Part shown: piece by piece, positions 1 through 55,127 of the stretch
How the letters are laid out: the number at the start of each line of letters is the position of its first letter
Numbering within the stretch: the stretch's first letter is position 1
DNA from: a virus
Strand: one strand, 5' to 3'
Length of the DNA: 55,127 bases
IMG/VR virus record: IMGVR_UViG_3300045988_100944
Translations under genes and position numbers: made by a program
Notes under the pieces: model-generated
What the model was told of the DNA's origin: nothing
Database searches by the model: none
The model's input: only the letters and a program-made list of their open reading frames with translations

Positions 1-320
1 GCGTTGTCTCCGCCTGCCAGTTTAGCCCAGTTTCCGCCTGCCAGTTTAGCCCAGTTTCCGCCTGCCAGTTTAGCCCCGTATCCGCCTGCCAGTGTAGCCC
101 CGTTTCCGCCTGCCAGTTTAGCGTTGTCTCCGCCTGCCAGTGTAGCCCCGTATCCGCCTGCCAGTTTAGCGTTGTCTCCGCCTGCCAGTTTAGCCCAGTT
201 TCCGCCTGCCAGTTTAGCGTTGTCTCCGCCTGCCAGTTTAGCCCAGTTTCCGCCTGCCAGTTTAGCCCAGTCTCCGCCTGCAAGTTTAGCCCAGTTTCCG
301 CCTGCCAGTTTAGCGTTGTC
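1..320. repeat. 24-bp tandem repeat array, 13 units here (3 more at 55057-55127 across the junction)
   Basis: Read directly: invariant core CCGCCTGCCAGTTTAGC plus 7 variable nt; period 24 nt = 8 codons; five unit types. Confidence 0.95.
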
Positions 321-686
321 TACGACATTTTCTTTTTCTGAAACATTATCAACTTCTTCTTTAATCTGCCGATAGGTTACGTCAAAACTTGCCTTAATAA
401 ATTCTACTAAAGACAGCCTTGCGCCGATTTTTAGTTTCTTTGTGCAATATTTCTTCTCGTCATTTGTAAGAGTTTCGTCCATTGCTTCTACTTCCGAAAA
501 TTCGCACATTTCGCCGTTATTATCAATTAACGGATAATAGTCAAGTACGTCCATAGGATTTTTGCAGAAGTGCATACCATTCACGCAAATATTAGCTTCG
601 CTTTCTTCAAAAATCGTGTTCTCTGCGTACTGCTTGCTTTTGCAAATAAGCCCTTTACGAAAACCTTTATATCCTTTCATTCCCAT
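1..686 (-). CDS. Repeat protein, 5' part: globular head (DUF7666-like, from memory) then AKLAGGxx octapeptide repeats; ORF exits at position 1 and resumes at 55127
   Basis: ATG 686, GGAGG 8 nt upstream; own translation MGMKGYKGFRKGLICKSKQYAENTIFEESEANICVNGMHFCKNPMDVLDYYPL...; absent from ORF track because no stop in window. Confidence 0.8.
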   Translation of the reverse strand, partial: MGMKGYKGFRKGLICKSKQYAENTIFEESEANICVNGMHFCKNPMDVLDYYPLIDNNGEMCEFSEVEAMDETLTNDEKKYCTKKLKIGARLSLVEFIKASFDVTYRQIKEEVDNVSEKENVVDNAKLAGGNWAKLAGGDWAKLAGGNWAKLAGGDNAKLAGGNWAKLAGGDNAKLAGGYGATLAGGDNAKLAGGNGATLAGGYGAKLAGGNWAKLAGGNWAKLAGGDN

Positions 687-689
687 TTT

Positions 690-2624
690 TCAAACCTCCA
701 CTTTGCATACATTTAATTTTTCATCATCTGTCCTGCGAATAACAATTAACTGGCGGCTTACATCTGGAATCCTGTTTTCGTCCAATGATTCTGTATCGTC
801 AATCCAAATCGGCAGCTTGATTCCGTTCATGTCCTGCAATCCTTTTAACAAGAAAATTTCCGCAAGAATTCTGTCTCCGTGATTCAATCCATTAAAGTAA
901 TCAACGCCGTTAACATTGATTCTCAAAGTTTCCTTAATATCTCCGTTCAATGTTTCTTCGCTCATTTTGATTTTGATAAACTCAAATTTTCTGTTTACCA
1001 TATCCTCCAGAGCGGTGTTTTTGGCAATGCTAAAATCCTGCAACATATCAATCTGGCGTTCAACATCGGCTGTTTTCTGTGCCTGTTGCTTAACGGATTC
1101 TTTCAACGATTCAATTCGTTTTTCTGTATTTTCGGTATCTCTGATGATAGCGTTTATTTCAGATTCTTTCTGAGAAAGGTCAGCCTTATAGTTGCTGATT
1201 CTTTCCGTTACTTGCCGCCATAAATCAGTTGATTCAAAAATCCTTGCTGCTTCTGCTTCGGATTTTTCCAATTCTTCCGAAGTCCTTTTGTATTCCTCCG
1301 TTCCAGAAAATTTCATATCGGAAAATATTTTTTCTTTTTCAGAGGAAATTTCCTCTACTCGTTTCTTCTTATCGGAAATAAAAGCCGTAATTTCTTCGAT
1401 TTTCTTGGAATTAAGACTGATTTTTTCTTCAACCTCCTCAATCTTGGATTCGGCAGAGGAAATGGCACTTTCTGTAAGCCCGATATTTTCTTCTCTTTCT
1501 TTCTCAAATCTTTCTCTATCTTCCTCTGTTCTTTCTTCTGTCAAAGGTTGTCCACAAACATGACACACGCCGCTTGCGATAAAATCAGCATTTTTCAGCC
1601 GCAGGCGTTCTTTTACCAAATCCATCAACTCCTTATTTTTTAAGGCAAGAAAGATTTTGTTATCCTGCAATTTTGTATTTCTTTCGGTCAACTCCGCTGA
1701 TTTTTCTGAAATTTCCTTATCCAGAACAGCCAATTCTTCATTGATAGCACCGATTCTTTCCCTTTGCGTTTTTGTCTGCTCCTTTTCGATTTTGGATAAC
1801 TCACCTTTGAGTTTTTCGATATGAGCAAGCAGGAAACTGTACCTGTCGATTGAAATATTCAGTGCTTCTTTCAGATTCTCCATGCTATCAATGTTTCCGA
1901 TAATAGTCACTTTTTCGGATTCTAATTCCTGCAAATCGGAATCATCCGACCTGTCAAGTCTGCGTTGCTCGTAGTCCAATTCGACATTCTGCCTGTCCAG
2001 TTCTCCGTTTTCGACAGAAAGGCGTTTTTTCAGTTGCTTCAATACGTCCTCCGTTTTCTTTCCTGCGGTCATTTCGTAAATGCTCTGGTATTCTGCATTT
2101 TCCTTGCAAAAACGCTCAATATCGAACCCAGAAAGACCTTCAATGGCTTTTCTGGCATCCGCAGTCGATTTTTTCAAAGCTGAAAAAAATACAGACGCGT
2201 TAGAACACATTGCTACCGTTTCTGTCGGTGCGATACTGGCTAAAAAATCGTTTACTTCCGCAGCTTTCACAGACACACCATCGAGCGCATAAACAGTTTC
2301 ATTCCCGATAAAAACGCCCTTACGGTATTTTCTTTTTGTAACCTTTTTGATTTCGTGTTCCATCCCACCAATTTCCAAAGTAACCGCTCTTTCGATTTCC
2401 TTGACAGGCTTTTCTTCTCCGTTTTCGTCCACAGGACAAATATTGGTCGGTGCGGTACCATTCGCAAATTTCCCTGTCATAACATCAAAGTAGGCGTTCA
2501 TTAGTGTAGACTTGCCGCAACGGTTTTTTCCTCTGATTTCCGTTTTTTCGGAAAAGTCAACCTCCACATTTTCAGCACCCATATAGTTTTTAAGGCTGAT
2601 TTTTTTCAATAACACTTCCGTCAA
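690..2624 (-). CDS. Rad50/SbcC-like SMC-family ATPase with central CxxC hook-like motif
   Basis: 644 aa; Walker A GKNRCGKST, long E/K/L coiled coil, central CHVCGQ, C-terminal LPIWIDDTESLD. Confidence 0.8.
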   Translation of the reverse strand: MTEVLLKKISLKNYMGAENVEVDFSEKTEIRGKNRCGKSTLMNAYFDVMTGKFANGTAPTNICPVDENGEEKPVKEIERAVTLEIGGMEHEIKKVTKRKYRKGVFIGNETVYALDGVSVKAAEVNDFLASIAPTETVAMCSNASVFFSALKKSTADARKAIEGLSGFDIERFCKENAEYQSIYEMTAGKKTEDVLKQLKKRLSVENGELDRQNVELDYEQRRLDRSDDSDLQELESEKVTIIGNIDSMENLKEALNISIDRYSFLLAHIEKLKGELSKIEKEQTKTQRERIGAINEELAVLDKEISEKSAELTERNTKLQDNKIFLALKNKELMDLVKERLRLKNADFIASGVCHVCGQPLTEERTEEDRERFEKEREENIGLTESAISSAESKIEEVEEKISLNSKKIEEITAFISDKKKRVEEISSEKEKIFSDMKFSGTEEYKRTSEELEKSEAEAARIFESTDLWRQVTERISNYKADLSQKESEINAIIRDTENTEKRIESLKESVKQQAQKTADVERQIDMLQDFSIAKNTALEDMVNRKFEFIKIKMSEETLNGDIKETLRINVNGVDYFNGLNHGDRILAEIFLLKGLQDMNGIKLPIWIDDTESLDENRIPDVSRQLIVIRRTDDEKLNVCKVEV

Positions 2625-2803
2625 TCACTCCACATCCTTTCTATACATTCGCTACAGCCAACGATTTCTCCGTCATCCCTTTTATAAAGGTATTCGTATT
2701 GCGTCTCTTGGCAGTGCGGACATTCTTCCTGCTCTTTTTCGCAGTAGCCGCAGCTGTCACATTCAGTCTTTATTCCTGTCCTGCATGGGTAAGCCATCAT
2801 CAT
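2621..2803 (-). CDS. Small Cys-rich zinc-finger-like protein, stop overlaps ATPase start
   Basis: ORF track 2621..2845 trimmed to ATG cluster after GGCGGTG; CDSCGYC, CPHC, CSEC. Confidence 0.55.
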   Translation of the reverse strand: MMMAYPCRTGIKTECDSCGYCEKEQEECPHCQETQYEYLYKRDDGEIVGCSECIERMWSD

Positions 2804-2948
2804 CACCGCCAGCAAGCATAGCCAAGATTTGTTTGGCATCCACAAATTTATCTGTTTTCAGATACGCAATAGCAGCCTTTACCCTGCCGTTCAACTCCCA
2901 AAGTTCCTGCAACTCATTCTCTGGTGTTAATTCTCTGCCGTTTTTCAT
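2763..2948 (-). CDS. Small hypothetical protein
   Basis: ORF track 2763..3008 trimmed to internal ATG behind GGAGGA. Confidence 0.45.
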   Translation of the reverse strand: MKNGRELTPENELQELWELNGRVKAAIAYLKTDKFVDAKQILAMLAGGDDDGLPMQDRNKD

Positions 2949-3336
2949 TCTCTCTTTCCTCCATTTTTCGTCTTTTATATTTTTTTGAGTATTCTTTCTT
3001 GTAGGCATCGACCTTCTCCTTATTGCTCTCCTGATAGGCTCGCACGCTTGCTATGTATCTGTCTCTGTTCTTTCGGTAACGCTCCCTAGCCTTTTCGCGA
3101 ATCCTCTCTTTGTTTTTCTCGTAATAGCTTTTCTGGTATGCTTTGGCATATTCTTTGCGTTCTGAATAATACTTTCTGAGGTATTCTTTTTTTCTCAAGC
3201 CGGTTTTGCTTCTCGTCATCCCTGCAATTCTGTTGATTTCAGCGTCCGTCACATACTCCTTTCGTGAAAAATCATCACAGATGCAATCTGGGTGCGGACA
3301 TTCAAAACAGTTGAAATCGCATACAGGCTTTTTCAT
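2914..3336 (-). CDS. Basic K/R/Y-rich protein with N-terminal Cys cluster
   Basis: 140 aa; GGAGGA RBS; CDFNCFECPHPDCIC then KEY/RKY-rich helices. Confidence 0.6.
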   Translation of the reverse strand: MKKPVCDFNCFECPHPDCICDDFSRKEYVTDAEINRIAGMTRSKTGLRKKEYLRKYYSERKEYAKAYQKSYYEKNKERIREKARERYRKNRDRYIASVRAYQESNKEKVDAYKKEYSKKYKRRKMEERENEKRQRINTRE

Positions 3337-3536
3337 TTTTCCTGTCCTCCGTAGAACAAACTGCCGATTGCGATTGCAATCATGACGCTGCTCGCGAGAT
3401 AAAACATCATTCGCCCGTCAGCATTTTCCAGAACAAACACCATGACACAAAGAGAAAGAAGCGTTCCCAGAAACATAGCTGCCCACCGCAGCAGACCACG
3501 GCGGATGTAAAACGCAGTCCGTTTCCAATTTCTCAT
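3333..3536 (-). CDS. Small membrane protein
   Basis: 67 aa, two hydrophobic helices; ATGA-type coupling to neighbours. Confidence 0.55.
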   Translation of the reverse strand: MRNWKRTAFYIRRGLLRWAAMFLGTLLSLCVMVFVLENADGRMMFYLASSVMIAIAIGSLFYGGQEK

Positions 3537-3769
3537 AACCTCACCACTTCCCCATCACTTTCAAAGAACTGACTGTAGCGGAAACTCTCTGTGTATCCTC
3601 CTGCAAAAATGGCAGTGAAGATGAATGGATACAACCCTGTTACCGTTCCCGTTCTTCTTTTCCGCAAGACGTTTGCTCCATGTCTGTCCTTGCCAAACTC
3701 AAGCACCTTAACCTTCTTTCCTACAAACAGTTTCTTTTGCGCTGTTTCTCTGATTTGTTCGATTTTCAT
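3533..3769 (-). CDS. Veg-like small protein (weak)
   Basis: Trimmed to MKIEQIRE...; GLYPFIF...ESFRYSQF pattern recalls B. subtilis Veg. Confidence 0.4.
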   Translation of the reverse strand: MKIEQIRETAQKKLFVGKKVKVLEFGKDRHGANVLRKRRTGTVTGLYPFIFTAIFAGGYTESFRYSQFFESDGEVVRL

Positions 3770-3917
3770 GTTTTGCACCCCTACCTTTGCTACACTCCGG
3801 GCAATAATAGCCCTTCCCGGTATCCTGCGTTGCGGCAATGTTCCAAACGTTACCGCAGATATTGCAGGCTACTACTCTTTTATTTGTTGGCGTTCTACGC
3901 GGCAACCCGATTGACAT
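3708..3917 (-). CDS. Zinc-ribbon small protein
   Basis: CNICG...CPEC; about 60-nt overlap with next ORF so boundaries uncertain. Confidence 0.4.
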   Translation of the reverse strand: MSIGLPRRTPTNKRVVACNICGNVWNIAATQDTGKGYYCPECSKGRGAKHENRTNQRNSAKETVCRKEG

Positions 3918-3935
3918 TTCCTATCCCTGCCCTTC

Positions 3936-4031
3936 TTACTTCTTCTGGTTAAAAAAGGCATACAGGAAAATCAGAACCATCTCCGATGCGATTGTCACGA
4001 AAACGCCTGCTACAAATGGATTTACATACAT
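3936..4031 (-). CDS. 31-aa hydrophobic peptide
   Basis: Own translation MYVNPFVAGVFVTIASEMVLIFLYAFFNQKK; GAGGTG RBS. Confidence 0.35.
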   Translation of the reverse strand: MYVNPFVAGVFVTIASEMVLIFLYAFFNQKK

Positions 4032-4044
4032 ATTCAACACCTCG

Positions 4045-4182
4045 CTAACGGACTGCATATATCAGAATTGCGCAAATAAGCCATAAAACAGTCCAAAATC
4101 TCAATTCTTTGCCTTCGTTTTCAATGCACATTACAAAAAACGAAAATTGCAATACAATTAAAATGATTTTTATTACAATCAT
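4045..4182 (-). CDS. 45-aa membrane peptide
   Basis: Own translation MIVIKIILIVLQFSFFVMCIENEGKELRFWTVLWLICAILIYAVR; GGAGGAAAAGG RBS. Confidence 0.4.
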   Translation of the reverse strand: MIVIKIILIVLQFSFFVMCIENEGKELRFWTVLWLICAILIYAVR

Positions 4183-4319
4183 TCCTTTTCCTCCGCATCT
4201 TCTTTTTTCCGCTCTGCCATGCTCTCTACTTTGCCGAGGATATAACCCTTGTCAAAATCGGACATCTGCGGAATTGCTTCTTTCAGCTTTTCTACTACCT
4301 GTTTTTCCTTTTCGCTCAT
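4179..4319 (-). CDS. 46-aa acidic helical protein
   Basis: Own translation MSEKEKQVVEKLKEAIPQMSDFDKGYILGKVESMAERKKEDAEEKE; AAGGAGGTG RBS. Confidence 0.45.
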   Translation of the reverse strand: MSEKEKQVVEKLKEAIPQMSDFDKGYILGKVESMAERKKEDAEEKE

Positions 4320-4336
4320 TTCCTGCACCTCCTTCC

Positions 4337-4555
4337 TTAAATTTTCTTCCCATTATCGTCAACCGCATAAAGCTCGATAATATGAGGTTCTCCGTCAATA
4401 AAATCTACAACCGCAGCAACATGAAAATCGTTTCCAAAGTGCAGCGTGATAACACTTGCGGTTCCACCATCGCTACATTCCGCTGTTTGCTCATGAGCTT
4501 CTGCAAACCGAAATCCTATTGAAACATCAAATTCATTTAATTTATCAATGTTCAT
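4337..4555 (-). CDS. Hypothetical protein (72 aa)
   Basis: ORF track; packed in co-directional array. Confidence 0.5.
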   Translation of the reverse strand: MNIDKLNEFDVSIGFRFAEAHEQTAECSDGGTASVITLHFGNDFHVAAVVDFIDGEPHIIELYAVDDNGKKI

Positions 4556-4570
4556 CTTTCTTTCTCCCTT

Positions 4571-5380
4571 CTATGCGCAATATTTAATTTCGTACTCGGA
4601 GACAATTTTTGAAAAAATCTCCCGAAGTTTCTTGTCTCCCTCAATCACATCAATTTTTCTGATACTATTGATTGCGGTTTTGGTCGCACCAGAATTTCCC
4701 ATCCTCTGCTTCATGTTTCTAAGCCTTGTGCCTAAGTCGCATCCGGCTCTTTGTTCCAATTCTGAATACAGTTGGGTATTCAATGTTTGAAAATCAATTT
4801 TGGAACTAAACTGAACACGTTTAATTTTTCTGTTAATCTCAATCCGCCAATTATCCAGTACAGGTTTAACAGCTTCCTTAATTGTTTCTGTAGTTTCAAC
4901 CGCCTTTTTCGCTGTTTCATTCGCAAGTGCAATCTGCCTGTCTCGCTCTTTATCTTCCAACTCTTTATTGGCGATGCTTTGAGCCAGTTTTAAGATAAGC
5001 TGTGTTTCCGGCGATAATTCCTCATTGACAAGCCGCCTTGTCTTAAAATATCCGTTCACAAGCTGTCTCTGAACCGTCCATGCCAAATCGTCCGTAAATG
5101 ACTTGACTAACATCAAATATCCCTGTTCTGTTAGAAGAATTTTGTTTGTAAAATCATTGTCAGATATAGGAAACATGCGGCTTGTACGAATTTCGTCCGC
5201 ACTAACAACGAAATAATCTTCTCCATCAATAAATCTATTTCTGTTAGAATTAAAATTTCTTCTCGCCGTTCCCTCAGGTCTTTCATGGACCATATCAACA
5301 TCTTTCAATGTTACAACTCTTTGCCCTCGATATTCCTTTACCGAAATATCAGTATTTTGGATATGAACCAAATCGTGCAT
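4571..5380 (-). CDS. ORF6N/KilA-N-type DNA-binding protein (antirepressor-like), paralog 1
   Basis: VKEYRGQRVVTLKDVDMVHERPEGTARRNFNSNRNRFIDGEDYF...TEQGYLMLVKSF; paralog at 8053..8724. Confidence 0.75.
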   Translation of the reverse strand: MHDLVHIQNTDISVKEYRGQRVVTLKDVDMVHERPEGTARRNFNSNRNRFIDGEDYFVVSADEIRTSRMFPISDNDFTNKILLTEQGYLMLVKSFTDDLAWTVQRQLVNGYFKTRRLVNEELSPETQLILKLAQSIANKELEDKERDRQIALANETAKKAVETTETIKEAVKPVLDNWRIEINRKIKRVQFSSKIDFQTLNTQLYSELEQRAGCDLGTRLRNMKQRMGNSGATKTAINSIRKIDVIEGDKKLREIFSKIVSEYEIKYCA

Positions 5381-5436
5381 TGCACCATTCCTTTCTGTGT
5401 TATAATTTCCTTATCAAATAATAAGGAGGTGAATTT

Positions 5437-5628
5437 ATGGAAAAACGAATCATCAAATGTGATAACCTTTCGGAATCCCAGATAAACCAAATCATTTCAG
5501 ATTATGAAAAATGCGGTTGGCGATTTATCGGTATTTCAGAAGGATTTCCGCCGGACTATCGATGGATTCATTTAGAGTGGTCTAAAGACCGACCTCCGAT
5601 TTTTCCCGAAACAGAACCCAACAGTTGA
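5437..5628 (+). CDS. Hypothetical small protein (63 aa)
   Basis: AAGGAGGTG RBS; TGTTATAAT upstream at 5396-5404; 3' end overlaps convergent ORF. Confidence 0.55.
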   Translation: MEKRIIKCDNLSESQINQIISDYEKCGWRFIGISEGFPPDYRWIHLEWSKDRPPIFPETEPNS

Positions 5629-5776
5629 TTCCTTCCGTATTTGGCGTGAATATTACCCTGTAGGCTCTTTTCAGTAAGTCGTTTCTATCTTTTTCTGTAT
5701 GCGCTATAGCGATACACTGAATAGAGCCTTTAGAAGTAAAATCCACTATGGTTTTCCCGAATTTTCTTTCTTCCAT
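5582..5776 (-). CDS. Hypothetical small protein (64 aa)
   Basis: ORF track 5582..6037 trimmed to MEERKFGK behind GGAAGGAGGTG. Confidence 0.5.
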   Translation of the reverse strand: MEERKFGKTIVDFTSKGSIQCIAIAHTEKDRNDLLKRAYRVIFTPNTEGINCWVLFREKSEVGL

Positions 5777-5865
5777 CGTTTCACCTCCTTCCCTGTTTTG
5801 TGGTATAATCCCTTTAAAAAGGAGATTTTCAAAATGTTTCATGATTACGATAGAATCAATAAAAT

Positions 5866-6192
5866 ATGCAGAGCAACTTAGATGCCATGTCCCCAGATTA
5901 TGAAGAAGGTAAAAGCCCTCTTGAAATGATGGAACACCAGACGGCTTTTCTTGAGAAAACATCTCATGAACTCCGCAATCTTGCTGATTCTGCAAAATCT
6001 CAAGCTGAATCTGCCAAAGCAGTCGCGGACAGTTCAAAAATTCAAGCTGATGCAGCCATCGAACAATCCAAATTAGCGAAGGAAACGGCGGAATCGTCCA
6101 GAAAATATTCCAACATTTCTGTCATAACATCCATTGTTTCCATCACAATTAGTATCGCAGCCATCATATTACCCTTGATATTGAAATCATGA
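5866..6192 (+). CDS. Tail-anchored coiled-coil membrane protein
   Basis: ADSAKSQAESAKAVADSSKIQADAA helical repeats then C-terminal TM ISVITSIVSITISIAAIILPLIL. Confidence 0.55.
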   Translation: MQSNLDAMSPDYEEGKSPLEMMEHQTAFLEKTSHELRNLADSAKSQAESAKAVADSSKIQADAAIEQSKLAKETAESSRKYSNISVITSIVSITISIAAIILPLILKS

Positions 6193-6247
6193 AGGCTACA
6201 ATAGAAACCGCTAATGCAACCAAAGAAAAGTAAAATACTTTTTTCAT
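6164..6247 (-). CDS. 27-aa hydrophobic peptide, antisense to 3' end of 5866..6192
   Basis: Own translation MKKVFYFSLVALAVSIVAFMISISRVI behind GGAGGTGGTGGG. Confidence 0.35.
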   Translation of the reverse strand: MKKVFYFSLVALAVSIVAFMISISRVI

Positions 6248-6276
6248 CCCACCACCTCCTTATTGACTTAATGAGT

Positions 6277-6789
6277 TCAGTTTTCTTCTCTCTTTGCCTT
6301 TTGATACGGAACGGCGCAGTATAACTTTTTCCCTATTTTCTTTGTTTCAGACTTGCGAATACCATACTTTCCCCCTTTTCTTTTCCGCACAGGTTCGGAC
6401 AACGCTTTTTCTATGTCCCATCCATTTCTTAATCTGGAATAAACAACAGAAAGCGAAACTGTCTTTTCTCTGCATAGTTCGCACAGTTTAACAACTTTTC
6501 CGTCATACAAAACAAAAATTGTGTTTCTTTTGTTTCTCGCATTTTCCGCCCTTGTTATCCATCTACAATTGTTCGGTTCATAATTTCCGAATGTATCCAT
6601 TCTATCTATCAATAATCGAGAGGTATATCCATTTTCTAATGCCCAATGTTTGAACTCATCAAAAGAATTTCTCCATTCATCACAAACTTTAATTCCATTT
6701 CTTTTATAAGAATCGTCTTTGTAATTACCATGACACCGCCCTATCATCAAAGTCCAAATCCTCTTTAATCTATCCGCATCTCCTTCCAT
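6277..6789 (-). CDS. AP2-like DNA-binding domain protein
   Basis: IWTLMIGRCH...GIKVCDEWRNSFDEFKHWALENGY...IDRMDTFGNYEPNNCRWIT, pattern recalled from phage AP2-domain proteins. Confidence 0.5.
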   Translation of the reverse strand: MEGDADRLKRIWTLMIGRCHGNYKDDSYKRNGIKVCDEWRNSFDEFKHWALENGYTSRLLIDRMDTFGNYEPNNCRWITRAENARNKRNTIFVLYDGKVVKLCELCREKTVSLSVVYSRLRNGWDIEKALSEPVRKRKGGKYGIRKSETKKIGKKLYCAVPYQKAKREEN

Positions 6790-6877
6790 TTTCCATCACC
6801 CCCTCATTTTATTTGACTTTGTATGTTTAATTTATCACACATAATCAATCCTGTCAACCATTTTATTTGAAAATTGT

Positions 6878-6906
6878 TTGACAATGTATGATTCACATGT
6901 TATTAT
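6878..6906 (+). promoter_or_regulatory. Sigma-A-type promoter of the 6931 HTH gene
   Basis: TTGACA, 17 nt, TATTAT. Confidence 0.55.
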
Positions 6907-6930
6907 ATAGTAAAAGGAGGTGATAAAAAG

Positions 6931-7296
6931 ATGGGCGAACGATTAAAACTGCTAAGAGAAAGGCTCGGAATGACACAAGACGCTTTTGCAGAAAAAGTAG
7001 AATTGACCAAGAACTACATTTCCCTTGTTGAAACAGGAAATAGGAATCTGGCAGATAGAACTTTGAAAGATATTTGTAGAAAACTAAATGTAAATGAAGA
7101 ATGGCTAAGAAATGGTACGGGAGAAATGTTCCTGCCAATTTCAAAAGACGATGAAATTTCAGAGTTATTCGGTGAAGTCCTAAGAGAAAGAGACGGTAAT
7201 TTCAAACATAGACTTGTCAGTGCTTTAGCCAGATTGGATGAAGACGGATGGGATAAATTAGAAGAATTGATTGATATGCTTTCCGGCTCAAAATAA
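6931..7296 (+). CDS. XRE/Cro-CI family HTH protein, maintenance-repressor candidate
   Basis: LKLLRERLGMTQDAFAEKVELTKNYISLVETGNRN; own promoter and terminator, opposed to the leftward genes. Confidence 0.85.
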   Translation: MGERLKLLRERLGMTQDAFAEKVELTKNYISLVETGNRNLADRTLKDICRKLNVNEEWLRNGTGEMFLPISKDDEISELFGEVLRERDGNFKHRLVSALARLDEDGWDKLEELIDMLSGSK

Positions 7297-7302
7297 GAAA
7301 AG

Positions 7303-7336
7303 CCCTGCACCGAAAAAAGTGCAGGGTCAATTTTTT
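7303..7336. terminator. Bidirectional intrinsic terminator
   Basis: CCCTGCAC/GTGCAGGG stem flanked by A-run and T-run. Confidence 0.8.
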
Positions 7337-7466
7337 ATTTCAGTAATGTATTTAAAAAAACATAAATCGAACGAAGCCAGTATTCATCATCAATTTTTTT
7401 GCTCATTTTCAAAATTTCAGCACGATAAAATTCCTTCTCTTTAAAGATTTCTTCATTTCTTGTCAT
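7335..7466 (-). CDS. 43-aa hypothetical protein
   Basis: Own translation MTRNEEIFKEKEFYRAEILKMSKKIDDEYWLRSIYVFLNTLLK; weak RBS. Confidence 0.3.
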   Translation of the reverse strand: MTRNEEIFKEKEFYRAEILKMSKKIDDEYWLRSIYVFLNTLLK

Positions 7467-7704
7467 AATCTTAACGCCCTTTCTACATTTTCGACATTTT
7501 TAGCTATAGACTTTTTATTTTCAAGGTTTACAATAGATATTAGGCGGCGAGAACGCCAATCCAAACGCCGCCCAATAACCAGAACTGCGGTGTACCTGTT
7601 TTTTAGGTACAAGCTAATTATACCAGAAGGGAGAAGGATTCCATTGCAGTTGACTACCAAACATTCAGCAAAACTTTCCATTCGACTACAAAATAGAAAG
7701 GTGT

Positions 7705-8019
7705 GTGAATTATGGGGTAAAACCGGGGCAATGTATATCGAATCTTAAATCCGAGTTATGCCGCGAGATGCTTCTAAAGGGGTGGAGCGTTGCGCAGCTT
7801 TCCATCCAGTGCGATTTATCATACAAGGCTATGTATAATATCATCAATGAGGAACCGGAAGATATGCGGCTTTCCACGTTCGTTAGAATCTGCGACAATG
7901 TCGGTATATCTCTGGTAAAAGTTCTGGAAATTTCCAATTCGGAAATTATTGACGATGGGCTGTCCAAGGCTCTCATCACTTGTGGCGGCAATCGTTACAT
8001 ATTGAAACGAATATTTTAG
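7705..8019 (+). CDS. XRE-family HTH protein (second)
   Basis: LLKGWSVAQLSIQCDLSYKAMYNIINEE...FVRICDNVGISLVKVLE; GTG start. Confidence 0.7.
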   Translation: MNYGVKPGQCISNLKSELCREMLLKGWSVAQLSIQCDLSYKAMYNIINEEPEDMRLSTFVRICDNVGISLVKVLEISNSEIIDDGLSKALITCGGNRYILKRIF

Positions 8020-8025
8020 GATTGA

Positions 8026-8055
8026 GGGGCTTTTATTAGCCCCCTTTCCTTTTTA
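8026..8055. terminator. Terminator shared by convergent genes
   Basis: GGGGC/GCCCC stem then CTTTCCTTTTT. Confidence 0.6.
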
Positions 8056-8724
8056 CCTGTAGGTGATTCTCTCGATACGGTCCAAAATTTTGTCCGCATC
8101 CTGCTCTAACTCTGGGAAATATTTTACAATATCAATCGGGTATTCCGGATAATTCCCGACCTCGTTCTTGTAAATCTCCCTTGCTGCGTTCAAATCGTAT
8201 CGTTCGGAAAGTCGATTCAAGATACAATGATACAGATAACTGCGGCTGTTTCCGCTGTCTCTGCAAAGTCGGTACATCCTGCCCTTGTTCCTCTCGTACC
8301 AGTCAGATACAATCGGCACTCTGGGCGTGAAATCCTCTGCGAGCGGTTCTTTGTAATATGGCTCTTTCTGCACCGCTCTGACCTTGAAATATACATCTAC
8401 AAGCATATCCTGTACTTTCCAAGATAGAGCGTCATTAAACGATTTTGCAACCAATAAGTACCCTCTTTCAGTCAATACCGTTATCCCTTTATTCGGAACA
8501 ACAATATTTCTATTAAGACAATTTGTCACATTAGAATTTTGCTTTTTCAAAACATAGAAATGTTTGCCCTCTACGAAATATTTTTTGTTTCGATTGAAAT
8601 TTCTATATGCTGTTCCACTTTTATTCTGATGTACCGTATCAATGTCTTTGAATGTCACAACCCTTTCGCCGTTGTACTCTCTGATTTGCATTTCGGTGTT
8701 TTCGATTGTAATAACGTCATTCAT
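8053..8724 (-). CDS. ORF6N/KilA-N-type antirepressor-like protein, paralog 2
   Basis: IREYNGERVVTFKDIDTVHQNKSGTAYRNFNRNKKYFVEGKHFY...TERGYLLVAKSF. Confidence 0.75.
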   Translation of the reverse strand: MNDVITIENTEMQIREYNGERVVTFKDIDTVHQNKSGTAYRNFNRNKKYFVEGKHFYVLKKQNSNVTNCLNRNIVVPNKGITVLTERGYLLVAKSFNDALSWKVQDMLVDVYFKVRAVQKEPYYKEPLAEDFTPRVPIVSDWYERNKGRMYRLCRDSGNSRSYLYHCILNRLSERYDLNAAREIYKNEVGNYPEYPIDIVKYFPELEQDADKILDRIERITYR

Positions 8725-8850
8725 TTCGATAACCTCCTTTATTTATTATTGCCAAAAGGAGGTATACAGTGCTATACTTTATATACACTCCTTATGGCGT
8801 GCGGTGGCAACTGTTATTGATTGGTAGTCTGTGGCAGTTACCGCCTTTTT

Positions 8851-9027
8851 TTATTTGTTTCTTTGGTTGTACTGAATTTCAATCCCCTGCCTAATTATTT
8901 TAGACCTGTCAGAATTTTGTTCAGCAGCTAAATAATCTAATTTTTCTACCGTCTCCTTATCCATTCTAACTTGAATTAACTTGTTTTTTGGATTATCCGT
9001 TATCTTTTGTCCCATCTTAGGCGACAT
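8851..9027 (-). CDS. Ribbon-helix-helix (CopG/Arc/Mnt-like) protein, 58 aa
   Basis: Own translation MSPKMGQKITDNPKNKLIQVRMDKETVEKLDYLAAEQNSDRSKIIRQGIEIQYNQRNK; below ORF-track cutoff. Confidence 0.65.
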   Translation of the reverse strand: MSPKMGQKITDNPKNKLIQVRMDKETVEKLDYLAAEQNSDRSKIIRQGIEIQYNQRNK

Positions 9028-9049
9028 TTTCCATCACCACCCTTCAATT

Positions 9050-9093
9050 TGTAATTACATTTTCATTTTAACTTTGTAATTACATTTTGTCAA
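9050..9093 (-). promoter_or_regulatory. Promoter of RHH gene with two TGTAATTACA palindromic operators
   Basis: TTGACA (9093-9088), 17 nt, TAAAAT (9070-9065); palindromes at 9050-9059 and 9075-9084. Confidence 0.6.
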
Positions 9094-9114
9094 GTGTTTT
9101 CTTAAAATTTTCCA

Positions 9115-9143
9115 AAAGAAAAAGCACCGCTTTTCTGCGATGC
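9115..9143 (-). terminator. Intrinsic terminator ending the moron cassette
   Basis: Minus strand GCATCGC/GCGGTGC stem then TTTTTCTTTT. Confidence 0.7.
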
Positions 9144-9188
9144 TCATTCTCTATTGCTTTTTATTCTTTTTCTTTTTTGATTCTATCC

Positions 9189-9749
9189 TTATTCCGTAAT
9201 TTCCATGTAAACAGCTTTCACACAAGGGATTGTTATAGACTGCCCCAAAATACTTGTATATTTATACTCCCCTGCTGATTCGCCGTAGAATGTTACAATA
9301 TCATCTTCAAGGAATTTTCCATCCTTGTTGTCTGGGCTGAGCTTTACAAACACATTATCATCCCATAAACCGTAATCACCTTCCGTAACAGGAATCAAAT
9401 ATTCGGAAGTGCTACTGTCAGAATCTTTCACGACCTGCCTAATTTGTCCGCGGAACTTCACTTTCTGCCCTTCGTATTCGTCTGGTTTCCTTGCCAAATC
9501 ATCATAGGAAACATCTATGCACTCAGACTTGTACTGCTCAGGCGAAATATTTTCTGAATCGTCTTTTTTCCCTGAACCATCTCCGCCGCCAATCGAAGCA
9601 ATCGCAATAATAATTAAAAAAATCCATGCAATAATAAATTTCAACTTACCGCCTTGCTTTTTCCGACAATTCGGGCAAATCTTAGCTTTTTTCGGAATAT
9701 CTGACTGGCAATGTTTGCACTTTTTTACTTCATTTTCTTTGTTTTCCAT
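9189..9749 (-). CDS. Zinc-ribbon / TM / extracellular-domain membrane protein
   Basis: Trimmed to MENKEN behind AAAGGAG; CKHC...CPNC, TM FIIAWIFLIIIAIASIG, beta-rich C-domain. Confidence 0.7.
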   Translation of the reverse strand: MENKENEVKKCKHCQSDIPKKAKICPNCRKKQGGKLKFIIAWIFLIIIAIASIGGGDGSGKKDDSENISPEQYKSECIDVSYDDLARKPDEYEGQKVKFRGQIRQVVKDSDSSTSEYLIPVTEGDYGLWDDNVFVKLSPDNKDGKFLEDDIVTFYGESAGEYKYTSILGQSITIPCVKAVYMEITE

Positions 9750-9769
9750 GGTTAAACTCCTTTTCAATA

Positions 9770-10615
9770 TTATTTTCTCGCTTCAACGTATACCTCATAC
9801 TTATCAAATTCATTTTCTGGGAATAGCTCAAATTCTTCCGTAACTGTTCCGCCTGCGCTCAGTTTGTAGCTATTATCGTCTAAATATTTGTAATCAGAAC
9901 CAACTACTTTCCCATTTTTGAAGAAAAATACAGTTGCCTTTACAAATTCCATATCATAGTTTCCTAAGTTTGTAGCAGCAACAAGAACCTTATCCCCTGC
10001 TTTGGAGGAAGTTGTTTTCAAATCTGCGGTTGCAGATTTGAAATATGTTTCTTTTTCTGTTTTTAATGTATATGTTGTTTTTGCAGGAACACTATCAAAA
10101 ATATGTGTCAAGATAGCTGTTTCTCCACTGCCGACAACAGGAGCAGAATCAGACTTTGCCCCGATAGAATTTCCTGCCGCATCCTTTGCAACTACATTGC
10201 TTTCAATCCTCAGCGCATCGGGAGAATTATTTGTTACAAGAAGGTCATAATAAAAAGAACCGTACTTCTCATAATAGTATTCTTTTGCGCTTAATTCTTT
10301 CGTCTGATTGTTTGTTGTTTGCGCGGCATTCTGCGGCTTTTCGCCAAGATAAACCGTTTTTGTTGCGCCATCCCATGTAACATCTTTACCAACCGCTTCG
10401 GCTACCGCCCTAACAGGTAGATAGGTTGTTCCGTTGTAGGTGAAAGGCTCTTTGTTTGTGGAAAGCTGCTTCCCATCGACAATAATCTTGATGTTGCTAA
10501 ATGATACGGGGATGTTCATATTTGCAACCTTAGCAAATGCCACCGACCCCGAACACAAGACCATTGATGCAATCACAGCACCGCAAACCATGTCTTTTAA
10601 TCTTTGAAATTTCAT
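9770..10615 (-). CDS. Secreted protein with copper-amine-oxidase-N-terminal-like (cell-wall-binding type) domain
   Basis: Trimmed to MKFQRLKDMVCGAVIASMVLCSGSVAFA signal peptide; IKIIVDGKQL...YNGTTYLPVRAVAEAVGKDVTWDG. Confidence 0.75.
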   Translation of the reverse strand: MKFQRLKDMVCGAVIASMVLCSGSVAFAKVANMNIPVSFSNIKIIVDGKQLSTNKEPFTYNGTTYLPVRAVAEAVGKDVTWDGATKTVYLGEKPQNAAQTTNNQTKELSAKEYYYEKYGSFYYDLLVTNNSPDALRIESNVVAKDAAGNSIGAKSDSAPVVGSGETAILTHIFDSVPAKTTYTLKTEKETYFKSATADLKTTSSKAGDKVLVAATNLGNYDMEFVKATVFFFKNGKVVGSDYKYLDDNSYKLSAGGTVTEEFELFPENEFDKYEVYVEARK

Positions 10616-10763
10616 ATAAAACCCTCCTTTTTGTTTTGTCCTTCCATCATATAACACTAACAATTTTTTTGCAATATTTTTTGTCTTTTTGTGAATATTT
10701 TGCCTTTTTGGTGGGTTTTTGGGGTTCTGCTTTCAAAAAATTTTTCGCCCTATTTTTGGCAAA

Positions 10764-10789
10764 GAAAAAAGCACCGCATAAAGCAGTGC
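10764..10789 (-). terminator. Intrinsic terminator / attenuator upstream of the moron
   Basis: Minus strand GCACTGC/GCGGTGC stem then TTTTTTCTTTG; near-copy of 9115-9143. Confidence 0.65.
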
Positions 10790-10830
10790 CATTTCTCACT
10801 TTTATCCACTGGGAAATCTTAATCATTTTT

Positions 10831-10859
10831 ATAATACCAAAAACAGAAAACATTTTCAA
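10831..10859 (-). promoter_or_regulatory. Sigma-A-type promoter about 35 nt upstream of the 10789 hairpin
   Basis: Minus strand TTGAAA, 17 nt, TATTAT. Confidence 0.5.
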
Positions 10860-10923
10860 TATGCATTTTCGCCCTATATTCGCCCCTATAAGCCGCCTTT
10901 TTATTTCACTTGACCGATTGACC

Positions 10924-10963
10924 GCCAAAAAAAGAAAACGCCCTCTCACAAGCCGCAGAGGGG
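10924..10963 (-). terminator. Intrinsic terminator
   Basis: Minus strand CCCTCT/AGAGGG stem then CGTTTTCTTTTTTT. Confidence 0.65.
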
Positions 10964-11041
10964 CAGAGAAAGCATTTCCTTATTCAGCTTCTCAAGGTCG
11001 AATTTTTCAAGCCTTGACAGGTCGAAAGAATCTAATTTCAT
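10946..11041 (-). CDS. 31-aa ORF whose 3' end is the terminator stem (doubtful)
   Basis: Own translation MKLDSFDLSRLEKFDLEKLNKEMLSLPLCGL; GAGGACG RBS. Confidence 0.25.
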   Translation of the reverse strand: MKLDSFDLSRLEKFDLEKLNKEMLSLPLCGL

Positions 11042-11146
11042 CACTCATCGTCCTCTCATACGCCATACATCTCCATTTTCGCCTTCAAATTTCCAGTTCT
11101 ATAAATCACTTCCGTTGCAATTATCTTTTTAAACATAGTCGATTCC

Positions 11147-11335
11147 TTACTTCAAATACGATGCTTTTTTTAATTCTTCCGCATATTTTGCCGCAGTGTC
11201 CCATTGAGCATAGCACTTATTACAATATACAACCTTTTTCTTCCCAGCATACCCGACAATTTCCCAATTTGCCCTGTCCTTAACTTTGCAATGACATGCT
11301 CTGCCGCTTGCAGATGAACCAAAACCTCTTGCCAC
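11147..11335 (-). CDS. Small Cys-containing protein (62 aa)
   Basis: Trimmed to GTG behind AAAGGAG; CHC...CNKC. Confidence 0.5.
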   Translation of the reverse strand: MARGFGSSASGRACHCKVKDRANWEIVGYAGKKKVVYCNKCYAQWDTAAKYAEELKKASYLK

Positions 11336-11348
11336 AAAAATCACTCCT

Positions 11349-11648
11349 TTAATCCAGCAAGTCCAAAATAGACTGCAACCCATCTTTATCCCAACCGTCA
11401 TCAACTGCTACCTGTAGCAGTTCTCTAATTTCGTTGATAAACTGATATGGTGCTAATTCACGGATTTTGTTTTCCGGCAGATGAAACGCCCAAGAAATAT
11501 CCATGCCGCCATGTGCATTATCACTGCTTTCAATCCAATTATTCGTTGTATTTGCAGTGGTGTACCACAGATATTCAGAAATTCCACCCCATTCTCTTGT
11601 ATCCTCTGCAAATTTGATTGCCATGTTGATATAATAATCTAATGCCAT
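11349..11648 (-). CDS. Acidic early protein (99 aa), function unknown
   Basis: GGGAGA RBS; D/E/W-rich; early position in leftward operon. Confidence 0.6.
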   Translation of the reverse strand: MALDYYINMAIKFAEDTREWGGISEYLWYTTANTTNNWIESSDNAHGGMDISWAFHLPENKIRELAPYQFINEIRELLQVAVDDGWDKDGLQSILDLLD

Positions 11649-11707
11649 GTTAAATTCTCCCTTCTTTTTTAACTTTGCTCCGCTTTCTTTTCCATTTTAC
11701 CTACCCA

Positions 11708-11743
11708 ATCCGCAGAACGTCAAGCCCTGCGGATGCCTTTTTT
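11708..11743 (+). terminator. Plus-oriented terminator inside the minus-strand operon
   Basis: ATCCGCAG/CTGCGGAT stem then GCCTTTTTT; preceded by CCTACCCAA. Confidence 0.6.
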
Positions 11744-11787
11744 CTTTGGCTTGTCTCATCGGTTGGAAGGTTGCCACCCTACCCAAG

Positions 11788-11810
11788 ACCGCCAGAAGGC
11801 GGTTTCGACT
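11788..11810 (+). terminator. Plus-oriented hairpin, near-copy of terminator 13152-13176
   Basis: ACCGCC/GGCGGT stem then TTCGACTT; preceded by CCTACCCAA. Confidence 0.4.
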
Positions 11811-12085
11811 TAATCAGCTAAAATTGACCTTGCGGTGTTAAAAACGTAAAGTCTGTTGTGCGGATGGTGCTTAAAATCTCCATTGCTTTTTATCCTTTCC
11901 CCGATATTTTCATATTTAAGACTGACAACGATTAAATATTTTTCAAGCATTTCATCAGAACATTTTAAGCAGTTAATCGCATTTTGGATGCTGCTTTTAT
12001 TACTATTCCAGTAAATACCTTCGATTCTGCATTTCTTTTCTTCCTGTAATTCGTTAAATTCTTTCATTAAATCTTTCTTTGTCAT
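11810..12085 (-). CDS. Hypothetical early protein
   Basis: ORF track 11810..12115 trimmed to MTKKDL behind AAAGGAG. Confidence 0.55.
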   Translation of the reverse strand: MTKKDLMKEFNELQEEKKCRIEGIYWNSNKSSIQNAINCLKCSDEMLEKYLIVVSLKYENIGERIKSNGDFKHHPHNRLYVFNTARSILAD

Positions 12086-12166
12086 TTTCATTTCTCCTTT
12101 TTCGTCTGCCATCATCAGAGCCGGGAGACTATCCCACGGCTGACGGTCATTCTTGACCGTTTCGGC

Positions 12167-12328
12167 TCAATCCTCAAAAATTATTTCTGTAAATTCCTTC
12201 GGTGTAACAGATTCAATTTCGACGTTTTCTTTTTTCAAATCCGCAAGTCTTTTAGCGTTGCTATATTTTTTAAAATATTTAACGCCATTAAATCCATAGT
12301 TTAAAAATACGATGTAAAGCTTTACCAT
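12167..12328 (-). CDS. 53-aa first gene of the leftward operon
   Basis: Own translation MVKLYIVFLNYGFNGVKYFKKYSNAKRLADLKKENVEIESVTPKEFTEIIFED; GGAGGAAATAAC RBS. Confidence 0.5.
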   Translation of the reverse strand: MVKLYIVFLNYGFNGVKYFKKYSNAKRLADLKKENVEIESVTPKEFTEIIFED

Positions 12329-12371
12329 GTTATTTCCTCCTTCGTTGTCCCTTGTTGTTTTCTATGGTCTT

Positions 12372-12400
12372 ATATTATCATATTTAATTAGTAATGTCAA
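12372..12400 (-). promoter_or_regulatory. Leftward early promoter
   Basis: Minus strand TTGACA, 17 nt, TAATAT. Confidence 0.6.
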
Positions 12401-12475
12401 TACATAAATGCAAAATTAAATAAAATATTATTTCAAAAATAATGTAAATAATTTAAATTAAGTTTTATATAATAA

Positions 12476-12504
12476 TTGACTTATTCATTGCATTATTGTA
12501 TCAT
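12476..12504 (+). promoter_or_regulatory. Rightward early promoter
   Basis: TTGACT, 17 nt, TATCAT. Confidence 0.55.
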
Positions 12505-12549
12505 TTAATTATATCAATAATAATGCGTATTAAATGGAGGTATGCAATC

Positions 12550-13146
12550 ATGGCAAAGAGTGAAAAGGAAATGATAGAAAAATACAAGGCAAGGATGAAA
12601 AGACAGAATGAAAAGATAAAGGAAAACTATGACAGAGTATCCGCAACGCTTCCGAATGGCACCATAGACAGAATAAAGGCTTTAGGGCTGACGATTAACG
12701 GCGTAATTAATGAAAGCGTGCTTGCATATCTGGACTGCATGGAAGAAGCGCAGGCAGAGGAAGAACAGAACAACGCAGAAACCGCAGAAATACAGGATTC
12801 TACACCAGATACAGAAGCAGTTGAGATTGCCCCTGTAGAGCCGGAAACGTCAGAACCGTTCAATCCCATACCCGATGCGGAAACACCCGACAGCACGCCC
12901 GAAAACGGCTTGAAACCGATGACTATTGAGGATATTCAAGCCATGTTCGATAACAGGAAAACAGACGAAATCAGACAGGAGGAAGAAAGACAGGAGCGGA
13001 AAGAACAGGAGGAGCAGGAGCGGCGCAAGCTGCTAGCCAATCCAGAATATGCCGCCACCTATGCCCAGCTTATGGCGATGGAGACCGCAGAGAAGGAAAA
13101 GAAACGAGCCGAGATGCTCACCAGAGCGAGATTAGAAACATTGTAA
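12550..13146 (+). CDS. RHH-like N-terminal domain protein with acidic low-complexity tail
   Basis: Trimmed to MAKSEKEM behind GGAGGT; YDRVSATLPNGTIDRIKALG; E/Q/P-rich C-half. Confidence 0.6.
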   Translation: MAKSEKEMIEKYKARMKRQNEKIKENYDRVSATLPNGTIDRIKALGLTINGVINESVLAYLDCMEEAQAEEEQNNAETAEIQDSTPDTEAVEIAPVEPETSEPFNPIPDAETPDSTPENGLKPMTIEDIQAMFDNRKTDEIRQEEERQERKEQEEQERRKLLANPEYAATYAQLMAMETAEKEKKRAEMLTRARLETL

Positions 13147-13151
13147 ACCTG

Positions 13152-13176
13152 ACCGCCAGAAATGGCGGTTATTTTT
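13152..13176 (+). terminator. Intrinsic terminator
   Basis: ACCGCC/GGCGGT stem then TATTTTT. Confidence 0.7.
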
Positions 13177-13204
13177 CCATATTTTACCATTTATCTATCT
13201 TTGT

Positions 13205-13266
13205 AAAGATATCTTTGGAAAGATTTAATACTTTAGGAAGATATCTTTTTAAAGATATTTTATCTT
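13205..13266. promoter_or_regulatory. Operator-like AAGATATCTT palindromes (2 full, 1 degenerate)
   Basis: AAAGATATCTTT 13205-13216; AAGATATCTT 13238-13247; AAAGATATTTTATCTT 13251-13266. Confidence 0.5.
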
Positions 13267-13293
13267 GATTTTTTGCGGTGAAATTCGTATAAT
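13265..13293 (+). promoter_or_regulatory. Promoter of 13327 gene
   Basis: TTGATT, 17 nt, TATAAT. Confidence 0.6.
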
Positions 13294-13326
13294 TGAGAGT
13301 AGGAAAAACGAAGGAGGTATATTAAA

Positions 13327-13578
13327 ATGATTGTATTTAAATTTGACGTTGCAGCTGCATTAGAATCCGCCGGGGTTACTTCTTACACGGCTGTAAAAAA
13401 TGGATTGTTATCTGTCGACACATGGCGGAAAATCAAGAAAAACGATGCAAATATAAGCATGAAATCTCTTAACAAAATTTGCATCATTCTGAACATGAAG
13501 CCAGAACATTTAATCACATACAAGCTGGATGAAAAAGAAGATTCTGACATAATAGAAAGGCTCAAAAAACTAGGTTAA
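13327..13578 (+). CDS. Small HTH DNA-binding protein
   Basis: 83 aa; GGAGGT RBS; ...ISMKSLNKICIILNMKPEHLITY typical XRE-like C-helix. Confidence 0.65.
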   Translation: MIVFKFDVAAALESAGVTSYTAVKNGLLSVDTWRKIKKNDANISMKSLNKICIILNMKPEHLITYKLDEKEDSDIIERLKKLG

Positions 13579-13798
13579 GAAGATAGCTTTTGAAAGATGC
13601 ACGATACCCCATACAAGCATCTGTATCTGTAAGGGGTTAAAAAGAATGTAATCTAGTATCTTACTTCATACAGTAAAACCAATGAAATTCAATATATTCA
13701 AGAATGAAATCTTAAAAAGAATTTAAGTACGTAGTAATATATTAAATCTTAAAACAAATACAGAAACCAATTAAATCATAAAAAAACAAAATTCCCTA

Positions 13799-13827
13799 TT
13801 GACAATATGATTAAATTTTTGTATCAT
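13799..13827 (+). promoter_or_regulatory. Promoter of the terS leader
   Basis: TTGACA, 17 nt, TATCAT. Confidence 0.55.
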
Positions 13828-13936
13828 ATCCCACAAGAAAGAAAATTGAATTTAAAAGGCATCCAGCTAACGCCGTTGCCCTGGATGACCTGAACGGCAA
13901 GGACGGCACCCCAATTTTTTACAGAGATACCAACAC

Positions 13937-13976
13937 GCCACAGGACGAGATTAAAATCTTTTTCTGTGGCTTTTTT
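13937..13976 (+). terminator. Intrinsic terminator 40 nt upstream of terS
   Basis: GCCACAG/CTGTGGC stem, 20-nt loop, TTTTTT. Confidence 0.7.
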
Positions 13977-14014
13977 AATTTACCGCAGCAGGAACGAGGA
14001 AGGAGGCGCGGAGC

Positions 14015-14638
14015 ATGGAAAATAAAATTTATGATTCAGAAATCGAGGCGTGTCTAGATTCGTTTTGTGCCGAAAAGGGAATTTCGGACATGTCCAAGGA
14101 ATCCCAGAGCGTCTGGAATGCTGCCCTAATGTATATTAAAAAAAATGTATTCCCAGACACAAAACAGTTAAAATCTAGTATTTTATTCAAGAATGGTATA
14201 GGAGCAATGAGTAATTGTAATGCCTATGACTATGAGCTTGTAGACCATATCTGCGATATATATATATATATATCCCTGATGAATGATAAAGAAGTATCTA
14301 TCAATGGCTTTAGTTTTTTAACAGGGATAAGTAGAGATGCAATAAAAGAATGGGGGAATGGTAATAAAAAACTAAGTGATAAAGCTTTCAAAATCTACAA
14401 AAAGCTGGTAGATGTAAGGCTTGAGAGTTTATCGGGCAAACTAGCCACAGGAAAGCAGAACCCTGTAGGCGTTATCGCAATCCTAAATCACTTTTATGGT
14501 TGGAACAGCCCATATGCGCCAGATGCTAACAGACATCGCACCGCCCTATCAGCTGCCGAACTTCCAAGACTGAACGAGGTTAAAACTGTTGAAATTGCAC
14601 AAGATGCAGACAGATTGACGGACAGCGGAAACGAATAA
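14015..14638 (+). CDS. terS: Terminase small subunit
   Basis: 207 aa; GAAGGAGG RBS; C-terminal GKQNPVGVIAILNHFYGWN recalls Terminase_2-type small subunits. Confidence 0.7.
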   Translation: MENKIYDSEIEACLDSFCAEKGISDMSKESQSVWNAALMYIKKNVFPDTKQLKSSILFKNGIGAMSNCNAYDYELVDHICDIYIYISLMNDKEVSINGFSFLTGISRDAIKEWGNGNKKLSDKAFKIYKKLVDVRLESLSGKLATGKQNPVGVIAILNHFYGWNSPYAPDANRHRTALSAAELPRLNEVKTVEIAQDADRLTDSGNE

Positions 14639-14891
14639 ATCAATATCTAGTTGAAAATAAATGCTTGACACAATATATTGATTTAAAACTATTCGCATAA
14701 CTATCATTTTGCGAATAAATACAGAAAATTATAGCCAATGCGGATGAACAGCGGTTGTTGCGGCTTGGATGATTCCGCCGTTGAGAATGGACGGGGGTGG
14801 GGGTCTGGATGGGATTAGAAAAAGACCCTACTTAGTCCCATAAATATCCTCAAAAACAAAAAGCCCCTATCTGCATAAAGGAGTGACAAAA

Positions 14892-15146
14892 ATGTTTTGG
14901 AACCCATTTAGAAGAATTAAGGATTTAGAATTCGATGTCGATGTGCGAGACCGTACAATCGAAAATCTGAAAAAGGAGATTGAGGAATTAAAATCTCCTA
15001 CAAGACCAAAGTATCATCCGAATGAGACCTGTATTGACTGCGAATATTGCATTGTTGAGGAACGGGAAAATTACGGAAGTATAGGTTATGTAGGCTATTA
15101 TTGCAGACTCAATAATAACTGCGAAGATTACACTTTGAAAGAGTAA
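14892..15146 (+). CDS. Hypothetical coiled-coil/Cys protein
   Basis: Trimmed to ATG behind AAAGGAG; CIDCEYC. Confidence 0.5.
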   Translation: MFWNPFRRIKDLEFDVDVRDRTIENLKKEIEELKSPTRPKYHPNETCIDCEYCIVEERENYGSIGYVGYYCRLNNNCEDYTLKE

Positions 15147-15162
15147 GTAGGCGGTGTCACAA

Positions 15163-15312
15163 ATGTACGATGAAAAAGAATGTTGCGGTAAGTGCAAGTA
15201 TGCCAGTGTAGACCATGAGTTGCTTTTTACCTGCAATAACGAGGATAGTGAATATTACACTGATTACACGGAATATGATTATGGCTGTGATTATTTTGAG
15301 CCGAAGGAGTGA
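15163..15312 (+). CDS. 49-aa Cys-rich acidic peptide
   Basis: Own translation MYDEKECCGKCKYASVDHELLFTCNNEDSEYYTDYTEYDYGCDYFEPKE. Confidence 0.4.
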   Translation: MYDEKECCGKCKYASVDHELLFTCNNEDSEYYTDYTEYDYGCDYFEPKE

Positions 15313-15317
15313 ATGGT

Positions 15318-15548
15318 ATGAGAATTTTGAGCCAAGATAGAACAGCTTCCATTGATGAAAGTGGAGTATTGCTGTTGGTTTCTGAAAACTATGTTGTAGC
15401 CGCTTTTCCTATCGAAGAAGTTGGCCTCATACGTCTTGGAGGATATAAGAACAAAGAGCGGGCAATGGAAGTGCTTGCAGACATTCACACTCTGTATGAA
15501 GAACTCCCCTTCTCTGGCAGTACAGTTTTTTATATGCCAAAGGAGTGA
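15318..15548 (+). CDS. MRI-SQ family small protein, paralog a
   Basis: MRILSQDRTASID...FYMPKE; GAAGGAG RBS. Confidence 0.6.
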   Translation: MRILSQDRTASIDESGVLLLVSENYVVAAFPIEEVGLIRLGGYKNKERAMEVLADIHTLYEELPFSGSTVFYMPKE

Positions 15549-15550
15549 GC

Positions 15551-15787
15551 ATGATGATAACGATTATTAGTCAAGATAGAAAGCATTCTGTTGGCAAGGA
15601 TAAATTTCATAGAATAGATATTTTTAGACACGGGAAAGAAATCATTGCAGAAAAAGACAGGGAGCGAATACTACTTGGTCGCTATACGAAAACAGAGCGG
15701 TCTTGTGAAATATTCCAAAAATTATGCCTTGTCATAAGGAAAGACATTCCGAATTGTGGTGACTTTTTCTATATGCCGAGATATTAA
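15551..15787 (+). CDS. MRI-SQ family small protein, paralog b
   Basis: MMITIISQDRKHSV...FFYMPRY. Confidence 0.6.
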   Translation: MMITIISQDRKHSVGKDKFHRIDIFRHGKEIIAEKDRERILLGRYTKTERSCEIFQKLCLVIRKDIPNCGDFFYMPRY

Positions 15788-15911
15788 ACTCTGATATGTA
15801 CCCTGTTTGTTGCGCTTGCCTTTGAGCGGTTTAGTTCATGACTGTACGGCGATTATGGCAAGAAACAAGGCGGCTATAGACGCTGATTTTCGGACGCAGG
15901 GTCTTATATAT

Positions 15912-15982
15912 GCACCAGTAGTTTAATGGCAGAACATCAGCCTTCCAAGCTGAATAAACGGGTTTGATTCCCGTCTGGTGCT
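15912..15982 (+). tRNA. tRNA-Gly (UCC)
   Basis: Hand-folded cloverleaf: acceptor GCACCAG/CTGGTGC, anticodon arm TCAGC-CTTCCAA-GCTGA, T arm ACGGG-TTTGATT-CCCGT (T-loop non-canonical). Confidence 0.7.
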
Positions 15983-16165
15983 TTTCATCGGATTTTTGGA
16001 CATTTTTCCCGATGAATAACACGACCTTTCACCCGCTAGGGGAATCCTGTTAAGAGCCATCGCACGGCTCGGTGGGTTTTTGGCTTGTATGCCGATGGGG
16101 ACTGGCAACAAGACCAAACACCAACTTCATATTTGGGGCGTTTTAACGGCATCACGCCCCACTCT

Positions 16166-16239
16166 GGATTCTTAGCTCAGTTGGTCAGAGCATCCGGCTC
16201 ATAACCGGACGGTCCTCGGTTCGAGTCCGAGAGAATCCA
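16166..16239 (+). tRNA. tRNA-Met (CAU), elongator type or Ile2 (lysidine)
   Basis: GGATTCT/AGAATCC acceptor, TAGCTCAGTTGGTCAGAGC D arm, TCCGG-CTCATAA-CCGGA, CTCGG-TTCGAGT-CCGAG. Confidence 0.9.
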
Positions 16240-16593
16240 TTTGCGGTCTTTCGGTATCATGGTTTATCGCAATCATTGGTTCTGCTGACTGACCGTATGA
16301 TTCGGGGTCGCTCCCCTCCGTGGAAATCGGACGGAACACAAACCGATAGGAATTGTGACACATCGGAGAGCAACGATGCGGGATGCTCAGGATGGCATCA
16401 ACAGGGTATGGACGCTACCAACATACTTGGAGTGATGAAAACTGCGTTCAAGTCAGTCCGTTTTGCTGGTTTCGTGACTGACATTAAACTCAAAACTGAA
16501 AAATCATGATGGGGATTGGATAGAAACTTGATTTAGGTGAGGTCGATTCGGATTTCACTATTAGAGATGGTGTCTTTTAAATCCCCATCCTCT
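16240..16593 (+). ncRNA. Candidate structured RNA between tRNAs (family unassigned)
   Basis: No credible ORF; many stems e.g. GTCAGTC 16452-16458 / GACTGAC 16476-16482, CCGAT/ATCGG, GATGC/GCATC. Confidence 0.3.
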
Positions 16594-16685
16594 GCCAACA
16601 TACCGAAACGGTTATAACGGCGTGGTCTTGAAAACCATTGTGTCGGTTAGAATCCGACATGGGGGTTCAAATCCCTCTGTTGGCG
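16594..16685 (+). tRNA. tRNA-Ser (UGA), class II
   Basis: GCCAACA/TGTTGGC acceptor, GTGGT-CTTGAAA-ACCAT, long variable arm GTCGG-TTAGAAT-CCGAC, GGGGG-TTCAAAT-CCCTC. Confidence 0.85.
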
Positions 16686-16705
16686 TTTGGGTTCACGATG
16701 AAAAC

Positions 16706-16816
16706 CTTACTCGCAACCTTATGGGTTAAAATCGTTGTAAAAATGCGTGCGCCGAAAGCATTCTTTTAGGTCTGCGATAAAGCGGGCCTACCCCGGGTTA
16801 TTAGCCTGCGAGTAGG
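16706..16816 (+). ncRNA. Candidate structured RNA closed by a 10-bp long-range helix
   Basis: CTTACTCGCA 16706-16715 pairs with TGCGAGTAGG 16807-16816; nested AATGC/GCATT and CGGG/CCCG hairpins. Confidence 0.3.
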
Positions 16817-16844
16817 CATAGGATAATTCAATTTTGAATTATGG

Positions 16845-16971
16845 TAGATGGTGGCGGAATAGGTAAACGCTTATATCTAAGAACTGATAGTGGTCGGGTA
16901 CAATATCGTACGGAGGACGCTGATAGGAATGCGGTTCATGTGTGGTGCAAATCCACACCCATCTAAGAGGT
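16845..16971 (+). ncRNA. Oversized tRNA-like element (about 127 nt)
   Basis: TAGATGG/CCATCTA acceptor-like, TG + GCGGAATAGGTAAACGC class-II D arm, GTGTGG-TGCAAAT-CCACAC T-like arm; no canonical anticodon arm. Confidence 0.3.
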
Positions 16972-17029
16972 CTGGTCGCACCAGAATAGAGTGTTGGTTG
17001 CGTAAATCCCACTTGAATTAAAAAAATGC

Positions 17030-17076
17030 CGATGGCAGATTGGATGTACCCCTTTCTGCCTATCGGAAACGCACAA
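17030..17076 (-). terminator. Minus-oriented terminator in a plus-strand region
   Basis: Minus strand CCGATAGGCAGA/TCTGCCATCGG stem then CATTTTTTT. Confidence 0.55.
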
Positions 17077-17119
17077 GTTATCCCGATTATTTGATTGAAA
17101 ACGAAAGGCGGTGTTTGCA

Positions 17120-17365
17120 ATGGCACAAGGCGTAAAAACCATAAGCAAGAGAAAATTCTTTGAAGCGTTTGAGGCGTTCTGTAGCGGACGGATGACACTT
17201 TCCAAAGCCGCGAGATATATCGGCATCAGCGTGCCTACTGCCTCTAAATATTTCAACATGTACATAAAGGGAGAACCATTTCCAGATACACTATTTGTGG
17301 ATGAAGACCGTCAAAATCGACTTGAACAGTCTGAGAAATATGACCGCAGACTATTCGGCAAGTGA
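17120..17365 (+). CDS. Small HTH protein
   Basis: Trimmed to MAQGVK; MTLSKAARYIGISVPTASKYF. Confidence 0.55.
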   Translation: MAQGVKTISKRKFFEAFEAFCSGRMTLSKAARYIGISVPTASKYFNMYIKGEPFPDTLFVDEDRQNRLEQSEKYDRRLFGK

Positions 17366-17406
17366 TAACGAATGATGAATATTTGCGATTTAAGGAGTTG
17401 TGAACA

Positions 17407-17682
17407 ATGAAACACAAAGAAGAATGGTACGTTTGTGATAGGTGCGGCAATAAATTTGACAGGCTCCCGCAAGATAAAATTTGGCTTACAAGAATGAAAA
17501 TGAACCATGAAGAATTTAAAGCGATATACGAAGAAACTGAGGGGTATATTTCAGATAAACATGAGCTAACAGGCGGTGTTTTATCTGTTGAGATAGAGGT
17601 ACGCTCCAGAAGAAGAGAAAAAATAATTCACTTATGCCCGAAATGCAGGAAAGATTTTGAGAGGTTTATGAACAATGAATAA
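17407..17682 (+). CDS. Zinc-ribbon protein (91 aa)
   Basis: CDRCGNKF ... CPKCRKDF; AAGGAG RBS. Confidence 0.6.
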   Translation: MKHKEEWYVCDRCGNKFDRLPQDKIWLTRMKMNHEEFKAIYEETEGYISDKHELTGGVLSVEIEVRSRRREKIIHLCPKCRKDFERFMNNE

Positions 17683-17818
17683 CTGCGATTTCATAACTTG
17701 CAGATACAACAAAGACGGTAAATGTAACGATATTGATAACCGAAAAGAATGTGTTAAAGTCGCAAGACTGGTATTATGCAAGGATTTTGCCTATGAGAGA
17801 GAAATCAATAACAGGTAA
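17675..17818 (+). CDS. 47-aa Cys-rich peptide
   Basis: Own translation MNNCDFITCRYNKDGKCNDIDNRKECVKVARLVLCKDFAYEREINNR. Confidence 0.35.
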   Translation: MNNCDFITCRYNKDGKCNDIDNRKECVKVARLVLCKDFAYEREINNR

Positions 17819-17978
17819 ATACATAGGAAACGCCATAGGATACTGTCACTGTAAGGCTCATGCTGGTGCGTTGAACAAGGAACTTGCTTACAAGCATAAA
17901 TGTATTGCTAAACGGTGTAAATGGCTTGAGAAGTACAATGATGAGGCGTGGAGAAGGAAAGAAAGGTATGTGAGATAA
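17793..17978 (+). CDS. Small Cys/His-rich protein
   Basis: ORF track 17733..17978 trimmed to MREKSITGKY...CHCKAH...CIAKRC. Confidence 0.4.
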   Translation: MREKSITGKYIGNAIGYCHCKAHAGALNKELAYKHKCIAKRCKWLEKYNDEAWRRKERYVR

Positions 17979-17981
17979 TTT

Positions 17982-18063
17982 GCAGTCATGGCGTAATGGT
18001 ATCGTAGCGGATTGCTAATCCGTCCGTCAAAATGATGTGTAGGTTCGATTCCTACTGACTGCG
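17982..18063 (+). tRNA. tRNA-Ser (GCU), class II
   Basis: GCAGTCA/TGACTGC acceptor, GCGGA-TTGCTAA-TCCGT, variable arm CGTCA-AAA-TGATG, GTAGG-TTCGATT-CCTAC. Confidence 0.85.
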
Positions 18064-18078
18064 TCAAGGAAGGAGAGT

Positions 18079-18369
18079 ATGATGCACATGAAAAAAATTT
18101 GTTTCTTGGTAGCAATAGGTTTCGCTTTAGTTTGCGGAATGACTGGTGCTGCAACTCTTGGCAAAATGATTGCAAATGCTAGAAACGATGCAAAAGGAGG
18201 ATTGCAGAGAACCATTACTGTGTATACAGCGGATGGCAAGAAAATAGCAAATTATGAAGGGAAAATTGATATCGAGACCACCAGTGGCGGTTATGTTAAA
18301 TTTGATTTTGACGGAAAAAGATATATTTACTACAACTGCTTTGTGGAAACTATTGCAGACATAAACTAA
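18079..18369 (+). CDS. Small secreted/membrane-anchored protein (DUF5052-like from memory)
   Basis: N-terminal KKICFLVAIGFALVCGMTGAA; TVYTADGKKIANYEGKIDIE...FDFDGKRYIYYN. Confidence 0.55.
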   Translation: MMHMKKICFLVAIGFALVCGMTGAATLGKMIANARNDAKGGLQRTITVYTADGKKIANYEGKIDIETTSGGYVKFDFDGKRYIYYNCFVETIADIN

Positions 18370-18473
18370 AAACAATTACCGACTAACAATTTGGAAGTTA
18401 GCCGCTAACCCTAAACATCTGAGGGCAAAGGATTTTTGCACCTTTGCTTATTTGAGCGGAGGTGCTTTTTTTA

Positions 18474-20216
18474 ATGGCAAGTTTTGAATTGATAAGTGCC
18501 GTACAGGACTACGAGAAATACATAGAAACAAATGGAATCAATGAGCAGGTTATTGATGCGTATTGCGAAGCTGCCAAAACCGCTGCTACGAATGAGAAGG
18601 ATATTGAGTACGGTCTTAAAATATCAAAAAGGTGTAAGGAAATCATTGAAACCTTTTGCGTTGATACTTCTGGAGGCACAATTTGGGATTTAGAAAAATA
18701 CGCTTTCAAAGAAAAAGTAAGCTATGAAATTATAGAAAAATTTTATTCCGTCTTACTGATAGAAGCGCAGAATAAGGTTGTCGATAGTTTCTTTCGTTAT
18801 ATCGAACACAAAAGAGAACCGAAGGAGCGGTTTTATATGCCAAGGCGGAAACAGTTCTTAAAAATTGGTCTGGTAGATGCACTGCAAGGGATGATTGATG
18901 ATAAGTACGATATTCTGTGTATCAGCCTAATTCCTGGGGCCGGGAAAACGACAATCGAGAAATTCTTCAATGCCGCGATTATCGGTTGGTATCCGAAGGA
19001 CTTCAATCTGTTTTATTCTCATAGCGGTGATATTACCAGAATGTATTACGATGGCATGTACGATATTGTCACCAACGCGGATGAATACGCATGGAACGAA
19101 ATATTCCCTAACCTTAGCGTGACGAACACGAACGCCAAGATGGAGCAGTTTAATGTCGGGAAATATAAGCCGTTCCCCTCTGTTCAGTGTACATCCGTAG
19201 GTAGTAAGAACGCTGGTAAGGTTCGTGCATCGAAATTTCTGCTTGTTGACGATATGATAGGCGGTATCGAAGAAGCAATGAACCCTATGATACTTGATAA
19301 GCTATGGAACAAATACGCTGTTGACGCAAGACAGAGAAAAATACAGGACACTACGGGGCATAACTGCAAGGAGATACATATTGCTACCAGATGGAGTGTT
19401 CATGACGTTATCGGGCGCATACAGAATATGTATGAGGGCAACTCAAGGGTAAAGGTAATTGCGGTTCCTGACATTGACCCGATTACAGGAGAAAGCAATT
19501 TTGATTATGAGTTTTCCGGGTTCGATGTCGCGTTTTTTGAAGACCAGCAACTATTGATGGACGATATTTCCTACAAGTGCCTATATAAACAGGAGCCAAT
19601 TGAGCGCGAGGGTCTGGTATTCCCTGATGACAAGATACGCCGATACCTCAATCTTCCACACGGAGAGCCGGATATTATCACTGCACAGTGCGACACGAAA
19701 GGAAAAGGAACGGACTATTTTGTCCTGCCAATCCTGCAAAAATACGGTGATGACTACTACTGCGTGGATTGCGTTTGCGATAATACCGCAGACTATGAAA
19801 TGCAGTACGAAAACGCCGCAAATGCTATTGTCAATAATGGGGTTCAGGAGTGCGAATTTGAGCGAAACGCAGGCGGAGACAGGGTTGCTATGGAAGTGAA
19901 TAAACGTGTAGAGGCTAAGGGTTGGATTTGCAATATTACAGATACGCCTACCGAAACGAACAAAGAGGCAAGAATTTTCCAGTGTTCAAACTGGATTATG
20001 CAACACATTATTTTTAAAGACCAGTCCTTGTATACGCCGAAAGAACCATACGGCGTTATGATGTCACTTCTGAAACGATATTCAGTAAGCGGAAAGAAGC
20101 AGCTGGATGACGTTCCAGACGTATTCTCGAACTTCGCGGTCAGAATTACGAGGGGAGCCAGAACTGCAAAAGTAGAAGCAGCTATCAATCCGTTCAGAGG
20201 GGGTATGTCTTGGTGA
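18474..20216 (+). CDS. terL: Terminase large subunit
   Basis: Walker A LIPGAGKTT, Walker B FLLVDDMIGG, size and position upstream of portal. Confidence 0.9.
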   Translation: MASFELISAVQDYEKYIETNGINEQVIDAYCEAAKTAATNEKDIEYGLKISKRCKEIIETFCVDTSGGTIWDLEKYAFKEKVSYEIIEKFYSVLLIEAQNKVVDSFFRYIEHKREPKERFYMPRRKQFLKIGLVDALQGMIDDKYDILCISLIPGAGKTTIEKFFNAAIIGWYPKDFNLFYSHSGDITRMYYDGMYDIVTNADEYAWNEIFPNLSVTNTNAKMEQFNVGKYKPFPSVQCTSVGSKNAGKVRASKFLLVDDMIGGIEEAMNPMILDKLWNKYAVDARQRKIQDTTGHNCKEIHIATRWSVHDVIGRIQNMYEGNSRVKVIAVPDIDPITGESNFDYEFSGFDVAFFEDQQLLMDDISYKCLYKQEPIEREGLVFPDDKIRRYLNLPHGEPDIITAQCDTKGKGTDYFVLPILQKYGDDYYCVDCVCDNTADYEMQYENAANAIVNNGVQECEFERNAGGDRVAMEVNKRVEAKGWICNITDTPTETNKEARIFQCSNWIMQHIIFKDQSLYTPKEPYGVMMSLLKRYSVSGKKQLDDVPDVFSNFAVRITRGARTAKVEAAINPFRGGMSW

Positions 20217-20641
20217 CGAAAGAAATCTTGAAGCAATACACTGATTTACAGCAGGAATGTGTTGAAGTGCGAAAAAAAATAAACACCCTTGAAAATCAGA
20301 TAGCACGAATTGAACAGGATGGCAGCGTCAGAGACAAGGTTTCTGGTGGAATTGGCGGCTGGCAGAGTTTTACCATCGAAGGATTTCCTTACCCGGAATA
20401 CAACCGTAAGAAAGCCTTGCTCTATTCCAGAAAGGCTACGCTTTGTGCCCTAGAAATGGAAATCATGGAAACTATCAATCAGATAGAATCGTTTATTGCG
20501 ACCGTTGAAGACAGCCACATGCGGCGCATTATTCATCTTAGATTTGTCGAGGGGTTGTCTTGGGGGGACGTTGCAAAGCGTATCGGCGGAAATACAGAGG
20601 ACAGCGTCAAGAAAATGTTCTATCGTTTTCTTGAAAAATGA
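20210..20641 (+). CDS. Sigma-70 region-4-like HTH protein with coiled-coil N-terminus
   Basis: RRIIHLRFVEGLSWGDVAKRIGGNTEDSVKKMFYRFLEK; TTG/GTG start overlapping terL stop. Confidence 0.65.
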   Translation: MVTKEILKQYTDLQQECVEVRKKINTLENQIARIEQDGSVRDKVSGGIGGWQSFTIEGFPYPEYNRKKALLYSRKATLCALEMEIMETINQIESFIATVEDSHMRRIIHLRFVEGLSWGDVAKRIGGNTEDSVKKMFYRFLEK

Positions 20642-20760
20642 GAAGTTGTCTCCAATGTCCCGAAAAAATCTGCTATAGTTACAATAAAGAATAATGCGAA
20701 CAGACAAACGCTGGCACTTGCCAGTGTTTTTGTTTTGCCTTTTTTGAAAGGAGGTGCTTT

Positions 20761-22194
20761 ATGAATAGTAGAACACTTCAAGATATCCTGCGTGGATGCT
20801 ATGGCAGGAAAGTAGCGTATACGGACGCAGAGAAGATAACGCCCGATAACATCATAAGCGTACTTGGCAAGTGTATAGGCATTTTCAATCTCAATAAAAC
20901 AGCGATTGATTACCTCTGGCACTACTACAAGGGAGACCAGCCGATACGTTATCGTCAGAAGATTGTGCGTGACGATATTGTAAATAAGATTGTAGAGAAT
21001 CACGCCTATGAGATTGTGCAGTTCAAGGTTGGGCAGACATATGGCGAGCCTGTACAGTTTGTCAGCCGCAAGGACGATGAACGGATAAACAAGGCTGTTG
21101 ACATTCTGAATGATTACATGGTTGATGTTGATAAACAGTCAAAGGATATTAAATCGGGTGAATGGCAGTCAGCAACCGGCACTTCCTTTAAGGCAGCTCA
21201 GTTCGCGGATGGAGATATAAAATTTCGCATTGTCTCCCCCACTCCACTGAACACCTTTGTCATTTACAACCGCAGCACAGAAGAACCGATACTGGCTGTA
21301 CAGGAATTGAAAAATAAGAATGGTGAATGGTATAAATTATGCTTCACCGAAACACATTCCTGCGAAATACATAATTCGAACGTTGCGAATTGGAAACTTC
21401 ATGCTTTCGGCGGCATACCGATTGTGGAATATCCTAATAACCATGAGAGGTTGTCGGATATTGAACTTGTCATCGATATTCTAGATTCTATCAACAATAT
21501 GCAGTCTAACCGAATGGATTCTATTGAGCAGTTTGTTCAGTCATGGGTGAAATTCGTGAACTGTGATGTGGATAGCGAAACCTATCAAAAAATGAAACAG
21601 CAAGGCGCGCTGGTAGTCAGGTCTAATAACGGAGAAAACAAAGCCGATGTCGATATCATGACACAGGAACTGAACCAGACAGAATCACAGGTTGCAAAGG
21701 ATGACCTTTGGGATAACGCCCTTTCTATCCTCGCAATCCCAAATAAAAACAATAATAACTCTGGCGGTGATACGCAGGGTGCGGTACAGCTTCGTAATGG
21801 TTGGGATTTCTCAAAGACGAGAGCAAAGCTGAAAGACCCCATTGTAAAAGCGGCAGAGAAACGCCTTGCAAAGGTAGTGCTGAATATCATCCGTATTAAG
21901 CATGAGGATTTAGGTATTACCACAAGGGATTTTGATGTGCAGATAAATCATAGTCCGCAGGACAATATGTATACAAAATCGCAGACACTCTATCAGCTTT
22001 TGCAGGCAGGAATACACCCTCTTATCGCAGTTAAAACTGTTGGCTTGTGGGGAGATTCCGAAAAAACCTTCCTTCTTTCTAAGCCGTATATGGATGCTTT
22101 GTGGCAGACAGCGGAAGAAAAGGAAGAAAAAGAAGAACAGGAACGAAAGGCAGCGGAGATTGTGAAACAGTCTCAAACGGTTGCAGAAGAATAA
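20761..22194 (+). CDS. Portal protein
   Basis: 477 aa directly after terL module; GGAGGTG RBS; acidic C-tail. Confidence 0.85.
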   Translation: MNSRTLQDILRGCYGRKVAYTDAEKITPDNIISVLGKCIGIFNLNKTAIDYLWHYYKGDQPIRYRQKIVRDDIVNKIVENHAYEIVQFKVGQTYGEPVQFVSRKDDERINKAVDILNDYMVDVDKQSKDIKSGEWQSATGTSFKAAQFADGDIKFRIVSPTPLNTFVIYNRSTEEPILAVQELKNKNGEWYKLCFTETHSCEIHNSNVANWKLHAFGGIPIVEYPNNHERLSDIELVIDILDSINNMQSNRMDSIEQFVQSWVKFVNCDVDSETYQKMKQQGALVVRSNNGENKADVDIMTQELNQTESQVAKDDLWDNALSILAIPNKNNNNSGGDTQGAVQLRNGWDFSKTRAKLKDPIVKAAEKRLAKVVLNIIRIKHEDLGITTRDFDVQINHSPQDNMYTKSQTLYQLLQAGIHPLIAVKTVGLWGDSEKTFLLSKPYMDALWQTAEEKEEKEEQERKAAEIVKQSQTVAEE

Positions 22195-22206
22195 AGAGGT
22201 GGTTTC

Positions 22207-22827
22207 ATGTCAAGAATCCCGAATGACGAATTACATACAGAGAAAATTGTATATGAAACCTATTTTGGCGAAATGGAAATATCTGACGAAGAAAAGAAAG
22301 AACGGCTTGAGTTGGCAAAAGAACTTGAGCCGATTTTTATTTCTTTTTTTTATGCTTTCTTGGAACAAGAAGGAAATGAAGGAGACTTCATTCAAAGTCT
22401 TTCCGCAGAATACGAAAAGACGGCGTTGAAGTTTCTAAAGGTCAGAGAACCAACAGCATACATAAAAGAATATTCGGAGAAAATCACAGAAGATATTATC
22501 CGAACAACCGTTGAAAATAAGGATACGCCCTACTTTACATCTGTTGAGCGTGCCATGAACATTGCGGCGAACGAAGCAAATACCATAGGCAACTACCGAG
22601 AATACACCAGAATGGTTAAGCAGGGTTATAAGTACAAGACTTGGATAACCATGCTTGATGATAAGGTGCGGCATACACACGCCGAAGCGAATGGATATAA
22701 AGTCGGGATATTCGATTCTTTTCAAATAGGTGCATCCGAGATGTCTTTCCCTCGTGACTACTCTTTGGGAGCGAGCGCAGAGGAAATTGTAAATTGCAGA
22801 TGCAGTCTTAAATACACGAAAACTTAA
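22207..22827 (+). CDS. Head morphogenesis protein (Mu F / SPP1 gp7-like)
   Basis: DDKVRHTHAEANG...FPRD...NCRCSL motif set. Confidence 0.8.
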   Translation: MSRIPNDELHTEKIVYETYFGEMEISDEEKKERLELAKELEPIFISFFYAFLEQEGNEGDFIQSLSAEYEKTALKFLKVREPTAYIKEYSEKITEDIIRTTVENKDTPYFTSVERAMNIAANEANTIGNYREYTRMVKQGYKYKTWITMLDDKVRHTHAEANGYKVGIFDSFQIGASEMSFPRDYSLGASAEEIVNCRCSLKYTKT

Positions 22828-22851
22828 ACAGTCCTTAGCGGCTGTTTTTTG
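22828..22851 (+). terminator. Intrinsic terminator
   Basis: ACAGTC/GGCTGT stem then TTTTTGTTT. Confidence 0.55.
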
Positions 22852-22950
22852 TTTGCAAAAAAAATAAGTAGCTATGCGGTAAATAGCAAAACTCAGCAGG
22901 CGCGACCTGCGGTAACAAAAGCGTGAGTAAAAGAACAGGAGGTAATAACC

Positions 22951-23511
22951 ATGAAACGAGAAGATGTGCTGAAACTTTTTCCAGAAGCAACAGATGAGCA
23001 GATTACCAATCTGCTGAATCAGAGCAACAAGGAAGTGCTGAACGAGAAAAACAAGGTAGCGCAGTACAAAGAAAAAGCCGATAAAGCAGATGAATTACAG
23101 GCTAAGATTGACGAATTGGAATCCAATGGATTGTCTGAGACCGAAAAAGCCAACAAAGCGTTGGAAACGGCAAACGCAAGAATCGCAGAACTTGAAAAGG
23201 CACAGACATTGGCAAACCAGAGAGCGGCGGCGGCTGAAAAATTCAAAGTAACCGCTGAACAGGCGGAGCAGATTGTGAAGGATGACGGCACATTTGATTA
23301 TGACGTTCTCGGTCAGATTATTACCGAAAAAGAAACGGCAGCAGCCAAAGCCAAGGAAGATGAAATTGCGGCAGGCAGTCAGAATCCCGGCGGCGGTACT
23401 GGCGGAAACGGAAAAGAAGAAACGGACGCTGAAAAGATGGCGAAGGAAATCGGCGGTGCTTTTTCCGATGCAAATAAAACGGCTGAATCCGTATTGAAAA
23501 ATTATATGTAA
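22951..23511 (+). CDS. Scaffolding protein
   Basis: 186 aa, coiled-coil A/E/K-rich, between portal module and capsid. Confidence 0.75.
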   Translation: MKREDVLKLFPEATDEQITNLLNQSNKEVLNEKNKVAQYKEKADKADELQAKIDELESNGLSETEKANKALETANARIAELEKAQTLANQRAAAAEKFKVTAEQAEQIVKDDGTFDYDVLGQIITEKETAAAKAKEDEIAAGSQNPGGGTGGNGKEETDAEKMAKEIGGAFSDANKTAESVLKNYM

Positions 23512-23524
23512 GGAGGATGAAAAA

Positions 23525-23863
23525 ATGAAGTTTAAAGAATCAAGCGTAACTACGCAAAATGAAATTCTGAAAAGAAAACTTGGTGGTGAATTGTTCACGC
23601 CTGTCACTTTGGACGCATCCGCGTTTGCAGATGGTGTTTGCAGGGCCGGGAATCCTATTTCCGCAGAGGGGAAAAAGGTAAATGGTGGAAGCGGTGATTC
23701 GGCGGCAGTCGGTATCCTGCTTTATGACGTGTACGATTCTAACCCTAACGGCACTATTATCAAGGCTTTTGCTTGTGTAAATGAAGCAAATGCGAACGCG
23801 AACGCAGGAATTACGATTGCGGAGGCGGTAAAGACGGCACTGCCACTGATTGTATTTGAATAA
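23525..23863 (+). CDS. Head decoration-type protein (position-based)
   Basis: 112 aa immediately upstream of E-type capsid gene, as gpD precedes gpE in lambda. Confidence 0.45.
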   Translation: MKFKESSVTTQNEILKRKLGGELFTPVTLDASAFADGVCRAGNPISAEGKKVNGGSGDSAAVGILLYDVYDSNPNGTIIKAFACVNEANANANAGITIAEAVKTALPLIVFE

Positions 23864-23878
23864 GGAGGTGCAAAAGTA

Positions 23879-24946
23879 ATGAATATTAGAGATGTATATA
23901 ACGCAAAGGCGATTGCCCTTGTGCAGACAGAAGTGGCAAGTAACAGAATCCCCTATCTTGGCGAAGGTCTGTTCCCTGCAAAAAAGAAAATGGGTCTTGA
24001 CCTGAAATGGATTAAGACTTCAAAGGGACTTCCTGTTTCTCTGAAACCTTCCAATTTCGATGCGGTTTCTACACTGAGAAGCAGAGAAGGGTTCAAGATG
24101 ACAGAAACAGAAATGGCGTTTTTCCGCGAATCTATGCTTGTCAAGGAAATTGACGAACAGGAAATCATGCGTGTGCAGGATACAGCGGACCCATACGCAC
24201 AGGACGTACTGAGAAGAATTTTCGATGATACCAACACACTGGTTGACGGTGCAAAAGTTGTACCAGAAAGAATGATTATGCAGCTGTTAGCCCCTTCTGA
24301 CGGTTCTCCTAAAATCTCTATACAGGCAGATGGTGCTACATACGCATACAACTATGACCCTAACAACGAGTACAAAACAAACAACTTTGCGGAACTGACA
24401 ACAACAACCGATAAATGGTCTGATACCGAAAACTCTGACCCTATGGATGATATCGCGACCGCGCTGGATTCCGTAGAATCCAGAACAGGCGAAAGACCTT
24501 CTATTATGATTGTTTCCAGAAAGACCATGGACTATCTGAAACAGAATAAGAAAATCAAGTCCGCAATTCTGGCACAGAATGTAACGGCAAATATCTTCAT
24601 GAACGATAACAGGGTAAAGGAAATCTTCTCTGCTGAATTGGGTATCAGCATTGTTGTTTATTCCAAGCAGTACAAAAACGAAGCCGGCACCGCTGCCAAA
24701 TTCTATCCAGATGGTTTCGCGACACTGATTCCTAACGGCGCACTGGGTAACACATGGTACGGTACTACACCAGAAGAAAGAACGCTGATGGGCAGCAAAG
24801 ATGCGGATGTATCCATTGTCAATACAGGTGTTGCAGTTGCGGTAACGGTTTCTAATGACCCTGTGCAGACAAAGACAACCGTATCCGAAATTGTACTGCC
24901 CTCTTATGAGAGAATGGACAGCACCTATGTTATTAAATGCTACTAA
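23879..24946 (+). CDS. Major capsid protein, lambda gpE-like family
   Basis: 355 aa; IPYLGEGLFPAKKKMGLDLKWIKTSKGLPVSLKPSNFDA pattern; AAGGAGGTG RBS. Confidence 0.85.
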   Translation: MNIRDVYNAKAIALVQTEVASNRIPYLGEGLFPAKKKMGLDLKWIKTSKGLPVSLKPSNFDAVSTLRSREGFKMTETEMAFFRESMLVKEIDEQEIMRVQDTADPYAQDVLRRIFDDTNTLVDGAKVVPERMIMQLLAPSDGSPKISIQADGATYAYNYDPNNEYKTNNFAELTTTTDKWSDTENSDPMDDIATALDSVESRTGERPSIMIVSRKTMDYLKQNKKIKSAILAQNVTANIFMNDNRVKEIFSAELGISIVVYSKQYKNEAGTAAKFYPDGFATLIPNGALGNTWYGTTPEERTLMGSKDADVSIVNTGVAVAVTVSNDPVQTKTTVSEIVLPSYERMDSTYVIKCY

Positions 24947-24962
24947 AAAGGAGGTCGGTTAA

Positions 24963-25181
24963 ATGAAATTCGACCACAAAGTAAAACATAACGGCATCTG
25001 GTATGAGCCTTTCGAGGAAGTTCCAGATTCTAATGGCAAGAAAGCCTATACAAAAAGCGAAATCGCGCGCATGCCTGTCGATGAACTGCGACAGTTGGCG
25101 TTGAAGGTTGGCATTGGTGGCGCAGCTGAAATGAACGGCACAGAGTTGAAACAGTATATCTTATCTGCGTTTGGCATGTAA
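24963..25181 (+). CDS. Small protein with Rho-N/SAP-like C-terminal helix pair
   Basis: MPVDELRQLALKVGIGGAAEMNGTELKQYIL. Confidence 0.4.
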   Translation: MKFDHKVKHNGIWYEPFEEVPDSNGKKAYTKSEIARMPVDELRQLALKVGIGGAAEMNGTELKQYILSAFGM

Positions 25182-25196
25182 GGGGAGTGATTGCTT

Positions 25197-25553
25197 ATGG
25201 CTGATTACAGCATTTTAGAGCAAGTAAAAATCAGACTGCGGCAGTTTCACGTTGACGAGGACGATACTGTGGTATTCGACCGAAAGGAAGAAAACCCACT
25301 CTTAAATCAACTGATAGAGCAGGCAAAAAAAGAGATTGCCATAAAGCGTATGTATCCAGATACATACTCGGAGGATGATATTGCGGAGGATTTGAAAAGG
25401 TTTGAGAACAATATCGTTGACTTGGCAGTATATGACCGCTCACAGGCAGGAGAAGCATATATGGCAAGCTATTCTGAAAACGGAGTGAGCCGTTCTTGGA
25501 AGAATAGAGAGGATTTGTTCTTTGGCGTATACCCGTTTGTAAAGGTTCTTTAA
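25197..25553 (+). CDS. Head-tail connector (gp6-like) protein
   Basis: Position and LEQVKIRLRQ...LNQLIEQAKKEI pattern. Confidence 0.6.
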   Translation: MADYSILEQVKIRLRQFHVDEDDTVVFDRKEENPLLNQLIEQAKKEIAIKRMYPDTYSEDDIAEDLKRFENNIVDLAVYDRSQAGEAYMASYSENGVSRSWKNREDLFFGVYPFVKVL

Positions 25554-25590
25554 AGGGGTTGGTATCGACCCCTTTAGTCGTTTTTGGTGC
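25553..25590 (+). terminator. Intrinsic terminator inside the structural operon
   Basis: AAGGGGT/ACCCCTT stem then TAGTCGTTTTT. Confidence 0.6.
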
Positions 25591-25801
25591 GTTGCTGTTT
25601 CAAAGTGCAAAGTATAGTTTCAATAATTCTATAGAATAATGAAAGTTTAATCGAAAATAAATGAAATTTAATTAAATTTTCCGCTTAATTTTCAATTAAA
25701 TTCGATAAATTTCTATTTCTTAACGAAACGGCAGCAGGGGTGCATCGTATCAAGTGGCGGTGGGCTGATGCGCAATTATTAAGCAGAAAGGCGGTACAGA
25801 A

Positions 25802-26101
25802 ATGCAAGTCGAAATAGCATACCTCATAAGCATAGTCTCTTTGGCATTTTCCGTCTTTTTCGGGTTGAAAAGTAGCAAGCATACAGACACAAAGGATATT
25901 GAGGAACGTGTGAAGGATAACACCAGAATCAATATGAAACTGGATGCTATCGCAGGAACAACACAGGAAATAAAGTCGGAGATCTCAACGATGAGGGAAG
26001 AAATCAATAAGCACAATGACAAGATTATCAAGTTGGAGCAGAGCCTTAAATCTGCACATCATAGGCTTGATACTCTTGAGGAACGAATGAATCATGAGTA
26101 G
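25802..26101 (+). CDS. N-terminal TM + coiled-coil protein (moron in neck module)
   Basis: IAYLISIVSLAFSVFFGL then heptad-rich helix; flanked upstream by terminator and AT-rich spacer. Confidence 0.65.
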   Translation: MQVEIAYLISIVSLAFSVFFGLKSSKHTDTKDIEERVKDNTRINMKLDAIAGTTQEIKSEISTMREEINKHNDKIIKLEQSLKSAHHRLDTLEERMNHE

Positions 26102-26111
26102 GTGGTTTCAA

Positions 26112-26534
26112 ATGCTCGATATTAACAGACAAAAGATGTTCTATGCAAAGCAAATCGGTCAAGTCCCTGTCTATGATACGGACGAGGATGGCAATTTGAA
26201 ATACATCACTGTGGACGGAAACCAAGTGCCGATAGAAACAGGGGAATACACAATGGGATACGATGTACCAGTTCCCTTCTATTCTTCAATCAGCAACAAA
26301 TTGAGCGAATCTCTTATTAAGGAGTTTGGTGTTGATAATTCAACAAATTTCGTTCAGATAGTCGATGACAAGGGAAAACTTCCTTTGTCTGTCGGGGATT
26401 TGGTGTGGAAGAAATCAGCGGTGCAGTATAAAGCGGCAATGGTCGATAAGACAAGCTGCGATTACATTGTCAAGGGCGTTGCGGATGAAGGTCTGACGGT
26501 TGATTTGTTTCTTTTGCAAAAGAATGTAAAGTAG
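26112..26534 (+). CDS. Neck/head-closure-position protein
   Basis: Trimmed to MLDINRQK behind GAGTAGGTGG; position only. Confidence 0.5.
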   Translation: MLDINRQKMFYAKQIGQVPVYDTDEDGNLKYITVDGNQVPIETGEYTMGYDVPVPFYSSISNKLSESLIKEFGVDNSTNFVQIVDDKGKLPLSVGDLVWKKSAVQYKAAMVDKTSCDYIVKGVADEGLTVDLFLLQKNVK

Positions 26535-26541
26535 GTGCAGT

Positions 26542-26898
26542 ATGGAAAATAAAACTGTAAATGTTCTTGGAGAGAAGTATTCAATTATGTTTGTGGATGA
26601 ATATCCGGAACGGTTTTCGGATTTTGAGGAATCGGCGGATGCCTTGTGCAATTTCTATGACAAAGTGATTTATGTATTAAATCCAAAAGAAAAACACCTA
26701 ACGGAAGATGGGAAAATCAACTTAAATAAAAGGAAACTTAGGCATGAGATAGTCCATGCCTTTCTTTTTGAAAGTGGTTTATCTTCCAATACACACGGGA
26801 TTTATGGCGCATGGGCTGAGAACGAGGAAATGGTTGACTGGATTGCAATACAATCGCCAAAAATATTTAAAGTATTCCGAGAACTTGAAATTTTGTAG
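26542..26898 (+). CDS. HExxH metallopeptidase-like protein in the neck module
   Basis: KLRHEIVHAFLFESGL; 118 aa. Confidence 0.6.
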   Translation: MENKTVNVLGEKYSIMFVDEYPERFSDFEESADALCNFYDKVIYVLNPKEKHLTEDGKINLNKRKLRHEIVHAFLFESGLSSNTHGIYGAWAENEEMVDWIAIQSPKIFKVFRELEIL

Positions 26899-26906
26899 GT
26901 GGTTCT

Positions 26907-27407
26907 ATGCCTAAGAAAATATCAATCAACATCATGTCCAATAAGTCCATCCAGAACGCCGTAAAAGAGGTTGAGAACTACGCATATAGCTTAACCGATA
27001 AATGTAACGAGTTTGCGAAAAAACTCGCTCAAATCGGCGCACAGACTGCCAAAATGAAGGTTGCTCAATACGATGCTGTTTATACAGGAGAACTTCTTAG
27101 CAGTATCAATTATGAGCAAGGGGCGGTTATTAAAAAAGGTGCAACGTGGATTGTGTACACTGGATGCGTTTGGGCAAAGTTTATTGAATTCGGTACAGCC
27201 GTTGTCGGGAAGGAAAATCCGCATCCCGATATTGGCATTGTTGGTTGGAAGTATGACGTAAATAATCATGGAGAAAAAGGATGGTTTTACTTTCGTGACG
27301 GCGAATGGCACTGGACAAAGGGTATGCCCTCTCGCCCATTTATGTATGAAACTTCCATAGAATTAGCAGAAAAGATTGCGGAAGTTGCAAAGGAGGTGTT
27401 TGGTTGA
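26907..27407 (+). CDS. HK97 gp10-family neck/tail component
   Basis: WAKFIEFGTAVVGKENPHP pattern and position. Confidence 0.7.
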   Translation: MPKKISINIMSNKSIQNAVKEVENYAYSLTDKCNEFAKKLAQIGAQTAKMKVAQYDAVYTGELLSSINYEQGAVIKKGATWIVYTGCVWAKFIEFGTAVVGKENPHPDIGIVGWKYDVNNHGEKGWFYFRDGEWHWTKGMPSRPFMYETSIELAEKIAEVAKEVFG

Positions 27408-27814
27408 GTGATAATTCATGGGCTTATGACCTTGGAACGGTTGTGTTTTCAATCGTAAAGGCGAAAGCCAAGCCAAAATTGGAATCGAAATATCCGACCA
27501 TATACTTCACAAGCAACGGAAAGAAATTAAGTGATGCCATCTTCCCTACCGTCTATATTCATCGTATGGCGGCGGCGGAACGTGGAGCAGACCTTGAGGG
27601 ACTTTCCGTCAATGCAACCTTGGAAACCTTCCAAGTGGATGTATTCACAAACACAAGCCAATCGGATGTAGGCAGAATAATGTCTGTTGTAGCAGACGTA
27701 TTCAAAGAAATGCGGTTCAAAGTTATTGCCCTTCCAGAATTTAATGAGGGGGATACATACAGAAGTACCGCAAGATTCCAAAGGACAATAGGAGCAAATG
27801 ACAGTTTAACGTGA
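27404..27814 (+). CDS. Tail terminator/completion-position protein
   Basis: TTG start behind AAGGAGGTG; directly upstream of major tail gene. Confidence 0.5.
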   Translation: MSDNSWAYDLGTVVFSIVKAKAKPKLESKYPTIYFTSNGKKLSDAIFPTVYIHRMAAAERGADLEGLSVNATLETFQVDVFTNTSQSDVGRIMSVVADVFKEMRFKVIALPEFNEGDTYRSTARFQRTIGANDSLT

Positions 27815-27815
27815 T

Positions 27816-27841
27816 AAAGCCATTTAGGGCTTTATTTTTTT
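27816..27841 (+). terminator. Intrinsic terminator
   Basis: AAAGCC/GGCTTT stem then ATTTTTTT. Confidence 0.6.
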
Positions 27842-27864
27842 ATGCAAAAAAGGAGGAATGAAAT

Positions 27865-28338
27865 ATGGCAGTAGCAGGTATTTCCAGTTTGGGAATCACA
27901 TTCGGTTATGGTGTGGAAACCACAGCGGGAACAAAACCGGCAAGTTTTAAAAAGCTGACAAGAATAAATACTATCGGCGGCATTACTATTGAGCCAGAAC
28001 AGATTGACGCTTCTGCACTGGAAGATGAAATCACAAGATACGTTAAGGGTAGAGCTGACACAGGCGGCTCTTTCAATATCACAGTAAACCTTACTGACGA
28101 TACCAGAAAAGAATGGGAGAATCTGATTACAGAATACAAGGGTTTGACAGGCGGCAAAAGAATGTGGTTTGAAACAATCGTGCCTGGTTTTGAAAACTCT
28201 TTCTTTGTCGTGGCACAGCCGCCCGAGCAGATTCCACAGCCAGAAATCAGCCAGAACGAACTTTTGACAGTTGAAATGCCGCTGACGATTGAAGAATATA
28301 AGGGCATGGATGCTACGGTTGCGTTCACGGGGGAATAA
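27865..28338 (+). CDS. Major tail (tube) protein
   Basis: 157 aa; AAGGAGG RBS; position before chaperones and tape measure. Confidence 0.8.
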   Translation: MAVAGISSLGITFGYGVETTAGTKPASFKKLTRINTIGGITIEPEQIDASALEDEITRYVKGRADTGGSFNITVNLTDDTRKEWENLITEYKGLTGGKRMWFETIVPGFENSFFVVAQPPEQIPQPEISQNELLTVEMPLTIEEYKGMDATVAFTGE

Positions 28339-28421
28339 AACGCTATTCGCAGAATGAACAGGCTGTGACGGATAGCGAAGAAAACGCCAATTCAGCCGAA
28401 TATTACTACTAATAAAACTTA

Positions 28422-28452
28422 AAGGGATGGAGAAAGACCCATCCCTTTTTTA
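28422..28452 (+). terminator. Intrinsic terminator
   Basis: AAGGGATGG/CCATCCCTT stem then TTTTTATTT. Confidence 0.8.
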
Positions 28453-28472
28453 TTTGTTCAGAAAAAGGAGAT

Positions 28473-28802
28473 ATGCAAATGAAAAACTTTACCATTAACA
28501 GAAAAGTATATAAGGCAAAAGAATTTGATTTTAACCTTGTTTGCGACTTGGAGGACGAAGGTATTTCTCTTGAAGCTATGCAGGATAAGCCCATGTCCAT
28601 GATGAGAGCGTATTTCGGTATCTGTGCTGGCATTGGAAGAAATGCGGCTGGGGAAGAAATGCAGAAACACATTGTTTCCGGTGGAAGTTTTGAGGAAATG
28701 GCAGAAGCTATGTCTGATGCTATGGAACAGTCTGATTTTTTTCGGGCTGCCAACAAGACAACGGAAGCGGAAACTGCGGAAAATCAGAGCGAAGCGGAAT
28801 AA
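28473..28802 (+). CDS. Tail assembly chaperone (gpG-like)
   Basis: 109 aa acidic, immediately upstream of tape measure. Confidence 0.8.
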   Translation: MQMKNFTINRKVYKAKEFDFNLVCDLEDEGISLEAMQDKPMSMMRAYFGICAGIGRNAAGEEMQKHIVSGGSFEEMAEAMSDAMEQSDFFRAANKTTEAETAENQSEAE

Positions 28803-29209
28803 GAAAAAACTACAAATCGTTTCGTGAGTTGTTGATTTCTGAATGGTTCCCACAGGCATACGCTATTGGGGTTTCGTGGGATGAATTTTGGAGAATGAAT
28901 CCGAGAATATTGTCTGCGATTGCAGAAGGATACAACCAGCGTGTCAGAAACGCAGATTACATGAATTGGATAAACGGTCAGTATACGCTTGCCGCCGTCA
29001 CTGTCGGTGTAGAACGAAATTTGGCAGGAAGAAAAGCGAAATCAGAATATCCTCAAAATCCGTTCTTTGAAGAAATCGAAAAGCAGAACAAACCTCTTTC
29101 CGATGATGAATTGCAAAAACAGCGTGAATTGTTTGTTGAGCGTTTGAAAACCATGCAGTCTAACTTTGAAATCTCTCATGGGAAGGTGGTGGAAATGGGT
29201 AATGAGTGA
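28473..29209 (+). CDS. Tail assembly chaperone G-T fusion via -1 frameshift at 28736-28742
   Basis: T TTT TTT in zero frame; -1 frame open from 28736 to 29209. Confidence 0.65.
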
Positions 29210-32200
29210 AATAGATAAACTTGAGATAAAGATTGTTGCGGATGCAACAGAAGCGGAAAAGTCTGTCAAAAAGTTGGGCAAGTCCATTGAGGGTATCGGG
29301 AAAACAGGAGATTCCACAAAACAAATTCGTGAAATTAAATCTGCTTTGGAGAGCATTAAAACGCCAGAAATAGAGATTAACGGCATAAAAGAATTTGCGA
29401 AACAAGCAAGAATCATAGCACACAACTTTTCAAAAGCCGCAAAAAGCGCAAAGGAAATCGGTATTGCGTTAAAAGGCGTGAATCTCGGACAACTCACAAA
29501 AAAGTCAAAAAAAGAATCTGCACCTGTTGAAGATTATAGTCATTTGAAGGACATTCCTATTTTTGACATAGGCAAGCAGATTAACGGAAAGCCGATACAG
29601 GATGCCGCAGAATCTATGTCTGATTTAACGAGCGAAACAAGCAGTGCCGTTTCCGTTGCAGGGCAGCTTGCCGCCGCAATGGGACGCGTTTCTGAAAACG
29701 CCGCAAAAACAGACAGATTTTCTGGAATAGAAAAGGAGATTTCAAAAAATCTTGGCATGACAGGCGTTCTGGATATTGATAATGGGAAATTCGCTGAAAC
29801 CATAGAGGAATCAAAAAGCCTTATCAATGGATTTAGAGTTGACTTAGAAAAACTCGGACTTAGTGAAATTAAGTTTCCAGAAGTCGAAAAGGCAGAACGA
29901 GAATTTAAAAATATGGAAAATACGGTTAGAGTTCTGACCGAAACCATAGAAGAATTAAAGTCTGCCGGTGGAAACGCCAAACAGATGAAACCGCTTGAAA
30001 AGCAGTTGGAGAGAATAAGCCAAAAATCAAAAATAGCAAATCTTAATCTGAAAGATACTATTGCACTTGCACGTTCTAAAATACCAAATATTCAAGAAGG
30101 ATTGCAGGAAAAACAGAGTAAAAAAACGCAACGAGAAGGACAGAGGAAACGCTCAAATAAATCTCGTGGGCGTTCATCCGGTGGGCTTTTTGGTCGCTCT
30201 GGCGGTCGCAATAGTTTTTCTTTGCCTAAAATGGTTGGTATGTCTTTACTGTACTCCACTGTATTTCAGCTGATTGGTACCATACAGTCTGCATTTGCAG
30301 AAGGTATGCAGAGTTTAGCGCAGTACAGCCAATCGGTAAACGCCAATATTTCCTCTATGATGTCCGCTTTAATGCAGTTGAGAAACGCATTTGCGGCGGC
30401 GTTTGAGCCTATCCTTTCTGTTGTCGCACCCTACCTTGCTACTTTCATTAGTTGGCTTGCGAAAGCAATCAATATGTTGGGACAATTCATTGCGGCACTG
30501 ACAGGCAAAGGGTATGCGGTACAGGCTAAAAAAGTGCAGATGGACTACGCAAAAAGCCTACAAAAAACGGCAGGAGGCGCAGGAAAAGCGGCTAAAGCGT
30601 TGAAGGAAATGCAGGACTATACACTCGGATTTGATGAATTGCACATCATAGACACCAAGCAGAACGATAGCGGCGGTGCTGGTGGCGGTGGTGCTGGCGG
30701 CGCAGGAGACCTTCTCCCTACCGATATGTTTGAAACTGTCGAGATTGATTCCAAGATAAAGGGTCTTGCTGACAGAGTAAAAGAAGCATTTAAAACGGGG
30801 GACTTTTACAGCCTTGGTGCTGATTTAGGTCAGAAGATACAAGATGCACTCGGCAGTATTGACTGGGATGCAATATATGAAAAGGCAGACAAATTCGGGA
30901 CTGGCTTGGCAACATTCTTAAATGGCTTAATATCGCCCGATACATTTTCTGTTTTAGGGGCAACAATAGCAGGCGCATTGAACACCGCATTGCATTTCCT
31001 TGATTCATTCGGCACTAAATTTGATTGGTCTAATTTCGGGCTGTCCATAGCAGCTGGAATTAACACGTTTTTCTCCACTTTCGATTTTGTCCTTGCCGCA
31101 GATACGGCTAATAAATGGATAAACGGTATTTTAACCACATTAATAAAAGCCGTACAGGGTACAGATTGGGCAATGATAGGAGAAAAAATTGGAACATTCA
31201 TAAAGGAAATTGATTTTGTCACCATTCTGTCCAATATCGGAACGCTGATATTTGAAGCAATATCGGCGGCACTTGAAGCGTGGAATGGTTTTGTTGATGT
31301 TGCGCCGATAGAATCAACTATCATAGCCGCTGTTGCGTTATTGAAATTTACTGGTCTGGGTGCTTCAATAGCCAAAGCAATCGCAGCACAGATAGCAGGC
31401 TCGGAGATTGTTACTGGTATAGGAACTGCTATTGCTGGTCTTGGACCGAAGATTGCAGGATTTATATTAAGTCCTTGGACGCTTGCCATAGGGGCGGCTA
31501 TATTAGCCGTTTTTATGACTATAAAGCATTGGGATGAGATAAAAGAGTTTCTTGCGAAGTTGTGGGATGGTATTAAGAAAACAGTAGTCGAAGTATGGGA
31601 CTCTATTAAAAATTTCTTCAAAACAACATGGGATGAGATTGTAAGCTACTACCCGGAGAAATGGAATGAATTAAAGACGGCAACCTCTGAATTGTGGGAA
31701 ACCGTCAAAACAACCATTTCTGAAAAATGGACTGCAATTAAGAATTTCTTCACGGAAACAATACCGCAGATTATAAGTGATATTGTTGGTTGGTTCTCTG
31801 AATTGCCATCTAAAATTGGCACTGCAATTTCAACTTTAATATCCTCCATCTTCCCTACATGGGGAAATGATATCTCAACTTGGATTTCATCTTCAATACC
31901 AGAAAAAATCAAAATGATTATCGACCTGTTTAAAGGAATACCACAGGGCGTATACAATGCCGTAACATCCATGGGTCGGAAGATTGAAGAAATCGGCAAG
32001 TGGATGTGGAAGGGCATTAAAAAAGGTTTGCTTTCTTTAGTGCCTTCTGGCGTGAAGGAAGTTGTAAGTGGAATACTTAGCGGTACAAAGAGCGCGGCGG
32101 AAATTCACTCTCCTTCTAAACTGTTTAAGCGAGAGGTCGGTGCTTATCTGGGCGCAGGTATCGTTGAAGGTATGGAAGAATCCGTCAAAGGTGCAGGCAG

Positions 32201-32921
32201 TGTTATTGATGAAATCGTAGACAAAGTATCTGGCGGTGGCAGTCTTGCGCCTGTTGTATCGGTCGAAGCACCAGATATTTCACAGTGGGATGCGACATGG
32301 GCTACATTGAGAGAAAATTTTACAGTGCTAAAGGAAGATATCATTTCAAGTATGAATACATTCTATTCGAGCATAAGTGCTATGACAACGAATTTCGGTA
32401 CGGTTTCCAAGGCACAGATAACGGCGTATCTGCTGAAAGTTTACGATAACATTTACAACACGTTTGATGCTATCAGACAGACCTTGCAGCAAGTATCTGA
32501 TGAGGTTACAAGGATGCTGAACCAGATGGTTTCCGATGCAAACTCACTGGCAGGATTGACTGGTAAAAAATACAGTCATGTCGGCGGCTACACCATGCAA
32601 CAGGCGCAGCGTTTCAATATAGAAATGTTTGCGAATGGCGGTTTTCCTCGGTCTGGCGAACTGTTTATTGCAAGAGAGGCAGGACCGGAACTGGTCGGAA
32701 GTATTGGCGGCAAAACAGCCGTTGGCGGCAATGACCAGATAGAACGTGCAATTTTTAATGCTGTTTTAACGGCTATGTCACAGGCAATGGCGAACGGTAG
32801 CAGTCAGCCAATCGAACTGAACCAGAAGATTGAACTAGATGGAGACGTTATTTATAACAATCAGCAGAAAGTATCCGCAAGACGAGGGATAAACTTTGGT
32901 CTTGGTGCATTTCAAAGGTAG
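29202..32921 (+). CDS. Tape measure protein
   Basis: About 1240 aa, helical with hydrophobic central block; ATGAGTGA overlap with chaperone stop. Confidence 0.9.
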   Translation: MSEIDKLEIKIVADATEAEKSVKKLGKSIEGIGKTGDSTKQIREIKSALESIKTPEIEINGIKEFAKQARIIAHNFSKAAKSAKEIGIALKGVNLGQLTKKSKKESAPVEDYSHLKDIPIFDIGKQINGKPIQDAAESMSDLTSETSSAVSVAGQLAAAMGRVSENAAKTDRFSGIEKEISKNLGMTGVLDIDNGKFAETIEESKSLINGFRVDLEKLGLSEIKFPEVEKAEREFKNMENTVRVLTETIEELKSAGGNAKQMKPLEKQLERISQKSKIANLNLKDTIALARSKIPNIQEGLQEKQSKKTQREGQRKRSNKSRGRSSGGLFGRSGGRNSFSLPKMVGMSLLYSTVFQLIGTIQSAFAEGMQSLAQYSQSVNANISSMMSALMQLRNAFAAAFEPILSVVAPYLATFISWLAKAINMLGQFIAALTGKGYAVQAKKVQMDYAKSLQKTAGGAGKAAKALKEMQDYTLGFDELHIIDTKQNDSGGAGGGGAGGAGDLLPTDMFETVEIDSKIKGLADRVKEAFKTGDFYSLGADLGQKIQDALGSIDWDAIYEKADKFGTGLATFLNGLISPDTFSVLGATIAGALNTALHFLDSFGTKFDWSNFGLSIAAGINTFFSTFDFVLAADTANKWINGILTTLIKAVQGTDWAMIGEKIGTFIKEIDFVTILSNIGTLIFEAISAALEAWNGFVDVAPIESTIIAAVALLKFTGLGASIAKAIAAQIAGSEIVTGIGTAIAGLGPKIAGFILSPWTLAIGAAILAVFMTIKHWDEIKEFLAKLWDGIKKTVVEVWDSIKNFFKTTWDEIVSYYPEKWNELKTATSELWETVKTTISEKWTAIKNFFTETIPQIISDIVGWFSELPSKIGTAISTLISSIFPTWGNDISTWISSSIPEKIKMIIDLFKGIPQGVYNAVTSMGRKIEEIGKWMWKGIKKGLLSLVPSGVKEVVSGILSGTKSAAEIHSPSKLFKREVGAYLGAGIVEGMEESVKGAGSVIDEIVDKVSGGGSLAPVVSVEAPDISQWDATWATLRENFTVLKEDIISSMNTFYSSISAMTTNFGTVSKAQITAYLLKVYDNIYNTFDAIRQTLQQVSDEVTRMLNQMVSDANSLAGLTGKKYSHVGGYTMQQAQRFNIEMFANGGFPRSGELFIAREAGPELVGSIGGKTAVGGNDQIERAIFNAVLTAMSQAMANGSSQPIELNQKIELDGDVIYNNQQKVSARRGINFGLGAFQR

Positions 32922-33296
32922 GTGGTTTTTGTGGCAGTAATTAAATATAACGGCACAGAAATTACCTGCCCTTCTGTGCAGGAATACGAAGGTCAACAGT
33001 TGGTTGACAGCGGCAGAAATGCAAATGGCGTTGTGGTAGCTCAAAAGATAAACCGCCGCCAAGTGAAATTGACATTGGAGTGGAAGGTTATTTATCCAAA
33101 GGAATTGCAGAAGATTTTGCAGCTGGTCGAAACTTTCATAGGCGAAGTGACCTATTATGACCCGAAGGAAGGGAAATTCATCACAAGGGAAATGTATTGG
33201 GGAGATTATTCCGTTTCTACATATTGGGTGTCCGAGAATGGCACACCGAAAATGTTTACAGGTCTGAAAGCCTCGCTTATAGATACAGGGAAGTAA
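32922..33296 (+). CDS. Distal-tail-position protein (short)
   Basis: GTG start (32922 or 32931) right after TMP stop. Confidence 0.5.
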   Translation: MVFVAVIKYNGTEITCPSVQEYEGQQLVDSGRNANGVVVAQKINRRQVKLTLEWKVIYPKELQKILQLVETFIGEVTYYDPKEGKFITREMYWGDYSVSTYWVSENGTPKMFTGLKASLIDTGK

Positions 33297-33308
33297 GGCG
33301 GTGGTTTT

Positions 33309-35087
33309 ATGTATCCGGTAACAGCAAAATGGAAAGAGGAAACAGAGCAAACGCTCCGCAATCCTTCTTATGTGAGAATTGTATTTGGCGTGACAGACCC
33401 AGACGCACCCGGCTTGAGTACACAAACAGATAACGGTCATTTGCCGTACAGCGATGTTGACAGCGTGGATGTCGGCACAACCGCCCCATCCACCTATCAG
33501 ACGCTGGAGCGAAACAGATTTATTCTGGACGGAAAGAACCCTCTGCCGCCGGAGAGCAACCCCATCTATCAGGGATATGCAGGATTGACAATCAGCGGTG
33601 ATGCAGGGGCATACACTACAAAGCCGCTTGTGAAAATTTCATTCGGCGATTATGTGCAGTTTCCCGGTTTGACCTTCCAGTTTGATGACAGCATGGGTGA
33701 TTACCCGAACAGCTTTCGGATTCTGGCAAAGAAAGATTCTGTATCTGTATTCGATAAAACCTACTCGCCTGATACTACATATTGGGAAATGACAGACCAA
33801 ATCCCGTTATGCAATGAACTGTCCTTCTATTGGCTGAACTCAAATATACCGCACCGCAGGGCGAGGTTACTTTCCTTGACATACGGCTTGGTCAGCCGAT
33901 TGGGTTCAGATGATATTGCAAGCTGTTCCTCAACGAAGGAGATTGACTTGCTTTCGTCCAAGATTCCAAAGCAGGAATTTGAATTTACGCTGATTGATAC
34001 GCAAAGAAGATATGACCCCGAAAACCCATCGGGCTTATGGGAGTATCTGGAAAGCAGACAGCCTGTCAATTACCAGTACGGCTATGAATTGTCGGACGGC
34101 TCTATTGAGTGGATACCTTGGGGCTTGTCTTATTCTACAGGCGATTTTGATGTATCGAAATCTGGAATTGTGGCAGAGGTCAGCATAAAGTGCGTAGGTC
34201 TGGCAGACCATTTGACAATGACCTATGACGAGGGCGTGTATTCGGCGGCAGGAAGAAGTCTGTTCGACCTTGCGACCGATGTTATGAAGTTTGCGGGATT
34301 TGAGAATACAATCGAACTGGATAATGCGTTGAAAACAATCTACACGCACAATCCCCTTCCGTCCTCCAAAGTGAATGAGTGTTTGCAGCTGATAGCTAAT
34401 GCAGGGCGTTGTATCATGAATCATAGCCGCGGCGGTTATATTCAGATTTTGCGTGAGAATGACAGCGCGACAGGATTTGATATCAACTTTGACAAAATGA
34501 CGGATACGCCGACAACAACGAAGATACCTCCCCTTCGCAACCTGTCTGTGGAGTATAACTCCGTCAAGGTTAACTCGGAGGTAACGGCGGCGGTCAATGC
34601 GGCTGAGGTATCGTCCAACGTGGCGCATGAATACACATTCACTCATTCGGCGTACACGAACCAACAGATTGTATTGAGCAGCGGCTTAACGATGGTCGGT
34701 ACGGCGAAATTCTACGCCTACAAGACCGTTGTAACGCTCAAGGGGACGGGGACAGTCACTATCAATGGGAATAGCCTTACGGAGAATAAAATCGAGTACA
34801 GGAAGAAATACAGTGACGTAGGCGAGGATTTGAGCGGCGTTAGCAATACGCTCATTGACAACCAGACGGACGCTATCGCATACGCAAACTGGGTAGCAGC
34901 GGTTACTCTGCGGCGCAACACTTACAGTGCGCCAGACAGAGGATATCCAGAACTGGACGTTGGAGATTCTGTCAACTTCACAAGCAACTTCGCGAATGAA
35001 ACGCCTGTTACTATGGTTCAGCAGAAATTGACCTACAACGGCGCGATTAAGGGCGAGTGCCAATATATCATTGGGGGTGGTAGTTAA
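33309..35087 (+). CDS. Tail tip / baseplate hub-position protein
   Basis: 592 aa after Dit position. Confidence 0.6.
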   Translation: MYPVTAKWKEETEQTLRNPSYVRIVFGVTDPDAPGLSTQTDNGHLPYSDVDSVDVGTTAPSTYQTLERNRFILDGKNPLPPESNPIYQGYAGLTISGDAGAYTTKPLVKISFGDYVQFPGLTFQFDDSMGDYPNSFRILAKKDSVSVFDKTYSPDTTYWEMTDQIPLCNELSFYWLNSNIPHRRARLLSLTYGLVSRLGSDDIASCSSTKEIDLLSSKIPKQEFEFTLIDTQRRYDPENPSGLWEYLESRQPVNYQYGYELSDGSIEWIPWGLSYSTGDFDVSKSGIVAEVSIKCVGLADHLTMTYDEGVYSAAGRSLFDLATDVMKFAGFENTIELDNALKTIYTHNPLPSSKVNECLQLIANAGRCIMNHSRGGYIQILRENDSATGFDINFDKMTDTPTTTKIPPLRNLSVEYNSVKVNSEVTAAVNAAEVSSNVAHEYTFTHSAYTNQQIVLSSGLTMVGTAKFYAYKTVVTLKGTGTVTINGNSLTENKIEYRKKYSDVGEDLSGVSNTLIDNQTDAIAYANWVAAVTLRRNTYSAPDRGYPELDVGDSVNFTSNFANETPVTMVQQKLTYNGAIKGECQYIIGGGS

Positions 35088-35560
35088 TGGCTTGGATAAC
35101 ACCGATTTTTAACCGAACTGTATCCGACACCGTTACGGCGAGAGCGGCTCAGGCGAACGAGGAAAACAATAAGGGCGCACTGAACTATCAGGACTTGAAC
35201 CGCATTGAGGGCAACCACAAGGAATTGATGCAGTGGCTTGAGAAGGAAGGCTACTACATCCCCAGAACATACAGAAATTACAAGGAGAGTTTCAACGGCA
35301 TAACCTACACTGATTGGCAGGAAGTCAATATACCTTGGCTTTCGGAAATCAACCGTATTCGAGCGAATTATACCGCTCTGGTGCAGTTGTTTTTGGTTGG
35401 ATTGGGATTGCCTGTATTCGGAGAAAGCAATTACCTTGATTGGCAGGAGGTCAACGATTGGGAACGAGTTGCCGCGGTCGGCAAGGAAATGACAGAAAAT
35501 ATGAAGCAGGAATATATCTACTGCGGAACGATGAATAGCGGAGGTGAACGGTTGCTATGA
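35087..35560 (+). CDS. Tail fibre-associated protein
   Basis: ATGG overlap; KGALNYQDLNRIEGN pattern seen in tail-fibre-region proteins (memory). Confidence 0.45.
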   Translation: MAWITPIFNRTVSDTVTARAAQANEENNKGALNYQDLNRIEGNHKELMQWLEKEGYYIPRTYRNYKESFNGITYTDWQEVNIPWLSEINRIRANYTALVQLFLVGLGLPVFGESNYLDWQEVNDWERVAAVGKEMTENMKQEYIYCGTMNSGGERLL

Positions 35561-35934
35561 AGGATTTTTTAGATAGAATCCCAACCCAGGTAGGGCGGAG
35601 AAAAATCACCCATGCGGACGGGACAAGCGAATATGTAACGTTTGAAATGGCGGACGAACCTTCTGTAGAGGGTACGCCATTAAACAGAGAAGCCTTCATG
35701 AACGTGCAGGGATTTTCTAATGAAGACACTACTATCAGCAAATCAGGTAATGTAACCACAGTTACAATAACGCATGGCGATGGTGGTAAAACTGTTACAA
35801 TAATTACAAAGAACTCAAGTACACTAACTACTGTAGTATCTAAGTATACCGGACCCTCAGGTAAAGAAATCACGAAAACTACTACAATAGATACTAGTAG
35901 CTCAGTAACAAGGATTGGAGGTGTTGTATCATGA
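35557..35934 (+). CDS. Tail fibre-region protein, T/S-rich
   Basis: Coupled ORF; TTVTITHGDGGKTVTIITKNSSTLTTVV. Confidence 0.45.
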   Translation: MKDFLDRIPTQVGRRKITHADGTSEYVTFEMADEPSVEGTPLNREAFMNVQGFSNEDTTISKSGNVTTVTITHGDGGKTVTIITKNSSTLTTVVSKYTGPSGKEITKTTTIDTSSSVTRIGGVVS

Positions 35935-36641
35935 GTTGGGATGTAGGTTCATGGGTAATTGACACAGTTAATTCAGTATTAAGTACTCTAATTCAAGCAC
36001 ATGGTACACAGACCTTTACCGAGGATGGCACGTTTACCGTTCCTGCTGGTGTGCATAAGATTTTGATAACGGCGGCGGCTGGTGGTCAGGCAGGAAATAC
36101 CGGAAGAGATTTTGGTAATTCAAGCAAAGTCTATTCCGGAGGGCTTGGTGGAAACGGCGGAGATTGTATTCTTAAAAAAACGTTTAACGTAACGCCGGGG
36201 CAGGAGATTTCAATTATTGTCGGAAAGGGCGGAACAACTTCTGGAGCAATCGGAAGTGCGACTGTGATAGGCTCTTTAGTTACACTGGCAGGCGGCAACA
36301 ATACTAATAATGGTTCTAATAATGGCGGCGGAACTGGTGGAAGAGGAGGCATTTACTGGGGTGGTTCCGGAGATATTTTACTGCCAGTGCCGGGGCAGGA
36401 CGGTTTATTAGGTTCGGGAGGCGGAATTGCTACAATAGGTACAAATTCTGGTTCTGGTAATGCATATGGAGGCGGTGGAGGCGGCTCGATAGGAAATGGC
36501 GGAAATGGAGCGGTTTCTACTAACGTAGAAGAAAATGTAGGCGTGAATGGCACTATGGGTGGCGGTGGTGGTGGCGCGCACAACCATGGCGGCTCAGCAT
36601 TTGGCAAAGGCGGAGATGGTATTGTAATTATCGAATGGTGA
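35931..36641 (+). CDS. Glycine-rich tail fibre/receptor-binding candidate
   Basis: GGLGGNGG, GGGTGGRGG, GGGGGSIGNGGNG runs. Confidence 0.6.
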   Translation: MSWDVGSWVIDTVNSVLSTLIQAHGTQTFTEDGTFTVPAGVHKILITAAAGGQAGNTGRDFGNSSKVYSGGLGGNGGDCILKKTFNVTPGQEISIIVGKGGTTSGAIGSATVIGSLVTLAGGNNTNNGSNNGGGTGGRGGIYWGGSGDILLPVPGQDGLLGSGGGIATIGTNSGSGNAYGGGGGGSIGNGGNGAVSTNVEENVGVNGTMGGGGGGAHNHGGSAFGKGGDGIVIIEW

Positions 36642-36656
36642 GGAGGAGTGGAAAAA

Positions 36657-36971
36657 ATGAAAAACTATGCAATGATTTTACAAAACAGAGTGATTGACGT
36701 TCTGAAAGACAGGGAAACAGAACCCTACTATCCACCTGACCCATCGGGCAATCCTGTGACCGCCATTCCTTGTGACGATACGGTTACGCTTGGCATGATT
36801 TATGATTCTGAAACAGGCACGTTTTCGGAATACACACCACCAGAACCCATGCCAGAACCAAAACCCTCCCAGCTTGACCGTATTGAGGAGCAGTTAAACG
36901 CCCTTACTGCGGACAGCGTGACAATAGAGAAATTAAATGCGGCAATCAGTGAAGGGGTGAATGAGGTATGA
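36657..36971 (+). CDS. Hypothetical tail-region protein
   Basis: ORF track 36648..36971; ATG 36657 preferred. Confidence 0.45.
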   Translation: MKNYAMILQNRVIDVLKDRETEPYYPPDPSGNPVTAIPCDDTVTLGMIYDSETGTFSEYTPPEPMPEPKPSQLDRIEEQLNALTADSVTIEKLNAAISEGVNEV

Positions 36972-37399
36972 TGGAAACGATTAAGCACATGGCGAAGCTG
37001 GCGGCGCAGGCGGTGCAGGAGAAAGCGGACACTATGACAGGAACGGAATTAAACGCTGAGGACAGGTTTATTCCTGATTTTCAGACAGCGAAAGAAAAAG
37101 AAAATATGCTCAATCGCCCTGTCGGGTTTGTCTGTAAGAGTACCGCAGAGCGCGTGGTAAAGCTGCTACAGAAATATGACAGCACCATTTACACCGCCGA
37201 ACCCGAGGAATTGCCTGCACAGTGGGGTTTTGTATGGAGTGATGACCCTGCGAAGGCAAAGCCCTTTATCTCGCTGGCAACCAGCCCCTACGCGAAGGGG
37301 GACTGTTGCACGGAGAATGGCGTTTGCTATCGCTCGACCATCGATAACAATACTTGGAAGCCCTCGGAATACCAGCAGGGCTGGGAGAAAGTAGGTTGA
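36968..37399 (+). CDS. Protein with CBM5/12-like carbohydrate-binding C-terminus
   Basis: YAKGDCCTENGVCYRSTIDNNTWKPSEYQQGWEKV aromatic pattern. Confidence 0.45.
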   Translation: MMETIKHMAKLAAQAVQEKADTMTGTELNAEDRFIPDFQTAKEKENMLNRPVGFVCKSTAERVVKLLQKYDSTIYTAEPEELPAQWGFVWSDDPAKAKPFISLATSPYAKGDCCTENGVCYRSTIDNNTWKPSEYQQGWEKVG

Positions 37400-37403
37400 T
37401 CGT

Positions 37404-37697
37404 ATGGCAAGAAAAATGGAAACGAGCAAGAAACTTGTTTACATATCTGATTTTGTAGCAATCTGCCTGAGTGCGGCGGTTATATATGGTACTTTCGTCA
37501 CAGAGAAAGATATATCTCCGCTGGCACAGGTGGCGGTTGCATCAATTACAGAGTGTGGCGTTGCAAACGGTTTCTACTATTGGAAATCGAAAAATGAAAA
37601 CAGGTACAAATATGTTATCAAGTTGATTCGTGAATGGGCTGAAAAATACGGCATTGAAGCCGTTATCCGTATTGCTGATATTGTATTGAAAGAATGA
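37404..37697 (+). CDS. Holin candidate (2 TM)
   Basis: LVYISDFVAICLSAAVIYGTF and LAQVAVASITECGVANGFYYW; upstream of lysin. Confidence 0.55.
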   Translation: MARKMETSKKLVYISDFVAICLSAAVIYGTFVTEKDISPLAQVAVASITECGVANGFYYWKSKNENRYKYVIKLIREWAEKYGIEAVIRIADIVLKE

Positions 37698-37712
37698 AAG
37701 GAGATGTAGAAA

Positions 37713-38066
37713 GTGGGTAAGATTACATTCTTAATGGAAAACTGGTATTTGGTGGTTGCGCTGATGGCGGTCACAGGGATGGTCGGTGTATTTATCGGGC
37801 GTTTTCTGAAAATGCCGACAGCGGCACAGAGAGAAAAAGTAAAAGAATGGTTGCTGTGGGCGGTCACACAGGCAGAAGCAGAGTTGGGGAGCGGAACAGG
37901 CAAGCTGAAATTGCGGCAGACCTATGATTTATTCGTGCAGAGATTCCCTGCGGTTGCTATGGCGGTATCATTTGACACCTTCTCTATGTGGGTGGATGAA
38001 GCACTGGAAGAAATGCGAAAAATGCTGAAAGAAAACAAGGCAGTCAAAGAGATTGTAAAGGGATGA
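37713..38066 (+). CDS. Holin, LL-H-like family
   Basis: N-terminal TM WYLVVALMAVTGMVGVFIG then ...AEAELGSGTGKLKL. Confidence 0.6.
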   Translation: MGKITFLMENWYLVVALMAVTGMVGVFIGRFLKMPTAAQREKVKEWLLWAVTQAEAELGSGTGKLKLRQTYDLFVQRFPAVAMAVSFDTFSMWVDEALEEMRKMLKENKAVKEIVKG

Positions 38067-38070
38067 TTAT

Positions 38071-38703
38071 ATGGCGAAAAAGATGACGGGCAAAGAACTG
38101 GTAGCCTTTTGCCGTTCTAAAATCGGCACGAATTATGTTTATGGTATGAAAGGCTCTGTAATGACAGAAGCCAACTACAACTATCTGAAAAACAAATACG
38201 GTAAGATGGTATGGAATAGTGACAGAAAGAAAATCGGGAAGGTCTGCGTAGACTGCTCTGGTCTGATTTCATGGGCGTGTGGCGTAAAACTCGGCAGTAC
38301 CCAATGGAAAGAACGAGCAAAAAGCGTCAATCCGATATCAACCATCGAAAAAGCACCCATCGGGGCGTTAGTCTGGATGCAGGGGCATATCGGGGTATAC
38401 ACAGGCATGAAGAACGGCTACCCCTACTACATAGCTGCTGACGGCTCTGCTTACGGCGTGCGAGAAGTCCCCCTGCGGTGCAATAAATTCACGCACTGGT
38501 TGCTTGTAAATGATGTTTTCGACTACGGAACGGAGGATGAAGAAGTGGTAGAGAAGTGCAAGATTATCATTGATGGAAAGGAACACGAAACAGAACGCAT
38601 TTTGAAGGATGGCACTAACTATATCAAGATTCGGGATGTGGCAGACGCTATCGGCTACAACATCACAAGCAAGGGCAGTATTGCGGTGCTGACGAAAAAA
38701 TAA
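38071..38703 (+). CDS. Endolysin: NlpC/P60 peptidase + copper-amine-oxidase-N-like wall-binding domain
   Basis: CVDCSGLISWACG ... GHIGVYTG catalytic Cys/His; C-terminal KIIIDGKEHETERILKDGTNYIKIRDVADAIGYNI. Confidence 0.85.
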   Translation: MAKKMTGKELVAFCRSKIGTNYVYGMKGSVMTEANYNYLKNKYGKMVWNSDRKKIGKVCVDCSGLISWACGVKLGSTQWKERAKSVNPISTIEKAPIGALVWMQGHIGVYTGMKNGYPYYIAADGSAYGVREVPLRCNKFTHWLLVNDVFDYGTEDEEVVEKCKIIIDGKEHETERILKDGTNYIKIRDVADAIGYNITSKGSIAVLTKK

Positions 38704-38782
38704 CCATTTACTTTGGTTCACGAAAATGGTATAATAACAGTACACCCTTTCGTAAATGTCAATCATAAGCTACGCAAAAATC

Positions 38783-38817
38783 GGGAGTATATCAATTTCG
38801 GTATACTCCCTTTTTTT
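38783..38817. terminator. Bidirectional terminator between lysis cassette and accessory operon
   Basis: GGGAGTATA/TATACTCCC stem flanked by AAAAA and TTTTTTT. Confidence 0.8.
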
Positions 38818-39136
38818 ATGCTGTTTTCCGAATTTCCCCGACCATCATATCTACCATATCGAAAACTTCATCCCCATAAGTAGCCACGAAGTCACATAAA
38901 AATTCCTCCTGTTCCAATGGGATATGTATGTTATAGGACATACAGACTGCGTGGCATAATTCGTGTATCAGTACCTTCCTCTTAAAGCCGCCTACAAGCC
39001 GATTTGAAAGGCAAATACAGTGAGTAGTGTTATCGGTCACGCCGGCCGTAAAACTCCCGTCAGAGCGGCGCAGGCAGTCTGAGGATGGCGCAACCGAAAC
39101 AACACTCCATTTCACGCAATTTATCTCGAATACCAT
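38816..39136 (-). CDS. Accessory operon gene H: HExxH (ImmA/IrrE-like) metallopeptidase
   Basis: Trimmed to MVFEINC behind GGGGGTGA; VLIHELCHAVCMSYN. Confidence 0.6.
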   Translation of the reverse strand: MVFEINCVKWSVVSVAPSSDCLRRSDGSFTAGVTDNTTHCICLSNRLVGGFKRKVLIHELCHAVCMSYNIHIPLEQEEFLCDFVATYGDEVFDMVDMMVGEIRKTA

Positions 39137-39192
39137 TCCATCACCCCCGATTAAAAAAGATAGGGGCAAGATAACCCCTATCCTATTTTGCA

Positions 39193-39855
39193 TCAGCCGA
39201 TTTTCTGCAACAGTGTTGTCATTTTGGCTTTCAACAGAGTACGTTCTTCTGGTGTCATATCCGAAAGAATCTCTGTCACATCACCAGAAAGCTCTTTCAT
39301 GTATGCTTCAAGGTCGCGCATCTTCTGCTCTTTATCAGCCTGTGAATTGCCCCTGTGCATTTCCTTACTTTCTGTATAGTGGCGTTTCGCTTTATCGTAG
39401 CCGCTCATCATGGGTTCGGTGTAGTACATTCTGCCGCCCATACGGTCTAAATCCCTGCCCCGCTCTGCTTCACTCTTGCTATCCCATTCGTGATACATAT
39501 CGGGTGTCTGGAAGTAGTAAGGCGGTTCTGTATATCCTCTGCGTGTTCCTCTGCCCTTTGGTGCAAATCGACCGTCAGCGTATCTGTAATGGTCGTAGAA
39601 ACGCCTGTCTCCGTCCTCGTAGTATTCGGATTTCAACCGCCTAAGGATTTCCTTATCTTCTTCTTCGTCCTCTTTCTCTGCTTTCTGCATAGCTTTTGTA
39701 ATGACCGCTTTATATTCGGCATCGTTTAAGTCTTTAATCATGTCAACAACCTGTCCCATTTCGGCGGTATCAACACATTCCAGACCGCTTTCCATTTCGG
39801 ACCATGCCTTTTCGCAAAGACACTCAATCATTTTGTGCATTCTCTCAATGTGCAT
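39193..39855 (-). CDS. Accessory operon gene G: highly charged R/Y/E/D-rich protein
   Basis: 220 aa; GGAGGTG RBS; no recognisable family. Confidence 0.7.
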   Translation of the reverse strand: MHIERMHKMIECLCEKAWSEMESGLECVDTAEMGQVVDMIKDLNDAEYKAVITKAMQKAEKEDEEEDKEILRRLKSEYYEDGDRRFYDHYRYADGRFAPKGRGTRRGYTEPPYYFQTPDMYHEWDSKSEAERGRDLDRMGGRMYYTEPMMSGYDKAKRHYTESKEMHRGNSQADKEQKMRDLEAYMKELSGDVTEILSDMTPEERTLLKAKMTTLLQKIG

Positions 39856-39858
39856 AAA

Positions 39859-40263
39859 TTATTCACCTCCGCCAGTTGTTGCAGGGGCACTTTCTCCGTT
39901 GATAGCAGATAACCTGTTATCGGGAGTACAGCAAGTTTCCCCTATCATTCTGAAAAATCCAGAATTGTTCGTTGTCTCAACTACGGTTTTGTATCTGGTT
40001 CTTGTTCTCAAGCCAGATGCCACAACCTGTCTGCAATTACGTTTCATAAGCGGATACTGAACAGCCCCACCGCCAATCGTAATAAAAACAGGAGCATTGA
40101 TTGTAGTGGTATCGGGGATTTTCTGTGCCACCACAATACAAACTTTTCGGCAGTCGGCATAACTGCCTGCGGGTAAATCTATAATCAGATTTCCACCTGT
40201 AAAATTCACTGACTGCGACATAATGAAATTATCGCAAAGTCGGCACACATTCTTACAAGCCAT
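39859..40263 (-). CDS. Accessory operon gene F: beta-rich Cys-bearing protein
   Basis: 134 aa; AGGAGGTG RBS; CKNVCRLC N-terminus, CC near C-terminus. Confidence 0.7.
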   Translation of the reverse strand: MACKNVCRLCDNFIMSQSVNFTGGNLIIDLPAGSYADCRKVCIVVAQKIPDTTTINAPVFITIGGGAVQYPLMKRNCRQVVASGLRTRTRYKTVVETTNNSGFFRMIGETCCTPDNRLSAINGESAPATTGGGE

Positions 40264-40316
40264 AAAATAACACCTCCTAAAAAATTAAGGGTAGACTTCT
40301 GCCTACCCTCTTTGTA

Positions 40317-40535
40317 TCAACCACTGCGGGCGAAGTCTGATTTAATATCAGATAGCATTTTTAGTATTTCCTTCTGGTCTTTCATTATCTTATCCAGATA
40401 ATATCCATCCTGCCTATGCAATTCTTTCAGTAGCGTATCATTCGATACCTGTTGGCAAGTCACAAGCTGCAAAAACACAGACAGGATGGTAAGCATATCT
40501 AAATAAGATAACCCTTTATTTTGATTGTCTGTCAT
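40317..40535 (-). CDS. Accessory operon gene E: TM + coiled-coil small protein (BhlA/UviB-like architecture)
   Basis: ATG in TGATG overlap with gene D stop; LSYLDMLTILSVFLQLVTC then helix. Confidence 0.55.
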   Translation of the reverse strand: MTDNQNKGLSYLDMLTILSVFLQLVTCQQVSNDTLLKELHRQDGYYLDKIMKDQKEILKMLSDIKSDFARSG

Positions 40536-41323
40536 CAGCAACCACAACCGCAACCGTTACCATATCCAGAATAAGGATAAGGGGCAGGAACGTTATACGC
40601 AGGTACAGGCATAGGGTTGATTCTTCTAATCAATTCCGCTGTCTGTGCCTCCTGATTTGCTGTAATGTATGCGTTCTGTGCGGACTGGGATGCAGCAAGC
40701 TCCAGCTTCTGAACCTTGTCTCTCAAATCCGCATTTTCCTTAGCACACAGGTAGTCGAGGATTGCTCTTGTTCCTGCGTTCTGGTTGTCGATAATGTCTC
40801 TGGTGTTTGTGTTCATTGTGTTCTGCAATGCACACGTATCCTGAGCCATATCGTATCTTGCCTGAGCGATTGCTTCTCTGTTCTGACAGCAGCAATCCGC
40901 AAGCTGTTCCTGTAATGCGTTCTGGCTCTGCATCAGAGCAACATTAGTTGTATTGAACCCCTGCTGTGTCTGGTATCCAAAATTGCAGATAGCATTATCA
41001 ACGCTATGGAAACCGTTCATCAAGGTTGTGTTCTGTGCATAGAAACCATCACACATACCGTCGGAAATACCGTCCAGTTTGCCAATGATAGACTGTGTAT
41101 CGAAGCCTCTCTGAATATCCGCCTGTGTGGCTGCCGTTGCTACATAGCCGCCACCATTACCGCCGAAACCGCCGAAACCGTTATTACCCCATCCAAAAAG
41201 CAAGGCAAAAACTACGATTATCCACAGCCAGCCGCCATCGCTGAACGCACCGTCATTGCCATAACCGCCAGTTGCCGGCATTACAGGCATAGTAAAAGGT
41301 GTATTGTTTGTAGAGTTGAACAT
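40535..41323 (-). CDS. Accessory operon gene D: Gly-rich/TM (YjcZ-like segment) protein with N/Q-rich Cys-containing ectodomain and GCGCGC tail
   Basis: Trimmed to MFNSTNN behind AAAGGAGG; GGWLWIIVVFALLFGWGNNGFGGFGGNGGG. Confidence 0.7.
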   Translation of the reverse strand: MFNSTNNTPFTMPVMPATGGYGNDGAFSDGGWLWIIVVFALLFGWGNNGFGGFGGNGGGYVATAATQADIQRGFDTQSIIGKLDGISDGMCDGFYAQNTTLMNGFHSVDNAICNFGYQTQQGFNTTNVALMQSQNALQEQLADCCCQNREAIAQARYDMAQDTCALQNTMNTNTRDIIDNQNAGTRAILDYLCAKENADLRDKVQKLELAASQSAQNAYITANQEAQTAELIRRINPMPVPAYNVPAPYPYSGYGNGCGCGC

Positions 41324-41397
41324 ATTAGATTCCTCCTTTTGAATTTTTTTCATAAAGAGGCACCTAGGTTTTTTGCGCGCAAACCTCTAATATGCGA

Positions 41398-41628
41398 TTA
41401 CATACCAAACTTGTTTTTTATTTGTTGCATTATTTCGTCAGGGTTTACCCCTTTCTCTTTGCAGAGGTTTCTTGCCATCTGCTCTACGCCTTTGGCATCC
41501 CCCTTCTGCATCATATCAATGGCATTTTTCGCCATAGGGTTTCCCATCACTTGACTATTGTTCATCATGCTCTGTAAAAATTGTTGCGGGTTTCTTATAC
41601 CGCCAAGGAGTTGAAATAAATTCTTCAT
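41398..41628 (-). CDS. Accessory operon gene C: M/Q/N-rich helical protein
   Basis: 76 aa; ATGA overlap with gene B stop. Confidence 0.6.
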   Translation of the reverse strand: MKNLFQLLGGIRNPQQFLQSMMNNSQVMGNPMAKNAIDMMQKGDAKGVEQMARNLCKEKGVNPDEIMQQIKNKFGM

Positions 41629-42134
41629 TCTGCATCCGCCTTTCTTTTGGTCGATTGTGTACTGGATTTTGAAGCGGTTTTATTTACGGAGAGTTCCAAC
41701 TGTTCTAATCTTTCAGACAGTTCATCAAATCTATCCATGAAAGCTGTAACCGTACCTTCCGACAGTTCAAATTTGAGATTTTCTTGAATCTGAGCCGAAT
41801 TTTGAGGTGCAGTCTCATTTACTGGCTTGAAAGTTACGGTTTTAATCGTTCCGTCAGCGTTCCAAGACTTAGCAAATATTGCACTCATATCCTGCATCGG
41901 AAAGAACGCCGCCGAACCATCCATAGGCACATCATTTGCCGTTATCATTTCCACAGACTGCACCACGCGCCCATTTACGCCACGCGGCATCTGCTGTTGA
42001 AGCTGATTTACTGGCTGCACCTGTTCTATCTGCGGTTGCTGCATCCGCGTCTGTTGAAAGTATGGATTGTACCCATACTGCGGATATGCTTGCTGGATAT
42101 TATAGTTCATGCTCTGATAAGGATTTGGTTGCAT
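41625..42134 (-). CDS. Accessory operon gene B: Q/N/P/Y-rich low-complexity head + folded domain + coiled coil
   Basis: MQPNPYQSMNYNIQQAYPQYGYNPYFQQTRMQQPQIEQVQPVNQLQQQ; GAAGGAGGG RBS. Confidence 0.7.
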   Translation of the reverse strand: MQPNPYQSMNYNIQQAYPQYGYNPYFQQTRMQQPQIEQVQPVNQLQQQMPRGVNGRVVQSVEMITANDVPMDGSAAFFPMQDMSAIFAKSWNADGTIKTVTFKPVNETAPQNSAQIQENLKFELSEGTVTAFMDRFDELSERLEQLELSVNKTASKSSTQSTKRKADAE

Positions 42135-42264
42135 AGTCGATTCCCTCCTTCTCTAAAACCTCCTGCACCGCCCGAACCATAACGGACTGATAAGTAAGAG
42201 GTATCTTCATTACATCTTCACGACTGAAAATTTTTTCCAATACTTCATCCGAAAACATTTCCAT
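42100..42264 (-). CDS. Accessory operon gene A: 54-aa acidic helical protein
   Basis: ORF track 42100..42315 trimmed to MEMFSDE behind TAAGGAGG. Confidence 0.5.
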   Translation of the reverse strand: MEMFSDEVLEKIFSREDVMKIPLTYQSVMVRAVQEVLEKEGIDYATKSLSEHEL

Positions 42265-42292
42265 CAGCCTCCTTATAAATATATTTTCGCAT

Positions 42293-42324
42293 AAAAAAAG
42301 AGCCAAAAGTGTCATCTTTCGCTC
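42293..42324 (-). terminator. Hairpin + U-run between attP and accessory operon
   Basis: Minus strand GAGCGAAAG/CTTTTGGCTC (one mismatch) then TTTTTTT. Confidence 0.45.
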
Positions 42325-42365
42325 AACTTTCTGTCATATATTTTTTTGTTTTGTATGGGGCTTTT

Positions 42366-42405
42366 CTACACCAATCTTACACCACTACACCAATTTTACA
42401 CCAAT
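42366..42405 (+). repeat. Arm-type repeat cluster (3 good + 1 degenerate CTACACCAAT)
   Basis: 42366-42375, 42377-42385 (degenerate), 42385-42394, 42396-42405. Confidence 0.8.
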
Positions 42406-42626
42406 TTTCTAAAAATTATTCATTTGTTTTGAAAAGTTATTCAATGTTTATCTTTTTTGTATGAATTGCTCAAAACCGTTGAAAATAAAGTTATTAACAA
42501 TGTTTTTAAAGTTATAGCAAGATATTTTCATTTTGAATAAAAATTTCAATATCATTTCATTCCCAAAATGTATATACTTATTAAAAACATTGATAAAACA
42601 AGGTGTTCTATATGTATTTTTTATTT

Positions 42627-42648
42627 CTACACCAATTTCTACACCAAT
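42627..42648 (+). repeat. Arm-type repeat cluster (2 x CTACACCAAT), overlaps int stop
   Basis: 42627-42636 and 42639-42648, same orientation as left cluster. Confidence 0.8.
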
Positions 42649-43766
42649 TTTAAGTTTTTTTCTATTGCTTCGATTTCCTCCAGTTTGGATTCATCCGTTA
42701 CATGAACATACAAATTCATCGTCATTTCAATTTTGCTATGACCTAGGATTGCTTGCAGCGTTTTAGGGCGCATGCCACTTTCTATACATCTCGTAGCGAA
42801 TGTGTGCCTTAGCAAGTGAATTGAGAACTTTCTCATTCCCAATCTATTGCAAATAGCATATATTCCTTGATTATACGCTGACTTTTGAATTAGATTTCCG
42901 TTTTTGTTCAGAAAAATATAATCTGCATACTGGATTGGAATAATTTTGTTTTGAGAATTCTTCTCTTTTTGACTATATAAAATATTGACAGCTTCTTTTG
43001 TAAGCGGTATCTCCCGATGCCCGCTTTTTGTCTTTGGTTCTCCGATTACAAACCCTTGTTTCGCGACCTCCGATGCACTTCTCTGTATTTTTATTTTTCG
43101 ATTTTTAAAATCTACATCAGACCACTTTAACGCAATCAATTCTCCAACCCGAATCCCGGTTTGCAGCACAAACGCATATCCATTATAAAATGATGATTTT
43201 TCTGATTCTTTTAAGAAAGTTTTTTGCTCATCAACAGTTAGTGCTTCTCGCGCTTCTGTTTTTTTACCACCAGTTGCTTTCACATTCCTTCTTACAGGAT
43301 TTCTTTCTATTAAATAATTTTCGACAGCACATTCAAAAACACTCCACATTAAATCTCTATGCACCTTAATGGTAGATGTCTTATGCCCTTCATTCATCAT
43401 ATTTAGTACTTTCTGACAATGAATCGGCTTTACGTCTTTTAATTCCATATTCCCAATAATTGGAGAAATAGAAAAGCTCCACATACTTCTGTAGTTTCTT
43501 TCTGTTATAATTCTTATGCTATCTCCCTTTACTTCATTTATCCAGTAGTCAAACCACGCATCGACTGTTGGAGAGTCAGAAAAGAACACATCACCATGTT
43601 CATCCTCAAACTGCGCATCTGCCATCCATGCCCTGCACTCCTGCAACTTATGAAAGTATTTCTGTTTTCGTTTTCCAGATTTTGTTGTAAAACGTCCTGT
43701 ATACATTCCGTCTTTCCGTTGGCTGATACCAACGCCTAATTCTTTACCTCTAAGGTCTTTTCCCAT
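42639..43766 (-). CDS. int: Tyrosine integrase
   Basis: ORF track trimmed to MGKDLRGKELGVGISQRKDG; C-terminal HLLRHTFATRCIESG...LGHSKIEMTMNLYVHV. Confidence 0.92.
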   Translation of the reverse strand: MGKDLRGKELGVGISQRKDGMYTGRFTTKSGKRKQKYFHKLQECRAWMADAQFEDEHGDVFFSDSPTVDAWFDYWINEVKGDSIRIITERNYRSMWSFSISPIIGNMELKDVKPIHCQKVLNMMNEGHKTSTIKVHRDLMWSVFECAVENYLIERNPVRRNVKATGGKKTEAREALTVDEQKTFLKESEKSSFYNGYAFVLQTGIRVGELIALKWSDVDFKNRKIKIQRSASEVAKQGFVIGEPKTKSGHREIPLTKEAVNILYSQKEKNSQNKIIPIQYADYIFLNKNGNLIQKSAYNQGIYAICNRLGMRKFSIHLLRHTFATRCIESGMRPKTLQAILGHSKIEMTMNLYVHVTDESKLEEIEAIEKNLKLV

Positions 43767-43836
43767 CGTTACACACCCTTTCATTTTGAGAAAAGCCCCA
43801 TACAGCGTCATATTACCATACAGGGCTAATTTCTGT

Positions 43837-44238
43837 CTATATCTCAACAGTATTTTCAATAAACTTGTCAAATTCCTTTCGCTTAATGAGCTTTCTGTTC
43901 CCGTTTGTAAGGGCGAAAGTGCATCTTGGGTTATTCGCAAGTTTTCTGAGCGTTGCCGTTCCGATATTGCTATAGGCGGACGCTTCATCAATCGTCATTG
44001 TAACTTTCTGCCAAATCGGTACTTCTGGTTTCGACATATCCTCAATCCTTTCTATTTTCTTATAAATCTTCCTCAAAATGCGATTCACCGTAGATGATGA
44101 TATTTTCATCGTGTCCGCTATATAATCAATAGGGGAACCGTTACTGGACAGTTGAAATACCATCATCTCATCCTCGGTAAAATTGGCGTTCTCGATAATT
44201 TTTCGCAATTCTGGCTTTGTCAAATCTCGCAAAGCCAA
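43837..44238 (-). CDS. xis: Excisionase-type HTH fused to sigma-r4/LuxR-like HTH
   Basis: TTG start behind AAGGAGG; N: ADTMKISSSTVNRILRKI; C: MTIDEASAYSNIGTATLRKLANNP...LIKRKEFDKFIE. Confidence 0.7.
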   Translation of the reverse strand: MALRDLTKPELRKIIENANFTEDEMMVFQLSSNGSPIDYIADTMKISSSTVNRILRKIYKKIERIEDMSKPEVPIWQKVTMTIDEASAYSNIGTATLRKLANNPRCTFALTNGNRKLIKRKEFDKFIENTVEI

Positions 44239-44329
44239 TTAAGAGTACCTCCTTTATGCTTTATGTATTCTCGTTAGACCAAAGCAATTTTTTGTTCCAT
44301 TTCTTGGCGGTTTGGAAAATGGTATCCTC

Positions 44330-44758
44330 TCAATCTGATTCAGATTCATCTTTCATACCACTATTGCAAACCACAGAAATAAATTTATCTACCCTTTTCT
44401 GCAATTCTGGCGGTAGATTTTCGTAAAAGCTAATTTCTTTGACTTGGTATCCACATCTTTCTTTCATTCTCTCCATAGCCTTGATGGCAAGAAATGCACC
44501 GTTGATAGCTACGTGATATGCAGCCGGCAGTCCGCTTTCCACGTCAAGAGCATCATGGTCTTTCTGGTAAGTAATCGTATGTCGCAGCAGAGCAGCTAAC
44601 AATCTATCATCAGAGATATTTCTCCATGCCTCAATTCCTTCCATACCGTATTTCTCAACGGCAAATTCGCGTACCCTTGCTAATGGCTCTAAAATCTCCA
44701 ATGGCACAAGGTTAAGCTGTGGTTTTCCTTCATCTGATTTTACGATTGGCGTTTTCAT
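44330..44758 (-). CDS. DUF5664-like (dATP/dGTP diphosphohydrolase N-terminal domain-like) protein
   Basis: DEGKPQLNLVPLEILEPLARVREFAVEKYG...AALLRH...DVESGLPAAYHVAINGAFL. Confidence 0.6.
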   Translation of the reverse strand: MKTPIVKSDEGKPQLNLVPLEILEPLARVREFAVEKYGMEGIEAWRNISDDRLLAALLRHTITYQKDHDALDVESGLPAAYHVAINGAFLAIKAMERMKERCGYQVKEISFYENLPPELQKRVDKFISVVCNSGMKDESESD

Positions 44759-44780
44759 AAATCTTCCTCCGTTCTGGCTT

Positions 44781-45467
44781 TTATCTGATACTCATTGCTT
44801 TTATCTTTTCCAATTCTGCATGAACGGTGTCTATAACAGAATCATCCACTACTCTTTCTTTCTTCTCCCTGTCCTCAATCAACAACTTGCTTTTTTCGTC
44901 AAACGCATTAGAAAGTTGCTTAATTCTATCCTGCATTTCTATTCTGGCAGGATTCTCGTTATTGGAAAGCAAATTCCGCACTTCTGTTGGCAGCTTTGCG
45001 CTTTCGTCTTTCTGCATCAGCACAAGCCGGTATGACCTCTGAAAATTACTCATAACTACTGTCTCGTTATAATCTTCATCCGTAGCCCAAATGTGTAGCT
45101 GTTCTGGCGTTCCGATTGCACGTTGAATAATTGCAGGAAGTTTCAAAAACTCCTCGGTATATCGGTATCCACTATTTCTGATTGCTTTGCTCACCAACGC
45201 CCACGCTTCCATTTCGTTCAATTCCTGCGGCTTGCTAACGGAATGAACCATATCAACCAACTGCCCGATTGTCGGTGCAAATCCGCTTGTATCGGACAGG
45301 ATATAGGATTTCAACGCAACCGAAATCTGCTGATATGTATAATCTGAAAGCATCATTCCCCAAACCTCCGTTGTTTCTTCGATATTCTTTGGTCTGAAAT
45401 TCTGAAAACAGTTATACATGATACGCAGGATTTTCTTCGTTTCCTCTTTTGTCAGCACAAAACACAC
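44781..45467 (-). CDS. Helicase loader, G39P-like
   Basis: ILRIMYNCFQNFRPKNIEETTEVWGMMLSDYTYQQISVALKSYILSDTSGFAPTIGQLVD. Confidence 0.65.
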   Translation of the reverse strand: MCFVLTKEETKKILRIMYNCFQNFRPKNIEETTEVWGMMLSDYTYQQISVALKSYILSDTSGFAPTIGQLVDMVHSVSKPQELNEMEAWALVSKAIRNSGYRYTEEFLKLPAIIQRAIGTPEQLHIWATDEDYNETVVMSNFQRSYRLVLMQKDESAKLPTEVRNLLSNNENPARIEMQDRIKQLSNAFDEKSKLLIEDREKKERVVDDSVIDTVHAELEKIKAMSIR

Positions 45468-45470
45468 CCC

Positions 45471-46208
45471 CTAAAAATTCCAGTTTATATCGCTACTGGA
45501 AGCCTTCCCGATTTTCTCCCAAACAATACCTTGATATCCGCTTGAAATACTCTCGTTTATTGCCGTTGACACCGCCGTATCTCCGTACTGTGTTGACTTT
45601 TCCGATACGGTTTTTAAAAGTGTCCGCAGACCTCTTTCTTTGTACTTGAAATTTCTCTCTCCCTTGTAGGCTATCCAATCCTGCACCGATTCCAGAAGAT
45701 AATCGGAAATAGCAAACTCGGAAACCATATCATTCAGCATATCCGCATAAGATACTTTCTTTGCAGAAACGGAAGGAATACTTTTCGATTCTTCTTCCGT
45801 CTGGCAATCATCCGCACTGCCTCTAACCTTATTTACCGTATCCATAACGTACCGCCTAAAATCATCAGACTTAATATGCTTTGCCACATTCTCAACTCCT
45901 GCAAGGGTTTTCTCTGACTTGCTCCAGTTGTACTTGTACCATTTGAGAATCAAGACTTCCTTTGTTTCCGCACAGTACCGAATCACGCCATGCACATTTT
46001 CAAAACGCCTTATCAGCCTTGAAATTGTATCCTTCGTGTATCCTGTATGGTGCGATATTTGATTAAAACTTACCTCATAGCAGCCACATATATTCGTCTG
46101 TGGGTTTGTCAGAAGATAAGCATAGAAATACTTATCCTCTGGTGTAAAATCGTCCTCGACCTTGCTGTCCGTCCAAAACGATATGTGTAAATTCCTGTAT
46201 ATTGCCAT
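45471..46208 (-). CDS. Replisome organizer / DnaD-like replication initiator
   Basis: YRNLHISFWTDSKVEDDFTPEDKYFYAYLLTNPQTNICGCYEVS...RRFENVHGVIRY. Confidence 0.75.
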   Translation of the reverse strand: MAIYRNLHISFWTDSKVEDDFTPEDKYFYAYLLTNPQTNICGCYEVSFNQISHHTGYTKDTISRLIRRFENVHGVIRYCAETKEVLILKWYKYNWSKSEKTLAGVENVAKHIKSDDFRRYVMDTVNKVRGSADDCQTEEESKSIPSVSAKKVSYADMLNDMVSEFAISDYLLESVQDWIAYKGERNFKYKERGLRTLLKTVSEKSTQYGDTAVSTAINESISSGYQGIVWEKIGKASSSDINWNF

Positions 46209-46262
46209 AAACAACACCACGCTCTTATTTATTGTTGATTTTCTCGTTAAGTCTATCCATGC

Positions 46263-46448
46263 TCAATCCTCCTTACAACTCGGGCAGAAATGTTCCCATT
46301 CGTCCTCGCTCTTGTTATAGTGCTGCTTCCAGCCTTCCTCCTTGATGCCATGAGCACACTCGTGAAAGCTGTTATACTCGTCTGAGTACTCATAACAGCA
46401 GTCGCAGACAGCATGGTATGTATTGGTTTCTCTGTTTTTCTCAATCAT
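46263..46448 (-). CDS. Small zinc-binding protein (61 aa)
   Basis: MIEKNRETNTYHAVCDCC...CPSC; intact paralog of 47551..47696. Confidence 0.55.
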   Translation of the reverse strand: MIEKNRETNTYHAVCDCCYEYSDEYNSFHECAHGIKEEGWKQHYNKSEDEWEHFCPSCKED

Positions 46449-46921
46449 TTTTCCACCTGTCTTTCCAAGCAGTCCTTTAATGCAGCCATTACCGTATAAT
46501 CTAAAATATTAATGTCCTGCGGCTTATGCTCTTTTCTGTAGTTATATTTGAAAATCTCGCTTTCCAATGCACTTTGCAGCTTGAGCGGCTCTAACAGATT
46601 GCCTATATCATCCAGATACTGCATCTCCATTCTTGTCTTGTATGCCCGCAGTTCTTCCAGTTCCTTCCGCTGCGAAATAATCTCATCCGCAGCCTTTCCA
46701 AGCCACTCCATACATTCTGCATCCTCAAAGCAACAGCCGTATGCAGACTGATGATATGGACATCTTTCTTTACCCTCTGGATTTTCCGCACACATAAGAA
46801 GCTTTTCTCCAGATTCCAAGCGCCTCATGTTTTCATAATCCTCATAGCAGCATCCTTCTCCATTCTGACTGCCAAGGCAACGTAATGCCTTTGTTAAATC
46901 ATCCTCGTATGTCTGTTTCAT
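46445..46921 (-). CDS. Cys-rich hypothetical protein
   Basis: Trimmed to MKQTYEDD (ATGA overlap); GEGCCYEDYE ... AYGCCFEDAEC repeat. Confidence 0.55.
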   Translation of the reverse strand: MKQTYEDDLTKALRCLGSQNGEGCCYEDYENMRRLESGEKLLMCAENPEGKERCPYHQSAYGCCFEDAECMEWLGKAADEIISQRKELEELRAYKTRMEMQYLDDIGNLLEPLKLQSALESEIFKYNYRKEHKPQDINILDYTVMAALKDCLERQVEK

Positions 46922-47172
46922 CCTTTGTCCTCCTCCAACGGCTCCGGCATTTCCATCCAACCAATTACCTCGCTGACCTCTGGCACCAAGTCATAGTCAT
47001 AATCTCCGAATCTCCAACTCCAACGATACCCACACCCATCTTTTGCTTTTTCGTAATAGACAGGGTATCTGAGCGTGTTCGGCTTACCCTGTAGACCGTC
47101 CTTCACTGTAACGATTAACGGAACTCCTATCGGCGGCAAACCGTCAGTTATTTTCGTCCATTCATTTCTCAT
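46918..47172 (-). CDS. DUF551-like protein
   Basis: WTKITDGLPPIGVPLIVTV ... VIGWMEMPEP. Confidence 0.6.
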   Translation of the reverse strand: MRNEWTKITDGLPPIGVPLIVTVKDGLQGKPNTLRYPVYYEKAKDGCGYRWSWRFGDYDYDLVPEVSEVIGWMEMPEPLEEDKG

Positions 47173-47567
47173 TCGCCATTCCTCCTTCCCTCCAGTGCTG
47201 CTTCCGCTTCTTTTGGAATAACATAAAAATCATTCAATAATTCTTCAATATGTTCCCCTGTCCAAACAGGCGTATCTTTCTGTTTTACGGAAGTGACATA
47301 CCAATCATATAAAGTACTCTCGTCCATGGCTTTCTCTAAATCGACTAATCTTTTTTCATATTTTCCAACCTTGCAGGGCAGCACCAACAGCCGTCCCTGT
47401 TCTTCCAAGTCCCTGTAGCGTTTCAGTTCCTCCAGCCAGTCAGCTTCCTGCCCAAATCCCTCCGCAGTTCTTCTGACCACTCCAAATTCATCCTCCGACA
47501 GATGTTTCCAGAGCCGTTTTTCTGCCGCTCTTAACCGGTTAATCTTTTCTTCAAGCGTCATGTTCAT
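47169..47567 (-). CDS. Hypothetical protein (132 aa)
   Basis: ORF track 47169..47696 trimmed to MNMTLEEK; upstream part is a different disrupted gene. Confidence 0.5.
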   Translation of the reverse strand: MNMTLEEKINRLRAAEKRLWKHLSEDEFGVVRRTAEGFGQEADWLEELKRYRDLEEQGRLLVLPCKVGKYEKRLVDLEKAMDESTLYDWYVTSVKQKDTPVWTGEHIEELLNDFYVIPKEAEAALEGRRNGE

Positions 47568-47696
47568 CACTCCAATCAATCGCCTGTCCGCAATTAGGAC
47601 AGAACTTATAATCGTCATAATCCACCTCGTATCTGGTTTCGCAGCAGGGGCATAAATGGCATGGTATTTGTTGGTTTCTTTGTTTTTCTCAATCAT
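47551..47696 (-). pseudogene. Frameshifted zinc-ribbon gene (paralog of 46263..46448)
   Basis: MIEKNKETNKYHAI in one frame, CPCCETRYEVDYDDYKFCPNCGQAIDWSDEHDA in the -1 frame; shift near ATTTA 47653-47657. Confidence 0.5.
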
Positions 47697-47700
47697 TTCA

Positions 47701-48159
47701 TTACCACCCCTTTGCCTCGTTCACACTCAGCCCAACAATCCCTGCACTTTCCCTGCTGTCTGTTGCACGAAAATGTCCTTTCGGATGCTGTGGATACACA
47801 AGGCTCAAATCATATCCGCTTTCGATAAATTTCAATGTAAGCTCATGGTTTGCCGCATTTCCCAATTTGTCATATATCCAGTACATATCAGTTTGTGTGA
47901 ATTGCGTTCCAAGATACTTGTTGTATCCCTCCAGAAGTTTTTCTCTCCACTCTTGGTTTCTTTTTGCTGACGCATACGGTGCTCCTTTTGCAATCGGTCT
48001 GGAACACCATTCTAACAGTTTGCAAATAATATCCGTCTTATCTTTACAGCCTATCGCAGTAAAGTACACATTCCCTCTGTCTGATATAATCAATTCTCCA
48101 AACTCGTTTACAAAACTGCCCTCAAAACACTCCATTACATTGAAAATTTCATCAATCAT
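47701..48159 (-). CDS. Hypothetical protein (152 aa)
   Basis: ORF track; coupled to neighbours. Confidence 0.6.
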   Translation of the reverse strand: MIDEIFNVMECFEGSFVNEFGELIISDRGNVYFTAIGCKDKTDIICKLLEWCSRPIAKGAPYASAKRNQEWREKLLEGYNKYLGTQFTQTDMYWIYDKLGNAANHELTLKFIESGYDLSLVYPQHPKGHFRATDSRESAGIVGLSVNEAKGW

Positions 48160-49397
48160 TTTTCCACCCTCATTCTTTTTGCAATCTCGTATATTACTGG
48201 TACGGTCACGCCGTTCCCTGCCTGTTTATATAACTGGCTGTCACTGTTTACCAATTCAGCCCTGTCAAAGTATTCATCCGACCAGCCTTGCAGCCGAAAG
48301 CATTCTCTCGGTGTTAGCTTACGGATGGCAATATAGCACTGATATTTTTCGTACCAAACGGCATAAAACGCCATTCCGTCAGGCGTTGAAATCATAACTC
48401 CGTGCCGGTCCTGTCCGGTCAGAGTAAACATTGGCTCTCCATTTCCCTTCATTCTTCTGCCGTTCTGTCTTTTTTCTGCTCTGTCCGGTGTAAGTACAGG
48501 AACGCAAATGCCACTTATTTCCTTTCGCCTGTTGCAAACGCCTTTATGGTATCTCGCCTGCAAGCAAAACGCCTTATCATAAGTTTGTATTCCTGCACTT
48601 TTTGACATATCGCAAAACACAGGGATTGGAATACATGGTTCCAATCCACCGCCATCCATTTTAGAAAGTGTCGGAGAAATACCATCCACATCATATACAC
48701 GATAACGATTCGGATTGTCTCGTTTTACACTTTTTATATTCCTGATTTGTTTTATTTGAACACTATTTTCTCTGTCTGCTCCTTCGATAGGAAATACTTT
48801 TGCGGTACTTCTCCCTCTAAGATGTCCAATAATGAATACTCTTTCTCTGTTTTGTGGGACGTAATCGGCAGAATTGATAACTTGCCACTCTGCATCGTAC
48901 CCGCTTTCGTCCAGCGCAATGAGAAGTTTAAGGAAGTCCGTTCCCCCATTAACGCTAAGTAGATTTTTAACGTTTTCAATGAATAGGTATGTGGGTCTAT
49001 CCTTTTCTTCGAAGTCTTGCACAAGGCGAATAACTCTGAAAAATAGGCTGCTTCTTGCTCCGTTAAAGCCCAGTTGTTTTCCTGCGACACTAATGTCCTG
49101 ACAGGGGAATCCGAAACACCAGCAGTCTGCTTTCGGTATGTCCTCGGCGAAAATCCGTCTAATGTCATTTGCATACCATTCTCCATGCCTGTACTCCTCC
49201 TTTCCTGCTTCTGCTACTCTTTTGTTTTTCGGCAACGTGCTTATGTACTCTCGCTCCTGTTCTGTCATAAGGTGCATGACTGTGTAGCCGGCTACTGCAA
49301 ATTTATCAAATTCACAGAATCCCACACACTCATGTCCTGCCAATTCCATCCCTCTACGGAAACCACCGACACCAGAGAAGAAGTCAATGAATTTCAC
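48156..49397 (-). CDS. dcm: DNA (cytosine-5)-methyltransferase
   Basis: FSGVGGF, GFPCQDIS, ENV, QNRERVF, GNGVTV motifs. Confidence 0.92.
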   Translation of the reverse strand: MKFIDFFSGVGGFRRGMELAGHECVGFCEFDKFAVAGYTVMHLMTEQEREYISTLPKNKRVAEAGKEEYRHGEWYANDIRRIFAEDIPKADCWCFGFPCQDISVAGKQLGFNGARSSLFFRVIRLVQDFEEKDRPTYLFIENVKNLLSVNGGTDFLKLLIALDESGYDAEWQVINSADYVPQNRERVFIIGHLRGRSTAKVFPIEGADRENSVQIKQIRNIKSVKRDNPNRYRVYDVDGISPTLSKMDGGGLEPCIPIPVFCDMSKSAGIQTYDKAFCLQARYHKGVCNRRKEISGICVPVLTPDRAEKRQNGRRMKGNGEPMFTLTGQDRHGVMISTPDGMAFYAVWYEKYQCYIAIRKLTPRECFRLQGWSDEYFDRAELVNSDSQLYKQAGNGVTVPVIYEIAKRMRVEK

Positions 49398-49984
49398 GAA
49401 TCCACCTCTCCTTTCATCAACTCCATAAACTTCTCATACTGCCGTTCTGAAATCTTGTTACCCATCTTATCCGCTCTAATTTCGATTGTGAGGTGCTTTT
49501 CGGCAATATTCGATAATTCCTTCGCAAGATTCTTTCTGCCCTGTTCCAAGCCATCACGATATCCCTTGGCGGCTTTATATTCCGCAATCTGCGATTTGCC
49601 CTCTCCCTGTGAGCCACTTGTCTTGTTCCGCAACTGATAACCACCATCAGCATATTTCTTTATCCAGTGCTGTTCCGCACTATCCAACTCGGTATCCTTA
49701 TAAAGCATAAATCCGATTTTCCATCCATACTGATTTGTTTCGGCATCGTATAATCCGTGTTTTTTCAAAGATAGGTCGATATGCTGATAGCCAACAAGAT
49801 GTTGCGACAATCTGGTAATAAGGTGTATTGTTTGCCCGATGTATGCGTATTTGAATCCTTTTTCGTCAATTCTTGTGAGGAAATAAATTCCGCTGTCCTC
49901 ATTCAATTTTGGATTTACTTTCAGCAGGCGTTCCTTGTTTTTCTTCTCGATAGCTTTTGCTTTCTTGAATTTCTGATAGTCCAT
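49394..49984 (-). CDS. GIY-YIG nuclease domain protein
   Basis: SGIYFLTRIDEKGFKYAYIGQTIHLITRLSQH. Confidence 0.75.
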   Translation of the reverse strand: MDYQKFKKAKAIEKKNKERLLKVNPKLNEDSGIYFLTRIDEKGFKYAYIGQTIHLITRLSQHLVGYQHIDLSLKKHGLYDAETNQYGWKIGFMLYKDTELDSAEQHWIKKYADGGYQLRNKTSGSQGEGKSQIAEYKAAKGYRDGLEQGRKNLAKELSNIAEKHLTIEIRADKMGNKISERQYEKFMELMKGEVDS

Positions 49985-50843
49985 CTTTCAACCCCCTTAG
50001 AAGTGCCTCTCCATTTATTTTTACAGAATAATGATTTCGCATAACAAGCATTTCTTCCTTTGCACGCTTATAAAATTCTTTCGATATTTCAAATCCATAT
50101 GAGTTTCTACCGCACTCCATAGCCGCTCTCAGTGTCGAACCACTTCCGGCACAAGGGTCAATCACAACATCCCCATCGTCAGTAAAAATCTCAATCAGCC
50201 TTTTTATAACTGCTACTGGTTTTTGGGCAGGGTGTATCTTTGGTATGTCCTTTCCATCTTTTTCCCATGTGAACCAGTTGAAAATCATCCGTCCAGTACC
50301 GCGAATATTTTTCCCATTCTCGTCCTTCTGGCAGCCGTTTCTAAACTTTGGCAGTCTCCCACGATAAAACACAAGGGCGTATTCTGTAGCACCTACAATA
50401 CGCATATTCGCCTTTAAAACCTGCGGACTGTAATTCTTACAGAAAACCAGTGGTATATAGTTTACAAATCCGTGTTTCTTAGCGGCATTGATAAGCGTGG
50501 GAATCTGCTCAAAGCTGCAAAACACAATCATACACGGGCTGTTGCTGCTTCTGCCACGTGATACGGTTTTCGTATCTTCTTTCTTCAACAGTTTGCTGCA
50601 AAAATGGAAATACTCGTACAGATTGAAATTAAAATCTGTATTAAAAGCCGCTTTTCCGGCAAGTTTGCTTTCGCCGTTTTTATTGTCCCCACCCTTGTAC
50701 CACATTGGATTGCTACCGTAGAAGTTTGTACCCACGTTGTATGGGATATCGGCAATAACAAGTTGTGCTTTCGGGATGCCGTATCGCTTATAATTTTGGA
50801 AATTGTCATTGAACAATTCTGTTTTGATGTCTTTCAAATCCAT
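49899..50843 (-). CDS. N4/N6 DNA methyltransferase (beta class)
   Basis: Trimmed to MDLKDIK; VIADIPYNVG then VIDPCAGSGSTLRAA; last 86 nt overlap GIY-YIG gene. Confidence 0.85.
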   Translation of the reverse strand: MDLKDIKTELFNDNFQNYKRYGIPKAQLVIADIPYNVGTNFYGSNPMWYKGGDNKNGESKLAGKAAFNTDFNFNLYEYFHFCSKLLKKEDTKTVSRGRSSNSPCMIVFCSFEQIPTLINAAKKHGFVNYIPLVFCKNYSPQVLKANMRIVGATEYALVFYRGRLPKFRNGCQKDENGKNIRGTGRMIFNWFTWEKDGKDIPKIHPAQKPVAVIKRLIEIFTDDGDVVIDPCAGSGSTLRAAMECGRNSYGFEISKEFYKRAKEEMLVMRNHYSVKINGEALLRGLKDGLSEIQESKSYREEKQGTPAESKSKIE

Positions 50844-50847
50844 AATC

Positions 50848-51069
50848 TTACCGCCTTTTCCGATTAACCTCTTTCTCAACTCTTTCAAATTCTTCATCAG
50901 ATATTCCGAATATCTCAATATAGTAATATTCCGGTGCGTACAACACCAATATATTGTCCTTCTTATAAATAGGCACCATGAAATCGCCTACAATATTCGG
51001 AGTATCAAACATTTGTATCCCTTTTTCAAAATTCTCTTTCAAAAAAACGATTAAATTTTCTATTCTCAA
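50848..51069 (-). CDS. Hypothetical protein (73 aa)
   Basis: ORF track. Confidence 0.5.
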   Translation of the reverse strand: MRIENLIVFLKENFEKGIQMFDTPNIVGDFMVPIYKKDNILVLYAPEYYYIEIFGISDEEFERVEKEVNRKRR

Positions 51070-51094
51070 AATCAGTCTCCACCTTTCTTATTTT

Positions 51095-51517
51095 TTAAAA
51101 CGGCAAATCGTCATCTTCAATGGTATTGTCAACGGGATAAAAACCATCCGTGTTACTCTGCGGTTTCGGCGCATCACTTGTCTGCCCTGCACTGCTGCTT
51201 GCCACTTTACTCTCGGCAAACTCGAAAGATTTCACGATAAAGGATACCCTGTTCTGCTTCTTACCTTCCCTGTCGGTGTATTCATTCTGTACAGCTTCAC
51301 ACTCTAGAATGATTTTCGTACCCTTCTTTACAAACTGCCCCATTGTTTCCGCCTTTTCGCCGAAAGCGGAGATATTGAAAAAGCTCGTTTTCTTCTTGTC
51401 TCCGTATCCGCTTTCGACCGCAATGGAAGTTCTTCCGACCGCTAGAGGATTTGCGGACTGCGTGTATCTGAGTTCAACATCTCTTGTTGTTCTGCCAACA
51501 AAAATACATTTATTCAT
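51095..51517 (-). CDS. ssb: Single-stranded DNA-binding protein
   Basis: MNKCIFVGRTTRDVELRYT OB-fold start and acidic DDDLPF tail. Confidence 0.92.
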   Translation of the reverse strand: MNKCIFVGRTTRDVELRYTQSANPLAVGRTSIAVESGYGDKKKTSFFNISAFGEKAETMGQFVKKGTKIILECEAVQNEYTDREGKKQNRVSFIVKSFEFAESKVASSSAGQTSDAPKPQSNTDGFYPVDNTIEDDDLPF

Positions 51518-51750
51518 TTCTGCTTGTCCCTCTTTCTTCTAAAGTATTCGTTCTTCCGGTAATCCGCCTGATTTTCGATGAACGCCTTCTTTTGCATTTC
51601 TTTTTTATTTTTCAAATGCTTCTGATTCCAAATCGTGAATATCTCGCATTTTGAATGACATCCAGCGTTCCTTCCTTCGCATCCATAGCAGGGGCAAATG
51701 CCGTCCTTTGCCTTGATATTTGCATTTAAGGAAAACTCATACCTTCCCAT
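51514..51750 (-). CDS. Cys-rich small protein
   Basis: CPCYGCEGRNAGCHSKC. Confidence 0.55.
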   Translation of the reverse strand: MGRYEFSLNANIKAKDGICPCYGCEGRNAGCHSKCEIFTIWNQKHLKNKKEMQKKAFIENQADYRKNEYFRRKRDKQK

Positions 51751-52459
51751 CGCTCAACCACCACCCGTCATTACGCCCTGCAACGTACACATTCGCCGCA
51801 GGACACGCTTTTTTCATACGCTCGATGAATTTATCAGAATCGGCATTATCTGCTGACAGATGGCACATTATGACGTTCTGCAAGGAATCAGAATTATTCG
51901 CCCTTACAAAGTCACAAGCTGTTCCAATCTCCAAGTGACCGCCGAAAATATGATTCTTTTTCCCATCGTTATCGGGATAAATCATATCCTTGTCATAATT
52001 CACACCGAGAAGAATGTGGTTGATATTTTTGAACCGCCATTTGACAATAGCTGTATCAGTTATATACAGCATTCTTCCCATTTCCTTGTGTTCAATAAGG
52101 AAACCATAACAAGCACAAGGCTCTCCGTCCGCATCTGTGTGTGTCCATCTGCCATCAATCGTTGTAAGGTCAAACGCCTGTACTTTGAACCCAGAAATAT
52201 TTTTCAAGCCAATGTCGCTGGCGTTTTCGTAAGGTTTTAAAACAGGAACACCCATTCGTTCAAAATCATTTACCGATTTTGAGTGGTCGGCGTGTTTATG
52301 GGTAACAATCGCACCGACAATATCAGAAATCCTCCAACCGATTCCCTTCTTAATCTTCTTTTCGCTCTCCCCCAAGTCCAAAAGAAGAATCTCTCCTGTG
52401 TCCGCAATGAGCGCGTGGCAATTTCCGCTTGAACCTGTTGCTATCGTTTTTAGCAGCAC
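51737..52459 (-). CDS. MBL-fold metallo-hydrolase (putative nuclease partner of the recombinase)
   Basis: THKHADH motif; next to ssb and recombinase. Confidence 0.8.
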   Translation of the reverse strand: MLLKTIATGSSGNCHALIADTGEILLLDLGESEKKIKKGIGWRISDIVGAIVTHKHADHSKSVNDFERMGVPVLKPYENASDIGLKNISGFKVQAFDLTTIDGRWTHTDADGEPCACYGFLIEHKEMGRMLYITDTAIVKWRFKNINHILLGVNYDKDMIYPDNDGKKNHIFGGHLEIGTACDFVRANNSDSLQNVIMCHLSADNADSDKFIERMKKACPAANVYVAGRNDGWWLSDGKV

Positions 52460-52530
52460 TTTTATACCTCCTAACGATTATTTGATACCTTCAACATGGC
52501 ATCTTCCTATTGTAATACATCTTAATTTCG

Positions 52531-52896
52531 TCAAGAACAACCTCCACAACATCCATGTCTTACGCAAGAATTAAAAACCAAATCTATTTCTCTTGCATAC
52601 TGACGGTATTGTTCCGGTAATTTGTTTAAGTATATTTCCCATTCTCCTGAGTGCGTGCGATATTCTTCATCTATCCATCCTCCAGATTGCCAAAACGAAT
52701 CATAATTAGAATCATTAAATTTTGATGTTTTCAAACAATAATCCTTATAATCATGACCGAATTTAACTATTTCTCCGTCAATTTTTAAAGTCAATACCCC
52801 CCTGCAAAGATTAGGGAAAGAACCTGTATAATTGACAAATTCAACATGTTCTGTTTTTGAGATATTCTCTGTGTTTGTATCGACTATCATCATCAC
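52531..52896 (-). CDS. Hypothetical protein (121 aa)
   Basis: ORF track. Confidence 0.55.
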   Translation of the reverse strand: MMMIVDTNTENISKTEHVEFVNYTGSFPNLCRGVLTLKIDGEIVKFGHDYKDYCLKTSKFNDSNYDSFWQSGGWIDEEYRTHSGEWEIYLNKLPEQYRQYAREIDLVFNSCVRHGCCGGCS

Positions 52897-53177
52897 ACCT
52901 CGCTATCATACGGAAATCGAAAGACTCTCGGATAATTGAAAGCGAAATAACTTCCGTTGATACTTTTTGTTTCTTGGAAGTTTACGTATTCCGCTCTCAA
53001 CATTTTCATAGCCTTTTCGGCTTTTTCTTTTGTTGAGTATTCTCCCATTACACAACATATTTTTGCTGTATTTGCTATAGGCTCTGCAATAACTTGCTCT
53101 TGGTGTATATTGTGCGTTGAGATTGCCACGAATTCATACGGTAAATCAACTTTTCCGTTCTGACTAATGATTCTCAT
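52893..53177 (-). CDS. MRI-SQ family small protein, paralog c
   Basis: MRIISQNGKVDLPYE..., related to 15318 and 15551 ORFs. Confidence 0.6.
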   Translation of the reverse strand: MRIISQNGKVDLPYEFVAISTHNIHQEQVIAEPIANTAKICCVMGEYSTKEKAEKAMKMLRAEYVNFQETKSINGSYFAFNYPRVFRFPYDSEV

Positions 53178-53180
53178 AAA

Positions 53181-54179
53181 TCATCCCTCCTGCACAATTT
53201 CCCCATCAATGATGTTTTCCTCGTCAAAATCAACGGCATTTGCACTTTCCACAACATCATCCTGTGTCTGGCGGTATGTATCGTCCAGTTCAATCTGTGC
53301 CTGTCTTGCCATCTGGTCATAATTTTTCGGATACTTTCTTGTTGCGTTGTTACACATTTTTCTCTGAATCATGCTTTCTGGTGTATCCAACCATGCACCA
53401 CTGATAAAAGGTCTTGCAATCTCACATTCCAACATATCATCAACCGTGCTGCACGCTCTCAATGCGTTCAGAATTTCATCCTTCTTTGCTTTGATTTCCT
53501 CTTTCTGTTTATCTGTAGCCTTGTATCTGTCGGCACAAATGCCGAATGTGGCGTTCATCATATTTTGCTTAACGTGAGCCAAAAGATTAACCTTTACGCT
53601 TGCCCTATCGGCTGTCAGATAAGTTACTGTGCCATCCGTCAATTTTACTGGATATACCACCCGAACCGCTTTATCGGATAATCCGTTTTCTTCCCACTCT
53701 GGCGGTGTCAGTTCCAAACCCTTATGTTTGGGTGGGATATAGGTATCTCCTTCTTTGACTACCCAATATGGATAAACTTGTTCGACATCCTTGCCGTAAT
53801 GAGAGAGAAGGGAATCATATCCTGCACCCTCGATACCCATTTCAACAACCTTTACCCACTCGTTCCCACGCTTTACATTTCTAAGCTGGAAATAACATTC
53901 TCTCGGATATGCCGAAGGGTTCAATTTCAGACCTGCGCAGTTTTCAACGATACCCCTCAAGTTGCTTGTATCGAGTGAATTCATGTTCGCTTTTCCATCG
54001 TTCTTTACAAGATTGTAAATGCTGCCGACCGCCTCCATAGCGCATTTTCTGGAATATTCATCAAAAATCACGCCGCAAGCCTCATAGTCTTTTGCAATCA
54101 ATCCTGTAATTTCGTTGCTCCACCGACTTAATGCCGTTGTAAATTCCTTCTTTTCTGCCACCTGTGTATTTTCAGCCAT
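53181..54179 (-). CDS. recT: Single-strand annealing recombinase, RecT-like
   Basis: Trimmed to MAENTQ behind GGAGGAATGAAATA; size, context with SSB/MBL; motif match weak. Confidence 0.5.
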   Translation of the reverse strand: MAENTQVAEKKEFTTALSRWSNEITGLIAKDYEACGVIFDEYSRKCAMEAVGSIYNLVKNDGKANMNSLDTSNLRGIVENCAGLKLNPSAYPRECYFQLRNVKRGNEWVKVVEMGIEGAGYDSLLSHYGKDVEQVYPYWVVKEGDTYIPPKHKGLELTPPEWEENGLSDKAVRVVYPVKLTDGTVTYLTADRASVKVNLLAHVKQNMMNATFGICADRYKATDKQKEEIKAKKDEILNALRACSTVDDMLECEIARPFISGAWLDTPESMIQRKMCNNATRKYPKNYDQMARQAQIELDDTYRQTQDDVVESANAVDFDEENIIDGEIVQEG

Positions 54180-54183
54180 TATT

Positions 54184-54561
54184 TCATTCCTCCTCCAACG
54201 GTCTGTTCCAACATTCTTCGCATTCTTCTGAAACAAATTGTTCGTCCGTATCTAAAAAGCACTCTTTATTTGTCGCATATCCCAACGAATGAGGGCAAAT
54301 TTCTGGAAATTTGTTATGTATCAGTTCAGCTTTCGGATACTTCTCCAAGAAATCCTGCAAAATCGTTTTTCTCGGATGTTCTTTAGACCATTTTTCTACG
54401 ATGTCAACTGCAATCTCTGGATACTTTCTCTGTAAACCGCCACACGCGAAACCAGTTGGGTTTTTTTCACTGCTAAGCGGACAATCAGAGCAATCAATAC
54501 TGCACTTTTTCGTCATTCTATTTTTTTCTTTAAAATATTCCAACGCTGTCATTTCTGCCAT
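54184..54561 (-). CDS. Cys-rich hypothetical protein
   Basis: CSIDCSDCPL ... CGG ... CEECW. Confidence 0.55.
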   Translation of the reverse strand: MAEMTALEYFKEKNRMTKKCSIDCSDCPLSSEKNPTGFACGGLQRKYPEIAVDIVEKWSKEHPRKTILQDFLEKYPKAELIHNKFPEICPHSLGYATNKECFLDTDEQFVSEECEECWNRPLEEE

Positions 54562-54567
54562 TCTGTA

Positions 54568-54870
54568 TCACCCCTCACATGCTTCATATGTCTGCTCGAA
54601 AATGTCTGGTTTACAGGGATAAAGCTCTCCCTTCACTCCACGAATCACATAATCCCCAACACTTACATGGTGCGTCCCTTCTAAAGTATCAATATAGAGT
54701 TCATCTCCATCTACACTATCAAATTGAATGGTACTATAATACATAATGCCATCTTCAAAGGCATTTACAGCCCAATCGGGGACATAATATTTACCATCTG
54801 CACCTTTTAAATCTCCATCATATTTAAACGCTTCAATTACCACAGGCTTCTTTCTGTATTTCATAACCAT
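54568..54870 (-). CDS. PGDYG-like small phage protein
   Basis: KKPVVIEAFKY...VSVGDYVIRGVKGELYPCKPDIFEQTYE; ATG in TGATG overlap. Confidence 0.55.
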   Translation of the reverse strand: MVMKYRKKPVVIEAFKYDGDLKGADGKYYVPDWAVNAFEDGIMYYSTIQFDSVDGDELYIDTLEGTHHVSVGDYVIRGVKGELYPCKPDIFEQTYEACEG

Positions 54871-55127
54871 CACTCCACTTCCTTAATTTCTCCATCTTCC
54901 AACCGATACCATGTGTCCTCTTTATATGTATCCCCATCAATCTGGATTGCTTTGTAATTGACGATTTCTCCTTTGCCGTTTCGTTCGACCATAACAATCA
55001 CACTACCCATGCCGCCTTTAGCTCTGCCACCGTTTTCAGAAACCATGATAGAATGTTTTCCGCCTGCCAGTTTAGCCCCGTATCCGCCTGCCAGTTTAGC
55101 GTTGTCTCCGCCTGCCAGTTTAGCCCA
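54870..55127 (-). CDS. Repeat protein, 3' part (continues from position 1 across the junction)
   Basis: Own translation WAKLAGGDNAKLAGGYGAKLAGGKHSIMVSENGGRAKGGMGSVIVMVERNGKGEIVNYKAIQIDGDTYKEDTWYRLEDGEIKEVE, TGA 54872-54870. Confidence 0.8.
   Translation of the reverse strand, partial: WAKLAGGDNAKLAGGYGAKLAGGKHSIMVSENGGRAKGGMGSVIVMVERNGKGEIVNYKAIQIDGDTYKEDTWYRLEDGEIKEVE
55057..55127. repeat. Three further units of the 24-bp tandem repeat
   Basis: Same core CCGCCTGCCAGTTTAGC; last 29 nt identical to positions 1-29. Confidence 0.95.

What the first reader, a model, noticed from the sequence alone, without database searches (positions are those of the whole stretch)
15788..17119. 1.3-kb ORF-free island of tRNAs plus dense unexplained RNA structure between terS and terL
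No credible ORF exists here; the track ORFs lack an RBS and read as junk. The stretch is visibly more G+C-rich than its flanks. Three canonical tRNAs in one orientation occupy only about 240 nt. The remainder is full of helices:
- GTCAGTC/GACTGAC at 16452-16482.
- A 10-bp long-range helix, 16706-16715 with 16807-16816, enclosing nested hairpins.
- A 127-nt tRNA-like element.
- Further stems.

Large ornate RNAs of the GOLLD and ROOL classes are known to lie next to tRNA genes in Firmicute prophages. GOLLD variants can have a tRNA embedded in them. This island could be a member of one of those classes or a new large phage RNA.
Basis: partly seen in the sequence, partly recalled or inferred. Interest (0 to 1): 0.7.

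Follow-up and report, generated by a model that had tools for sequence, protein, structure and literature searches.

The report
Phage tRNA array with tRNA-like RNAs
The ORF-free stretch is not one giant RNA but a string of small RNA genes in a gut phage: three normal tRNAs, a leucine-tRNA-derived "scaffold" RNA carrying a swappable structured insert, a small three-helix motif and several hairpins; the scaffold RNA and the motif recur in over a hundred related phages and match no Rfam family.

Summary
The observation largely holds. 15788-17119 has no conserved ORF, is richer in G+C than its flanks, and carries three co-oriented tRNAs totalling 241 nt.

The GOLLD/ROOL reading fails:
- No Rfam family other than tRNA matches, even at E<=10.
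- Segments of the island are gained, lost or swapped independently among 19 close relatives.

Two elements are real, conserved structured RNAs:
- **Three-way-junction motif (16031-16077).** It lies about 45 nt behind the first tRNA, after a hairpin and before a U-run. 11 of 14 pairs covary. It occurs in more than 140 phage loci.
- **tRNA-like RNA (16846-16965, 120 nt).** It keeps the acceptor stem, D-arm and T-arm of a phage tRNA-Leu, but a 71-nt insert replaces the anticodon and variable arms. Two conserved hairpins follow. I found 89 unique relatives (205 instances, 29 insert types); none has an anticodon arm, and nearly all sit in co-oriented tRNA arrays.

Three further hairpins are more stable than chance; the other spacers are unsupported.

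Most likely this is a co-transcribed tRNA/small-RNA array cut up by host tRNA-processing enzymes. That function is inferred, not shown.

The parts
15788..15911 (+). Leader upstream of the first tRNA. It is conserved in most close relatives and replaced by unrelated sequence in three. No supported structure or promoter.
   Evidence: Alignment; z = -1.6; no + strand promoter-like site here.
15912..15982 (+). tRNA-Gly (UCC), without an encoded CCA.
   Evidence: ARAGORN; Rfam tRNA 68.9 bits.
15984..16016 (+). Hairpin directly behind tRNA-Gly: 8 bp (15984-15991 with 16009-16016) and a U-rich 17-nt loop.
   Evidence: z = -2.2. A hairpin at this place, with unrelated sequence, is found in 34 of 40 unique tRNA-to-motif spacers, median z -3.6.
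16025..16085 (+). Three-way-junction motif. A CCUUUC flank is followed by P1 (16031-16036 with 16072-16077), P2 hairpin (16038-16040 with 16046-16048), junction GUUAAG, P3 hairpin (16054-16058 with 16066-16070) and a U-run (16077-16081).
   Evidence: Covariance model R2 gives 44 hits in 89 loci, all on the tRNA strand. 97.2% of cells pair, 11 of 14 pairs show compensatory change, and 0 of 500 shuffles reach the score. More than 120 further IMG/VR contigs match a pattern scan. 102 of 147 instances start 44-65 nt after a co-oriented tRNA.
16086..16164 (+). Spacer with a G+C-rich hairpin (16134-16141 with 16154-16161) just upstream of the second tRNA. Weakly supported.
   Evidence: z = -1.4. One compensatory pair in a different helix, and broken pairs in L003.
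16165..16240 (+). tRNA with anticodon CAU (Met type, or possibly Ile2), without an encoded CCA.
   Evidence: 72.3 bits. Similar phage genes are annotated as either tRNA-Met or tRNA-Ile.
16242..16297 (+). Long imperfect hairpin directly behind the CAU tRNA.
   Evidence: z = -3.6, 0 of 200 shuffles as stable. Variation in 11 relatives is almost all pair-compatible, with one compensatory pair.
16299..16451 (+). 153-nt insertion present only in the window, L006 and L013. About 30 nt of other sequence lies here in the other 17 relatives. Nature unknown.
   Evidence: z = -1.3.
16452..16482 (+). It is present in all relatives but not beyond chance.
   Evidence: z = -1.4.
16508..16589 (+). Long hairpin module abutting the 5' side of tRNA-Ser. 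It is absent from 6 of 19 relatives.
   Evidence: z = -4.2, 0 of 200 shuffles. Inverted repeat I2. Indel pattern.
16593..16686 (+). tRNA-Ser (UGA), class II, without an encoded CCA.
   Evidence: 51 bits.
16687..16845 (+).
   Evidence: z = -0.7.
16846..16965 (+). tRNA-Leu-derived tRNA-like element. Acceptor stem is 6 bp (16846-16851 with 16959-16964), followed by UG. The D-arm GCGG-AAUAGGUAA-ACGC starts at 16854. A 71-nt insert replaces the anticodon and variable arms. The T-arm is 6 bp with loop UGCAAAU (16940-16958). The discriminator is A16965.
   Evidence: No tRNA call by ARAGORN or Rfam. Frame helices: 9 of 15 pairs compensatory, 0 of 500 shuffles. Same D-arm and T-arm approach as a bona fide phage tRNA-Leu(CAA), L090:4188-4270. 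89 unique relatives, 29 insert clusters. No anticodon arm in 0 of 89.
16966..17027 (+). Conserved 3' extension of the tRNA-like element: hairpin H1 (16971-16976 with 16980-16985), AUAG, hairpin H2 (16989-16993 with 17010-17014) with conserved loop UUGGUUGCGUAAAUCC, then an A-run (17020-17026).
   Evidence: RNAalifold finds 8 of 15 pairs with compensatory changes. Model R1 scores above 80 bits in 30 of the 82 sources searched and 25-48 bits in many others, almost all on the tRNA strand.
17029..17066 (+). Stable hairpin between the RNA array and the next gene (start about 17121).
   Evidence: z = -3.6, 0 of 200 shuffles. One compensatory pair in relatives.

Best explanation
The island is a co-oriented array of independent small-RNA genes in a temperate siphophage of Lachnospiraceae-type hosts. 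It lies upstream of the packaging and structural genes.

**What it holds**
- Three canonical tRNAs without an encoded CCA.
- One chimeric RNA built on a phage tRNA-Leu frame. It keeps a 6-bp acceptor stem, a Leu-type D-arm and a 6-bp T-arm, so the 12-bp acceptor/T stack of a tRNA is preserved. A structured insert, which differs between close relatives, replaces the anticodon and variable arms.
- A roughly 50-nt three-way-junction motif placed behind the first tRNA, after a hairpin and before a U-run.
- Several long hairpins abutting the tRNAs.

**How it most likely works (inferred, not shown)**
- The array is transcribed as one or a few precursors.
- Host RNase P and RNase Z cut at the tRNA and tRNA-like ends. 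The CCA-adding enzyme completes them.
- The flanking hairpins insulate, stabilise or direct cleavage of the pieces.
- The tRNA-Leu frame gives its insert tRNA-like maturation and stability, as engineered 'tRNA scaffolds' do. The insert is the variable, working part.
- The three-way junction with its U-run acts as a structured 3' end (terminator or protective cap) for the first tRNA unit, or is released as a small RNA.

**Shown:** the anatomy, strandedness, conservation, covariation and modularity. **Not shown:** transcription, processing, charging and any target.
For: - **tRNAs:**
- **Modularity:** independent gain, loss or replacement of five blocks among 19 relatives whose shared blocks are 81-99% identical.
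- **Three-way junction:**
  - 97% of cells pair, 11 of 14 pairs are compensatory, and slid controls collapse.
  - All hits lie on the tRNA strand. G-U pairs are common, which would be A-C mismatches on the other strand, so the structure belongs to RNA of the + strand.
  - 102 of 147 instances lie 44-65 nt behind a tRNA.
  - The intervening spacer folds as a hairpin in 34 of 40 unique cases despite unrelated sequence. 120 of 147 instances are followed by a T-rich stretch.
- **tRNA-like element:**
  - Acceptor strands 100-190 nt apart covary in 5 of 6 pairs. T-stem covaries in 3 of 6.
  - Its D-arm and the 'CAU' plus T-arm are the same as in a real phage tRNA-Leu.
  - Insert helices keep pairing through double changes within insert classes.
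  - 186 of 205 instances have co-oriented tRNAs within 600 nt and none has an opposite-strand tRNA. tRNA-Ser is the upstream neighbour in 123.
- **Conserved 3' hairpins:**
- **Stable hairpins next to tRNAs:**
- **Host link:** a relative is a prophage in Lachnospira intestinalis.
- **Literature:** tRNA-Leu variants without anticodon and variable arms remain substrates of LeuRS if A73 and the D/T-loop contacts are kept (PMC9976931).
Against: - There is no expression or processing data.
- No convincing promoter lies at the 5' edge.
- Several spacers (16086-16164, 16299-16451, 16687-16845) have neither thermodynamic nor covariation support, so part of the island may be filler.
- The three-way junction and the tRNA-like element are not more stable than shuffles on their own (z -0.3 and -0.7).
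- The window's element has G at T-loop position 55, as do 57 of 89 relatives. The discriminator is not A in 19 of 89. Both argue against a conserved need for leucylation.
- The window's insert has no antisense target in the phage genome beyond chance.
- The instances of the tRNA-like element were collected by a script that required pairing, so the percentage paired is inflated. Compensatory counts are less affected by this.
Confidence: 0.55

Rival explanations
1. Cis-acting control elements. The junction motif with its U-run, and the hairpins, are terminators or attenuators. They meter read-through from the tRNA array into the late (packaging) genes and are not stable RNAs with functions of their own.
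For: - A U-run follows P1 in most instances.
- The terminator scan flags an alternative hairpin, 16057-16075, followed by GTTTTT. It competes with P3/P1.
- A strong, conserved terminator-like hairpin that sequesters the Shine-Dalgarno sequence lies just before terL.
- The island lies upstream of late genes.
Against: - The strongly conserved loop and junction sequences (GGAAAG, GUUAAG, GUCRCAA) and the three-helix fold are more than a terminator needs.
- The U-runs are short (2-5 U).
- The motif tracks a tRNA rather than a downstream gene.
- This reading does not explain the tRNA-like element.
Confidence: 0.2
2. Decay products. The tRNA-like element is a dying tRNA-Leu pseudogene that has accumulated insertions. 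The spacers are neutral debris from recombination between phage tRNA arrays.
For: - Frequent indels and block swaps.
- Several spacers lack any support.
- Non-canonical G55 and a variable discriminator.
Against: - The frame helices and the 3' hairpins are kept by compensatory change across phages whose TerL is only 72-99% identical, and in at least 177 loci.
- Insert helices covary within classes.
- The D-arm and T-loop sequences are nearly invariant while the acceptor sequences differ freely.
- The junction motif shows 11 of 14 compensatory pairs.
Confidence: 0.12
3. Self-cleaving ribozyme(s) that process the tRNA 3' ends, in the manner of theta (HDV-like) ribozymes. The junction motif would be a new class.
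For: - The motif sits at a fixed short distance behind tRNAs.
- The genome has a type II hammerhead at 12100-12167.
- Relatives carry RAGATH-type motifs.
- Theta ribozymes are known behind tRNAs in gut phages (PMC10879173).
Against: - A descriptor modelled on published theta sequences finds none in the window.
- No ribozyme family matches at E<=10 in the island.
- A hairpin separates the tRNA from the motif, so cleavage at the motif would not make the tRNA end.
- A trailing U-run is unusual for self-cleaving ribozymes, as PMC5737381 argues for other motifs.
Confidence: 0.08
4. One large ornate RNA: GOLLD, ROOL or a new class spanning most of the 1.3 kb, with tRNAs embedded.
For: - G+C enrichment and the absence of ORFs.
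- GOLLD and ROOL are known next to tRNAs in prophages (PMC5737381).
Against: - No match to either family.
- Independent presence or absence of blocks in close relatives.
- The only proposed long-range helix is not conserved.
- Only two modules are shared with more distant relatives, and there they occur in different orders and contexts.
Confidence: 0.03
5. An intron-containing or otherwise decodable tRNA-Leu. The insert would be removed, for example with the RtcB ligase that some relatives encode, to give a working tRNA.
For: - RtcB genes lie just upstream of terL in 7 relatives.
- The insert sits exactly where the anticodon and variable arms would be.
Against: - 0 of 89 elements have an anticodon arm at the canonical place.
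- An intron-after-37 model fits 3 of 89, against 4.1 expected in shuffles.
- In those three, covariation supports other pairings.
- ARAGORN with introns allowed finds nothing at normal thresholds.
- The window has no RtcB.
Confidence: 0.04

Closest known systems
Phage tRNA gene clusters with interspersed stable non-tRNA RNAs (for example the T4 tRNA region with its 'species 1 and 2' RNAs; recalled from memory)
   Same: Co-oriented tRNAs and small structured RNAs in one ORF-free block, presumably matured by host tRNA-processing enzymes.
   Different: The non-tRNA members here are a tRNA-Leu chimera with variable inserts and a three-way-junction motif. No sequence relationship to the T4 RNAs was tested.
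GOLLD and ROOL large RNAs
   Same: Found beside tRNA genes in prophages of Firmicutes. Function unknown (PMC5737381).
   Different: Those are single RNAs of about 600-800 nt with conserved multi-junction folds. Here no Rfam match is found and the region is a mosaic of independent modules of 30-150 nt.
Theta (minimal HDV-like) ribozymes of gut phages
   Same: A small structured element tied to the 3' side of phage tRNAs in gut Caudoviricetes. Relatives of this phage also carry suppressor-type tRNAs.
   Different: The double-pseudoknot descriptor is not met. The motif here starts about 32-53 nt after the tRNA, not within 5 nt of it, and ends in a U-run.
tRNA mimics that keep the tRNA 'top half': the tmRNA tRNA-like domain and bacterial or phage YrlA Y RNAs (recalled from memory)
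   Same: Acceptor/T-arm stack and D/T elbow retained, the anticodon arm replaced by another domain, and encoded near tRNAs or RtcB in some genomes.
   Different: - tmRNA is about 350 nt with a tag reading frame. ARAGORN finds none.
- YrlA has its ends in the stem that replaces the anticodon arm and a closed acceptor stem. Here the ends are at the acceptor stem.
- No Ro/Rsr gene was seen among the 40 window proteins scanned.
Engineered 'tRNA scaffolds' for recombinant RNA (recalled from memory)
   Same: A foreign structured RNA is grafted in place of the anticodon arm, so that the chimera is processed and stabilised like a tRNA. This is the working analogy for the element at 16846-16965.
   Different: That is an artificial design. 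A natural use of the principle by phages is an inference here.
RAGATH, skipping-rope and int-alpA candidate RNAs
   Same: Orphan structured RNAs of prophage regions that also hold hammerhead ribozymes. They occur in the homologous islands of relatives.
   Different: None of these models matches the window's island, even at E<=10.

Membership tests
GOLLD RNA / ROOL RNA (Rfam) | Match to the family covariance model (sequence plus multi-junction structure) | tested here: not met
   No hit at gathering score on the whole window, nor at E<=10 on 15500-18500, both strands.
GOLLD RNA / ROOL RNA (Rfam) | One contiguous RNA of about 600-800 nt whose parts are conserved together | tested here: not met
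   Blocks are independently gained, lost or swapped in close relatives. The long-range helix is not conserved.
Canonical tRNA | Cloverleaf recognised by ARAGORN and Rfam RF00005 (for 15912-15982, 16165-16240, 16593-16686) | tested here: met
   (51-72 bits against a gathering score of 29).
Canonical tRNA (applied to the element at 16846-16965) | Anticodon arm: 5-bp stem and 7-nt loop with U33 and a purine at 37, at the canonical place | tested here: not met
   0 of 89 family members meet it. Any such hairpin anywhere in the insert occurs in 3 of 89, against 6.4 in shuffles. No RF00005 hit at E<=10.
Canonical tRNA (applied to the element at 16846-16965) | 12-bp acceptor/T-arm stack, D-arm with G18 G19, T-loop | tested here: met
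   6 + 6 bp, with 9 of 15 frame pairs compensatory. The D-loop is AAUAGGUAA. The T-loop is UGCAAAU, with G rather than U at position 55.
Bacterial tRNA-Leu identity set (A73; A15, G18 G19, A20a; G18:U55, G19:C56, U54:A58; anticodon not used), as summarised in PMC9976931 | Discriminator A73 and a Leu-type D-arm | tested here: met
   A16965 in the window, and A in 70 of 89 relatives. The D-arm equals that of phage tRNA-Leu(CAA) L090:4188-4270.
Bacterial tRNA-Leu identity set | G18:U55 tertiary pair; actual leucylation | tested here: inconclusive
   Position 55 is G in the window and in 57 of 89 relatives, and U in 32. Charging cannot be tested with these tools.
Theta / minimal HDV-like ribozyme | Nested double pseudoknot P1-P2-P3-P1.1-P4 with a catalytic C in J4/2 and a cleavage site within 5 nt of a tRNA 3' end | tested here: not met
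   A descriptor built from published examples finds no hit in the window and only signature-less hits in relatives. No HDV-clan hit.
tmRNA | tRNA-like ends plus a tag reading frame and pseudoknots | tested here: not met
   ARAGORN tmRNA search finds none. The element is only 120 nt.
YrlA-type Y RNA | Ends in a Ro-binding stem, closed acceptor-like stem, and an adjacent rsr (Ro) gene | tested here: not met
   The ends are at the acceptor stem. No TROVE/Ro protein is among the 40 proteins scanned, but not every ORF was scanned.
RAGATH-27, skipping-rope, int-alpA (Rfam) | Match to the family model | tested here: not met
   These are found in relatives' islands but not in the window.
Intrinsic (Rho-independent) terminator (applied to the junction motif) | G+C-rich helix directly followed by a U-run | tested here: inconclusive
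   P1 or the alternative hairpin 16057-16075 is followed by UUUUU. 120 of 147 instances have at least 4 T in the next 10 nt. The helix closes a three-way junction, and termination was not tested.

The most novel reading that the evidence does not exclude
Gut (Lachnospiraceae-type) phages carry a previously uncurated class of chimeric RNAs: a tRNA-Leu 'top half' used as a natural scaffold for fast-evolving structured inserts. I found at least 29 insert types of 60-150 nt, exchanged between near-identical phages. The class is encoded in class II tRNA arrays, usually just after tRNA-Ser.

The inserts would be effectors or decoys in the contest over host tRNAs, for example against defence enzymes that attack tRNA acceptor ends or anticodon loops. 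A second new motif, the three-way junction in tRNA trailers, would accompany them.
Probability: 0.3. Interest if true: 0.75.

Novelty: new variant of a known kind. Interest (0 to 1): 0.55.

Why it matters
Phage tRNA islands are usually annotated as 'tRNAs plus spacer'. Here two spacer elements prove to be conserved structured RNAs with strong covariation. They recur in more than a hundred gut-phage contigs and match no Rfam family.

If the tRNA-Leu chimera is processed like a tRNA, it would be a natural counterpart of the engineered tRNA scaffold. Its fast-changing insert would then point to an RNA-level arms race between phage and host.

There is also a practical point. tRNA finders miss all 205 instances, so these genes are invisible in current phage annotation.

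One caveat applies. A 2023 catalogue of about 10,000 predicted viral structured RNAs (PMC10690425) may already list them.

Tried and rejected
- **GOLLD, ROOL and all Rfam families:** nothing but tRNAs in the island.
- **ARAGORN at lowered thresholds, with introns, and in mitochondrial mode:** only inconsistent low-score calls.
- **Theta/HDV-like descriptor:** none in the window.
- **GenBank phage DNA search of the island:** only the tRNA-Met segment matches other phages.
- **nhmmer of 13 island segments against distant relatives:** only 16020-16100 and the tRNA-like element with its extension are shared.
not conserved.
- **RNAalifold on spacers 16687-16846 and 16086-16166:** essentially no compensatory changes.
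- **Pseudoknot between the CCUUUC flank and the P2 loop of the junction motif:** dropped. The flank stays the same where the loop differs.
- **Intron or anticodon-arm models for the tRNA-like element:** no better than shuffles.
- **Antisense target of the window's insert within the phage genome:** the longest exact complement is 12 nt, typical of shuffles. An energy-based scan timed out.
- **RtcB in the window:** absent.
- **RNA-handling enzymes among 40 window proteins:** none found. One metallo-beta-lactamase-fold protein near RecT is probably DNA-related.
- **Supplement of PMC10690425, to check whether the motifs are already catalogued:** not held.
Full report
**1. The observation**

The stretch 15788-17119 lies between a small ORF ending at 15787 and an 84-aa ORF starting at 17111/17121.
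- ARAGORN and Rfam agree on three + strand tRNAs inside it: Gly-UCC 15912-15982, CAU 16165-16240 and Ser-UGA 16593-16686, 241 nt together. A fourth, Ser-GCU at 17981-18065, lies outside.
- G+C is 0.44-0.53 inside against 0.36-0.42 around it.
- The longest frames are short. The 119-aa minus-strand frame over the 3' part is truncated in 8 of 20 relatives.

So the raw observation is correct.

**2. Is the structure more than chance?** Only in part.
- I folded twelve segments. Three beat all 200 dinucleotide shuffles: 16242-16297 (z -3.6), 16508-16589 (z -4.2) and 17029-17066 (z -3.6). One is marginal: 15984-16016 (z -2.2).
- The GTCAGTC hairpin (z -1.4), spacer 16687-16825 (z -0.7) and the rest are ordinary.
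- The 10-bp long-range helix 16706-16715/16807-16816 is not kept in relatives. Five pairs are broken in some sequences, and 305 of 500 shuffles do as well.

**3. Known families**

Rfam 15 gives nothing but tRNAs in the island, at gathering thresholds and at E<=10 with permissive filters on 15500-18500. GOLLD and ROOL are therefore excluded as far as their models can see. A descriptor for theta (HDV-like) ribozymes, built from published examples, finds none.

**4. Relatives**
- The large terminase (18462-20216; likely start ATG 18474) is 83% identical to that of Dulem virus 39.
- It retrieves 80 IMG/VR loci at 82-99% identity and 7 genome loci. One of these is a prophage in Lachnospira intestinalis.
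- Nineteen loci share the island at 81-99% nucleotide identity. They also show that it is a mosaic:
  - 16299-16451 is present in only 3 of 20.
  - 16507-16592 is absent from 6.
  - 15982-16077 is deleted in one.
  - The leader is replaced in three.
  - The middle of the tRNA-like element exists in two unrelated versions.

This modularity argues against a single large RNA.

Against more distant relatives, only two segments are detectably shared: 16020-16100, and the tRNA-like element with its 3' extension.

**5. The three-way-junction motif (16025-16085)**
- *Anatomy.* A CCUUUC flank is followed by P1 (16031-36/16072-77), UAG, a short P2 hairpin, GUUAAG, a P3 hairpin with a 7-nt loop, and a U-run.
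- *Covariation.* A covariance model finds 44 copies in 89 loci, all on the tRNA strand. On the 23 distinct sequences, 97.2% of cells pair and 11 of 14 pairs show compensatory change. No shuffle reaches the score, and sliding the partners by one column drops pairing to 44-48%. The alignment is model-fitted, which favours the structure, but the slid controls are decisive.
- *Strand.* G-U pairs are frequent, so the structure belongs to the + strand RNA, not to DNA.
- *Spread.* A narrow sequence pattern finds more than 120 further IMG/VR contigs.
- *Context.* In 102 of 147 instances the motif core starts 44-65 nt after a co-oriented tRNA: Gln-UUG 79, Gly-UCC 16. The spacer between them folds as a hairpin in 34 of 40 unique cases although the sequences are unrelated (median z -3.6). 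120 of 147 are followed by a T-rich stretch.

The unit is therefore tRNA, hairpin, junction motif, U-run.

**6. The tRNA-like element (16846-16965)**
- *Anatomy.* It has a 6-bp acceptor stem, UG, the D-arm GCGG-AAUAGGUAA-ACGC, a 71-nt insert, a 6-bp T-stem with loop UGCAAAU, the 3' acceptor strand and discriminator A. Six plus six pairs keep the 12-bp acceptor/T stack of a tRNA.
- *Origin.* The D-arm and the 'CAU' plus T-arm are those of a genuine phage tRNA-Leu(CAA), L090:4188-4270.
- *Family size.* Within the first 208 loci I found 40 unique relatives. After a wider scan there are 89 unique sequences and 205 instances in 177 loci, 107-200 nt long, with 29 insert clusters.
- *Covariation.* With the inserts removed, the frame helices show 9 of 15 pairs with compensatory change, and no shuffle reaches the score. 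The collecting script required pairing, so the 98.7% paired figure is biased. The covariation of acceptor strands 100-190 nt apart is not. Within insert classes, helices are kept by double changes.
- *Not a decoding tRNA.* None of the 205 is called a tRNA by ARAGORN. None of the 89 has an anticodon arm, and an intron model fits no better than shuffles.
- *Context.* 186 of 205 have co-oriented tRNAs within 600 nt and none has an opposite-strand tRNA. tRNA-Ser is the upstream neighbour in 123, as in the window.

**7. The 3' extension (16966-17027)**

Two hairpins and an A-run follow the element. Eight of 15 pairs in the T-arm/H1/H2 alignment are compensatory. Model R1 finds the arrangement in most relatives, almost always on the tRNA strand: 30 of the 82 sources searched score above 80 bits and many others 25-48 bits. 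Other members of the family carry other 3' modules.

**8. Context**
- The window is a temperate phage, with an integrase at 42639-43991, methylases, RecT, replication genes, and structural genes from 18474 on.
- A type II hammerhead lies at 12100-12167 on the minus strand.
- Homologous islands of relatives hold RAGATH-27, skipping-rope and int-alpA RNAs, hammerheads, suppressor-type tRNAs (anticodon UUA) and, in seven loci, an RtcB ligase gene just before terL. The window has no RtcB.

The neighbourhood is thus of the kind in which orphan structured RNAs and small ribozymes have been catalogued before (PMC5737381).

**9. Mechanism**
- *Shown.* The region is an array of independent, co-oriented small-RNA modules. 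Two are under selection for RNA structure, and one of these is a tRNA-Leu derivative without an anticodon arm.
- *Inferred from established knowledge of tRNA maturation.* The tRNA-like ends make the modules substrates for RNase P, RNase Z and the CCA-adding enzyme. The abutting hairpins insulate or stabilise them. The tRNA-Leu frame acts as a carrier for the variable insert.
- *Charging.* tRNA-Leu is one of the few tRNAs whose synthetase ignores the anticodon. Variants lacking the anticodon and variable arms remain chargeable if A73 and the D/T-loop contacts are kept (PMC9976931). But G55 in 57 of 89 members and a non-A discriminator in 19 of 89 argue against a conserved need for charging.
- *Target.* The window's insert has no antisense target in the phage genome beyond chance. 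Any target would be a host molecule or a protein.
- *Junction motif.* I cannot separate three roles for it: terminator-like 3' end, protective cap, or released small RNA.

**10. Verdict**

It is a phage tRNA array that also encodes members of two conserved RNA families not represented in Rfam 15. It is not a GOLLD/ROOL-like giant. Novelty is qualified, because a large catalogue of predicted viral structured RNAs (PMC10690425) could not be checked for these motifs.

Noticed in passing
window 12100-12167 (-): Type II hammerhead ribozyme (Rfam 59.5 bits, gathering score 37). It overlaps the start of the minus-strand ORF 11810-12115. Dulem virus 39 has one too (L001:1863-1927).
   Followed up: partly
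window 18415-18482 (+): A 12-bp terminator-like hairpin (18438-18465) followed by T7 lies immediately before the terL start (ATG 18474). Its 3' arm contains the Shine-Dalgarno sequence GGAGGTG. It is conserved in 14 diverse relatives, with mostly wobble-compatible changes. An upstream GGCARAGG could pair with its 5' arm as an anti-terminator. This may be a leader switch for terminase expression.
   Followed up: partly
window 17981-18065 (+): A fourth tRNA, Ser-GCU, lies outside the stated range among small ORFs. The tRNA region therefore extends to within 400 nt of terL.
   Followed up: no
L001:8460-9665; also L003, L015, L030, L034, L036, L062 at about 4700-5906: An RtcB RNA-ligase gene sits just upstream of terL in seven relatives, at the place where the window has the 96-aa ORF 18079-18369. 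This suggests tRNA repair is part of the island's biology.
   Followed up: partly
L028:1595-1666, L038:2683-2756, L039:3037-3108, L080:2219-2290 and others: Thirteen relatives carry a tRNA with anticodon UUA (ochre-suppressor type, odd loop AUUUAUU). In L028 an int-alpA RNA match follows directly (1670-1737). I did not examine whether these phages recode TAA.
   Followed up: no
L001:6033-6116; L032:3160-3260; L025:5397-5497: RAGATH-27 and skipping-rope RNAs (Rfam gathering-level hits) occur inside the homologous tRNA islands of relatives.
   Followed up: no
window 12600-13200 (+): A segment with G+C about 0.5 and very strong A-over-T skew (0.34-0.53) lies inside ORF 12496-13146, next to an A+T-rich (G+C 0.23-0.27) divergent region at 12150-12600. 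Unexplained.
   Followed up: no
window 16299-16451 (+): A 153-nt block is present only in the window and two relatives. It predicts a multi-hairpin fold, but z is only -1.3, and no homologue was found among the distant loci.
   Followed up: partly
L030:684-773, L035:3220-3308, L049:2834-2922 and similar: Several relatives have 85-90-nt genes called tRNA-Ile (UAU) with an enlarged anticodon/variable region. A 96-nt tRNA-like gene (for example in L035, T-arm at about 3862) also occurs. Non-canonical tRNA-like genes other than the Leu-type family are common in these islands.
   Followed up: no
L029, L030, L082, L155 (directly 3' of their tRNA-like elements): One class of 3' extension begins UUCCUUAUCUCCACUUAG. 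This resembles the 5' flank, P1 strand and UAG of the three-way-junction motif, but is followed by a single hairpin. It may be a reduced relative of that motif.
   Followed up: no
window 4571-5380 (-) and 8053-8724 (-): Two ORF6N-domain proteins (antirepressor-like) and an AAA_15 ATPase (690-2624) lie on the minus strand in the left arm. They are unrelated to the finding.
   Followed up: no

Follow-up and report, generated by a model that had tools for sequence, protein, structure and literature searches.

Phage genes for lysogenic conversion normally sit next to attP and the integrase gene, convergent with the late genes, and known exclusion systems include single-protein ones. In Tn916, transcription can run from the excision and integration genes across the attachment site only in the excised, circular form. 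Among described proteins, the distal domains of tail fibres and the minigluzincins resemble individual parts of the locus studied here, and the C-terminal knobs of BclA-type proteins (PMC12357932) resemble an alternative to one of these parts in other phages. For the locus as a whole, however, we found no described counterpart: every PHROG that matches its eight genes is listed as of unknown function, and literature searches for the family names were negative. Here, we show that these genes are one copy of a very common, mobile gene cassette of gut viruses to which no database or searched paper assigns a function, and which probably builds a membrane-anchored, cysteine-rich, fibre-like structure in infected cells.

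Results

The window, i.e. the whole stretch of 55,127 nucleotides of the virus IMGVR_UViG_3300045988_100944, contains eight co-directional minus-strand genes (A to H) between the lysis cassette and attP/int (Table 1). The observation made in the preliminary description thus holds: all eight open reading frames exist, the reported composition of the proteins is correct, and the ATGA overlap (B/C) and the TGATG overlap (D/E) are present. Moreover, A and B overlap by 35 nt, and GGAGG-type ribosome-binding sites precede A (AGGAGG), B, D, F and G, with a weaker one in front of H. Start sites were refined from the ribosome-binding sites and the N-termini of homologues. The implied TGATG start of H at 39193 is a spurious N-terminal extension, since all H homologues start at MxF(x)INGxxW. 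The genes are real: dN/dS against close relatives is 0.00-0.22 for every one of the eight (the range listed for A alone is 0.00-0.24), indicating purifying selection, and all eight are conserved in synteny at 38-76% identity in distant phages. The block is, however, not one uninterrupted operon, because three stable terminator-like hairpins followed by U-runs split it into A-E, F-G and H. The surroundings are as described, with a convergent lysis cassette and an AT-rich gap with repeats between int and A (GC 0.33 in 42001-43000). No minus-strand terminator was called between int and A; a weak hairpin plus U7 just upstream of A is not significant.

Table 1. Features of the module and its surroundings in the window
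Feature	Coordinates	Strand	Length (aa)	Description
Lysis cassette	37404-38703	+		Two holin-like membrane-protein ORFs without Pfam hit; endolysin with a weak, sub-threshold NlpC/P60 match
Terminator	38783-38810	.		Bidirectional, shared with the lysis cassette; -15.5 kcal/mol, z -6.3; A-run and U-run on either side
H	38816-39136	-	106	Soluble zincin, minigluzincin-like; HELCH plus an invariant EE 15-16 residues downstream; accessory peptidase slot
Hairpin plus U-run, G/H	39157-39184	-		Intrinsic-terminator-like; -19.9 kcal/mol, z -3.8
G	39193-39855	-	220	Core slot; N- and C-terminal helical segments flank a highly variable R/Y/D/E/G-rich low-complexity centre with the motif [DN]GR[FY]AP[KR]
F	39859-40263	-	134	Core slot, type F1; Cys-rich beta-sandwich (predicted), N-terminal MACKxxCxLC and C-terminal CC motifs; resembles a fibre knob
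Hairpin plus U-run, E/F	40287-40310	-		Intrinsic-terminator-like; -16 kcal/mol, z -4.3
E	40317-40535	-	72	N-terminal hydrophobic helix plus coiled coil; BhlA/UviB-like architecture; accessory slot
D	40535-41323	-	262	Core, hallmark; acidic N-tail, Trp-flanked TM helix (GGWLWIIVVFALLFGWG), Gly-rich linker, long N/Q/A/T-rich coiled coil with invariant Cys (C91, CCC144-146, C164), Pro-rich segment, CGCGC tail
C	41398-41628	-	76	Core; Met/Gln/Asn-rich helical protein
B	41625-42134	-	169	Core; Q/N/P/Y-rich low-complexity head, conserved ~50-aa beta-rich domain, coiled-coil helix, basic tail
A	42100-42264	-	54	Acidic helical protein; accessory slot that co-occurs with H
attP-like gap	42316-42650	.		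AT-rich; ATTGGTGTAG direct repeats, 2 copies at about 42650-42620 and 4 at about 42405-42355, probable arm-type Int/Xis sites; module promoter or read-through path
Integrase	42639-43772	-		Tyrosine integrase, Tn916-like N-terminal DNA-binding domain; start codon uncertain
HTH-Xis	43837-44238	-		Regulator fused to excisionase; sigma-70 region 4/LuxR(GerE)-type HTH (res 19-63), Tn916-type Xis (res 72-130)

A search for the block as a syntenic unit had been proposed beforehand, with the reading to be given up if the genes never co-occurred outside this genome. They do co-occur, and far outside it. Iterated profile searches (jackhmmer) revealed a colinear module with the invariant order [sigma-r4/LuxR HTH]-[A]-B-C-D-[E]-F-G-[small peptidase] in 161 loci from prophages and phages of Lachnospiraceae, Oscillospiraceae, Negativicutes and C. 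perfringens, and in Butyrivibrio phage Ceridwen. D was found in all 161 loci, B in 151 and G in 121-124. C is present in 102 loci and an alternative type, C2, in 52, with no overlap between the two sets; the two types align with shared NP..Q..M and GK.P motifs. F1 is present in 74 loci and the alternative F2 in 80. H is found in 62 loci, and in 61 others a papain-like protein (x2) with a Cys-His-Asp triad is present. A occurs in 58 loci, almost always together with H, and E in 48, whereas an analogous TM plus coiled-coil protein (tm2) is present in 29 others. The conserved unit is the core B-C-D-F-G rather than the eight genes, and an upstream HTH gene had been missed. This gene belongs to the sig2 family, which lies upstream of the module on the same strand in 105 loci and matches the PHROG 'RNA polymerase sigma factor' at 2e-6; in the window, it matches Pfam GerE (1.5e-5) and Tn916-Xis (2.6e-18). 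Here, the integrase (Pfam Phage_integrase 1e-31, Phage_int_SAM_3 2.4e-8, Integrase_DNA 6.6e-4) is inserted between the HTH gene and A, whereas in locus L113 the HTH gene directly abuts A, and in Dulem virus 39 a serine integrase occupies the same place. Reduced forms of the module occur in crAss-like and Bacteroides phages, and D alone in viruses assigned to gut methanogens (Methanomassiliicoccales). The D family comprises at least 8000 clusters at 90% identity and 2,339 clusters at 50% identity, all of 93-340 aa and with no fusions among the best 150.

The preliminary description had also named confident profile or structure hits to known families as the result that would speak against it. 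No Pfam, NCBIfam, PADLOC or functional PHROG annotation fits, and the proteins match no structural, lysis, replication or defence family. A has no family hit and E no Pfam hit. B matches phrog_21718 (1e-8; the flavour-2 member scores 8e-37) and D phrog_16490 (5e-63), both of unknown function. No relative was found in the PDB for B, either as the whole protein or for its beta-rich domain alone, for D or for G; the only PDB hit of C is a de novo designed helical protein, which we disregard. In G, the structured part is elsewhere replaced by DUF7841 (PF25223) while an R/Y-rich region is kept. For H, in which H58, E59, H62, E77 and E78 are invariant, profile hits were obtained to selecase MJ1213 (4QHJ, E 1.4e-3), projannalysin and IrrE, in addition to phrog_1233 (4e-12) and sub-threshold Pfam matches to Peptidase_M78 and SprT-like at 1e-3. 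The AF2 model of F has eight strands but only moderate confidence (pLDDT 62, pTM 0.55). A Foldseek search of BFVD with this model matched domains of tail-fibre, collagen-repeat and tail-collar proteins (E 1e-4 to 1e-2, TMq 0.40-0.49); these are predicted structures, and there was no match in the PDB. The alternative F2 matches the F-BclA C-terminal knob 9H38 (E 1.6e-4; PMC12357932) and, weakly, BclA, whereas the F of the window is not of the BclA type.

The genomic position of the module is variable. It lies inside head-gene operons in loci L047 and L128, in other phages at the 3' end of late operons, co-oriented with lysins and tail genes, and in C. perfringens and Bacteroides phages in the early region. 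Upstream neighbours are co-oriented in 97 of 118 cases, and the annotated ones are mostly endolysins, minor capsid protein 2 and tail-fibre proteins. In several prophages, the module is located at the prophage end, after holin-endolysin and next to host genes or a convergent integrase. In phages that are otherwise 96-100% identical, D (79%), F (swapped to F2) and G (77%) were exchanged together. None of A, B, C, F, G or H has a hydrophobic N-terminus. Across 114 D homologues, the N-tail is acidic, with fewer K+R than the C-side (0.5 against 1.1 per 30 residues).

Discussion

The interpretation given in the preliminary description is supported only in part. The genes belong together and look like self-associating and membrane-anchored proteins plus a protease, but they are not a random set of morons. 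The idea of a spore-surface assembly is not supported and, in our view, very unlikely. F2 relatives do match BclA-type C-terminal domains, many hosts are Clostridia, and Cys- and Tyr-rich low-complexity proteins plus a maturation protease recall coat assembly. However, the module or its core occurs in phages of Dialister, Phascolarctobacterium and Bacteroides (including crAss-like phages), hosts that do not form spores, and D alone in Methanomassiliicoccales viruses; moreover, there are no Pfam hits to coat, Ena or exosporium families, and the window's own F is not of the BclA type. This idea is already largely refuted by host range.

Two further explanations deserve consideration, although both are doubtful. 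The module might be a lysogenic-conversion or superinfection-exclusion cassette expressed from the prophage under its own HTH regulator, in which D and its partners would block DNA entry or adsorption by related phages or change the host surface, with the swappable knob F as the specificity determinant. This would fit the position next to attP/int, the own terminators, the dedicated HTH gene, the membrane proteins D and E, and the swapping of F types, which resembles the diversification of specificity determinants. A purely lysogenic-conversion role is weakened, however, by the presence of the module in phages reported or expected to be non-lysogenic (Ceridwen, seen only in lytic growth, and crAss-like phages), by its location inside head-gene operons and by its co-orientation with late genes in most loci. 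Moreover, five to eight conserved genes, four of them cytoplasmic with no export signal, are unlike known single-protein exclusion systems, and no PADLOC family fits. Somewhat less likely still, the module might encode an accessory virion appendage, with D trimerising into a coiled-coil fibre, F as its distal knob, and B and G as attachment or decoration proteins, which would serve adhesion or stability in the gut and thus not depend on the host. The fold predicted for F and the similarity of F2 to the BclA knob, the annotation of D homologues in crAss-like genomes as 'spike protein/glycoprotein' or 'outer capsid protein/viral fiber', and the frequent location within or at the end of structural operons are in favour of this idea, and the spread across gut viruses of Bacillota, Bacteroidota and archaea fits a function tied to the environment more than to the host envelope. 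On the other hand, D has a bona fide Trp-flanked TM helix, which is unusual for a fibre of a tailed phage, no baseplate- or capsid-attachment domain was detected, and the module lies in early regions in C. perfringens and Bacteroides phages and on the early strand here. It also accompanies viruses with very different tails: the window phage has a 1,251-aa ORF in its tail region, the longest in the window and a probable tape measure protein (not tested), cr53_1 belongs to the Crassvirales, and BFVD homologues of F come from contigs named Myoviridae, Podoviridae and Siphoviridae.

What our comparisons demonstrate is a horizontally mobile, slot-structured phage module: its order is fixed across about 160 loci, the slots C, F, G and the peptidase are each filled by alternative, unrelated or very distant protein types, and it moves between genome positions and between virus lineages. 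All that concerns assembly, timing and role is inferred. The only enzyme-like match in the module is the peptidase slot, and we therefore suggest, tentatively, that the product is a self-assembling structure on the inner face of the cell membrane. In this model, D is a bitopic membrane protein with its short acidic N-tail facing out and its roughly 200-residue Cys-bearing coiled coil and Cys-X-Cys tail facing the cytoplasm, a topology that rests on a weak charge bias. F, which lacks a signal peptide, would cap or decorate this stalk, the low-complexity regions of B and G would glue the assembly together, C would be a small Met/Gln-rich helical partner that may shield hydrophobic or low-complexity segments, and H, or the papain-like protein in other phages, would trim a component. 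The joint exchange of D, F and G suggests an interacting set, but no interaction between any two components was tested, and there are no expression, localisation or phenotype data for any member. The locations in other phages suggest that the structure is made during lytic development. In this phage, transcription probably enters the module from the HTH-Xis-Int operon across attP, which is possible only in the excised circular genome; this is the logic of Tn916, which was not tested here, and the weak hairpin upstream of A could stop such read-through. It has to be considered that in the window the module is convergent with the late genes and next to attP/int, where lysogenic-conversion genes normally sit, and that the timing may differ between phages given the variable position. 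Since the window carries its own lysis cassette, the module is not needed for basic lysis. Although the role itself is not established, the structure most likely acts at the membrane late in infection, either in the control of lysis or egress or in shielding the infected cell.

Organization of the locus

The eight minus-strand ORFs reported in the preliminary description are present, and the observation as such holds. Based on the positions of the ribosome binding sites in the sequence and on the N-termini of homologous proteins, the coordinates of the genes were refined. Gene H does not begin at the TGATG at position 39193. The ATGA overlap between genes B and C and the TGATG overlap between genes D and E are real, and so are the GGAGG-type sites. 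All eight genes evolve under purifying selection: dN/dS is 0.00-0.22 against relatives whose dS is not saturated. However, the block is not one seamless operon, since three stable hairpins with U-runs are located after E, after G, and after H (z -4.3, -3.8, and -6.3, respectively), and it therefore reads A-E, F-G, and H. Holin-like genes and an endolysin gene converge on the block, and a gene for a tyrosine integrase lies upstream, beyond an AT-rich gap that carries ATTGGTGTAG repeats. This decamer and near copies of it are repeated four times upstream of gene A and twice at the 3' end of int, thus bracketing the gap; they are probably arm-type Int/Xis binding sites around attP.

Features of the window and of related loci in other genomes.
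Genome	Feature	Coordinates	Strand	Length or description
window	A	42264-42100	-	54 aa
window	B	42134-41625	-	169 aa
window	C	41628-41398	-	76 aa
window	D	41323-40535	-	262 aa
window	E	40535-40317	-	72 aa
window	F	40263-39859	-	134 aa
window	G	39855-39193	-	220 aa
window	H	39136-38816	-	106 aa
window	holin-like genes and endolysin	37404-38703		weak, sub-threshold NlpC/P60 match of the endolysin; no Pfam match of the holin-like genes
window	tyrosine integrase	42639-43772	-	Tn916-like
window	ATTGGTGTAG repeats, four copies	42355-42405		upstream of gene A
window	ATTGGTGTAG repeats, two copies	42620-42650		3' end of int
window	HTH-Xis fusion	43837-44238	-	GerE/sigma-r4-type HTH fused to Tn916-type Xis
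window	PF18909 protein	44330-44758	-	142 aa; dATP/dGTP diphosphohydrolase N-terminal domain (MazZ-like), 3.7e-16
window	four tRNA genes	15912-18065	+	Gly-tcc, Met-cat, Ser-tga, Ser-gct; just upstream of the terminase region
window	Gly_rich_2 (PF21722) domain protein	35931-36641	+	distal end of the tail-gene region, followed by small unknown ORFs before the holins
L243, crAss-like phage cr53_1 (NC_055889)	related module	2844-5488		
L244, Bacteroides phage C3_41T2LP	related module	3653-6898		
L245, Caudoviricetes sp. vir335	D-family protein	4632-5555		phrog_16490
L092	PF25223 (DUF7841) in the G slot	7189-7839		
L105	PF25223 (DUF7841) in the G slot	7077-7865		
L137	PF25223 (DUF7841) in the G slot	4145-4612		
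L068	inserted Cys-rich ORF	6894-7736		
L081	inserted Cys-rich ORF	8834-9676		
L161, Butyrivibrio virus Ceridwen	inserted Cys-rich ORF	7340-8134		

For the MazZ-like protein, the presence of other genes of a modified-base pathway was not checked.

The proteins match no family of known function

The preliminary description had named two outcomes that would speak against its proposal: confident hits placing most of the ORFs in known tail-fibre, lysis, or housekeeping families, or a failure of the genes to co-occur outside of this genome. Neither was observed. Profile searches with all eight proteins against Pfam, NCBIfam, and PADLOC gave nothing above threshold, only sub-threshold hits for H and coiled-coil noise for D (the ZorA tail and phage_tail_N). 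The PHROG collection places D in phrog_16490 (5e-63), B in phrog_21718, and H in phrog_1233, and all three are annotated as "unknown function". The counterparts in other phages also fall in PHROGs of unknown function. Profile searches of the PDB were negative for B, including its beta-rich domain alone, as well as for D, G, the papain-like protein x2, and a DUF7841 protein, whereas C hit only a de novo designed protein, "Gogy", which we disregarded. The D family is very large: at least 8000 clusters at 90% identity were scored, and an exhaustive HMM search found 2,339 clusters at 50% identity, all of them stand-alone proteins of 93-340 aa.

The genes are part of a conserved, mobile module

To study the distribution of the genes, we collected 80 viral contigs through D and 79 species-representative genomes through a D profile, and performed iterative searches over all their ORFs. 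Pairwise tblastn and shallow hhalign comparisons did not link the window proteins to a second group of phages, but the jackhmmer search over 161 loci linked B and G, although not C to C2 or F to F2. These searches revealed one colinear architecture, [HTH]-[A]-B-C-D-[E]-F-G-[peptidase], in which several slots are filled by alternative proteins.

Occupancy of the slots of the module in 161 loci.
Slot	Loci (of 161)	Remark
D	161	selection marker for the loci
B	151	
G	121-124	15 of the 105 downstream neighbours scanned carry an R/Y-rich DUF7841 protein in this slot
C / C2	102 / 52	two types, no overlap
F / F2	74 / 80	two types, no overlap
H / x2	62 / 61	zincin, or a Cys-His-Asp papain-like protein
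A	58	travels with H
E / tm2	48 / 29	E, or another TM plus coiled-coil protein
HTH (sig2)	105	sigma-70 region 4/LuxR-type, upstream on the same strand

In the window, the HTH is the N-terminal half of a protein that is fused to a Tn916-type Xis (GerE 1.5e-5, Tn916-Xis 2.6e-18), whereas in other phages it stands alone as a 66-80-aa protein at the head of the module. An integrase gene separates this HTH from A in the window. In Dulem virus 39 a serine integrase occupies the same place, and in locus L113 the HTH abuts A directly. PF25223 (DUF7841) fills the G slot in one flavour of the module, i.e. in loci L092, L105, L137, and 12 others, usually joined to an R/Y-rich low-complexity region, and this region rather than the folded domain seems to be the constant feature of the slot. 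Cys-rich ORFs of 264-280 aa are inserted inside some modules (loci L068, L081, and Ceridwen), between D and F2 or between F2 and G. They look like selfish insertions, but they could not be identified: the two that were tested, those of L068 and Ceridwen, have no Pfam match. Near-identical relatives of the window phage (L035/L036 = L179/L180; IMGVR_UViG_3300029198_000002 and 3300045988_078747) have the central part of the module exchanged: D drops to 79% and G to 77% identity, F is replaced by the BclA-like F2, and E is lost, while A, H, the lysin, and int stay at 96-100%. This joint replacement argues that D, F, and G co-adapt.

Hosts and genomic positions

The module is found in prophages of Lachnospiraceae, Oscillospiraceae, Acutalibacteraceae, Ruminiclostridium, Erysipelotrichaceae, Bacilli, and Negativicutes, the latter represented by an isolate genome of Dialister and a contig of Phascolarctobacterium with flanking host genes. 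Cultured phages carry it as well: Butyrivibrio virus Ceridwen has HTH-x2-B-C2-D-F2-[inserted ORF]-G, and this phage has been seen only in lytic growth and is judged probably virulent (PMC7372960). C. perfringens phages such as vB_CpeS-17DYC have B-C-D-F-E and a G-like gene in the early region. Reduced versions are present in other groups of viruses. In the crAss-like phage cr53_1, the order is holin, LysB-like, DUF7841 with an R/G/Y-rich tail, and then D, F, and a protein with B-like architecture, and Bacteroides phage C3_41T2LP has D, an F-like protein, B, a 77-aa R/D/Y-rich protein, DUF7841, and an H-like zincin. In these Bacteroidota phages, the proteins annotated as "spike protein/glycoprotein" or "outer capsid protein/viral fiber" are D homologues (E about 1e-41), and the protein annotated as "RNA polymerase sigma factor/ubiquitin-like" is a DUF7841 protein with an R/G/Y-rich tail. 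The cr53_1 sequence shows in-frame stop codons, which indicates stop-codon reassignment. D alone occurs in viruses assigned to Methanomassiliicoccales: the D-family protein of Caudoviricetes sp. vir335 has the TM helix and CCC motifs but lacks the Cys tail, and there is no recognisable B, C, F, or G nearby.

The position of the module in the genome varies. It is located after holin-endolysin at the prophage end, after tail fibres, between minor capsid protein 2 and the scaffold/major capsid genes, or in early regions. The upstream neighbours are co-oriented in 97 of 118 cases, and the commonest annotated ones are endolysin domains, minor capsid protein 2, tail-fibre proteins, and recombinases. 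In three prophages, AgrB-like genes (PF04647, accessory gene regulator B) appear among the two genes upstream of the module. Plasmids essentially lack the module, as a plasmid search found only one prophage-like hit.

Features of the individual proteins

D has an acidic N-tail, a Trp-flanked hydrophobic helix, a Gly-rich linker, and an N/Q/A/T-rich coiled coil with invariant Cys residues including a CCC motif, followed by a Pro-rich stretch and a Cys-X-Cys tail. The flanking charges across 114 D homologues weakly favour an N-out/C-in topology. B has a variable Q/N/P/Y-rich head, a conserved beta-rich domain of about 50 residues, a coiled-coil helix, and a basic tail. G has helical ends around a very variable R/Y/D/G-rich centre, and C and C2 are small Met/Gln-rich helical proteins. 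None of A, B, C, F, G, and H has a signal peptide or a hydrophobic N-terminus. The only enzyme-like match in the module is the peptidase slot.

The window-type F profile gives no BclA hit, and its best hits are pilins at E 0.3. An AF2 model of F based on 32 close homologues reached a pLDDT of only 37, whereas a second model with eight strands reached 62. Foldseek found no match for this model in the PDB (best E 0.2), but in BFVD it matches its own uncharacterised homologues and then domains of proteins annotated as tail fibre, T7 tail fibre, tail-collar fibre, collagen triple-helix repeat, or hyaluronidase (E 1e-4 to 1e-2, TMq 0.40-0.49). These matches are to predicted structures, and we draw no conclusion as to whether the predicted beta-sandwich of F superposes on solved knob structures. 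The profile of the alternative F2 matches the crystal structure 9H38 over its full length (E 1.6e-4) and BclA weakly (0.1-0.4). 9H38 is the C-terminal knob of F-BclA, which forms the distal tip fibrillum of Bacillus F-ENA spore appendages (PMC12357932). Both slot fillers therefore look like fibre knobs.

H is a soluble HExxH protein in which H58, E59, H62, E77, and E78 are invariant in 16 diverse homologues, and it thus has the third-ligand Glu in the distance that is expected for minigluzincins and M78 (ImmA-IrrE) zincins, i.e. about 15-25 residues downstream in a domain of roughly 100 aa. Its profile hits selecase MJ1213 at E 1.4e-3 over about 70 residues and IrrE at 0.2, and Pfam Peptidase_M78 scores 19.3 bits against a cut-off of 22, values that neither secure nor exclude an assignment to a family.

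Comparison with known systems

Individual parts of the module resemble known proteins, but the whole corresponds to no described system. For the BclA and F-BclA C-terminal knobs of the Bacillus exosporium and F-ENA fibres (PDB 9H38, 1WCK; PMC12357932), the resemblance concerns F2, which like exosporium proteins has no signal peptide and sits among Cys-rich, self-assembling partners. However, there is no collagen-like stalk and no exosporium-targeting N-terminus, and the hosts include bacteria that do not form spores. Membership of F in the endospore appendage subunits was considered because of its Cys motifs, and was rejected: F and F2 have no Pfam hit at E<=1 and E<=0.1, respectively, and thus no DUF3992 (S-Ena) or DUF4183 (F-ENA) domain, and there is no PDB hit to 7A02 or F-ENA. 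The N-terminal motif MACKxxCxLC of F is only a resemblance. As compared to the distal domains of phage tail fibres and collagen-repeat fibre proteins, F is a free-standing protein rather than the end of a long fibre, and it is encoded away from the tail genes. With spore-coat morphogenesis the analogy is in the working principle only, i.e. assembly on the cytoplasmic face of a membrane from low-complexity, Cys/Tyr-rich proteins without export signals and with a dedicated small protease, as we infer it for the module. No homology to any coat protein was detected, there is no ATPase such as SpoIVA, and the module is not restricted to spore formers.

H shares its size and motifs with the minigluzincins selecase MJ1213 and projannalysin and with the M78/ImmA-IrrE zincins, and the H family HMM matches the "PolyVal metallopeptidase superfamily" gene next to the module in Bacteroides phage C3_41T2LP (4.5e-6). 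In contrast to ImmA/ImmR, there is no partner repressor, and no substrate is known. E has the architecture of the BhlA/UviB holin-like proteins, an N-terminal TM and a C-terminal coiled coil in about 70 aa, but there is no Pfam hit to Holin_BhlA or any other family at E<=1, and the only matches are weak PHROGs of unknown function. D shares with the i-spanins of the lambda Rz or P2 LysB type an N-terminal TM, a long coiled coil with conserved Cys, and a Pro-rich C-terminal part, and it often lies next to lysis genes; in cr53_1 it is two genes downstream of holin and a LysB-like gene. A spanin reading of D was nevertheless rejected, since there is no sequence match, no Pfam or PHROG lysis annotation, and no o-spanin lipoprotein among A-H, most hosts are monoderm Clostridia and need no spanin, the charge bias suggests that the coiled coil is cytoplasmic, and cr53_1 already carries a separate LysB-like gene. 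Similarly, a Zorya-like reading was rejected: D matches only the coiled-coil tail of ZorA (E 1.6e-3 to 8e-3) and has a single TM rather than the 4-TM MotA-like domain, and the other seven proteins have no meaningful hit to PADLOC models (C alone matches Csx1 at E 0.023). The idea that the module replaces a lysis cassette was rejected for this window, which has holin-like genes and an endolysin of its own.

Finally, the region upstream of the module resembles the regulatory and recombination end of Tn916 (orf7 sigma-like, xis, int). A sigma-r4/LuxR-type HTH, a Tn916-type Xis, and a tyrosine integrase with a Tn916-type N-terminal domain (Phage_integrase 1e-31, Integrase_DNA 6.6e-4, the latter weak) lie in this order directly upstream of attP and the module on the same strand, with no called terminator before A. 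In the window, the HTH and Xis are fused into one protein, and in most other phages the HTH gene abuts the module with no integrase between them.

Interpretation

What our analysis demonstrates is a real, widespread, mobile, and slot-structured module. The assembly, timing, and role of its product are conclusions that we draw by inference. We propose that the module builds a self-assembling structure that is anchored in the cytoplasmic membrane by D, with F acting as a knob, B and G as low-complexity glue, and C as a small partner, and that this structure is made during lytic development. The timing is inferred from the co-orientation of the module with late genes in most loci, and from its presence in phages that are reported or expected not to lysogenise. 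In the window, the order HTH-Xis-Int-attP-module without a called terminator before A suggests read-through that can occur only in the excised circle. This is established for Tn916 but an inference here, as transcription across the joined ends was not measured, and a weak hairpin plus U7 upstream of A is a caveat. Within this model, which we regard as tentative, we prefer a late membrane-level role in the control of lysis and egress or in shielding the infected cell.

The preliminary interpretation, an envelope- or spore-surface-associated assembly or a lysogenic-conversion or exclusion device, is thus supported only in part. A role in lysogenic conversion or superinfection exclusion is less likely than our model, but it is favoured by the position in this window: the module lies next to attP/int and ends at a bidirectional terminator, and in several prophages it is the last block before host genes. 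On the other hand, the module is not restricted to temperate phages, since it is also present in Ceridwen, in crAss-like phages, and inside head operons; expression from the prophage was not examined. An accessory virion fibre, which we regard as somewhat less likely still, is favoured by the fold resemblances and by the spread across host domains. A spore-directed role is contradicted by the host range, and we consider it very improbable.

It is tempting to speculate further, although we consider this less likely than not, that the B-C-D-F-G cassette encodes a previously unrecognised kind of virus-built cellular structure: a membrane-anchored, thiol-rich, low-complexity fibre or matrix that gut viruses of Bacillota, Bacteroidota (including crAss-like phages), and possibly methanogenic archaea assemble late in infection. 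Because it is shared across hosts with unrelated envelopes and seems confined to anoxic gut habitats, it may serve a function that is set by the environment and not by the host. This might be a redox- or oxygen-triggered cross-linked coat, or membrane-vesicle tethering, that protects or clusters progeny virions during transit, or else a generic membrane-level egress or exclusion device.

The families already exist in databases as PHROGs of unknown function and one DUF (PF25223), but literature searches for phrog_16490, DUF7841, and the crAss "spike/ubiquitin-like/sigma" block returned nothing, and we found no paper that treats them as a unit. We therefore regard the module as lying outside known kinds of system, with the caveat that its function is unknown and that it may yet prove to be an unusual exclusion or lysis-accessory device. 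The module recurs in prophages of dominant human-gut Clostridia, in cultured C. perfringens, Butyrivibrio, and Bacteroides phages, which make experiments possible now, and in crAss-like phages, yet every component is annotated as "hypothetical", as a PHROG of unknown function, or as a DUF. Our work gives these genes a shared context, with a fixed slot order, interchangeable slot fillers, and a dedicated HTH regulator, and this turns a heap of orphan genes into one testable unit. If the product is a new virus-made membrane structure, it would bear on how gut phages lyse, exclude rivals, or survive transit. It would also improve the annotation of a large share of the "dark matter" of the gut virome.
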